A program made the position numbers and the translations under genes. From Balanoglossus misakiensis (Eukaryota > Animalia > Hemichordata), in assembly GCA_040954595.2 (NCBI GenBank), contig CM082586.2, positions 6,682,509 through 6,746,508 on the forward strand: DNA of 64,000 nucleotides. The letters run 5' to 3'. Shown here piece by piece: positions 1 to 64,000 of this stretch. Each line of letters begins with the position of its first letter. The stretch's first letter is position 1. The notes beneath the pieces were generated by a model. It had not been told where the DNA came from and did not search any database. It saw only the letters and a program-made list of their open reading frames with translations.

Positions 1-197
1 TCCACCTGATCGTGGAGGAATTTTGGTGACAAAAAAGCCATGTAAAAGCATGTAAGAATCTGAGAATAATATCAATGTCCTCAAGCAATTCAAAATAGCT
101 GCCACTTTTTTAATTACAGTCAGAATTGCGGGTAAACTGAAAAGAGGTATTACTGGCTGAGGTAAGCCATAGCAGCTAACTTGCCAAGGTATTTCAA

Positions 198-270
198 GCA
201 ATAATGGTATCAACCAATAATGACATCAAGCAATAATGGTATCAACCAATAATGACCTATAGCAATAATG
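198..270. repeat. Short imperfect tandem repeat (about 32-33 bp unit) in the presumed ADAM17 3' UTR
   Basis: gcaataatggtatcaaccaataatgac occurs twice, plus a partial third copy. Confidence 0.75.
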
Positions 271-453
271 GCACCAAAATACAGAGGGTAGTTCTACCAA
301 GTGTAAATGTCCCTCTGAAATAGAATTTTCTTCAGACAAGCCAATTTGATCTCGATGAGGAACCGTTTTCTCACTTCTGGCATTGCTGTCACGTTTTTTT
401 GTGTACCTTGGTTGGGGGTGATGAGGTAGCTACTGTTCCAGCCATTGTTTCTG

Positions 454-3400
454 CTACATCCGCGTTTCAAACTGTATTTCTTGGGGTCTCACAGGAGGCT
501 GTGAGGCCAGCTTGTGGCTCTGGACCCTGTGTACGTCTTGTGGACGGAAAAGCTCGCGATTCTGAAAGAAATAAAAAAAAAGACAAAGTCTGCTCATTTT
601 CACAGAAAGAAAATTTTCTAATAGAGTATCCTGGGATTATTAAACTTTGCGAAACATCTGTCTGAATCAATGATGTTTCACGGTTTCATCTTTTCCTCAT
701 AAAACTAGAGTAAACCCGACTTAGCCGAAATGTCACAGCAGCTGAACCAGGCGACCCCTACTTTTGCAGCAGCAGTGGCACGACCCTGTGCACTGACATG
801 CTGGGGGGTCAGTCCATTTGAAAAGAAGCGGGGAACAGCAGGTAGGAGGACGATGAGCTTTCAGTTTGAAGTAGAGTGAGGCACTGGTGTGGTAACGGCA
901 AAACAAAGACATTACGGGAACATCTGACGTGCACTATACGCATCACTTAATCTTCTTCAATACAAACTGAGTCACTCCTTATCTATAAATAATTGCATCA
1001 TTCAACTGCATCAAATCACAATTACGTCAGCTGACGTCATTCTGTCATGCTGCAGAGCCTGACAGACAGCAGGAACAGTCTGCATAAGTAATTGCATTTG
1101 TATTCAGGTTTTCTGTTTCCTGAATTTTTTTTCACATGAAGAAAACTGAGTTTACCGTTGGATGAAGCCACTTGTTAGCTTCCTCAGCCTCCTTTTCTCT
1201 CCTTGTGTCCTGAAAGAGGAGAAAAAAAAACACAAATCTTCAGAAAATATTCTTTGTATGTATGTATGTATGTATGTATGTATGTATGTATGTATGTATG
1301 TATGTATGTATGTATGTATGTATGTATGTATGTATGTATGATGTATGGATGTATGTATGTATGTATGTATGTATGTATGTATGTATGTATGTATGTATGT
1401 ATGTATGTATGTATGTCTTGTTCTAAAATTAACAGTTCATCAGATGTCACAGATCATCATGACTAAATGACAGTTCCCACGGTCTTTGTTACTATGGCAC
1501 AATGAAACGGTTGCTTTGACAACTTACCACGTAATGGACCACACAGCTACACGGTATCCAGATAATCAAAGACAAAACGATGACAGTGCCTACGATGTTG
1601 TCCTCCATGAATTTTGCTGCAGATAGAGACAAACAAAACATGTGGTGACTGTGCTTATCAGCAGTGTAGTGTAGTTGGTCAAAATTTGACATCATCTCTT
1701 GGTCATCTTTGAACATAAGCTATAAAAACCACTGAACTACCTATGCTGTTGATGTTGATATCTTCGATGACATCCCAAAATCTTTCCACAACATCCTGGG
1801 TGGACTTCTTACAGATACCCTGTGACGACAGAGGAAATTGGTGAAAATTGGATCAAAAGTACAGAGTGTTTGCTTACTATCTCAGAGATGCATAGTTTGT
1901 ATATGCTTTTCTAAGGATAACACTAGATTGCTCAGGAAGGTCATGCTACTACCATATATTGGTAACTAAGTAAGTGTACATGTGAATATAACTGACCAAA
2001 AGTTATATTACTACATGTATTGTAGTAGCAAATTGTGTTGGTCAAAAACTGCATGTCCAGTACCTAAAGCGTCGCCTCACTGACACATAGCTTTTGTGGA
2101 ATCCAATTATCTGGCAGAATGATTGCACAATAATTATGGCAGCTACAAATCCCCTGTAAAAGTGGATACTTGAGGTAACAACCCGTTCTCGCAAAGAGAA
2201 AAAAATAGTAAATAAAGTTGACGTACCGCATTACAGAAACCATTTCCACAGGGCACTCCGTTGGGTAATTCACGTGGTTCTGTTATCTCTTCGTCTGTGT
2301 ACTCCGTACAGCCAGTGATGGGGTCGGCCCCGACGTCATGGCAACAACGCATACACAGCTTGGATGCTGCGAAAGAAGATGAAAATTTTTTTAAGTTGCA
2401 AATTATGTGGGGTAGTGGTTTGCTATAAGCGATTCTTGCAGTCATTCTCAATTAATCTCTGTGAAAAAACCCTACATTGCTAAAGAAATGGTCCATACCA
2501 ACATATACAACAAAGGAATAGTTTAAATCGTCTTATGGGTAGGGGTGAGCAGGAAGCACTTACCTTCTTGACAGATGCAAGAAACCTTTCCTCTGGCTTC
2601 GCAGAAGGGCTCGCAGATTCCATCAAAACATTTGCCGCTGGAGAAGAATGCAAGAAACACTTTTGTTACAAAAATTCTCCATGTATGCACTCCATATTTA
2701 GTGGTAGGATGTTACAGAGGTCACATTGTCACTTGAACAACAACACTGACCGATAACACACACAAGCTATGTCGACAAGGCCAGTACAGGGTTTATTAGA
2801 AATTGCATTTGGTACACAGAACAACAACAAAAATTAAAATAAAGCCAAAAGTTACAGCTAATGTCCCTTTAATATAAATATATGCACGATATCAATCTAT
2901 ACTCACTCATCAATACATTCTGTTCCGTCTGTTTTCGGTTCAGATGGCGGACATATCTCACTGTTGCCTAGACATTCCGTTTTATTTAAACAATTGACGT
3001 TGTCACTCGGCCTACAATCCATGCCCGCTGGTGCATACTTGCATTCATCGCAACAGGCTGAGTTAGCATCACTGAAAAAAAAAAAATTCTCTGTGTGTTT
3101 GGATATTCAGACTACTTAAATTTTAACTGTGTACCTGAAAAACTAAAATACACAGGACTAAGGAGTTTCATATGCATATCAGTTGTTGCTAGGAGATTGA
3201 ATAAAATATTGAGACTGCACAAGACACTGGCCGGTTTTCTTCTATAGTATAGATTTATTCAGTGACATGACAGACTCCACCAGGACGGTCACGTACACAC
3301 CATTGACCACATCAGAAGTCTATTAAACTCTTGTCAAACTGACCATGGCCATGTCCTTTCGACCCCTTGGCATCAACTAAACACTACCACAGATAGCGCT

Positions 3401-6400
3401 ATACATTTTGTACTATATGACCAGCTCAATGTCAGACAGCATAGATTTCACACTGAATGATTCTATATTGAATCAATTTTTCAAAGAAAAAACACAGGCT
3501 GCAAAGGTCAAAGGCGAACCTCCTTACCTACAGATGGCACCTAGTTTGAAATAGCAGTACTTGTCACAGCAAGCATCGTCATTGTCCAAACCGACCAACC
3601 CCGCATCACATTCTTCGCCGTCTTCAACCTGATAATTCCCACAGAATGCCTTGTCTGGACCTTTTTCTGGAAAACAAAATCAAAACTGCGATTAGATTGT
3701 GATATTACATTGCACCTCAGACTGATAGAGAAGTTACTAGGAATGCCATGTACATGTATGCTTACTCAAGCCACTGTCACCATAGCATGGGAAGATAATA
3801 TCAAAAGGACACTTACGAACAAAACACTTATTTGCCTTCGCTTGGAGAACAGGTCCTACGAATCTGGAACTGCATGGCGAAAATTTCTGTAAATAAAACA
3901 CAAGAATATCTGTGAGGCAAGGATGGTAATTTTTAGGGGAAAAACAAAAAACATAGACACACTCTTTCAACAAAATACAGGCCAACTTTGAGCACATGCG
4001 GATCCAAACTATTAAACCTCAGTACTCGATGTAATGTTGTTAGCTTTAGAAGAGAGAAAACTCTCACCTTGTTGTTGTCATAGAAACCGTTGACCGCTGC
4101 AGGATACATGACGTATTTACCCCCCCTGCTCTGCTCTGGCGAGCATTCACCTGTGTCAGGGTCGTGCTCACTGCCAAAGTTGTGGCCCAATTCTGAGAAG
4201 TTAAAACAAATATATGAATGATCAAGAAAAAATCGCTAACACGAAATTTTATGCAAACTATATAAAATACAACCTTCCCATACTGCACGTCAGTGGGAGT
4301 GAGGAAATTCTTGTTTTTGGTTTATACAAGTTTTTTTTAATAGTGTTTTATATGAAGGAAACTGTACGACAGGATTTAGTTTAGACAGGTTTTAGTCAAC
4401 CTAGTTTTGCTCATTTAGAACGATGGACAATACTAAATCCTTCTCCTGGCGGCAGTGTGTGATGGGGCCTTGCTGCAGTCTCATCCAATTGGTCATGTTT
4501 TAACAGATATACATTCGAACTTTCACAAGTTAAATTTTTCTGGTGTTCACTGACAAGGGAGGGTCACTCACACAAAGCAATGTGGCATCATGCTCTAATG
4601 ATTGACAGCTTGCTTCAAGACAGCCGTTCACCTGAAGGTTCAGATCTGAAAATGTTATCATATTTATCATTTACGCAAAAACTTACCATGCGCTGTGACC
4701 AGATCTGCTTCTTGCGTCAGAATTCGACGATCCCAATTGATGGTTGTCGTAAGACCAGTGTTCAAGTACAACTTACCATTGCCCGAGTAGTAAGCTGAAA
4801 TAGTAAACAAAACCCTCACAGGTATTTCCCAATTACCCTAGCACTGTATTCTTACATCTGAGCATCACTGTACATATAGTGAACACCATGGACATTTGCC
4901 AACCAGTTATTTTGAAATTTTCCTAATATTTGCAGCAGCATCATTATATTGCCAACAAGATATAAATACATACCAAAAGAAGAAAGAATAATTTGCAAAT
5001 TCTTCAGAAATTAATTGAAGAGATAAAAACTAGGAAGATGGTTGTAAATAATAATACTACATCTTACAAAACCAGAAAAAAAATTCTTTGATAAAAGTTC
5101 AAGTGTTTATCCAGAAGAAAAATAAGATTTTCTATCAAAGGATTCATGAAGAAAGGCAGAGAGTTTTAGAATTCATATGAAGAAAAACATAACTTGAATT
5201 TGCAAAAGGGGCGCCGACCTCCGACCTTGACCCTCAACTTAATCAACTATTGTTATAAATGGTCTTGCAAGCTTAAGATTTATTCTTTAGTTGTAATGAT
5301 ATAACAATGACATGCACAGTTATGATGACAACATGCATAGTTACCATAGAGATTAACTACATGATGTAGAATGGTTAGTGAAAAGCAACTAGGCAAGATT
5401 TCAAAGAGAACAATAATTTTAACACTTTCACCCGAACTCTTGGGTCGATGAATTTTATCCCTATCAGCCTGATTCTTGTCAACGTAAACATTTTCATGAA
5501 ATGTTAGACTGGATCCTATTGCACTACTACGCTGTACAGTTTAGACTCACTGATTTCAATGGTGTGGTTGGACATGTTACAGGGGAAAAAAGGCATTCAC
5601 CATAGTAGAGTTTTAACAACTTTTCGTGTACAGGGAATTGAAGGTTTTGATCACTATGCGTACAATCATATACACCTTTTTCATAAAGAGAGTGCCCTTC
5701 CAAAACATGGCACCATCTCCAAGCAGTCAACATGAAAAGGAGGCCAGTAGGTCACAGAGTATTGATCGAGCTCATCTGGTTTGTTGTATATATGATACAA
5801 GTTGCGTGTGAAATTTACTTTATGATAAAATGCGTGTCGAACGTCGATCCCGACAATGGTGATGATACACAAGACAATTAAATTTTTACTATGTGACCTA
5901 CTTGCCTCGTTTTCGCGTCATCTACTTGGAGACAACGCCAATGTTTTGGAAGGGCTCCCTCTTTATGAAAAGGCGTATTAACAAATGATTTTGCATGGTA
6001 CAGTTTGAGTCATGTGCAGCTGGGAAATGGGAGGGTTGGGGGTCGGGGGATGGGAAGGGGCGAAAGTACTAAAACGGGGTTGGTAGGAAAACAGCACCAT
6101 GCATTACTGAGGGAGGATGGCAGGGTTGCAATACATTGAACAGTTAAAAAACCACCATTATATCTATGAACATTATTGGCAGTCACAGGAAAATGGAACA
6201 ATTACGGTAGTTACCAGTACAACTGCAGATAGTAGACAACACAAGTCTTTACATTTACGGGAATAATCTTTGAGATGTAAAATTTTGAATCATTTTATGT
6301 AAGGCCAGATGTTACCTCCATGTTTAGTGGGATATGTGGTGATGTGACCATGTTTGTATGGCAGATGTATGTGGCTGTATGGCAGATGTATGAGGCTGTA

Positions 6401-9400
6401 TGGAAGATTGATGTGGCTGTATGGCTGATGTATGAGGCTGTATGGAATATTGATGTGACTGTATGGTAGATGTATGTGGCTGTATGGAAGATTGATGTGG
6501 CTGTATGGCAGATGTATGTGGCTGTACATGTATGGCAGATGTATGAGGCTGTATTAAAGACTGATGTGGCTGTATGGTACTGTGGTGTGGTTGTACCAGA
6601 ATGTAGCAGTGTGTATTACCTGGCTACATTGTTTTACTTTCAATTGTGTCATTGTTGGGGTGGACATCTGTACAAAATTGACCTTGGTTGTCTACTATCT
6701 TACAACACATACACAGTGACAGTGACTGCCAATTGTTAGTACGAAGCAGCAATGGCCTCCCCAAGGAAGGCCAAAAATTCGGACAATTACGCAGAAAACA
6801 AGTCAGTGCTTACGCGATGAGCAGATTCCTCCCACTGCATAAGTTCTAGGGGTTGCAATGTAAGCGAGGCCTAGCACACCGTCGGAGAAATCTTGGTACG
6901 TGAACAGGTGAGACAAACAGACGGACGAGTAGTCGTTCGTGCTAAAACTCTGCAACAGACAAGAGACGTGAGGGAGTCTTACGTGGGGAGCAAATTCCGC
7001 CTTGGACGCCTGGCCTGGGCGTTGCTATGTAGGCCAGGCCCAGTGTGCCGCCGGGGAAGTCTTGGTACGTGAACAGATGGGCCACGCAGAATGTAGAGTA
7101 ATCATGGGCGCTAAACAGCTGTCAATGAGAATAACACCAGTTGGAAATGGTTACTTTCTGTGTGACTTTAGAAATGACAGATCTACAACCTACGTCTCAA
7201 AGGCTGCAGAGATTTTGTTTCAGTTTTGTATAGAAATACTTTGGGTTACAATCTTGTGTCACACACCTATAAAAGTGAGAATTATTTTCAGATTTTCTTT
7301 AAATATCAATTTCAGCAAATTGGTAACACAATTCGCGACATGTATCTTGAACATTATATATGATATATTAAACAACCACTATATGGAGATTGAACCTAGT
7401 TTCATATTTTTTTGTAAATTCTACACATTGCTCGTTCCCATTTTTTCTCTTACTGTCAGTAGATCAGACACGTCCCATGGTGATGTTTTCTGCATGTTGT
7501 AATGTTGACTGTTTGGCGCCACCCACGTCGCTTCTGTGTGCACCAGGATCTACAGAGAACAGAGAAAAGTGGTATGAACTATAGAGGGTGCTATATACAG
7601 CTAGGCCGGTACTTGTGTTTATCTTTTTGAACATAAAACATAACTCTTCACAGAAGAATCTGACTTGTTGATAACGTGATTTCTGTTTACCTCTTTGATT
7701 TCAAATCCATAGCCGTGGTAAACGCTGGCCCAACTTGTGTCTCGGTACATGAAGTCAACTCTATCCACCAACCCGATCTGTGAGAAACAAGAAAACAAAA
7801 AACATGGTTTAACCCTTGCATCACCATGGTCAAGTCCAAATCCATTGTTTTCTATGGGAAGGTTGGAGGAAATTTAATACCAGGTTGACTCTGTTGAAAA
7901 TAAGTGCCAGATGAAAAACTAAGGCTTCTTCTAATATTGAGACCACAGTTACACGGCTTTATGTACATGTAGTACACATAGAGAGACACACAGACACAAC
8001 ATGTCAGCCATATTGGGACTCTGCATACTGTACGAATACAGCAATGTATCATACAATAGAATGTCACAGGATACTGTAGTAGATGTATGATACTGAACAG
8101 TTTCTACCAACAACAGGAGTAGAAGACTTTATTACAGCCACCCTACCATGTAATTGACAGTACTGGTGACATCGTCTCTTCCCATACTTTGGTAAAACTT
8201 GTAATCAGCTATGAGGAGAAGTGGACAGGTGTTTTTGGCAGCTGCCCTCTTAGATCTGTGATGTTCATAACCTGAAAATAAAATATTTCATTTGCCAGAA
8301 AGACTCTCCTCAGAGTAAAATTCTTTTTGGGGTGGGGTGGGGGTCTAATCCTCGAAGTCATTCAAAATTCCAGGAGATTCTGTCCCAGTTTTCAGGACAA
8401 ACATTCCACATTACAGGAGCGATTTTGTGTTTTCTTGGTTAATTTTTCCTGGTTATGTGGTGTATATGGTAGTTGACTGTCAGCTACATCCTTACCGGTG
8501 TAATTCTTCATTCCGGAGTATTTCCACGCCTGTCTGTGCTGTTCATACTCGGCTTGAAGCTCGTCCGGAAGATGGTGACTGTGACCACAGAAACTGGAAC
8601 AGAATGTGAAACAATCTTGGTGAAAAAATTTTTGCACTGCCTTGAGTCTAACACCGACACACACGTGGTATTACATGTACTGTAAGATTCTCCGAACAAC
8701 TATAAACAGGAACACTATCACTGTGCTTGAAAAAGAATCTGAATTTATGGGTTGCAAGATGTTCAGTTTTGGTTGTATGCCGACAACAATTGCTGGTGTC
8801 ATTTGACCCATTTTGGTTGTAGTATTTAGAGAGGTAGTTCAACTATTAGAGTGGGGATGAAGGAGTCAGGGGGTGCCACCCTCATGATCTCAGTCTCTTG
8901 CTTACCTCCCTCTTCCGCCTTGAGTAAGATTATACTTCACATCGGAATTACGATATGCGATCATTGTAAAATTGTGCTCCTCTGAGACATGCCTCCATGA
9001 TGGCTGAGAAAATAAGACACATACATACACAATAAGGTAGGGACACATCAGCTTCATAATTTACTTAACAAAAAAATTAAAGTGATTTGCAGAAGATTAA
9101 CTAGATTTCCTAAAGGAGTGATTGAAACTTCGTACAGTACATTGATTGCTTCCACTGTCTGTTGCAGTGTTCCAGGTTGTTTGATCCAAATCTGAAAGCT
9201 TACCTCTATCACAAAAACGTCTTCTCTTGTGCTTATTGTGGCCGTGAGGCTGTCTTTCTCAATCATTGCTTTCACGTGGCTGTCCGATTCATCTGAATAC
9301 AGAAAACAACATGAGCATTTCAAGGAGAGCTTATAGCTTATAGCAGAGTTAGTACCACTGTCAGTTTAGTAAAAGTTGGAGTGGGGCATGATGCCTTGAG

Positions 9401-11506
9401 ATTATTTGGTATGGGGATAAAATAACTAGGATTCACTTTTAATAGGCATCCACTTACAATTCTGAATTACACGTACAATACAAAATGTACTCAGAAAGCA
9501 TCTCAACTATACCTACGAGGGCGCTGTACAAGACTCTTCAGACTCACCTGCTAAATGACCACGATACAACAAATCGTCATCAACCCTGTGCTCTGTTTTA
9601 TCTCCGTTGCCCTTGACGACATAGGCTCTGAAATTCCTCGCCATGATGTTCGAATGTGGATGCAGGTGGAGGTTGAAATCTTTGCCCAGCACCGAGAAGG
9701 AGAGTTGTTTGATATCTTTTGATGCGCTGTCCACGTCACGCCTGACGATGGAGTGTTTGATGTCGTCGATGTGGAGTGTCTCGTAATAGTGTAACGCATG
9801 ATGCAAGGATCCTAGTGTGAGAAGTGGAAACAAGGTGACTTAGAAGATAATGATAATGGTCAGCATATGATTAAAAGTAGTAACAAAAGTGGCAGCCATG
9901 ACAATCCTTATACAAGGATTCAGTCAGTGGCTGTGCAATGCAGAGCTCATATTAGCTCAAATTTACTCAAGTAACAGGACATCTAACAATTGTTGTTTTC
10001 AGGGCTTTTAGGTATAATAATAATATTTATTTCTTATATAGCACATTACATAATAGAATAAAATCTCAATGCGCTTTACAACATGATAAAAAGTACACTA
10101 AAAATACAAGCTAAAATTGTATATTATAAAGTTGTACATTGTCATTTACAGGATTTTTGTGCTTTAATTCATTTCCCAGGAATTTAAAGAAGTTTATCAT
10201 CTAAACATACATTATGGCAATCACTGAAAGCTATGGCAGTTTAGAGTTTTATCATAAAACTGCTACAGCAATGCCAGATGTCAGGGCTTTTAGGTATAAT
10301 AATAATATTTATTTCTTATATAGCACATTACATAATAGAATAAAATCTCAATGCGCTTTACAACATGATAAAAAGTACACTAAAAATACAAGCTAAAATT
10401 GTATATTATAAAGTTGTACATTGTCATTTACAGGATTTTTGTGCTTTAATTCATTTCCCAGGAATTTAAAGAAGTTTATCATCTAAACATACATTATGGC
10501 AATCACTGAAAGCTATGGCAGTTTAGAGTTTTATCATAAAACTGCTACAGCAATGCCAGATGTGGAGTTAAAATAATAGCTCTGGCTCGTGAGAATCAGA
10601 ATGCATGGGGTAATTAGAGAGCTCTAAAACCTGGATGCTATTGTTGATCAGACCATGCATTTCATCACATAGTACTGTCTACGATCAGACTTGTTTTCTG
10701 GAAGGCCATCTTTTTAAAGTTTTACAATAAGCTGTCAATCTGCTGCTGTGTTTTGACATTGGTTGAATATACAGACAGAATCTGGCTGAAGTGTAAACGT
10801 GCAGCACAACTGAATACTGAAATTGATACCTGTCCATTTCAAGGTCGGCTATTGACATATTGCTGACCTTGTATCTGGTTTCGCAATGTATTAAAATGGG
10901 ATCAAAATCTATATAGGCAAATTTTATTTTGTTGTCATTCAGATTTTCATCGAGAACCAGCAAAGGGGAAGAAAATCATTTCCATGTCTTATGTTATGCA
11001 AATTGCAATGTTGTCACTTTGTTGTCAGTGATGACATTTCATATAACTTTGAAATAACATTGCTTCACATGGACGAATATTTAGAGTGTCAACGCCCGGG
11101 TCAACGTAAACTGTATGGAGCGTCTACGTTGTGTTGTAGTTCCGAGAGTACATAGCGTAATTAATTGACCAATCACAAGGGCTGTAGTCTTCTGCTTCAG
11201 GTGTGCGGATAGTGATTGACCAATCAGAATCGCCGCAGGGGTCTTAATGAATTACCCCAATCATAACTGTCAGGGTGTTAATTAATTAGCCAAACAGTGA
11301 CAATCACTCGATTATCACTACGTCGGTACAGGCACCGCTATTTCTATTTTTAGCTGAGACACAGAAAATGATCTGATCAAGGCGATCGCCGCTATAAACA
11401 TAACACTATGATCGAACGCTCTGTGGACTGGTAAATAGTATGACTTACCTCTAGCTTGTACGCAGAAAACGAACAAAAGTAACACCGATTGTTTTATCGG
11501 CGCCAT
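454..11506 (-). CDS. ADAM17: ADAM17/TACE metalloprotease-disintegrin, complete spliced CDS
   Basis: Phase-compatible GT-AG exons: 11449-11506 (signal peptide [20 protein letters not shown]), 9548-9811, 9204-9292, 8906-9003, 8496-8593 (cysteine switch FCG), 8147-8271 (furin site RSKR), 7691-7777, 7454-7549, alternative 6983-7118 or 6814-6949, 4687-4794 (YLNTGLTT...EADLVTAH), 4068-4192 ([11 protein letters not shown] zinc motif, YVMYP Met-turn), about 3817-3886, disintegrin/Cys-rich exons about 3528-3667, 2906-3071, 2565-2637, 2227-2368, 1742-1820, TM exon about 1528-1616 ([16 protein letters not shown]), 1156-1209, 454-561 (ends ETRM-stop). Motifs match ADAM17 rather than ADAM10. Confidence 0.95.
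1255..1416. repeat. (TATG)n microsatellite
   Basis: Seen directly; produces the HTYI and MYVC pseudo-ORFs. Confidence 0.98.
5670..5978. mobile_element. MITE-like element with about 55-bp imperfect terminal inverted repeats
   Basis: Left arm atacacctttttcataaagagagtgcccttccaaaacatgg...ctccaag is the reverse complement of right arm cttggag...atgttttggaagggctccctctttatgaaaaggcgtat; a partial copy lies at about 61620-61665. Confidence 0.7.
6355..6577. repeat. 21-bp minisatellite (tgtatggcagatgtatgtggc-like, about 10 units)
   Basis: Tandem degenerate units; produces the HLPYSHI repeat pseudo-ORF. Confidence 0.92.
6814..6949 (-). CDS. ADAM17: ADAM17 alternative catalytic-domain exon B (136 nt)
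   Basis: Acceptor ctgttgcag, donor gtaagc; encodes [45 protein letters not shown]; same length and phases as exon A. Confidence 0.9.
6983..7118 (-). CDS. ADAM17: ADAM17 alternative catalytic-domain exon A (136 nt)
   Basis: Acceptor attgacag, donor gtaaga; encodes [45 protein letters not shown]; phase 0 in, phase 1 out. Confidence 0.9.
10000..10563. repeat. Head-to-tail duplication of a 282-bp unit in ADAM17 intron 1
   Basis: 10000-10281 and 10282-10563 both start cagggcttttaggtataat and end caatgccagatgt; no mismatch seen by eye. Confidence 0.93.
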
Positions 11507-11953
11507 AATGTCACTTGATGAGCCGTGGGGATCTACAGGAATTATTTGCGGGCTTGTCACTGCCAATCAGGAAGTCTCACACCTTCGTTGTTGTCATTCT
11601 TTCAGGAAATACCCTTACCATCATGCAGCTGAGATCTATGATTGCTTCTGGCTCGTTCGTGCCTTAAGACTTCGTAAATGTAACACGGCTGAATTGTATC
11701 GAAGAAATAACAAACAATCGTGTTGAAATATTTTTATGTCACTCATTAAGTATGTAGAATATTTTTTTCGACACCTAGTGAATAAAGTATCTGAGTTTAT
11801 TCCGCACAATATATTGCATCGATAAAAGGGTGACCCCTCGCCATTTCTGATTTGAGGTCACCGTCGGTCTAGACCCTTCACCATCGTTGTCGGCGAACAC
11901 CCAGTTTCCTTCTAGTTTGCAGTGAGTTGCAGGGCAGTGTAGCTCTGCACTTG
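11507..11953. promoter_or_regulatory. Putative bidirectional promoter region for ADAM17 and SPAG1
   Basis: The divergent ATGs are at 11506 and 12379. The region is CpG-rich, a + strand donor (g|gtgagt) at 11954 suggests a non-coding SPAG1 first exon, and CCAAT boxes lie at about 11169, 11220 and 11563. Confidence 0.6.
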
Positions 11954-12378
11954 GTGAGTATATATAAGAGAACAAACGTAGTTGTCGAAGTGACGGCTTC
12001 TTGAATGAAAATTGAGAATAAACGCTGGTGAACTTGTGTGCGAGCGTCCGTTTGGCATTCCATGACATGACATCGGTCATTGCGTGTGTATCACGTGTGT
12101 GCGTTTGGTAGCCATGCGGATCAACGGGTATATAATGCAAAAGTGAAACTTCTGGCGAAATGAGCCTTCTGTCATATAATGGAGAACTTAGAGAAAAAAT
12201 ACATACCGCCCCTATCAGTGTTTTTGCCAATTCTATGTAATAGTGGTAAGTGGTTTATGGAACTGGTAAAATTGCTGGGGAACACAGGTAACCACACTAT
12301 AGGAAATACTAGTAATAATACTGCCATTTACTGGGTGTTTCTGTCATTGTTACATGTTCTGGTAGTTCGGATTACAAC

Positions 12379-14788
12379 ATGGCAGAGAACCTGTTTGGAA
12401 GCACCAGTAACACCTCCGCAATCCCAGTAGAACACCTGGACTATACATACATTAAGAACTGTACAGATACCAAGGAACTTGGTAAAATACTTCGGGTATT
12501 GAAGTAAGTGTGCGCAATTCAGTCTGAGCTAGTAATATAAGAGTGAAAAGGGTCAAAGATTCAATATACAAAACTTGGGGTGTGTTTCTCCAGGAAAATG
12601 TTGTTTTTTGTCAGTTCTTGTCTTTGGTTCCACTTCTGCTACCAACTTCATCAATATACCAAAATTACGGTACCTCCCTTAACGAAACCACTGGTATATG
12701 CAGTTTCTTTCATTTACGTGAGGTTATGTTTTCTTATATCAACTAGTTCTGGCGATGAAGGTTATTACCCAGATTTAATCAGATTTTGTGAACAGAGAAT
12801 AGAAGAAGTTGCAGGACCTGAAAGGTAACTGATATTTTTTTTATAAGAGCTGCATGAACTTGCAAGAAATTGAGAGTTGCATTCTCCTCTGCAGAAATGT
12901 TTTCAAAATTGACTTCAACAATATTGGCTCAGCTGAACGTATTTGACATCTAAGGGTGTATGAAAATGACACTGTTTGCTACAGACTTGGCACTGTTAGG
13001 GTTAATAAGGCATCTACAATGAAAATCATGTAGATATTGATTTGCTGCACCTATGGTGTGCCAGAAATGCCTGTAATCATTCCAATGCTTATGTCTTTCA
13101 GCAAGTATTTAAGAAAAGACAAACCACCATCCACAGCTGGAGATATGGAAAAGGAAGAATGGCAGGAGCTATCTTCAAACTTCCAGGTTTGATTGCTTGT
13201 ATCTGAGGAGTTGATGTCTCTTGACTATATTATATATACAACTCATACAATCAAAATTTTGAAGTGTGCAATCCTGTAGTCACTTCTTTTTCGAGTCTTT
13301 GTTGTCCCATCACTGATATTTGAATGTACATGTAACTGGTTGGAATAGAACAATAGTTTATGCGAGTCCCGGGCATAGTGGATTAATTTACTCCTTCATG
13401 GTGTTATGTGAGCATATTTAAGTTTATCTTGTTTTGTGGATGTTTCATGTTTTCTAGACATGGACAAATGAAATGAACCTGAAAGATGATCTCTTGAAGA
13501 AAAACGTACAATCTGGAAGTCAAGAGGATAATCTGCCTCCAATTAGATCAGGAGGCACCATCAATACTGACACAGGACAGGTAAGGACGTTGGCGCTATT
13601 TAATATGACTTGTATGTAACATCAGCATCTCTGAGTTGAACAGTATGACATTAACTTCAAACCCAACCATGCCATTTTAATGTTTGATCACTACATGTAC
13701 ATGGCAAGACCATTTTCTTCTAAACCGGGTTTAGCCCTTTCACCGCCATGGTTTGGTCCAAATGTATTGTTTCCTAAGGGAATGTTGGACCCCTATACAG
13801 GAAAGTGGGGGTTAAAGGGTTTCCTAAGGGAATGTTGGACCCCTATACAGGAAAGTGGGGGTTAAAGGGTTAATAGTGTTGTTAGTCGCTGAAGTCTTAC
13901 TGTGTATCTGACAGGCGACCATGGCAGACACAAAGCCGTTTTACCAACCTTCCCCCGATCGCATCAAGTCGGCAGAGTACAGGAAGTGGGACAAGTTCGA
14001 TGTGGATAAGGAGGTCGAGAAACTCGACAAAGAAGAGGAACCGTACAGCAAACCCCAAAATGCTGATAAGAATGCAACTTTTGACATTGAACATACTATT
14101 GACTCCACTGGTGAGCGAGTTTTAAATGCTCCATAAACGCTCTAACTGTTTTTTCAGTATTTTTCTCCCATGTATCAACTCCAGCTTTTCTTCTTCTAGC
14201 CTGGATAGCTTTATTAAATGTTCAGTTTAAATTCTCAACTAAACCTGTGTATGAGTATTGGCCATTGTTGTTGACAAATGAATTCAGCTTTGGTCTTTTA
14301 AACTTGTTTGCAGTATGCTTGTGGTAACACCAACAGCTTTGTTTTATTCAATCCAGGGATGACAGACGCAGAGAGAGAGCTGAAAGCCAACAGAGAGAAA
14401 GACAAAGGCAATGAGGTAGGAGGGTACAACGCTTGTCATCTTTTGGGGGAAAAGGGGGAGGGGGGGGGCAAGAGATTGAAATATAAAGCAGGAATTGTAG
14501 GTCACTTATCTGTGCATTATTTTCTAAAAATGCTGTCTTGTTTTGCGTGTAGGCGTTCCATGCTAAGGAGTTTGCGGAGGCCGTGGCTTATTATTCCAGG
14601 AGTATATCATTGATCGGTTCAGCTGCAGCTTATAATAACAGGGCTTTAGCAAGTGAGTACATTGGATTTGTGGAATCATTGATGCCAGAAAACTTTTTCT
14701 CTGCCTGTGAGTGTATTGATAAAATTGATTGAAAACTGTGAGTGACTGTATACTAAAATGATGATGGTGATGGTGGTGGTGGTAATGG

Positions 14789-14829
<41 letters not shown>

Positions 14830-17800
14830 GTGGTGGTTATGATGATGACGATGATGATGATGATGATGATGCCCAGACAATAATGATTGTTTATTTTCAT
14901 TTTAGGAATAAGAATAGAAAAATTTCAGGAGGCTCTTGATGATTGCAATGTAGTGTTACAAATGGAAGCAGACAACGTGAAAGGTAGATAAGCTTGACTG
15001 TTCTCTCTGTACTTAATCTTGCATATTACCCTAGAATTGCACATCATGTAGATAGGTGCACTGTGATACTGAGAGTTCTAAGTAATTAACATTACACATT
15101 GTGGTGTTTTACCTGGTGTTATTGCAGGGTACATGCGCAGAGGTGTTTCCAAGAAAGGTCTGAAGGACTTGGCTGGCGCTAAAAAAGACTTCCAACACGT
15201 CTTGTCACTGGAACCGAACAATAAAAGAGCTAAGGTAATGCTGAATGTTAGTGCCAGTGTACCTGTGACTTTGCTATACTGTCAAACCTGTCTATAGTGG
15301 CCAGTCAAGGGGACTTTCCTTAACTTGCCTCTATAGACAGGTCAGTTAGTGCACATGTAACAAAGTGGCACTATATAGAGGTGGCCACTAACACAGGTTT
15401 GACTGTAGTATGAAATGTGTACGCAGAGGTCCTGTTCAGTGAGGCATGATTGAATGCAAATTCCATGGATTGTATCTCACCAAAGCAAGACAGGAATTAC
15501 TCTGGAATGAATATTGATAGTAGTGGAGTACACGTGTTCAAGGGGTTATAACCACCCTGATACCAAAATGCCAGTATATCATCAATACAAGTAATATTGA
15601 TTTTGATGTTCCCAGGATCTGTTGGCGGAGATAGCAACAGAGGAAGAGAAAGCCAAGAAAAATTCCAGGAATGCATCGGCGAACAAATCCGGGAGAAGGA
15701 TAGTTATCGAGGAAGTGGAAGGAAGCGATTCCAGCGAGGAGGAAGAGGAGGGGGAGGGGCAAGGAAGAGAGGGTGTGAATCATGTTGCCAAACAGGAGGA
15801 GGACACCGTAGGAAATGAGAGTGTACACAGAACTAGTGAAAGGGATTCTGATCAGAATGGCGAGGTGCTTGAGGAAGTGATATCGTGGACGGAAGAGGAC
15901 GATCGCAAACTGTTCGGCGATTCGGTGGGAAAAGCCGGAAGCGGGAACGAGAAAAAGACTAGTCCGGACGTCAACGGGGAAGACAGCGATGTCGTGATGC
16001 AGGATGTGTCGGACGAGCCCAAAATTTCCGATGTGACTATCGAGAAAGTCGATTTCGGAAAAACGGAATGCAGCGATCCGAACTCGCAGTCCGATTTGAA
16101 ATCTCAAGATGAAACGGACGGCGCCAGGAAGTCCAAAATGTTGAACGTGGAACAGAAACCCGAGGTTCCACCGCGATCACAGCCACCCGCTGAACCGACG
16201 CAATCTCAGGCGGTGGCCACGAAGCCACCCATGTCAGTCGTGGAGGCGAAACCACCGCCTCCGTCGCCGCCACCACCATTGCCGGACGCGGTTGTGCATT
16301 TGAAGAATCAGGGCAACGAACTTTACAAAGCGGGACAGTACGGGGAGGCCGTGGAAAAATACAGTAAAGCGATAGACAAATTGAAATCAGGTATATCTTT
16401 TGTTTCTTTGCCATGTGTGTATTTTGACAGGGTTGAATGGCTTGATTTATCTGTATGCAACCTTTATGACCAGCTTGGCCTGATAAAATTACCAGCAGAG
16501 GCAACTGTGTTGAGTCAGCTGTCAAAATCTTTTACATTACACTGTTTAGTACTGGTTCAAATTCTTCATGACTAAGGTATGCCTGATGCTCTAGGGGCGT
16601 ATGAAATTTGAACATGACATTGGTTGCTACGGACTTGACACTATTAGGGGTGGATTTCATTGAGATAATGCTCATTGGCAATCTCTTGGGCATCCACAGT
16701 TGTATGGTTGTGTATAATTATATTTTATTGGATTTTCAGATAGAACAAAACATGCTGCGAATCTGTCTGTGTTGTACAGCAACCGGGCTGCGTGTCACGG
16801 CAAGACCGGCGACTGCAGATCCTGCATAACAGATTGCAACACCGCGCTGGATCTGGTTCCATTCTCGCCAAAACCGCTGCTGAGAAGAGCCAATGCATAT
16901 GAAACTCTTGAAAAGTAAGGTGTCCATGTGTAACACTAGCAGTACACTTCTTGTGAATTTTCTTTTCTGAGTTCATAAAATCTGTATGAACATTTACCAA
17001 AAACGTGCAGTGTTCTGTGGACCTAACTCACGGGTCACTAATATACATGTAGTTGTAGTTGCATGGTATCTATATATTTTTTTTCAATTGCATGTGATTC
17101 ACTTCTACCGTTGATTGCCCGGAGAGCCCTAAATTTATTTGATTCAAATGTTTGACCCCCTAGGTCAGTGCAGATCTCACAGTTATGATTATAATTGCAA
17201 TAACATAGACCTCCATTTATAACATAGGCCTCAGATTTCACATTATTTGGGTCGTTGTCTGTTCGTTCAGGTACAGGGATGCGTATGTCGACTACCAGTC
17301 GGTGTTCGTAATGGATCCTTCGTCTGCACCGGCTCAGACTGGGTCGTCTCGAATGTCCAACATACTAAAGGAACAAGACGGGCCCCAGTGGAGAGACAGG
17401 CTCCCGAAGACTGCAATGGGGCCCCCGCTTGCAACAGCAGTGCCAACAGCGCCCCCTATCGTCACCACCACGGCACAGCCGAAAGCCACGAGCGAAACCA
17501 CGACAACGAAGACCGAGGAGTCTGCTCCCAGGATGTCTGCCACCGCAACCGAAGTTCCTCCCAAGGAGACTATCAAGAAACACGAGAACTTGAGCAAGGC
17601 AGAGCGATTCAAACTGTTGAAGGATGAAGGAAACGAGAAAGTTAAAAGGGTTTGTGATGCACTAAAGTACTTGGCAAATATTCAGTTTACCTTAGTTGTA
17701 GGGCGTACATGTATCCCATGGTTCTGCAATACCCTGGTCTGTGAATTTGTATCCTGTTCATAAAGATTGTCAACTTTAGTGAGTTAACATTATTAAAATG

Positions 17801-20800
17801 TTATTCCTTTTTTTCACACACAGGGTCTATTTGCAGAAGCTGTCCAGAAGTACACTGCCTGTATAGGGGTCGACGATATGCAAGTTGTCAGTTTTACCAA
17901 CCGAGCACTCTGTTTCTTGAGACTGGACGAGGTATGACATCACAGTTTTGTATGACATCACTTCCTGGTGTGTGACATCACTGTCTGTGTGACATCACCG
18001 TGTGACCCCAATTTTTGTGTGTGTCATCACTCGTGGTTTGTGGTTGATTTTGATGGCATATATTGACCTTTGGTAGACAGATCACCGAGTCGTTACAATA
18101 TAAGAATTGATATTCATCCTTTCACAGCCAATGAAGGCGGAATCAGATTGCAACACAGCATTAGAGATGGAGCCGGAGAACATCAAAGCATTATTCAGAA
18201 GAGCACAGGCCAGAAAGGTAAGTCTCGGGTGGCTGAAAAAATGCTTACATCAACTTGTCCATAGCAAACACAGAAAGTATGTCTACTTAGGATTGGTTGA
18301 CTGGGACAGGTGCCAATCATCTATACGTGTGCCCATTGATGATTACAGATATTGTGATTTTTTTTTCATTTGGTGTACAGTGAAACCTGTCTATTAAGGA
18401 CACCTCTGGGACAAAAAAAATCTGTCTTTAAAACGGGGGTGTCCTTAATAGACAGGTAACATTCTATTCAATTTGTAACTTTTGTGTTGAAAGTTAATAG
18501 AGAGTTGTCCTGATTAGAGAGGTGTCCGATTTCACTGTACGCTATTTTTCCATTGTGTTTCCAGATGTTATCCCAGTACAAAGCCAGTTTACAAGACCTG
18601 AACACACTGCTGCGTGTGGATCCCAAAAACAGCGCCGCTAAGAAGGAACTGGAGATCGTCAAAGAGTACTGGTTGAAGGTATTGTATGCTACTATGATAG
18701 AGGAGACTATCTATGCTTAATCAAATCACCCCAAAATGTCTTTGCAATGTTGTGATATTTCGCGTGTAATTTGGTATTTTCGGATGTTATTTGTCTTAAA
18801 CCGTGACCTTATCATGAAATCACGTAACAAGGGTCACTCATTGATGGGTCGATTTAACTTTATGCACAAATCTCAACTATTTTGACAAAACAAAAAACAA
18901 AGTTAGTCAAGTATATCTTGCCGTCAGTGTGTATATATACTAGGAGGGCCTCGCTTATTAACCATATGGCCTATACCGTGCCAGTATTTTGATGACCTTG
19001 AACTTGAAGTTGTTCCAGAGGATAATTAGTCTAAAATCATTTGTCGATGTGTGTATCTGTCACTTGCAGGAACTCAGAGAAGATCAGGAGAAACAAAAGA
19101 AGGAAACTGAAAAACAGACCAAGAAAGAGTCGAAGCAGAACACCAACAAGAAACAAACGCAGAAAGCGAGAAATCGCGTCACAATAGAAGAAGTTGAAAG
19201 CAGCAGTGAGGATGAGGAGGTACCATAGATTTTATTGGGAACTGCCTGTTATTTTACCACGGTTCACCTTCATCTATAAATTTTAGTAGCAACCATGTGC
19301 TCCCAAATCTCTGTACAAACACTACCTTACAAAAGTGTAGTGTTGGTTCACAGAATATTTCATGTTTACAATGATGATACACTTACAATGGGAAAATTTC
19401 ACATCATTGAATGTACGACCTGTATTGGCAGCCTTAGTAATATTTAGGGTTTTCATCGTCCAAATTTGTTTGTGTGTGTATGTACACAGGATGAGCCTGA
19501 ACCCAAAGCCAGAGCTAAGAAAACCTCCAAGGCCAAGTCCAAGGGCAAAGATTCGGCGTCCAAGAAACCCGACGCCAAGTCGCCGACGCCAAAGGCAGAG
19601 AAGAAACCAAAGGAGTCCAGTCCCCGAGCAGCTGAACCCGGTAAAACGAAACAGATGACCAAAGGTGAAAAGTCCGAAACAAAAAGTAAATCAGAAGTGA
19701 AAAGTGGTGATGGACACAAACAGGACAAGAAGCAGGCGTCCAAGATTACAGAGGTTTCCAGTAAGCAAGCAGAGCAGCAGAATACAGGAGCCAAGTCTTC
19801 GAAGAGTAAGAAGAAGGGAAAGCAGAAGGCAGCAGCTGAGACTCCTGTCGTGCAGAGCACAGCAGAGCCGGTGCTGAACAAGGTAATGGAGACTGGGAGA
19901 TTATGAATGGGTACATTTCATCTTAACCCTTTCACCACCATGGTTCCATCCAATCCCATTGTTTTCTATGGTAAAGTTGGACCTCTAAAGATTGAACTGG
20001 GGGTGAAAGGGTTAAGATGGCATTTAGTCAAATATTCATAATCACTTCATCACCTTGATTGATCTGGGAATTTTTATCACCCTATAACTGATCAGTAATT
20101 TCAGATCTGTACTTCTATGTGTACTTCGATGTGGCTGCTTCAATGACCGTCCGTGTTTCTACTCACAGGCCACGCCCTACGAGTTTATGCAAGCCTGGAC
20201 ATCCCTCAAAAGGAAAGAGACAGTTCTTTATGCAAAACTTCTCCGCCAGGTGCAGCCAGAGGATCTACCTAGAGGTGGGTGGGATGTTATTGTACGTTTC
20301 GACGTGTCTGTTTTATTTTATGAGCATTTCATAAAGAAGTGGTTGGATTGTGAGGAAGTCTGATATTCCAACGACGTGTCTTGTCTACAGTCTACTATGG
20401 GTACAGGTTTATGTATGCGTGTTATATGTGAGATATGACCTGAATGTGACCCCAACCCCCTAAGATTGCGTATCCGAACCAAAAGCCTGTCCCCCCAGCT
20501 GTTCGGATAATCGACGTTTTACTGTATGTATTTTTTCAGTTATATATTTGGTCATTTGTATTTCAGTTTTGAGTAACAAGTTGGAAGGAGACATGTTGAC
20601 AATGATCGTTAAATCGGTGTCAGAACACTTTGTTGACAAAGGTGAGTTGTTTATCAACAATGTAATATCATATCAGTGTGTCAATTTTGGGATTTGTACA
20701 TGTACTAATAATTGGCTTTTTCTGTTACACTAGAAAAATGCAGTGTTCAGCTAGAAAGTCAACAAGTTGCCTGAGCCTGTGCATTAAACATTGTGTAATT

Positions 20801-21268
20801 ATTCTGGATTTTTTTTTCCAACAGGGGAGGAGGATTTAGGATATCAGTATTTGACAAATTTGCGGAAAGCAGATCGATTTCAAGTGGTAGCTATGTTCCT
20901 GTCAGACAAGGACAAACGCAGTGAGTTAATCTGAAAAGGATAATTTTTATGAATTTTGAATGAAGTACTCTTGCGAACCTCACATAATACCTTAATCTGT
21001 GTTAGTGTTTTAGTCTGTCAAAAGATCAGTAGATCTCATAATGCTAAAATCATGAAAAATGAAACGAAGAATTATTAAAATTTATAGAATACGATGCCTT
21101 GCTCATTAAAACCTAGCAATCACATCTGAGTCGCAGATTTTTTTGATGATTATTTTTTATTTTACAGCTGTAAAATCTGTCATCAGCAAACTAACAGCTC
21201 ACACTTCAAGCGTTTACAGCGATAAGAACTTAGAAGATTTAATGTCCAGTTACGGAGTTTCGAGTTGA
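12379..21268 (+). CDS. SPAG1: Sperm-associated antigen 1 (TPR co-chaperone, axonemal dynein assembly factor), complete spliced CDS
   Basis: The N-terminus MAENLFG...IPVEHLDYTYIKNC...SGDEGYYPDLIRFCE matches the SPAG1 N-terminus. It has RIKSAEYRKWDKFDVD and three TPR clamp domains (EKDKGNE, LKNQGNELY, LKDEGNE). The C-terminal domain is RPAP3-like (ATPYEFMQAW...RFQVVAMFLS); stop TGA at 21266-21268. Confidence 0.93.
13731..13873 (+). mobile_element. piggyBac-like MITE copy with an internal 49-bp tandem duplication
   Basis: ttag-ccctttcacc...aaaggg-ttaa ends; tttcctaagggaatgttggacccctatacaggaaagtgggggttaaaggg is present twice. Confidence 0.8.
14757..14871. repeat. (GAT/GGT)n trinucleotide microsatellite
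   Basis: Seen directly; produces poly-His and poly-Ile pseudo-ORFs. Confidence 0.97.
15277..15407. mobile_element. Tc1/mariner-pogo-like MITE (TA flanks)
   Basis: ta-ctgtcaaacctgt...acaggtttgactg-ta terminal inverted repeats. Confidence 0.75.
18376..18539. mobile_element. Tc1/mariner-pogo-like MITE (TA flanks)
   Basis: ta-cagtgaaa...tttcactg-ta ends, with an internal inverted repeat acctgtctattaaggacacc / ggtgtccttaatagacaggt; related to 15277-15407. Confidence 0.78.
19923..20015 (+). mobile_element. piggyBac-like MITE (about 85 bp, TTAA target-site duplication)
   Basis: TTAA-CCCTTTCACC...GGTGAAAGGG-TTAA; full-length reference copy of a family with about 10 copies in the window. Confidence 0.88.
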
Positions 21269-21812
21269 AGCAGATCGTGAGTTTCAACAAGTTAGCAGCA
21301 ACCTCCTTAATAATCTTGTCTATAGTGGGATGTTCCTATGGTTTCCACTGGTCAGCTGGACTCTACCACGGAAAATAGGGATGAACGGGCTGTGAGAAGA
21401 AAAAACTTGATAATCAATCAGGGAAACTAAATTCTGTAGTGTTTAAACTTGGATATGCATGTGTGTTTAGTCCGTATTGTGTGGTAAACTATATAACGTC
21501 ATAATGTGCTTCGAAATAGGAATGGATTTCGGAGAAACTTCAAGAAAGTCCTCATTTATGGCTGTTTTGGTTATTTTCACTTCAGAAATTGTGGATTTTG
21601 TTCTGCCTTTTGAAACTGCCGATGTGTGGGTCATTATAGCTCTGGTCTCCTCAATTCCTGTTACACTATATACCAGAATGTTTTGTTGAAATGATGCTGT
21701 CCGCCCATGTACAGTGTGTGGAGGATGAGCTCTGGGAGTGTGCATCAGTGAACAGGGGTTACGTGAAGAAAAATAATCAAAACAGTTTCAGAAAGTGAGT
21801 GGCTTTGTCCCT

Positions 21813-21905
21813 TTAACCCTTTCACCCCCAGTTCCGTCTTTCGAGGTCCAATCTTACCATAGAAAACAATGGGCTTGGACTGAACCATGGTGGCGAAAGG
21901 GGTAA
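21813..21905 (-). mobile_element. piggyBac-like MITE copy (reverse orientation), downstream of the SPAG1 stop
   Basis: ttaaccctttcacccccagttcc...ccatggtggcgaaaggggtaa. Confidence 0.85.
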
Positions 21906-24182
21906 TGTTTTGATGCAGAGTGGTATGATTAATGGGTGCTATTCTTTGTAGAAGCCGTATTTGTTTTGCAAACCTTGAGTTTTATCTTCACCACTTCGAG
22001 CTGTCTACTTAGAACAAGCTTTCAAAAAAAGGATCAAATCAGCTTACTCATTTGCTGTATTCAGCTACCTCAAAAGGTTAATCCGAACAAGATGATAAAC
22101 ATTTCTGTAAGTTGATATGTTTACATTTATAATTTGCAATTCTTATACACTTGATCACATACTCTGTATTGAAAAAATAAATGGGAAAAATTATTGACGT
22201 TTAGTGACTGTTTCTGGTGATAAATATTTTGCTGCAAAAACAGATACACTAGTAGTTCATGCCATGTTAGATATGTTGTGAACTTTGCTTCAGTGCACAG
22301 AATGATTATATGGCTTTCTAAGTGTTGTGATAATAATGTGTACAAATGTTTCTTGCAAGCTTATGCAAGTGTTCAGTCTCCATAGCCACAGTCTGGGGAC
22401 TTCAAGATTGGGCTCAGTGTGTCTGACTTACTGTCCATGTATGTATGAACTTCTAGACATGTTGCAGATATAATTAAACTTACTTTAAATTGCAACACAG
22501 TGTGGCAAGGGCATGTGGTTATTCCGTTTAAAACTTTTTTTTGTGTTCAGTACTTTTGCTACATTACGTATGTGTTCCTGGGCCAGTTTCTTTCCACTGA
22601 GATTTCCTCCAATACATGGAATTAACAGTTGTATTCCTTGGGATAACCAATCTTCTGTCCTGCTGTGGAAATCTGGTCAGCCCATGGGGGCCACTAATGC
22701 TTATCAATGTAGATAGGTGAAGTAGTCATCACTACCAAAGTAAAACCAGCTTTAGGCTTTGGTATTAATGTATACACTTGTATATGGTTGAAAGTTTGAG
22801 ACCTGTCATAGCTTGCATGAGTGTGTGTGCTAAGGGGTTCAGTGTGTACATGTTTTTGCAAATTACATCTGGAGCGTATTGTCAGCTAATTTGTCAATTT
22901 TCTCATTACAGTTACTTTTTATTCCCTTGTTTGTATTTTGTATTTGCAATTTACATTGATTTGATAATGATTTGTTTCTTGTCAATTTGAAGATAAAAAC
23001 TTGACTTCCCAATCTGCAAAGACGGTAAGTTATCAGTACCGGTATGTGTTTACTTAAAATTCTTTAATTTTCTGTTGCAAGTCTTGTTTCCTTGAAAATG
23101 ACATTACTGTAAAGAATTTTACAAATTGGATCAGTTATTGATAATGGAAATTTGATTATATATTGCTTATTAAATTGACGTATGTTTCTTGCATACTTTG
23201 AGGTGTTGGATGTCATTCTATACCCCTAAGTACCAGGTATGTCTGATTTTTAGGTCCCATTTGATTATGTATATGTGCCATTCGGATTGGTTGAGTCTGT
23301 ATATGTATTTTGTTGATCATTTGCATATTCATGACATAATTTGCATATAAATGCCATCTTGTATTGATTATACGAAACTAAAATTGTTCCCACACATACA
23401 CACAAATAATATCAGAGTAAAGAAAATTACTTTAATCAAATGTCAACTTCTTACAATGAGGCTTTTTCACTCAAAGTGCAAACTACTTTGAAAACTACAC
23501 TAGCATGAAACATCACTTGATTGAGAGCTATCTTATCTATCACATGGTAATTTCAGGGTAAAAACTTGATCACTTTCTAAATAGCATATCTCCAAGCACA
23601 AGCGAGAGAACTTGTCTACATACAGTACATGGTGGAACTAACACTGTGGTTCTGAATACCCACATCTAAAGAAAGATGTACCAAGATTTTCAAATGAATT
23701 ATGAAGGATGAACTCGTTCAGGAATAGTCTAACCCACGCAACATGCATAGAGGTTTTTGTATCTGAGGTTGGAAGTGATTAATAACTGATCCTATAAAAG
23801 ACATCACATTTTAAAGTAAACTGTCCACTTGGTCACATCATGCTTGTAGTGCGAGTAAAGATCACTCTCTCCTGGTATATAATAAACGTTCATAAAGAGC
23901 GCCCTCACTCCCTGAAAATGCACCTGTGTATACAGAGTGCTGAGGTGATATGGTAACAGTTCGGTGCAGTCGCTTTGTAAGTGGCTCATGGAAATATACA
24001 AGAAACTTACGACCCCCCCAGCCCTATTTAAATATGTATATCAACCAACTGTTTTTCTCTATGAAAACTGATCAAATGTGTCCATCTCCGTCTCTTCCAT
24101 TGAAAACTGTACATATTATCGAGATGTGACTTCATGCATGATTGCCAGTTGTCTGCGATCAATTGTTCGGGAATCCTCGAGT

Positions 24183-24275
24183 TTAACCCTCTCACCCCCA
24201 AGTTCCCGTGAAGAGGTCCAACTTTACCATAGAAAACACTTGATTTGGGTCAAACCATGGTGGTGAAAGGGTTAA
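24183..24275 (-). mobile_element. piggyBac-like MITE copy in the presumed ZNF706 3' UTR
   Basis: ttaaccctctcacccccaagttcc...ccatggtggtgaaagggttaa. Confidence 0.87.
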
Positions 24276-24432
24276 AGCTGACAACTTGTAGAAAAATCTC
24301 CTGCACCTGATATCATAGAAAAAAAAAATTGATTTAAACTTATGACCTCAGGTTGTTGTATTTAGCTTGTCAGAGAGGCCTCATTTGGAATTATCGCGAG
24401 ACAAATGCAAGTAAACTCACCATATTTACATT

Positions 24433-24812
24433 TTATTGGTCCTTGAGTTCATCTGGGATGGGTGACTTGGGATGTTTGCTTTCAAAATGCTGCTTGTATG
24501 TTTTGACATCTGGCATTTGTGTCTGCATTCAAAGAAATGACAAACCATCAACAATGAATGTCAAAGATTATTAAGGTCATTATATACTATAATAATGATA
24601 CTGACTTTATGAAAACTTTCACAAATTTTGAAGTCAATTTCAAAGCGATGTTTATTAGTTTACTTTTGTGTGCACTTTACCTTGCAAACAGTACAGCAAT
24701 AAATAAGCGCTTTCGCGGCAGCAGCTTTCGAATCACCCTTGCCCTTTTGTGCTTTCTTTTTCTTTTCAGCATTCTTCTGCTGGGATTGAATCTTTTGCTG
24801 ACCACGCGCCAT
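24433..24812 (-). CDS. ZNF706: Zinc finger protein 706 (73 aa), two coding exons
   Basis: Exon 24681-24812 encodes MARGQQKIQSQQKNAEKKKKAQKGKGDSKAAAAKALIYCCTVCK and exon 24433-24522 encodes TQMPDVKTYKQHFESKHPKSPIPDELKDQ-stop; very close to vertebrate ZNF706. Not in the supplied ORF track. 5' UTR intron 24844-25229. Confidence 0.96.
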
Positions 24813-25229
24813 CTTCGACTAGAACCAGTCTTCCAAAGGCAGCCTGAAAAATTCCTATCCCCATGTCAATTTCATCGAATCCAACCCATTCATTCGTTTT
24901 CTTACACAACTTAACTATCTGTTGATAGGTTAAACACCTCACAAATCGTTTCTCCTTCTTTGAAACCGATCGGTTACAGAACCCAGTGCAAGTCGCATTT
25001 TTGTTGACCACGATCTCCAACGTAGAGGGGCAATTCTTACATTTGTCAATTGCACAACAAACATGGTTACTGTTTATCATGGCTGCCATACGGAACACAT
25101 GTTGTCCGATCGTTCGATTTTTAGTTTGGAAATGATGTATAATTTAGAGACGACTAGGGTAGTTCTCTAAACGATTCGATTCTGAATTTAAATCAGATCT
25201 ATATTCTTCCAGGGAAAGCGTTCACTTAC

Positions 25230-25747
25230 CTGAATTTTCACAGAGCGAAACGCGCCTCTATCACCGGAAGTCGCCTCAATAAAACGATTAGGAAGTCCAG
25301 TTTCCCGACATCCCGTTAGATCCAGGGGGCTTCACACTCATCATTTCGGAGTCTATCGCGATCAAACACTTTCCAGACATGCACGAGGATAACCCCGTAG
25401 ATACACATTTGTTTCAAACAGTTGATTTGATACAGTTTATAGAGAAGTATCTTCAAGAGCGTTGAATATTAGCTCATTAACAATTAGTTTCAATCACAAA
25501 TTTATCTCATTGGAACTGCTCGGTCACCCCCGGATATACGCGCTGAAGACACATGTGGTTTTCGAACATTTTTGGCATAGAATATACTTTGATCAGTTCT
25601 GATCGAAAATGTTATGCTATTTTTACGGTATCAATGCCACATTTTGATAAAGAAATAAAGAGAGAGAGAAAAAAAGTTGCACGTAATAACGCAATATTGA
25701 AATCTCGCGAGATAAATTTGACATTCAATATGGCGGCGCACATGAAG
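25230..25747. promoter_or_regulatory. Putative bidirectional promoter for ZNF706 and RCC1L
   Basis: Divergent first-exon donors at 25229 (-) and 25748 (+). Motifs: ETS CCGGAAGT near 25264, palindromic TCTCGCGAGA at 25703-25712, YY1-like AATATGGCGGC at 25727-25737. Confidence 0.75.
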
Positions 25748-26197
25748 GTAAACGTGCTTAGTTAGAGTTGACATGCGCCACAACGGTGACTGTCACCTGT
25801 TGTATAGTGTAAAGTTAGCATGGAGGTTTAGTTTGCACATGAAACTTTCGTTACCAGTGTACTGCAGCAGACATGCACTTGGTCTGGGACTGTTTTCCGT
25901 GTGGAATTTGATGCCCCCGGACCGAAACTCATTTCATCCTGAATCAATGGGTCAGCCTAGCAACCATGAATGATGAACAGTCTTAATCTTTCAACTGAAA
26001 TACTTGGTGACACCTATAAAAGAATTCAAAGAAATAAAACTCCTACTGTCTGTCTGTTTTTTAATGTTAAATTTGTAATTTTCTTCTTTTCATTTCAGCT
26101 GGTCTAGTACGTGGATAAGTTCAGCCACTAATAGTGTAAAGGAATCTTCTCAGAAGCACAGTTCAACTTCAATATTGATCAGACCAATCAAACAATC

Positions 26198-29100
26198 ATG
26201 CAGTGCATAAGAACTAAACTCTTTGGACTCCAGTATATTGATTTTTATGCTGGAAATAATTGCAAACTATGTGCTGTGTATGCAAGACACTTATCCACAA
26301 TAATATGCACTTCAAATTCGTCCACGTCACATTGCCAAAGGATTGACTGCAATACTAGGCAAGTTTTCCCCCACAGAACAAGTGTTGCTCCTGAGCACTC
26401 CAGGACTGCTGGAAAAGTTTCAGCAAGGACTTACTCAACTTTCACAAACTCGGAACTACTCAAGAATAAGACAAAGCACTTCACACGTTTACCCAAGAGA
26501 AACATTAAAACAAAGAAAAACATCTATGAGAGGAAACCAAAACAGACTAAAGATGGTGTGGAGGAAATGCCTGTCTTCCAGTATGTTGGGGAGAAAAGTA
26601 AAAGGGCTCAGAGACTGTACGTCTGGGGGTTTTCATTCACTGGGGCGCTTGGAATTCCGACGTTTGTCAAAACCAAGGGGACCAGGAAACCGCCGCGGAG
26701 GTACCAACACACACCATACAGATTGGACCTTGATGAAAAGGTAATTTTGCATATTCAATGTTGGGGTCTACAGTCTTATAAGGATACAAATCGACTGCTT
26801 TTATTAGTATAAACACTCCTTTAGAAAGGAGAAAGATTGAATTTTCTTCATTGTATTAAAATGAGACATGTCCAGTACTGTGGTTATTTCATTAGTAATG
26901 ACCGGTTACATGTATGTTTCAGATACTGGATATTTCATGTGGTTATGGATTTACATTACTTGCCAGTGGTCAGAAGGACACTCGGAAGGTGTTCGGTACT
27001 GGACTAAATACGGATTCACAGCTTGGGTTGCAAGAAATGAGTGGCGTTCCAGGTAAGACATTGGCTGTTCTATAAGATAGTACTACTGCAAAACTATTTC
27101 TTCCATGCAGCCATGGTTCAGGCCAAGCCCATTGTTTCTATGGTACGGTTGGGGTGAAAGGGTTTAACAGTCTTTCGTAGCTAAAGAGCTTCGGTTTATA
27201 TTCTCTCACAACTTCAACCCACTTCAACTTTGTTTTCAGGTAGAAACCTGGATTACGTGATCCGGCCAACCACTATCAACCTGCCACTCAGAAAGCCTTT
27301 GTCGACCAGAGTCTCACAAGTTGCCTGTGGCCGAGCTCATTCGCTTGTGCTCACAGATGAAGAAGGAGGTGGGCAAATACCTTGAGTTTTAATTCTTTTA
27401 ATCAAAAACCACAACTCACACAAATAAGTATGATTTCACATTCTGAACTTACCTTGCATTATACATTTGGTGATGACTTGTTTCTCTTGCAGTGTTTTCC
27501 TTTGGTAGCAATGTCCATGGCCAGTGTGGCAGACCGGTCATCGAAACTGAAGTGTACCAGGCAAATCCAACCATGCACAGACTTAAGCAGTTTGGGAATT
27601 CAGTCGCGCAGGTGAGTTCAGTATCCTGTGTTGTCTGTGCCGTTACTTCCCACTTCAACCATATTCTGTATTGTGTTAGTAACTGTTGCCCCATCATGGG
27701 ATGAAGGGATTGTGATACAAATACATGTACATGTACCGTATATGTCATACATCAGTGTATAGTCCTTTGCTTGTTGTGTCACTACACATGACGATTGGAC
27801 TGTGCTGTACGCCTCCTAGTGGTCAAGAATTATAACATTAATGTCTGTTGTGTTTCAGATTGCATGTGGACATGACCACAGTTTATTTTTGACTGAAAAT
27901 GGAGAGGTGTACAGCTGTGGATGGGGAGCTGATGGTCAAACTGGTAAATACAATCTCTCTTGTCTGTATACGCTGGCTGAATACAGTACAGATAATGTAG
28001 GCTTTGTTGATTTGATATTGAAATACTGTTTGTTTCATCCTGCTTCAGGGTTTCAAATAAGAAAGAGCAGTTTAGATGCAAAAATGAATGTACTGACAAA
28101 ATTTACACAAAGTTACGTCTACATGTATATGTTTAATTATTCGTCATCAGGTCTGGGACATTGCACCACGACTAGTGAACCCACTAAGCTTGAGGGTGAT
28201 TTGAAGGGGGAGAAGATCGCATACATAACATCATTTGCCGACTGTTCTCTAGCGCTTTCAGGTGAGATGGAAGAAAATTTGAGAATCGTTTTGTCTCGGT
28301 GGTCATTTTCGATTCTTTTGATAGTGTCATGTTCAGTAAAAGCTGCATCAACCAATGCAGTTATAATTTGGATGAGTGTCGTGGTAGAATGTCTCAAGAG
28401 ATGTGATGGGGACTGTTAGTGTGTTCCTAAATTCTTATTCAATGATAAGTAGGTTATCCTTTACAGACAATGGTGAAGTGTTTGGCTGGGGGAACTCAGA
28501 ATACAACCAGTTGGCACTGGTCACTGAAAATAGCAAGGTAGGAATATGCTTCTTTACTTGTTTTTAGTGTTTTCGTTTTGTGTTGTGTATTTCAAAGAAG
28601 TAAATAATTCATGTGTACTTTGGCATTCTAGGTCAACACACCCAGCCATATTCCCCTCAACGTTGGTAAAGTGGTTGACATAGCAACCGGGGGTTCTATA
28701 TGTGCAGTTTTGAACGGTAAGGACTGGTGCTTGTCTATAAGACAATCATTTACATAACAGCAGGCAGTGTATTTCTGGAATCAGAACTATTTTAACACCA
28801 TCGTCTACACTTGAACTAAGGCCATTCTTCTGCAAGTAGTGGTGTTACAGATACAAGAATCTGATATTGTAATAAGCAGATACTTGTCATTGTGACCCAT
28901 TTTCACATTTGAAATTTCAAAGAATTTTTATACTGTACATATTACTATCACATGGTTCTGCATAGCATTGTGAGTTGCACAGCTGAAATCTCTAATTTTG
29001 TTTTGGATTTGGCAGATGATGGTGATGTGTTTGTGTGGGGGTTTGGTGTCCTTGGGAAAGGGCCAAACTGCAGAGAAAGTAAAATCCCAGAAAAGATCCC

Positions 29101-29793
29101 ACCGTCTTTGTTCGGTAGGAGTCGGTACCACCAAGATATAAAAGTGACCAAAGTCAAGTGCGGACTCCACCACTTTGCAGCCATCAACAGTAAGTCATTA
29201 TGTGTTATTGGGCTTTAATCGTTTACTGTCGATATCAGGACAGTAGTCCCTAGGCATTTCTCATCCATCATAAGTGGTAGATGTCCAATGGGTAAGTTCA
29301 GGCGGTACTGTCCTAGACTGATATAGGCAGAGATTCAATCAGAAAGTTGCGTGTTTTTCTTGCAAACTGATCTTGTAGCAGAGCTTTTCTCAAAACAATG
29401 GATCACAGTTTAGTTTATAAACATACAATGTTTTGTCGATAGGTCTTGGCGAGTTGTTCACCTGGGGCAGAAATGATACAGGTTGCTTAGGACTGGGACA
29501 TCTGAAGGATCAGTTCTTTCCAATGAAGGTAAGGTTTTAGCGACATTTTTCTGTGAAAATTCCAATCACAAACTGCCTCCAATATTTCCATAGTTACTGA
29601 CTTTTACATCCTACAGTTAAATTAACTCGGTGTGGTATTACTGCCTTCATTCTAAAAGTGACTTTTACTAGATACATTTGTCTCACTGCATGTCTGTATT
29701 TTTGTTCTTTTTCAGGTCCATGTTCCTGGTGAGGTCACCCGCGTTGCCTGTGGAGTCGATCACACTGTTGTCATAGCAAGGACTTACATCTGA
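26198..29793 (+). CDS. RCC1L: RCC1-like G exchange factor-like protein (WBSCR16), mitochondrial
   Basis: VFQYVGEK...YVWGFSFTGALG...PYRLDLDEK, then RCC1 repeats (VACGRAHSL, IACGHDHSL, CGWGADGQTG, WGNSEYNQL) over about 11 exons, ending VACGVDHTVVIARTYI-stop at 29791-29793. The start codon is uncertain. Confidence 0.93.
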
Positions 29794-30879
29794 AAGAAAT
29801 AAAATCATGACTGACTCTTTCCCTACCTCTTCATATCATCAGCTTGTCAACATATAGTGATATTTGTACAGCTCATTTTTTCATGACACAAAAAAATGGA
29901 GGAACTTAACAAGAGAAGGACACTGCTTTGAACATTCAATAATGAACAAACATAACTAGATTTAAGAATGTCATGTGTTTGATTTGATGATGATGTTTTT
30001 CCACATATAAACTGCCTTTAGATGCGAAAATAAAATATGCACCAGTAGCCAAGTGTAAGCATTGGTATTTATTTCTCATTCAATGTCATTGACACTAAGG
30101 AGAGAATTGTTGCTTGTAAATAAAGGTGACAATTTCTGTTGTTGAGTGGTGTTGTTTTGGGGTGACTCATAGAGAGTGAGTTAATTCTCTAATGAGGTGC
30201 TTCACACATCATAATGTTGTCTGTTTCTTTTGTCATGGTCTGAGCTTGTATACCAGTATGTTACCTCCTCCCTCCCCACATCATTGGTCTCCTCCCATTA
30301 CTAGTAGTATATGTAAACTACAGCAATGTTTGCTTTCTTTCCAAATCTAAATGTTCGGTATTTCAAACCGAATATAAGCCATACACATATTTTGAAAGAC
30401 TGTGGTCACACTTTTCCGACCAATTATCCAGACAACCAACTGTATCAAGACTGTTTTAATACAATGTACATGTACATGCAAATTTGTCTACACCCTCAAA
30501 TTTGCAACTGTCAATTGTGTTAATCACTTGCCAAAATTTGCAACTGCTAATTGATGTTAATTACATTACTAGTGGTGTTCATGGCAAAATCTCATTATCC
30601 CCCATTGACAAAATTAAGTCTTGTTTATTTCCATGGTTTCACAAAAGGTGTGAATCGTGTCAATGTGTTTGGATAAGTCAATTACATGCAAAGTATGGGC
30701 ACTAAGAGAGGGAATATATAACTTTACTGCGGCAGAAGTATTCTACTGGCTTACAAAAGTCGAAATATTTTGTCGAGCTCTTATTGTTTGGTGTACATGT
30801 AAATAGCAAAGTACATACATTTCAGTGCACGGACCCGCGCCCATGTCTATTTCAGAACCATTCTGCGTGTCTCGCACAT

Positions 30880-31023
30880 ATCATTGTTATGCAAATAACT
30901 CGTGACGTCAATGGTTACTCAGGTAATATCTGAAGCCACTCAAGGATTTCGTAGGATCCGTATGACTGGACTGACAGGGAAATCGGAAAAAAGAAATCAA
31001 GTTAAGGAAATCTCGCAGTGCAG
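30880..31023 (+). promoter_or_regulatory. Putative promoter and non-coding first exon of the OFCC1-like gene
   Basis: CRE TGACGTCA at 30903-30910, X-box-like GTTACTCAGGTAAT at 30914-30927, donor cag|gtaagg at 31024, matching acceptor near 31794, CpG-rich. Confidence 0.55.
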
Positions 31024-31842
31024 GTAAGGTTTCTGTACGAAACTTGTGATTTTCCTCAGTCACAATATACATTTAGAAGTGTTCAAATGATGGTTGCTAA
31101 CGCGATCGCGACTGAGCGTCGCGCGTCTCGGGATGTTTTGATCCGGAAGACGTGAAGGATCGCAATCCACCACCGGCCTATCGTGTCAGCTCTGCACGCT
31201 ATTAAAATGTGTATATCCTTGTCAAAGCTGGTGCGATCGCGTAAAATTCGAGAATTACTTGCTCAAAGAGTGCCATTAGTTTTCATTCAAGAGTATTTTG
31301 ATCCACGAAGAGTGATTTTTCACGGCTTCTGCAAGGGATCAACAATCTTGATTGAAATGGGAGAATCCAACATGGCGTGCGTCTTGGAGTTTTAAGTGAC
31401 TTGTCCCACGAACAACAGGTGTCTGTCCCAGAAAGGCGATTAATGACTGACGCAGAAATATATGTTTCGTTATTCCGATTTACTGTAGTTGCTATGTTAC
31501 AAATATAGGAAATCGGGGTTACACAGATTTATATATTGCTTAATTGGTAGTTAAGAACGATAGTGTATGTGGGTCTATATGCATAAATTATACTTCAGTG
31601 TGACGTTTGTAAACAAACCACATTGGCAATGATTTTTCCTTATAGGCTAGTAGGCTACAGTGGTTTCTCATTCATTTCTTGCCAGTTTTTCAAAGTTTTC
31701 TCAAAATTTGTGCCTTGCAAATTTAGATTAGGAAATCTTATCACTTTCAAGCAATTAAATTATCTCTAATCATTCTTCTTTTGAATTTCACCAGGTTTTC
31801 TGCCTGATTAAGGTCAGTTGTGGTTTGCAATAATTTGCAAAC

Positions 31843-34800
31843 ATGGCGGACTCCGAAAATGTAAAGAAAAAGAAAACTAAACCATCAAAAGTGACCAAAC
31901 GAAAGTCAAAATGTGAGTATTACACTTTAGATATTAGCAATACAGTGTACAAAATGGTATCAATGGAAAGAAAGAACCAATTGATGATTAGAGATGGTAC
32001 TACGAGCTTAAAATACGAGTGAATTTTACATTTTAGACAGAATTGGAATTTGCTACAGATTGACAAAGTTGGAGATTTTTTCTAAAACTGTCTAATGGCA
32101 TCAGCATATGATGGTTATTCATTGAATTGTACATATCCCATCAGTCCAATATTAAACTCTTAACCCTTTCACCCCATTAAGCTCAATTAATAATGCATTG
32201 CCCCAACTTACACTTACTACCTGATCTAGCTTTTGCTTAAATGCTTACTCACTGCTGTAAGCTATGCTGTTCTAATTTTATCTGCTGCGTAGTATCTGAA
32301 GTAAAAGTAGATAATGCTGGAGATGCAGTTCCTGAAGTTAGTACCACTGAAATTCCTGTAGAAGCACAGACTGAAAGTCCAGGTAATTGTTCAGTGTGTC
32401 AAAACAACTCTGTGTGCTGTGGTTTGACTCTACTGGTTGCTTCAATCGCAATCTCCTATATGTACATAAGTCCATTGTAACTATTTAAAACTCTGCAATA
32501 AACGTAAACTGATAGAAGTTTTGGGAGAAAGCTTTCAGCATTCTGCGTTACAGTAAAACATTGGGGTTTTCCTCATTCTTATTCAAATCACATATTAAGT
32601 TGAACATAATACATTCTGGTGTGTTGCTCGATAAGTTAAATTTTAATGGATCAACATGATTTGTCATGTTGTTTGGAAAACGCATTAAAATGATTTTACA
32701 CATGGAATATTTCTATATCTGGTGTAACATCAATTTTTTTTTCAAGTTGAAGCAATCAAAGTGACCCTTTACTTTTTAAGTTTGTTCGCTTGCTTCTATA
32801 AGGCACTGCTGTAGCTTGCAAATGCTTTATAGTAATTTTAAAATGCTTCTTTAAATGTATCTACTCAGCTGTTCCCAGCACTGCAGTTTCAGAAGATGTC
32901 ACACAGGACACCGTCCCTGACAACACAACTGATTCAAATCCTAAACCAGAGGAAAGTGTTAGCGTTGACCCAAATGATACACTTGAAACTGGTATGCTTT
33001 AATAATATAAGATGCTTTGCTTAATTAACATCATGTTAAAGGCCGACAATCGTCCTATGCGCATTGTGCAACTGAATTTAAAATGATACGAATAAACTTG
33101 AAAAAGTCAACTGCAAACCAATATAGATGATTCCTTGTAATGAATTTTGAAAAAGAAATCACTTTTAAACAACCTGCCTGGATCTCTTTGAGAACATAAG
33201 TAACAAGTGTGAAGTCAGACATATATATTTTTTTATCATTTGGATGTTTTTTAGCTGAGAAAGCAGAGAATGATACCACAGAAGATGGCAAAGATCAACA
33301 ATCTGTTACTAAAGGTATGACATTTTTTAATAAATTACCAACATAAAGTTGAGATGTGGATTTTCTTATTTTTGTAAAGTACACAATTTCAGTATTGGGA
33401 AGACTTTAGTTCAGCAAATGAATCCTGTTTAAAGTTGGTGAAAGTTGCCATGAGAACAGGATGATTATTGGCACCAGATATTGTGTCTTGTGTTATGTGA
33501 TAATCTCACACTGTAAAATTGTTTTCAACAGGATCTGAAGACCCGCAGAAGGGTACGGAAACTGGAGACGAAAAGAGTGAGCGCACCACAACTGTGATCA
33601 CTACGACAAAGACGGAGACCTACAATTATGAGACAAGAGACTTCGACAATATTGATCCCAAGGAACTTGGTATTGAAGTGGAAGATGAACCAGAGTATAA
33701 ATATGGTACGGAAACACTCTCATGTTTATAAATGTAATTTCTACTGAGAGGTGTGCCCTCTACTCCCATATGTCGCGCCACTGACTCAACAAACTCACTG
33801 GTGACTCAAAGTATTCCACACTACATGCAAAGGTATAAGGCTTACTCGGAGAATGTTTTTTAGAAATCCTCAAATTGTCTCAAAGTCGAAGCTTTTGAAA
33901 ATTATGTTTGTTAGAGGGCACACTGGTACATGTACTAATAAGGTTGCGCAGGTTTTGATGATGAATACAGACCACAGTGTACACATTACTGTCTGTTAAT
34001 GATTCTGAAATCATGTTGCTTCTGTTATTATTGAGTATATATCTCTTTGAATGACTTTAGAACCGCCGTCAAACGAAGATCTCCCAGACCTCTACAAACT
34101 CATCGACACTCTGGAGGGCGGCGACACTGAACTTGAGACGGACAGAGAGCCACCTCTGCTGTTCACAAAGCCCGAACACGAACCGAAGTACAAGAGAATC
34201 ACAGATCTGACCCTTGAACTTGAGAAAGAGGAGATCGATCCGTATGTCAGAGAGTTTGATGACAACATACGAGATGATGTCTTGATGATTGGTAATATTT
34301 CATTGGAGGAAGTGCAGGTAAGAAGCACAAATTTGAATGCCATGAAAATCTATGAGTTTATAAACTCTAATAATTGCAGTTTTCTCCTTTTTTCTATTCT
34401 TTGAATGACCAGTTGCAGAACCAGAATTTTGTGACGTTTATTTTGCTTCACTGTATCTGAAATCACCAAGTTTAACTTGAATACTATAATTAACTAGATC
34501 TGTACCTACATGTATGTGATTACAATCTAACTACATGTGTGTACACTGTATGAGTTCTGGTATGAGTGTAGCATCTTTCATCATGTCTATAATTACAAGA
34601 AACTGCCAAAATAAAGTCTGTAATCATGCAGTGAAAGTTACCCCATATACATTCCGTACAAAGCCAAATGTTCAAATTATGCTGAGGCTGTAATGCTCTG
34701 TTGCCAATTTTTCCTTTGTAGGATGAGGAGAAGAGACTTCGAGATGAACACATCTCCTACCAGCAGCAAGAAATGCTTCTTGCAAAGAGACGACAGGAGG

Positions 34801-37800
34801 ACATCGCTCTGAAAGAAGAAAAAGCCAAGAGACATGTGGTGCATCTTATGAAAGAGAAGAGAAGGGAACTTGCCAAGAGAGAGGTGAGCTGAGAGTGTTT
34901 CTAGGAATACTTGATGATCCAAAATATTATGATTGTGCTGTAAGAACGATTTATTTCGTGTTATGAAGCAGACAGAAGATTCGAAAGGTATATAGAAAGC
35001 ATAATTTTTACATGCTTGTAGGACTTCCCTAAGAAGTGCATAGTATGATGAAAGAAGGGAAGGTATGTAGGTTGGTTTAACCCTTTCACCACCATGGTTC
35101 AGTCCAAACCTATTGTTTCTATGGTAAGATTGGACCTCTCAAAAGGAAACTGGGGGTGAAAGGGTTAACCAGCTGTCAACCTTGATAATCCAATCCCTAA
35201 CATGGTTGATTGCTACATGATGATGTTTTCTTTGCCATGTAGGAGCTAGCCCTGCAAAAGGAAAGACTTCAACAGGACATTTTACATAAGGCCTTCAGAC
35301 GATCAGAAAATCAGCTGATCAGAGCCTTGGAGATCCGTAAAGCAGAAGTCAGGGTATGTATGCATGCTTCATGTGTTTGGCGATGTTGTTGTCATTATGA
35401 TTAAAATTAACAATTAACAATTGCCTTCAACAGTTCTAGTTACACTGTCAGTTATGAAAATACAGAATTATAAATAAATTACAACAATAATCTCAAGGGA
35501 GACATATTTTTCAGACCACGTTTGACTTACTGCATTTCCAGTGTAGAATATAAGAATGCTTGTTGTGTTTCTGATTGTAGACTATGTATGGTGACCTGAC
35601 AATGGCCGACGGCCAATATGGCGGATCAAAGGGCAGACGTTGGAAAGTCGACTGGAACAAGACTCCGCAACCGATACAGATCAAGTTGAAATGTATGCGT
35701 GGTGTTCGAGACAAATTACCAGGTAAATGAGGACTGGTTTAATCCTTTAACCCCTATTTCTTTCTGTAGAAGTCCAACTTTACCATACAAAACAATAGGT
35801 TTGGACCATTGTCCAAACCACGGTGGTGGTAGAGTTAAGACATCTACCTCATATAAGACAGGCTTTGGCTAATTTTGTTCAATAGTATTTTATGTTACAA
35901 TTGAGTACATTTTGATATCAAGGAAAGACATATAAATGGGTTACAACAGACATTTTGAAATTTCAACTAGGGTGTCAGACCGTACGATCTTTCGTGTGAC
36001 GCATGACTTGAAAAGTTTTAGAAAAAATAACCAACTTGTACTCTCTATTTCAGGTGGGAGGTATGTCTTGATGGTTTCACTGTATGACCGCATCGGAGGT
36101 CACGTCCTGAGGTGGTCAAGGTTGAAAGGTCAGCAGTGGGGTGGCGCCACTCTACCCATTAACCACGATGGGTATTTCTACAATATTGAAATGAAGGTGA
36201 GGGCAGAAAAATCAATTTTCCTTTTTTTTTTAAATCCTGGTGCAATTGATTGATGCAATATATGTCTTCTCTGCCTTTATGTAGCAAGATTTTTTTTTAT
36301 AATTCATGGCAATTCTGACTATTTGAAAATACTGTCCAAACTTTTCATTATGTTTTTTTTAAATCAGTTTAATTTTGATACAGGAAAGGTGTGAGTCCCT
36401 CAGTGTATCTGAACCATACTCATATCTGATGCAAATTAACAAACAAAATCTAAGTTGGTGTTCAATTTTTGCCTTTCAGCTTGACCAGAGTGTCTTCACC
36501 GTGTGCCCGTCCCGTGCTAACGTCCGTCCCGGAATGATTCTCATGTTCGAGTTGTTCCTGCTTCGTGGCTCCATGCTGCCCATCGATAAAGTCGTTGGCT
36601 GGGGTGTTTTCCCGATCTGCGATGCTGAGTTCAACATCATTGAAGGAAAGTGAGTACCTCACAGAAATAATGACCACGGCAGTTGATAAGTTAAGAATTT
36701 TCTTTTACACAGACAGACACACAGACAGACAGGCACACAGACAGACAGACACACAGACAGACTTATCCACTGAAAATATATGATTGGCTATAGATATGTG
36801 CTTTCCATGGTACTGTACATGTAACTGTGGTGAGCGTATACCAGTTATATGGTCTACAGTGTCTTATTACAAATCTTTAACAATTACATATTCCTTTTCA
36901 AAGGTACAAAGCTCCTTTCCTGCGAGGCGAGATGGACCCACGCATCGAGCGACACGAAACACCAGAGAGGCTGATTGCGAGTGACATTGACCATTGGCTG
37001 TGCAATCTCTACTTTGAGGTGGTCAAACTGCCAAGGTAAGCCAAGGTCAAGTTTATAAATGTAGCAGTCACATTTGACTACCAGCTTGAAGGTAAAAGGT
37101 GCCATGCAATGTGCTACAAGGTTTGTTCCCACTCAACACATTGCCGTATGTTCTCATTCCCAGGTATTTGGCAGGACAGAAGGAATATGAGGTGGAATTG
37201 CAGTTCTCGTCCAGTCTCATCAGTTTTCCGGACCGGATCAAAGGAGCTGAGGATCCCGTTGATGGGGAAGCGCCCGTTCCCGGCTCCAGACAAGACCTGT
37301 CTTCCATCGAGGGTAAATAATTAAAGGGACAATAAAGTCTCTCTCTCGCTGTCTTTTTTCCATTAATTATGTTTGATACAAGACAGTCCGTTTATGTTAT
37401 TCTACATGTGGATATATAGTGAATCGACGTTCAACCACACACAACTTCCATCCCAATTGTAGACACTAGAGTGAAAAACACGCCAAATAAATGAATAATC
37501 GGTCTCTACCGTTTATTCATTTTGGCAAGATTTTTACTCTCATATCCAACGAATGGATGGAAGTTTTGTGTTTGTTCAAATGTTGATTCACTATATATCC
37601 ACATGTAGAATAACATAAACAGTGTCTTGTATCAAACATAATTAATGGAAAAAGGGCAGCGAGAGAGAGACTTCGTCACTTTAAGTCTCAAAATAGAGGC
37701 TTACATTTTTATGTGCAGTAAGAGAGATGGGAATGACACTGAAACAGACCACAAAATCATGGAGTGAATCCACTATGTTACTATAACATGCTTCTGGGAT

Positions 37801-40800
37801 CGATAGAAGATTTGCAATTTTTGATAAAGCATCTCAGTTCTGTCTCAGGTCAAAAGCAATTCAATGGAAGTTCATTTGATAAGACACAGCACCTACTGAA
37901 ATCATGATATGCAACTTTGTGTTTGAAATGCAATGTCTTTCCAACATGATACTTCCATATGAAGTCAAGAATTTGAAACTTGACAGATCTTCTTCTGTTG
38001 ATACTACAGATTTCTAAAAAAAAGTCGACTGAAGTATACAATCTCATGTGTCAACACGAACATGGTCTTTCATGATTTTGTTTCATTGCAGATGTGAAAT
38101 CTTCCAAAGTAAGTCTGGGAACTGCAGAGGGCTCCCTTCCCGCCAGTGAACCATCGACTTCATCCGGTGAGAACCCGAAAATGGACAGCAAAGCAAAGAA
38201 AGATAGCGAACTAGTTACCAAGGAGAAGATCGACACAAAAGGCAGTCACGATAGCATCGAGAAGAAGCTATTCAAAGCAGTAGGTTAAATTACAATCTCC
38301 TCGTGGATAGATTTATTTAATTCCTATTTTGGCTGTTGTTTGGTTTAAACTCATTGTAAAACAACAATAGTGGTTGTTACTCATATATTGGCGGTGTTGA
38401 GAAAAAACAAACCAAGAAAATGCATTTGATTCACAGCAAAAATTCTGAATGCATGTAACATTACAGTTACTGTGCCCTTACGTTTGTCAGCACAAATGCC
38501 GATACAAATATAGACGAAATCTTCATTCAGTAATCTCATCTTTCTCCCCACCCAGGGTTCTTTGCAATCCAGCCAGGACGGCCTGCAACAGAGACCAGGT
38601 GGCAGTAGCAAGCGACGACCAATCACTGTGATCGGATCGCGCAAGCTGATGGAGAAAGCGGAGAAGATGGAGTCGGACAACGAATCCGATTACGACGAGG
38701 AGGCCGCCTATCTGTTGAAGAAACAGGACGACTTCATTCCTGTTGCAGGGGAGTCCGGTGTCTACTACAAGGTGGGTCAGAGTTTCACCCATTCTTTGCA
38801 AATATTCCACATCAGGTGGTTCAACATTGCTTGGAAAATTTATTATACATTATATATTACAGACTTTTTGATTGGTTGTGACAGTGTCAAGAAAAGTGAG
38901 AAAGTGACTTTCACCCACTAATAGGCAGTGATACATGTATTTACTGATTGGCAGTCTCATGATACATACACATACCCTGAAGTATTTCACATACACATCA
39001 GGATGTACTACTCCGATCTGTGATGCAGTCACTTAACTCAGAGTGTGTTGTTGTTGTCTGTGTCTTCAGAAACATGTGAACAACCCAATGGACGTGTACA
39101 CAAAGAAGTTGTACTCCATGCTGCCCAAGACGGCGCTTTTGAACCAGAAGAAAAAGAGGAGAAAGTTGACCCACCTGGAAGAACTTGACCAGCATACATT
39201 TGCTGTTAAGTAAGTGCGATTTTAACCCTTTCACACCACCATGGTTTTGTCCAAACCCAGAGAAGACTTCTTGCTAGTGTGTTGTCCTTGTGTATATATT
39301 TGTACATAACTAATGTGTTGTGAGGTTTGGTTTGCTCTGTTTGTCTGTCTGTCTGGTCTGCATGTCTGTCTGTCTGTCTGCCCCTCTGTCTGCATGTCTG
39401 TCTGTCTGCATGTATGTCTGTCTGCCTATCTCTTTTGTGTGTCTGTCCTATCAATATCTAAATTTTGCAATGTCACTGCTCTATAGGTAATGGTCAGTAA
39501 TCAGGTACCAGGTTTAAGCTTCAATAAAACAAGTTTTTAATTTCTTTCGCAGGAAACCATTTTCGAGCAAAGGTCACCTGGAGAGGAGGGGTCACGAGAG
39601 GGCCGAGTACATTTCCCGACAGTTCCTGACGGAGATGGGATTCTCCCAGTGGCGATCCCGGGAATTCTGGGGGATGATGATCATGCTGATTCTGACCTGG
39701 TTTGTCCGGATGTACATCCATTACATCGGCCAGTGGGTCTTCCTTAACCTCATCACCATTCCAATCAACAAGTAAGTACATCCTCTGTGTTTACAAGGAA
39801 AAGTGTACGTGGAATACTCTGACTTGGAAGTTTCAGCCTTTCCTATTCACATCCTTTGGAGTGACATACAATTTAAGTGAAATTTCAACCCTATACGAAT
39901 ACTTTATCATGTCTATTGGAGTGTAATAAAATGGTCATTGCCAAGTAGATTTTCTGCATGGCCTGCTCGTAGTTGCCATTGAAGTTTTGTACCGGTAAGT
40001 GGAAAGTGACATTGATTATTTTTCACCCGAAACTTTAGCTTTTGGCATTTACATTGTCATCATTATTTCGCATCTGTCTACAAGTGGTAGTAGTTGTATA
40101 CACTTGTTATTAAGTATAATTGGTCCTCTGACTCAGGTAGAAATACAGTGGCACTATAGCTAGACCAGTCATTATGTTTTCATTCATTGTTTTTTATTCA
40201 TAGCCAGGGCATATTGATACTTATACATTTCTTTCTATTTTCAGGTTCAACTTCTATCCGTACACTGTGGAACTGAACTACCAGCAGTCTCTGCTCCACA
40301 CGAGAGAGGAGATCGCCGTGGTTGTCCTCGGCCCGTTCTCCAACATCTTCGTCCTGATAGCGCTGGTCTGTATCTCCTGGCTCAGTCAGAAGATCATGGG
40401 GTCGTTCCCGAACCTGGGCTCGAAGTTCATCCTGGCCTACGGAATCATGACCTTCCTGGATCCCATCTGGATACTGATTGTGGATGCGTGTATTGGGGTG
40501 AGTTATATAGCAGCGTACGTGTAACATGTACTTGACAATTTTCCCTCTCTTGTTTTCTCAAAAATACATAGACCACTTACATCTTAGCGGGTACTTGATC
40601 AGATATCTCATCCACTTTCGAAATTACGAGAGCCACTGATTTTGTGAATTCTCAATTGACAACTGTATCATCAGTGTGCCCTCTAAGCCCGTATGATACT
40701 GACTCAGTAAACTCACTGGTGACTCAAGAAAAATTTTCCACAGTACATGCATATATACAAGGTATAGGGCTGACTCAAAGAAATTTTTAGAAATCCTCAT

Positions 40801-42629
40801 ACTGTATATTATTATTACCATATATCATTCATTGTATTCTAATCCAAACTTGTTCAAATCACTTTCATTTTTGTATTACAGACAGTGAAGTACACAGACG
40901 GAGATGACCCCATCGCCGACGCCTCCAAACTGTACTACAACTTCTATCGTCTACAGAACAACGGACTGGTGGGAATCTTCATGACAATATTCCTCTACAT
41001 ATTCTGCATGTTCACAACCACCGTCATTCTCTACATGTACTTCCTCAGGTAGGTTTCAAATCACTCTATGTGACACCCCTAGCCACTGGGTGTGAATGGA
41101 ATAGTCCACCATGTGACAATATGTCTGATATTGTTGATCATGGTTGTTAATATAGTTGTACACGAGTCTATAACTCAATGTCCTGAATTATGGAGTTGTG
41201 TGTTTCATTTATTCATTATTGTCCAATGCCATCACTGCAACATGTTTTTAATGTATTTTGCTGCAGACTCCATAACAATGGTCGTCTGTTGGACACCTAC
41301 CACCGACTGAGTTCGCTGAATGACGAATTCTTTGTGCCGTTCGACTTGGAACTGAGCATCCATGAACTGAGTTACATCGTGAAGAAATCGGAGCAGTGGC
41401 GGGGGGAGGAGGGCGAGAGGAGGAAGACCGCCATCTACGATTACATCTGGGAGGAAGAATCGGTGAGTAGAGAAACGGTTGAAATTGGATTTTTAAATCG
41501 AGCCATGAAGCACAGCTGGCCTCCGTTTTGTGATATTCATAGTCGTTAGTAGACTACAACTGTTGCATTAGTTCATTTTGTGGCAATTTTCCATTAACAG
41601 GACAGTAGCTGTACCTTTTGGATGTTCAGATTTTTTTGTGTGTGTATAACTACAGTTAATAGCTCTAAAGCATGCTAAATGCCTTAGAATAGAAGACTCT
41701 CAAACTCCATACTATTCTCTCCCATCTTGAATAACATTGTCGTGAGGAAAATCCTCTAAAAACATTTACGATACAAAAATTGCCTTTCCCAACAGGTCGA
41801 GGAAGTAATATGGGATGAAACTGGTGAACATCGTCGGATGAGACAAGGAAAGAAGGAAGTGACAACTCACATATCTGTACACACCATCCATCTGGATGGA
41901 TTGAGGGAACTCTACCGGCATTTCCTGCGTCTGCCTGATGGCGCTATAGTTGAGGTGAGTGGGTTTGTCCCATGTGTTTCAAATGCTTCAGTTGAGTGGG
42001 CTCGAAGTATAGTGCCTGCGTGGATGGCCAATGATACACACGATGTTAACAGATTAATAACACTTTATTCATGTGAACACAAGATGTCCGCCATGGAAGG
42101 GCAGCAACAACAACAGACTGAAGTATAGCAGACTTCAGTAGTACATCATCCAAATTAATCTCCACCTTTTTAAAGTGAAAATCTATAATCAAGGTGCATT
42201 GTCAGTGATACCAGTATCCCTTTCGATAATTCGGGACTTGACTATTCGTTAAAGGGAATGTCAATGACCACCACATACAGCCTTTGGCAACTGGTCACAC
42301 ATTTTGGCATGAAGTTGGCTGTTAATCCGTCCAATACGTTTTCTCGTTTGCTATTAAAGGTGTTTGGTGAGATGGGTGTTGCAGGCATGGACCGAGACGT
42401 GAAGAACGCCCTGACAAAAGGCGCCCAGGGCGTGGAGAACCTGATGGGATCGCAGTACAGCCTGAGCAAACTGCGCAACCGGCGGCCCGTGACGACCGGC
42501 GGTCTGGGGTCCATGGAACTGCGCGAGGCGCTCGGACAGCAACAACAGAGAACGGCCACTCCCACGGACGATGACCGCAGCTCCACACCGGTCAAGATGA
42601 AGCCAGGAGCCACAGAGTCCACGGCATAA
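31843..42629 (+). CDS. OFCC1: OFCC1/ojoplano-like multi-pass membrane protein, complete spliced CDS
   Basis: Acidic low-complexity N-terminus and a coiled coil, then the conserved core RRWKVDWNKTPQPIQIKLKCMRGVRDKLPGGRY...VVGWGVFPICD...YKAPFLRG, several TM helices (about 39650-39760, 40300-40500, 40960-41045), RLHNNGRLLDTYHRL...FFVPFDLE, and YRHFLRLPDGAIVEVFG; stop TAA at 42627-42629. Confidence 0.85.
33751..33925. mobile_element. Short TIR element (gtgtgccctcta...tagagggcacac); partial second copy at about 40672-40800
   Basis: 12-bp terminal inverted repeat; shared internal sequence actgactca..aaactcactggtgactcaa...tttttagaaatcctca in both copies. Confidence 0.72.
35077..35168 (+). mobile_element. 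piggyBac-like MITE copy
   Basis: TTAA-CCCTTTCACC...GGTGAAAGGG-TTAA, full length. Confidence 0.88.
35739..35838 (-). mobile_element. Degenerate piggyBac-like MITE copy
   Basis: ttaatcctttaacccc...gtccaactttaccatacaaaacaat...ggtggtggtagagttaa. Confidence 0.7.
36708..36762. repeat. (CAGA)n-like microsatellite
   Basis: Seen directly. Confidence 0.9.
37321..37684. mobile_element. Palindromic non-autonomous DNA transposon with TTAA flanks, Kolobok-like
   Basis: TTAA-AGGGAC...GTCACT-TTAA; the two arms of about 175 bp are imperfect reverse complements around a centre near 37505. TTAA duplication with purine-purine 5' termini is the Kolobok signature. Confidence 0.78.
39335..39450. repeat. (TCTG)n-like microsatellite
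   Basis: Seen directly. Confidence 0.9.
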
Positions 42630-43570
42630 AGCTTGTGAACATCTCAAGACAGAGAAGATTTACAGGTGAAATCAGCCATTGTACATTTTGTGGTTTGTCC
42701 TGAATTTCTTCAAGGAGGCTTGTGACACATTTACATAAAGTTTAATGGATTAATATTCTGTTCAATTATGCCCATTTATTAAAGTATCTGTAATTATTCT
42801 GTAAATATTTACCTGTGTAGATAATGTAATATAATGAAAAATAGAGTTTTAAAATTAGAAGTAAACATATCTATTTGATTATTGAGATATTTCCAATTAT
42901 ATGTTGTTGTTTTTCCACTGTTTTCAACTATAGATTTTCATAGAATTTGTATGTACTGAATTTTGGATTGGAAGGGACATTGGCAGTCAGAGTTATTTTG
43001 TATAGAATTTCTTGGGAGCAACTCTTTGAAAATGGGCTGGCAGAGTTGGAGGAGCAAAATCATTCAGATTGTCAACAAATTTATATTAACATTTACATTT
43101 CCTATATGTTCCATTTTAATTGTAGAGACTTTTGAAAAATGTTTTATAATTTTGTGTAGTTTTGAATTTTATCCATGATCAGAGCATATATGTACATATG
43201 ACATTGCAAAACTTTACATCTTTCTTGTTCTGTTTTAGAAATCTTATAGTCGAGTTATATTTTGCTATATTGAAAAATTAGTGTGTGTTTTGGTTTTACT
43301 ATGCAGGGTAATGCTGTTGCTAAGGCAAACTGCAGGCCAGTTGTGATTAGTGTGGTATTTTCTCATTTCTGGCACTTATGTTGAGGGCACTCTTAATGAT
43401 AAAATTTATCTGTATATCACCATTTAGTGGTAATGGACGCAGACCTTTATCTGGTGAAGTTAAGGGATCTGAGAATTATGGTTTCATAAAAAAAAATTAA
43501 GTACATTTCGCTGCTTAGATGTTGCAGCCTCAAATGAAAATAATCAAGTATCTCTACTCTATTTGCTGTG

Positions 43571-43700
43571 TACACCCCTTTCTTAAGTCTAGCGCCCTCT
43601 TGCAGCAGTGGTGAATTTCAACTCAATTTTGCCTCTCTTTGAGTTTGAATATTCATGATGGCTGTGTATGTGAGGGCGATAGACTTCTGAAAAGGGTGTC
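43571..43700. mobile_element. About 130-bp MITE; second copy at 58428-58570
   Basis: TIR taagtctagcgccctc / gagggcgatagactt; internal gaatttcaactcaa is shared with the second copy. Confidence 0.72.
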
Positions 43701-44298
43701 CATGCTGACAAACTTAATCCTTTGACTTAACAACTGCTGAAGAAACTTTGATCTTTTAACTATCCATGTGCAAGTAGCAATACAAGGCAAGTATCTAATA
43801 TTACAGTCAATTTACAAATCTTACAAGCAATGATGATATCTTGCCTCAGCACGTCGACAATTTTCCACATTCCGTCCTGACACAGGAGGTTGTTGCCTTC
43901 CAAGTGATGTGGTAAAATGAAAATAATCAGATACTTAAAAATTATAAATTTTTCTTTTTTATAAGATTTTATTATTATAGCCACAGTCATATCGTTCATG
44001 AGAATGTATTATACATTCAATATGTAAGTACATTTTCAAGTTTTCCCGGTTGGTGTATATATACACAGATGTATAGAGCCATTTTAGAAACTTTTGGTAT
44101 TTTTAATTTTTAAGTCATTGTTACCAATCAATGTCGTCATAGTTTTTATACATTTTATTCAAATTTCTTCAAATATATTAAAATATATTGAATTATAAAT
44201 TAGACAGGCTTGATGTTACTGGTAAGTATCTATCGCAGTGATATTTTGATGTCTGTGCTTTCAGTAAGGGAGGCAGGGTGGGTATGCTGTATTTCAGA

Positions 44299-44756
44299 TA
44301 GTCTCGGTTACCCAGACGCCTTTGCTCTTCCGATACTCTCCAGAAAAAGGGTCTGGGGAAATGCTATTGAAAGCTTTGTAAAACAAAATGGCCGATGTCA
44401 GGATTTTGATCATCGCCTGATTGGCTGAGCTGTCAGTATGACCCGGGTCACTGACTCTCGACAATGTGTGATTTTTTGTCGTATCTTCATATCAAGAGAC
44501 CGGTACTTGTTGGTTGATGCGAAAGGCAAAAGGCGTCCTCTGTTAGCATTGTTGGAGAAATTATATGAAATATCTTTGGGAGACGATTGTCGAAACTATT
44601 GCAGTGACCCGGGTCATACTGACAGCTCAGCCAATCAGGCGATGATCAAAATCGTGACATCGGCCATTTTGTTTTACAAAGCTTTCAATAGCATTTCCCC
44701 AGACCCTTTTTCTGGAGAGCATCGGAAGAGCAAAGGCGTCTGGGTAACCGAGACTA
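44299..44756. mobile_element. Non-autonomous DNA transposon, 155-bp TIRs and 9-bp TSD, AcademH-like
   Basis: TAG...CTA termini; arms 44299-44453 and 44602-44756 differ at two positions; TATTTCAGA is duplicated at 44290-44298 and 44757-44765. Confidence 0.88.
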
Positions 44757-45288
44757 TATTTCAGACAGAAGTAACGACAATACCCAGCATGCAGTGCGTA
44801 CCTATGACTCAATGGTTGGTTAAAGTTCAAAGGTCATAAAGGCGAAGAACAGACAGACAGAAGATTGTGATTCACTGTACATATATACTTTAATTTCCAA
44901 TTCCACGGAACTGGAATAAATACTTGTATAAACATGTAAATTCAACTTCTTGACAACAAAGTCTCTTGATCATATGTATATCCGAACATTTGACTTTTGA
45001 AAGTTGAAAAATTCTATGCAAATTTCAAACATTTCGCATCTGAAAGTTAAAATATAACAGATATTAATGTTTCCAAACGATCTGCAGCCAAAAATTTCGA
45101 CTCCATTGAATTGTTTCAGTTTAAATCTGTATTACTGTTTGGATTATGTAGAAGACGAACTCGCTTCATTGGTTTTTTTCCCTACTTTGGCACGAGCTTG
45201 TCTGATTTTCTGTGGCCAGAATAGTCCGTGGGGTGCATGGAAACTTGAACACGTACTGTCTACACCATCAGGCAAAGTGGAACTGAGG

Positions 45289-45302
45289 GCGCCACCTAGC
45301 GG
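45289..45302 (-). promoter_or_regulatory. CTCF-like motif CCGCTAGGTGGCGC
   Basis: Close match to the CTCF core consensus; lies between two convergent genes. Motif match only. Confidence 0.55.
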
Positions 45303-46126
45303 GCGAACATGCAAGATTATCTTCTGGGATTGTCGCCCAGTATGTTAGACTACTGGATTAATAATGCGATCAAAACAAAACAAACCGTCTCACGGCAAAT
45401 AAAGTAAAACTGAAAAAATGAGGTTTCAAAATATCCTCATACACACTACATGTCATGGTCGGAGCGTAGAAATAATTGGATGGATTAGTTTTTTTCCTCG
45501 GAAATCTACTGCAATTTTGATAGTTAACTGTTTTTTCCCTCATTGTTAAGTATTTCTAACGGCCTGATTGGTGCCGATGATGCTATAAAGATGAAAGACT
45601 TCACAAATCTGTAAATGTTGGCAGATAGACATTTTTAGAATTATTTACAACAAAGGGGAAACGAATCTAAAACTAAACACACAGAATTTCACGTATCGGT
45701 GGGAATGTGGAGCATTTACATTTGCACGTTGCAACCGCGACTCGTTATTTCAGGAAAAAGTAGTTATTTTTGTTATCCGATTTACAAGGCTCAGTCGCCG
45801 TAAAACCTGGCGAACATGATACTAGTAGTTGACGTCACAGAAAATGATAAACAACGAACAACGCTGCACCTGGATTCGACAACTGTGTCCATGTTTTGGC
45901 GGAGGATCAGTAATTACCTCAGCGTTAATTAAGTACTTTGTACCCGTCAATTAAAAACATGCCCACGCCTTATTTCTCGTGAAAGCAACATTTCCATGAA
46001 CGGAAAAGGTTTGGCACAAAAGCAAATTGAAAAAAAAATTACTGCTTGTCTCTTAAAGTTTACTCCACGGTAGTTATGGACACTTCTATAATTTTTAGTC
46101 AATTAAAAAGGCCGCTGGATCATTTG

Positions 46127-52412
<6,286 letters not shown>

Positions 52413-55400
52413 CTCCGCGTCTCTGGTGGCGCTGTTGTTATCCGCCAGTTTTGAAGTACCATGGGTGTTAAGTTCTGGAATGAAAACAGAAGAAAGAGGA
52501 TAACTTGCAGTATGAATTAATGGCGGGCAGCGGTGGTCATCTATGATGACAGTGGACTATGGTGGTTGAAGGGGGGGGGGCGATGTTTTTTGTTGTTATT
52601 TTTGGTCTTGTTTTGGTGGTAGTGTGGACTTATGTGGTCTTCAGGTGTGCTGGCCTCTCCAAGGTTATTCAACCCGGATACGACGAGTATAGGTGTCACG
52701 GTGACGTCAGAGACCGGATTCGTACGACCTTGTCGATCCCGTTTCAATGGCATGATGTGGCACTGATCATGCATGCGACTTGTCGCTCTCACGGTTTGAA
52801 TTAAGGAGACTGAATCTCTTGATGTGAAACCTGGAATGTGACGGGCTTCAGAAAGCGATACGCGGCGGTGGAACCTTCCTTAGACTGTTTGACTACCTCC
52901 ACCGGGTTCGTGCACACACTAGATGTAGATGCCTTTTCTCTTAAAATTTCCCCGTGACATCATTCCTCACACAGGCCTATGTATTGTGGATAGTAAACAT
53001 TAACTGTGCAAAATACTATTAAAATCAATGCATTTGAAATAGTCGGGTGTGAACAGGCACCGTTGACTAATAACCATCGTGTATGCCACGAACATCCGCG
53101 CATAGCAGCGCGCTGAAGTCGTTTGAGGTGACGGTGTGGATATCATTGGTTGCCATGCCAACCGACAGTACCTGCATTGGTACGAGCGCACGTGGATTTA
53201 TTAGATGTTGTCATTATGTCAACAATATGTCGTATCGCACGATCACAACAAAATTCCGAATTTTCACTTCTGTTTCCTGGCGACCTTTAGACTGTTGTAA
53301 TTAAACGATGCTCTTAAAAGAACGATTATTTTGGGCATGAGTATTATAATTCCCCGTCTAGCCTAGTGATAAAATGTTTAAATCGTTCCAGACGAATTCA
53401 CGTCATAATTGCTGATCTGCAAGACTATTTTACACGTCTAAATAATACATGTTGAATACACGTATAAATTTGCAAACGACGAGAAATTCTCACGGACCAT
53501 ACAAATGTAGGTAAATAAATCCTCATTGAAAGGCTGAATAATAATGGCTGACTATAGTGGAATGGCAAAATACCCCGTTCGCGTCGCCTGCCGATTCTCT
53601 TACCGTTCACAGCCGTCTCGAAGAAACCATTTCCGATTCAGATGGCGTGGACTGTTTCATACCAGCTCAAAATGTCTATAAAATCAAGAATTATGACGAC
53701 GACACTCCCAAACGGGGACCACGCAAACGAGCGTCCATGGCGTCGACTGTGTAAGCTTTGCAATGGCATTCAGGTGAGAGTGACCTGACCCGAAAACGAA
53801 TTACTAAGCATAAATTATTACTGCAGTGGGCTGTGGCGGCCAGGTATGACTATTTTAAAACAGCAATTGGTCCGTGGTGTGCGTTTCACGTGTAACTATG
53901 ATATGAAATGGGATTTCGACAATACAAATTAATATCATAGTCACCATCAACACTGTTAAAATGTATTACCATTAAAAAAACCGTGGGGGGGGGGGGGGGG
54001 TTAAAGCGAAAGTGCGTAGTTATGAGGAAGTAAAACAACGAAAAATACTGTGTTGTAACCACGGTTACGGTGAAATGTCAACACATATTAAAACAGTAAA
54101 CCTGGGGTTGCGTGTCAACAGCAAACAGATCAGAACAGTCATTTCGCCGAGTAAACATCGTAAAATGAACCATTTGGCTATGACGCTAGACTAGCCCACT
54201 AGTCGCTTGGTGATTTTTAAATCTCAATACTTTTTGTGTTTTCGGTGGTTTTTTGTCTTAATAAATAATTGCAATACATTTTGCGTGCATGCTTGCCTTG
54301 AGCGTGTTTTGGTAGTGAGGTGAGTTTCGAATTTGGGAATGAGCTTGTGGTTTCGGGTAGCGTCGACCAAGCGCGTTCCCTACACATAATGAAGCCCATA
54401 GACTTGGAGCAAGTCTACTATGACGCGTAAACGGTAACGTTGCGCTCGAGGTCGTGTTGACGATATTTATCGCTTTTGTGTGTTCAATGGCCAATAGCCG
54501 TGGCTTTTAACAAACTTACAGATAATGAAGTTCCGAGGCCTATATCCCCTACACCCGTGACTCTACGGTGGCTATTTTGGGAAAGCTAATTTGCAGACTG
54601 TCAGGGCGGACAATGGCATTTCCTCCTTCGTGTCACCGACAGAGAAAACAAGACCATTGTATCTTTGACTAGGTCTTTCATGATATGTATGAACGCTTTA
54701 ATAACACCGGAATCAATCAACACACTGAGAAAATCCACCCACAGATATTTTGAAAATATATATATATTATTAATATTTCCAAATTGATGTTTTCATCTAT
54801 GTATCTCCTATCCATTATTAACAGGTGGTTGAAAATTCACATTCGGTGGTGACGTGAACGTGACGTACATGTACTAGCAATATGTGTTCTAGACGTTTTC
54901 AAATTGTGTTTTTCCAACGCGTTGCCAGTATTTTTTTGCCAGTGAGGAAATAAGCGAGAATATCTTGATTGGTTACACTTTACAAGGCAATTTTGGAGAC
55001 AGTGAAGACTTTCGGACGATTTTGTTCATCGCGAAATAAACAATAAAAAACTATTTAAAAAAGACGAAATGGGTTTTATAACCAAACATTTTCAAGCAAC
55101 ACGAAATAGACTTACATGGTTCCTTTTTGTGCTGCTACGACACGACACGATCGATATTTGTTGAAAGGGGCAATGGGATTTCAACCACCTTCAGAGATCA
55201 TGCGCCCTAGCTCATTGAGCGTTATTTTGAAGCCGCGCCAAGATCATATATGAAACGCGTGTAAACAAGACAGTTCGGACACTGTACAGTAATTGGTAGA
55301 TGTTGTACTACCCACAGTAATTGAGGGCCATATATTTAAACGTTGTTTATGGACTGAGCCTTATCACAGTCACTCAAGAGGGACTGTGGCCTATATACTC

Positions 55401-56477
55401 ACGGAACAGTAGAGTTAGTCAACTCTTGAATCATATGACACAAGCTAGTGGTTTAGTTGCGTCAGACGGTACGTGTCAAATTACAGTTTAAAAATGTCTC
55501 TTGAGAAAGTATGAGAAAGTTCATGCAGTCCACGTGCATTTAAGGGATAGTTCAATGAGTCGGATATTGTGCGCAACGGTAGGTAGCGAACTATATCAGT
55601 AGTCAACTGACGGAAGTTGACGCAGTTTCTCTCCCAACACAACTTTCCTTTGGTTGGCTGTGGATATTAAAATACACGTGAAGTGAGGAAGTGGGGGCTT
55701 ACCTTAATATGGAAGTCATACACCAAAGTTATCCTGTGTTGACATTTTTCACAATTGAGAGGGACGATGGTGGTCGCGGAACAAGTTCTGGGCCTATTGG
55801 TAAAGTGAATGAGTGTCGTGGGCCGGCGGCCAACATTATCCAGGGGGAAAGCTTTGTTATTCAAATTAATGCCCGTAAGACGATCGGTAAAGTTCATTCA
55901 GTGGTTACGCAGGCATTGTTTGCTGTGTTGTCAACACAACGTTTCCCGGCCCCATGAGCCGGTTAAAGGGCGCCCTCTGCAGGCATTGATGTCTTTTCTT
56001 TGACTTTTCGTTGGTAGCAATTTTTTCAACAAAAACCTTTGGTTTATCAGCTTACGTAAGTGTGACGTTCATGTAAATTGAACGGCCGAATACGGGTGTA
56101 CATCGCATGGTATTCATTGCATATTAATTTTTAATTAAAACAACACGTCCAGTAGTTATAGAATTCGTTATCGCTAAACATTCAACTCTCTTTAAGAATT
56201 CAACGTTAATTGTTGCAAAGAAAACACTAGTAATTCGGGTATGAACATGTTTGGAATTCGAACCTTCGAATAATTGTTACGACACTGTTATAATCTGACA
56301 TTAGTGGCCCTACCCTTCCTCAGTCGTCGGCAGCAGTTTGGTGAATGCATGGACCCGTCGCCCTCCTTCCCCAGACAGTGAGAAGTCTATCAGGCAGACA
56401 AGAATCCTGCTCCCAGATTTCCCGCCTGCACGTGAGTTACATTAAGGTCTTTTGGGGGCTCGTGAAGTTTACTACTT

Positions 56478-56684
56478 TGTAAAACACTTTATTTTCGCGA
56501 GTCAAAATTTTCGTGATATCGAGAGAGGCCACTGTTTCGCGAGTATTAATTTTCGCGTTCTCTTATTTCATTCACTGAATCGTTATCTTCAAAAAAAATT
56601 TCCGCGATTTTTTATTTTCACGCTATTTTGGCTCTCGCGTATTACGCGAAATTTTATTGCTTGCGAAAATAAAGTGTTTTACAG
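56478..56684. mobile_element. MITE with 20-bp TIRs and internal TTTTCGCG repeats
   Basis: tgtaaaacactttattttcgc / gcgaaaataaagtgttttaca terminal inverted repeats. Confidence 0.8.
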
Positions 56685-57924
56685 ATATATAATTTTTTGA
56701 GTTTGCTGTAATCTACTGATAAAATAGAACTATTGACACTGACACTGACGTGAACTTGACATTTCATCCGGAAATCGAAGAATAGTAGAATCTACTGTAG
56801 ATTAACGAAGCAATTGAATGTGAAAGAGTGAATGTAAAAAGAAGATATTCAGGTTCATGAGCTTTTGCACATGGATGTTGATCCAAGCCCTCTCTGTACC
56901 GGCTAACTTCGTCGAGTAGGGTAAAATGCTTTCTAGTTCTTGTATCTTGTCATTACAGAACAATTATAATTAATTGTCGTGTATCTTTGTTTTCTTAGTT
57001 TGTCATTTTTACATTGTTGTGTGTTTTATGTTTGCAATATGGACAGTTTTTATTAGGTACTAGCATTCAATCATGTGATTAAAACTGGTTTAATCCTGGG
57101 CTAAATACTAAGGCAGTACATATCAATATTTAAAAAGGAAATGCGGAGCTTCGAAAGGTTATCTTAGTGTGGTAGAACCCATTCTCAACTGCAAAAACAA
57201 TCCTTGCAGGTTCACATCGGCAATTTGTGCATTTTGACACAAATTCAGAAAGGTCAAATAAAGTGCGTTGTATCTCAACCCAGTTACGATGAAGTTAAAA
57301 CGGCTTTGCATTCTGCGGGAATTCACATTAATAAAGGTTATTGTCATGCATTTTAATAAAAGACAAAAGGACAGGACAATGGGCCACAAATCCGTATCAT
57401 TGACGTATTAAAGTACGGTTCGTGGAAAATTTACAATACTGTGGCATGCGTTTTGTGATAACTTTTATTGTGACGTAAGCAGGTATTGCTTACTAAAATA
57501 AATGACTATTTGGGCGTTTAGCCTTCAACAGTTTTTCTCTGTAAAATTTTATTCATAGTGACTATTAAAGCCAATTACAAGGTCCAAGAAACCGATATAA
57601 ACATTAACCGGGGTCAACTTACACCACTACATTCGACGACGGGTATGGGCATGCATGCACTCGATTAGACTCTCTCACAGCCCCTCACGTCGTCCATGCA
57701 GGCTTATGGACTGATTGCATGTGTGCTAAGGTTCGCTACACAACACCAAACGGTGCTTCTCCCTTGCCAAACGGTGGAGGGCGCGTCAGTGAAGAGCCTT
57801 GTAGCAGATCGTGGGCTGTGAGAGAGTCTAGCACTCGATTGACTCGATGCCCCCCCCCCCCCCCCTCATTTGACACCGGCTCACACGCAACTTTGTTTCT
57901 TTCACAGAACTTTAACGCACAACA

Positions 57925-60900
57925 ATGGGAAAGCTCGAGAAACTTTACCTAGCGTCCGCTGAAAAAGGTGACCTTATTGGACTGGAAACCGCGCTGGAAG
58001 ACTCGTCGGATTTCGACATTAATACCCGAGACTTCAAGGGGAGAACCGCCCTTGATTTGGCCATAGAGAATGGTCAAATAGGTAGGCAGACAATGTTCGC
58101 ACTTGGAGACAACAGAACTTTAGTTCAAAATATCATCCCATGCGATGGTTTTATAAAATGGCCGAGCTTGCAATTGTCAATGGTGTGACTTTTCTTGGTT
58201 AACCTACACGAATCACGTGACTTTCACACGTCTTACCTGTATTTAACCCTTAACTATTGTTGTTGCAATTTTCCGTTTTTTTTTACAGACGCTATGAAAA
58301 TGTTACTGGCCAACGGAGTTGACATAGGCGATGCCCTGTTGAAAGCCCTGGACAACAAACTTTTGGAGGCAGCGCGCTTGCTGTTGGAGCAGCCTCAGGT
58401 AAGCCGCAGCTAATCGAGAGTAAAGGCTACTTCTTTTTCATAAGTCTAGCGCCCTCATACAGTCATCATGAATTTGAACTCAAAGCGTGGCCAATTGGGA
58501 AAATTTGACCAATCAGGTCAAGGGTGTCATGGTGGCCGCGTGAGGGCGCTAGACTCATGAAGAGAGTGTGTCTGTGGATGGTGTACTACTACTTATATCA
58601 TCTCAATGTCTCCTGTATTCTGGACAGTAGACGTCTCTAAAGAAAACGAGGAAAGTAACCAATATGTCATACACTGAACACGGTGTTCATTTCTCTGCAG
58701 GGAAAAGATCTGGCTGTCCAACATGTAGTTCACGACATTGAAGACTTTCATCCGGACATCACACCGATAATTTTGGCGGCTCACCAAAACGACTATAATG
58801 CCATTAAGGTAAGACGGTGTGACATAGGCCAAGGCCAAACCGTTGGACAGTCAAATTTTGAAGTTTTGAGTGAAATTCCTCCGACCCCCCACCCCAGGCC
58901 TGAAATAATGACGGCTCCCTTAGAGAGGATCTCTAAGGGAGCATTGACTCTCACCGTTGACTTTATACTTACAGCTGTTGGTGGAAGCGGGGGCGCCCCC
59001 TATCGACTTGGCGGATATTAAATCAGAGAAACATACAGTGCAGCGTTCTGTCGGTACCCTAAATATCTACAAGGCCCTTGCAAGTGAAGCCTACATCTCT
59101 TACACTGAAATTGAGATGAAAGAGCACTCCGATCCATTCGGGAGAGCCTTCGAAGTGAGTATTTGCAGTATACACGTAAGGCATTATAGATAAGGGTGAA
59201 TCTCACGTCATGTCATTTGAATTTCTGGCCAAAAGCACTCGCTCATGTCACGTGACTATTTAAATCCATCAAATACATCGCCAGTCCGCCTATGCATTCT
59301 TCAAGTTCTATTTCGGGGTGACCAGATAGGAAACACCCGCTGAAAGTAGACATTGAAAGTACAGTTCCATTCTCCGTACAGAGATTGTAGCGCGTAGATA
59401 ATTCTAACCTAGCTAGGCGGTCTAGTGCGGCCAGTTCCCCTAGCCAGGTTAGCTACAATCTCTCTGTGAAAGTACATGTACTTTAGTTTGATCACGTGAC
59501 AACCGTGACACGTGCCGTTAAGAACTCCCTAGCTTCGCGGCAATGCGTCAAATATAATGGTGGTGTTTGGATTCAACACAAAATACAAACCGACCAGGCC
59601 ACCAGGGGGTATTTTTACACACTTGTTGCAGTTTTAGCCCCTTTCCTTCCGAAGTTTTTTTTTTTATATATCTAATAAACACATTTCTGTTGAAATGTAT
59701 TAACAGCTGTCGAACGAGTTGCGCCAACTCAGTTCCTCGGAATACGAATTTCGACAAGACTACGCAGAACTGGCAGATAAGTGCGAACAATACGGCGCCG
59801 ATCTGCTGGGACAGACGCGAAGTGCAGGAGAGCTTGAGGCGGTTATGAATCATAATTCGCATCCAAAAGCTAACGGCAATCAGGAAATGAACCTGCCCGC
59901 TAAGATTTATGACGCCGTCAAAGGAGAGCAGAAGAAGGTGAAGTGATATGTTTTATTTTATTTTGTCTTTTTTGTTTTTTGTCTTTTTTTTTCGTTTTGT
60001 GTCGTGTTTGTTGTGTTGTATTGTGATTTCACTTGTTTTGTTTTGTTTCTAACCAACCAAGCAAGCAAGCAACCAAGCAACCAACCAACCAGCTTGTCTG
60101 TCTGACCTGTCCATCTCATCCATCCATCCATCCATCCATCCATTCGTACATCGACCCGTTTCATTTGATGTACCTTCAACGGAATATCTCCAGCCAAAGT
60201 TCTTCTAAACGCCTTCTTCTCCTTTCCAGTTTGTGGCCCATCCGTACTGTCAGCAGTATTTGATCGAGCGTTGGTATCATGGCCTGGCGGATTGGCGTGA
60301 CAAGAGCTCATTACGCAATGTCTGTCTGTCATCGCTCATCATGTTGATGTCCCCGATAATGAGTCTTCTCTATATCCTGTTTCCCTATGGAGGAATTGGA
60401 CGTTTCATGAATATACCGTAAGTTATATTTTCGTTTTAGGTCAAATGTTCATTTTACTAAATATATACATGTACAACGTATCCTTAAGTACGGATGTTTA
60501 TTTAAAAAAAATGATTACCGATGTAAAAACAATCATTGCGATCATACCCTGCAATATTCAATCATTCGTATGTCGAATTTACATTGAAATAGCCAGTTTC
60601 ATAGAAATAGAAATATTCAACACAGCACAGCACATCACATTACAGCACAGCACAGCACACAACACAACAACCAGCGATCTTTTGTTTTAAAAGGTACATT
60701 GAACGCATCTACTAGTTCATGTCGACTGTATGCCGAATAAGTGTTTGAATGATGTTGTATTCCATTTTAACATTATTCCTTACAGATATGTCAAGTTCCT
60801 GGTGCACTCTGCCTCCTACTTGTTCTTTCTTCTGATACTGTTACTCACAACAGTAGATTTTAACAATTACGTCTATCAAGATGAGCTACTGAGGTTGCAA

Positions 60901-63900
60901 GAAATGAAGCTTTACAGCCAGGAACGCGGACCCACACCGACAGCTCTGGAATTTCTGCTGATCATATGGGTTGCCGGTAGGTGCCATTCTCGCCGACGTC
61001 CACAGCTTCTGCCATCTCGGCTCCACTATGCCACGCGAGATAATAAAAGCTCCAATGCAAAAAAAATCCATTTGAATAAGCCAATCGCGAATCTTTTCAC
61101 AAATTGTCTTCAGTACGGCAAACCAATTTGACAGTGTTTATGAGTCGCCCTTTCCGATTGGATCCGCTGTATTTTCGCGCGTCGTCAGTCTGTCTGAGCG
61201 CGCCTTTAATATTCTACTGCAACTGGGGGTATTTTTTCATAATTCTTGGTTACACACGCTCAGATAACTCCCAAAATTGTCTTTCTAGGATTGATTTGGG
61301 TGGACATAAAGGAATTATGGGTCCGTGGACTTATTGGATATCTCAACGACTCATGGAATTATTTTGACATAGCACAGGTTGCTTTGTACTTGAGTTGGAT
61401 GGGGCTCCAGATATACGCATTCATTTTGGTAAGTATTTTGGCTGGGCAAAGAATTTCGTTTCTGAATAATGCATTTTCAGAGAATTTTGAGCTTCCTGTG
61501 AGGGGCATTCGTATGGGGTGTATGTAATGAAGTATGAGAAGATAGGGTTTCAGTATTTAACTGTACAAAAGCGTTTTCGATTTGTGGTTGTGCATGCGTG
61601 ATTTCATGGCTGGATACAGGCCTAGTTTTCGCGTCATCTTGGAAGGGCACCCTCTTTATGAATATGGCTGAGGAGTCTTCATTAGGTCATTACCTCTTTC
61701 GAAATACTAGTAAGCCCTCGACCATGAAGTCAAACCGATGTATGAACACCTTTTCTGCACACGACAGGTTAACGACGAACGAGACAGCCATGGACAGTCG
61801 TTGAAGACGGACAGTCCGAACACAGCAACACCCGCGGCGGCTGCAGTGGATAGTGTAACGGAAGCTGCCGTTCAGAGCGTCACTGATCTGGTGCACACCG
61901 TCTTCGAAACAATCTCTCCAACGGCCAACTCGCTGAGTGACGTCACCGCCGCGCAGAGGTCTTCTCAGTCCATAACGAGCAACGCGACACTGGAACACAT
62001 CGCCAGCACGCTGGACAGCCTTCTTCAGATGGTTTCTGAACGTCTTCCGGGCGGCGAGAGCGGCGGGCAATTCGATGCGAGCAGCCTCAACTTGAGCGGA
62101 TTCGACGACTTTTCCTATTCTATTCCGCGTGAAGATTGGAGCGCCCAAGATCCGACGCTTCTCACAAACCTCATCCTGGCAGTGGCCAACGTCATAAGCA
62201 TCATCAAATTCCTCCGGCTCGTGGTGGTCAACGATTATGTCGGCCCCCTTCAAATCAGCTTCACTAAAATGATCGGAGACATAGTCCAGTTCATGTGCAT
62301 ATTTGTGGTGATTTGGCTGGCGTTTGCCCTGGGCATGACGCAAATCTATCGCAGTGACGCACCCGCGTGGAAACTCACATGCTTGGAAGAAGGGGGTACA
62401 CATGATGAATGTGACAACCAGCCATTTGGAAAGTAAGTAAGATGTGCTCGTTTTTTCATTAGTCAGCACAGATGCTGATATCAGTTACCATACCACACCA
62501 CACCACACCACACCACACCATACCATACCACACCATACCATACCATACCATACCATACCATACCATACCATACCATACCATACCATACCATACCATACCA
62601 CACCACACCACACCACACCACACCACACCACACCACACCACACCACACCACACCACACCACACTCTACCATACCATATTGACGTGGAAACGTCTGATTTT
62701 ACAGCATGGCGTCGTCTTTGGACACGTTGTTCTGGGCGCTAGTTGGAATGGGAGATCTTGGATCACTGGAGGATGCTCAACACCAGTCGACCCTACTTGT
62801 TGGGCGTATACTGTACGGTGGCTACAACATCACCGCAGTTGTCATCCTGTTGAATCTCCTCATCGCCCTGATGGGTACCACCTACACAAATGTATCGGTA
62901 CGTACGTCCAGCAGTTAGGCCCTACACTTGAGGAATCAAAAGTTCACGGCGTTTTTTTTCTCGAACGTAGCGAGCAGAAAAGATGGCGTGTGTGGTGTTA
63001 GGTGCCGCCTTTCGTTGTCAACTTGGTCCTGGACAGCACTGAAAACACATGCAATTACTTTGTTTGTAAACCTAGTACAACAGCTTCGATCTTGGAGATA
63101 ATTTTCCAATAGGCCATTTTCATGACCCTTACATGACCTAACATCATCGTACTTCCGTTGGTATGAATGCATCAGGTGACTAGAACCTCCACAAAATCTC
63201 CATATTTTCAGCTGTAATCAATGAATTCTATATTACAAGGATTCTGTATTTCAAGGATTTGTTACATGTTCCTTGCCCCAAATGATGAATTTTGACGACC
63301 CCTTATCACCGGAAGTACGAGGATGTAAGGGTCATGAAAGGGTCATGGAAGCGCCCCATTGATGTGCTGATTGCCGAAACGTCCCATAGAACGCACCTCT
63401 AATTTGCAGGAACAATCGGACACGGAATGGAAGTACAGTCGAAGCGAATTGTGGATCGATTACTTCCGGAGAGGTTCAACTCTGGCGCCGCCTTTCAATA
63501 TCGTGCCAACCCCCAAGTCTGTCGTTCGCTTTGTGCAGTGGATTATAAACAACGTGTGCTGCCGTTTGTGTGGCCAGAAAGTCAAGTGTATGGTGAGCTG
63601 CTCGTTTACATCTCAATCCCTCTAGTGTTTATCTGCTCCCCTGTAGAGTTCGGACACGAATTACCTTCTCTGCTGAAGGTAGTCAGTGAGGAGCACGTTA
63701 ATGACTGGGTGAAAACAAAACACAAAGGAAAACAGGTGCAACTCACAATCTTGATTTCATAATGATCACTACTTTAAATATTCAGAGACTGGCGGCCATT
63801 TTGAATTTCAAATTTGAGAAAATGTTGCTCTCTCTTAGCCAACTGTCTTATGTTATGCAGGGTGCTCTAGTAGAGGACGATTAAACACAATGTGCTTTTC

Positions 63901-63949
63901 TTCGTTTCAGAAACCACGCAAACAAAAAGACAGTGGCGAAAGCTATAAG
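57925..63949 (+). CDS. TRPC-family (canonical transient receptor potential) cation channel, 3'-partial
   Basis: Ankyrin repeats (GRTALDLAIEN, DITPIILAAHQNDY), LNIYKALAS, KKFVAHPYCQQ, PYVKFLVHSASY, S4-S5 linker VGPLQIS, pore LFWALVG, S6 VILLNLLIALM, TRP box EWKYSRSELW, LAPPFNIVPTPK. The last visible exon is 63911-63949 and the gene continues past the window. Confidence 0.93.
58428..58570. mobile_element. MITE copy (same family as 43571-43700)
   Basis: ttcataagtctagcgccctca...tgagggcgctagactcatgaa inverted repeats. Confidence 0.75.
59378..59467. repeat. Short inverted-repeat element
   Basis: agagattgtagc...ctaacctagctagg / cctagccaggttagctacaatctct arms. Confidence 0.6.
60050..60143. repeat. 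(CCAA)/(GCAA)/(CCAT)n compound microsatellite
   Basis: Seen directly. Confidence 0.88.
62487..62677. repeat. (CCATA)n/(CCACA)n pentanucleotide microsatellite
   Basis: Seen directly; produces the HTIPY and GVVWC pseudo-ORFs. Confidence 0.97.
63120..63348. mobile_element. MITE-like element with about 40-bp imperfect TIRs
   Basis: catgacccttacatgacctaacatcatcgtacttccg pairs with cggaagtacgaggatgtaagggtcatgaaagggtcatg. Confidence 0.68.
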
Positions 63950-64000
63950 GTAGGCTTACAACCGTTCTAGCAATTCCCTTGTATAGCATTTAATAATCAT

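Follow-up and report, generated by a model that had tools for sequence, protein, structure and literature searches.

The ADAM17 gene of the acorn worm Balanoglossus misakiensis raises the question of whether one protease gene can yield two enzymes by exchanging the exon that forms the rim of its active site. The window, a 64,000-nucleotide stretch of contig CM082586.2, holds this gene with two neighbouring copies of that exon. The preferred reading, at a probability of roughly two in three, is that both copies are intact and likely used singly, and that the two resulting enzymes would have the zinc site in common and differ at the rim of the cleft.

Judged by its sequence, the gene is ADAM17. 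It is complete at 454..11506 on the minus strand, with 21 coding exons when both alternatives are counted and a product of 733 aa with either one. Its best protein match is isoform X1 of Ptychodera flava (567/733 identical), followed by proteins of Glandiceps (491/723), Saccoglossus (454/722) and Amphiura (384/714), a ranking that points to an acorn worm, likely close to the Ptychoderidae. Compared with the human proteins, the orthologous P. flava X2 reaches 584 bits for ADAM17 and 197 bits for ADAM10, and its Foldseek matches stand at 1.7e-65 to ADAM17 versus 4.2e-34 to ADAM10. The P. flava orthologues carry the Pfam prodomain, M12B, disintegrin and ADAM17 membrane-proximal domains, a transmembrane helix and an intact zinc motif, all of which map onto exons of the window. 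Set beside human ADAM17 (PDB 8snl, 1bkc) and ADAM10 (6be6), the protein follows ADAM17 in its domain order, its zinc motif and its catalytic fold. Unlike the acorn-worm pair, the vertebrate ADAM17 rows hold a single exon type per protein.

The neighbourhood contains further genes on the plus strand. Head to head with ADAM17, at about 13900-20700, lies a gene for a TPR protein with an RPAP3_C domain, which we take to be SPAG1/RPAP3-like. An RCC1-repeat gene, presumably RCC1L-like, follows at about 26100-29300, and open reading frames at about 60700-62500 resemble, by eye, a TRP-family channel and are a candidate for one.

Exon A (9a), the derived copy, spans 6983..7118 on the minus strand, and exon B (9b), the ancestral-like copy, spans 6814..6949 on the same strand. 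They are adjacent homologous exons with matching phase, length and splice sites: each has 136 nt encoding 45 aa, an AG acceptor and a GT donor, enters in phase 0, leaves in phase 1 and is free of stops. Exon A corresponds to approximately residues 323-367 of human ADAM17. Upstream lies the shared exon 8 (7454..7549, minus strand, 96 nt, phase 0 at its end), and downstream lies a shared exon (4687..4794, minus strand, 108 nt, phase 1 at its start) whose end coincides with the first zinc-binding His. A further shared exon at 4068..4192, also on the minus strand, encodes the two remaining zinc-binding His together with the catalytic Glu and the Met-turn. The intron between A and B (6950..6982, minus strand) measures 33 nt and contains the exon A donor, a predicted branch A, a pyrimidine tract and the exon B acceptor. 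It is unusually short beside the gene's other 19 introns of 124-2019 nt. A re-reading of the sequence bears out the initial annotation, which had described two homologous 136-nt exons with intact splice sites, common phases, no stops and a 33-nt gap.

The two copies agree at 90/136 nt and 30/45 aa. Their 46 nucleotide differences fall on codon positions one, two and three in 13, 6 and 27 cases (of 45), and Nei-Gojobori estimates give dN 0.23 and a saturated dS of about 2.5. As had been proposed, the divergence is thus largely synonymous, which supports purifying selection on both copies. Comparison of A with B by tblastn returns an E value of 6e-19, and no other ADAM17 exon has a twin detectable by tblastn in positions 1-13000 of the window, so the likeness is not due to chance and a tandem duplication is upheld. 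No third copy of the exon occurs within the window, where the exon HMM matches copies A and B alone. The surrounding introns also carry repeats. These comprise a MITE-like element at 5678-5971, in the intron 3' of exon B, with 31-nt inverted ends and high copy number in the DNA runs, as well as a 21-nt minisatellite at 6334-6612, shorter in DNA run X2, and a short, very high-copy repeat at 7807-7867.

Reading frames and splice-site geometry suggest how exclusive use would be enforced. Either exon alone, spliced to the flanking exons at 7549-7454 and 4794-4687, leaves the 733-aa protein open. Joining A to B brings a stop at codon 353, which lies 1171 nt before the last junction, and skipping both brings one at codon 316, 1010 nt before the last junction, so the earlier statement that including both or neither breaks the frame holds. 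In the 33-nt intron, the sole branch-point-like motif, a motif prediction, places the branch A at position 14, with 19 nt left to the intron end. Because the exon A donor lies 14 nt from this predicted exon B branch point, A should not be joinable to B, and the two sites likely compete. Alpha-tropomyosin exons 2 and 3 form a steric-interference pair of mutually exclusive exons. Known mechanisms of such exclusion include a donor-to-branch distance below 50 nt, the steric class, and frameshift with nonsense-mediated decay, as set out by Hatje et al. 2017 (PMC5740500). Such steric pairs share with the present one a donor and a branch point that lie too close and a frame shift upon joint inclusion; the difference is that the whole intron here is just 33 nt and the branch point is predicted.

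In the proposed mechanism, the two tandem copies of the active-site exon would be spliced one at a time, competition between the exon A donor and the predicted exon B branch point, 14 nt apart, would prevent joint inclusion, and transcripts skipping both exons would be degraded by nonsense-mediated decay. Joint inclusion and joint skipping would each be blocked or non-productive, given the branch point predicted from its motif. A docker/selector layout of the Dscam type was absent among 24 inverted pairs at 4687-7800 in this one genome.

The same A/B pair recurs in the orthologous gene of P. flava. Its ADAM 17-like protease isoforms X1 (XP_070533184.1) and X2 (XP_070533185.1) are automated XP_ models of 736 aa each, and their 14 differing residues all lie in this exon. 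Automated RefSeq isoforms generally rest on RNA alignments. Exon A of the window matches P. flava X2 at 40/45 positions and exon B matches X1 at 42/45, both above the 77% whole-protein average and above the A-B value. Because A matches X2 and B matches X1, the duplication took place before these species diverged, and each copy is under constraint. Ten A/B differences are fixed in both species (human-equivalent positions 334, 335, 344, 345, 347, 358-361 and 367), and none of the eight within-type differences falls on these sites. Mutually exclusive use, which had been suggested for this gene, is supported as annotated isoforms in P. flava and predicted in the species of the window. Exon B is 80-84% identical to the single annotated exons of Saccoglossus and Glandiceps, for which the B-type protein alone is on record, and a search for short proteins resembling exon A returned no candidate. 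Taken with its orthologues, the exon pair is real, conserved and probably functional.

Isoform swaps at this exon also occur well beyond acorn worms. The same exon with the same borders is exchanged between RefSeq isoforms in eight of ten insect species compared, a ratio that is no frequency, since the clusters were chosen for a variant exon and several members. The eight are Onthophagus taurus, Photinus pyralis, Euwallacea fornicatus, E. similis, Diuraphis noxia, Acyrthosiphon pisum, Hetaerina americana and Ischnura elegans; the isoform pairs of Anabrus and Cimex show N-terminal differences alone, with no exon swap. In the brachiopod Lingula, isoforms X1 and X2 exchange the same exon. Among arthropod copies, one type is nearly invariant (mean 90%, 5 rows) and the other is variable (61%, 9 rows) and carries a bulge insertion. 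The variable copies of insects and Lingula have the same boundaries as the acorn-worm exons, and their differences recur at 344, 345, 358 and 361; unlike the acorn-worm copies, they bear a bulge insertion of 1-6 residues, and acorn-worm A stands apart from them in the best tree. Across ten A/B-type comparisons, five of them insect ones with another species' conserved copy as a stand-in, positions 344, 345, 358 and 361 differ in 10/10 and position 347 in 8/10.

A metagenome scan of 39 loci adds one further tandem pair, on the insect contig L023, where copies of 148 and 139 nt with the same phases lie about 4.8 kb apart. At that distance, the pairs cannot in general depend on a tiny intron for steric exclusion. 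Three loci (L019, L020 and L027) cover both flanking introns and have one copy each, while L022, L024, L025 and L026 end too soon upstream to show a second copy. Seven of the 39 (L032-L038) represent a more distant ADAM exon, and in many of the loci an intron is missing from one border of the exon or from both. Arthropod contigs L005, L006, L008, L009, L011-L015, L017, L018 and L029 have introns elsewhere and cannot swap the exon, because its border intron or introns are missing. Portions of two exon copies are included in the Owenia gene model (P0092, an annelid) and likewise in model P0344. In existing annotations, the exon swap appears in 0/10 isoform pairs of echinoderms and Saccoglossus and in 0/3 of Branchiostoma, whose differences begin just downstream.

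Several of these genes vary at nearby sites as well. The Branchiostoma isoforms P0089, P0247, P0250 and P0251 differ by cassettes of 5-22 residues directly 3' of the exon, one with two cysteines, located at the base of the ADAM17-specific hairpin region. In Amphiura filiformis, P0070 and P0187 (X1/X2) differ at residues ~272-302, where the next-upstream exon, equivalent to 7549-7454, is exchanged for a homologous one; that exon has no twin in the window. This is a second apparent site of mutually exclusive exons in the ADAM17 catalytic domain. In the ENA proteins P0004, P0005 and P0063-P0065, which are mollusc-like genomic ORFs, the first half of the exon, with its acceptor side, is repeated in tandem up to eight times ahead of the full exon, which suggests a local proneness to duplication.

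The distribution of pairs can be explained by one duplication or by several. An exon tree under LG+G4, built over 47 columns from 65 peptides after two partial rows had been removed from the set of 67, groups acorn-worm A with B (98/90), the insect variable copies with one another (98/93) and five spiralian-type variable copies together (96/94), and weakly places A outside B plus Glandiceps and Saccoglossus (97/79). Because acorn-worm, insect and spiralian copies each form their own group, separate duplications are indicated, and the exon pair probably arose repeatedly, with the acorn-worm pair born of its own duplication in parallel with the other two. A single duplication in the bilaterian ancestor, followed by homogenisation or re-duplication in acorn worms and by loss in echinoderms, chordates and many protostomes, is possible but distinctly less likely. 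It would explain why insects, spiralians and a deuterostome all have this exon doubled in identical phases, and why the derived copy stands upstream in L023 and the Owenia model as it does in the window. AU tests reject none of five alternatives (p 0.131-0.381), including two that fit a single origin: all variable copies as one clade (0.205) and insect plus spiralian variable copies (0.381). The others are A with the spiralian copies (0.131), A with vertebrates (0.262) and a ptychoderid-only pair (0.204). Against a single origin, the free tree, which pairs A with B, gains 16.7 log-likelihood units over a tree that forces all variable copies into one clade, the variable copy comes second rather than first in model P0344, and many losses would be required.

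Structural models indicate what the swap would change, whichever way the copies arose. By alignment, exon position n corresponds to human ADAM17 residue 322+n. In the P. flava X2 model, the exon spans strands 319-324 and 334-336 with the surrounding loops, at pLDDT 79-93 over residues 301-360. Across some 253 columns the modelled catalytic domain superposes on TACE to about 1.5 A, and the model and overlay agree with the earlier placement of the segment at the bulge and edge strand of the cleft. Seven of the ten fixed A/B differences sit at 344, 345 and 347, in the bulge that forms the S1 wall, and at 358-361, in the loop after the edge strand. Both isoforms have residues 348-350 in common, as well as the Met-turn, the catalytic Glu and the zinc ligands. 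According to PMC12491190, Thr347 lines a non-prime hydrophobic site, Leu348 and Gly349 supply backbone hydrogen bonds, and Tyr352-Val353 belong to a flexible loop on the P side. PMC5098442 reports that TIMP-3 contacts the sIV bulge-edge strand and argues that the cleavage site is less decisive in the substrate choice of TACE; the available portion of PMC12184519 describes the pockets and names none of the swapped residues. Since these catalytic elements do not differ between the isoforms, a tuning of fit is to be expected rather than a new kind of enzyme. A tuned specificity is thus a likely outcome of the swap, in which the changes in exon A would adjust the fit of substrate, TIMP or prodomain and would not convert the enzyme into ADAM10. 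The initial proposal that the two isoforms differ in substrate or inhibitor preference may hold in this form.

Among single-copy orthologues, too, variation is greatest at the swapped positions, and for that reason their clustering is no proof of selection on specificity. This variability also speaks for a rather unlikely alternative, in which the exons are mutually exclusive but nearly equivalent, or A is a rare minor form, and the pair is kept for expression control or stability rather than for a choice of substrates. The main substrate hydrogen bonds come from shared residues (PMC12491190), the two other acorn worms have B-type proteins alone on record, and one copy suffices in several arthropod contigs and in all vertebrate rows seen, which fits near-equivalence too. 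It accords less well with the P. flava comparison, in which exon A keeps 40/45 residues against a gene average of 77% and the ten fixed differences persist in both species, or with the retention of two distinct types in insects across damselflies, aphids and beetles. Two exons that are likely used singly, and enzymes predicted to differ at the cleft rim, remain the preferred reading.

The initial annotation went further and called exon A ADAM17-like and exon B ADAM10-like. The human motifs that it quoted agree with the PDB chains, and the three residues before the edge strand are those of human ADAM10 in B and nearly those of human ADAM17 in A. Both exons nevertheless score higher against ADAM17: exon B gives 47.0 bits against human ADAM17 and 31.2 against ADAM10, and exon A gives 47.5 and 29.7, so exon B is rejected as an ADAM10-type segment. 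Among the 120 invertebrate ADAM17 rows listed, position 347 is Val in 94, Ile in 14, another residue in 5 and without a call in 7, so that Val or Ile occupies 108/113 called sites and is the normal invertebrate state. Thr stands there in 51/51 vertebrate ADAM17 rows, and also in P0402, an ADAM10 orthologue (1.5e-147 to human ADAM10). Val at 347 is accordingly rejected as a diagnostic of ADAM10. A parallel change is the simpler account of the Thr in A, although the AU test does not reject a grouping of A with vertebrates. The proposed division, with an active site of ADAM10 type from exon B and of ADAM17 type from exon A, is thus very improbable. On the residues compared, B is best described as the ordinary, ancestral-like invertebrate state and A as derived.

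An assembly artefact or a decaying pseudo-exon, suggested by a 33-nt intron far shorter than the others, can be dismissed, given orthologues of both copies in P. flava, saturated synonymous sites between A and B, and single contigs that span both exons in each of DNA runs X1 and X2. These runs come from one sample of one study. The contig from DNA run X1 is identical to the window at the exon pair and may be the source of the assembly. That from DNA run X2 represents a second haplotype, with six substitutions, of which four lie in introns, one is silent in A and one changes Thr to Ala in B. Its two indels also lie in introns; one of them adds 2 bases to the short intron and makes it 35 nt. DNA run X3 yielded no contig over exons A/B.

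Homologous mutually exclusive exons near functional sites are a known class. According to Lam et al. 2021 (PMC7954323), tandem-duplicated exons of this type keep the fold and swap residues near functional sites. PKM1/PKM2, PFKP, Drosophila CRMP and CG42249, treated there, follow the same principle; the difference, as far as that text goes, is that the ADAM17 swap lines a protease cleft. ADAM17/Tace is unmentioned in the text or the 6 supplements of PMC7954323, one supplement of a human tandem-exon catalogue (PMC8373072) has no ADAM17 or ADAM10 entry, and ADAM17 splicing was not found in the available part of PMC3055250. The ADAM17 pair is present in RefSeq annotation, and no description of an ADAM17/Tace exon pair was found by title or abstract opening, in a coverage that leaves out most subscription papers. 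Hatje and Kollmar 2013 is reportedly a catalogue of mutually exclusive exons in the fly, and Tace may be among its entries.

Splicing of this kind is well known, and the significance of the pair lies elsewhere. What governs ADAM17 substrate choice, and how much the cleft contributes beside iRhoms and exosites, is unsettled. The isoform pairs are natural chimeras, 14-26 residues apart around the cleft and identical in the rest, and they offer a direct test of the cleft's role. Work on invertebrate Tace based on a single cDNA may miss half of the enzyme. Moreover, an exon doubled in three bilaterian lineages provides a clear case for the question of convergence versus descent in mutually exclusive exons. 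A broader, more tentative proposal, with about one chance in three in the analysts' view, is that the ADAM17 rim exon is a recurrent splicing switch of bilaterians, duplicated independently in acorn worms, insects and spiralians. In each lineage one copy would have stayed conventional and the other been remodelled at the bulge and the loop behind it, and the isoforms would shed different substrates in different tissues. If this is true, many invertebrates would control their sheddase at a level that vertebrates lack.
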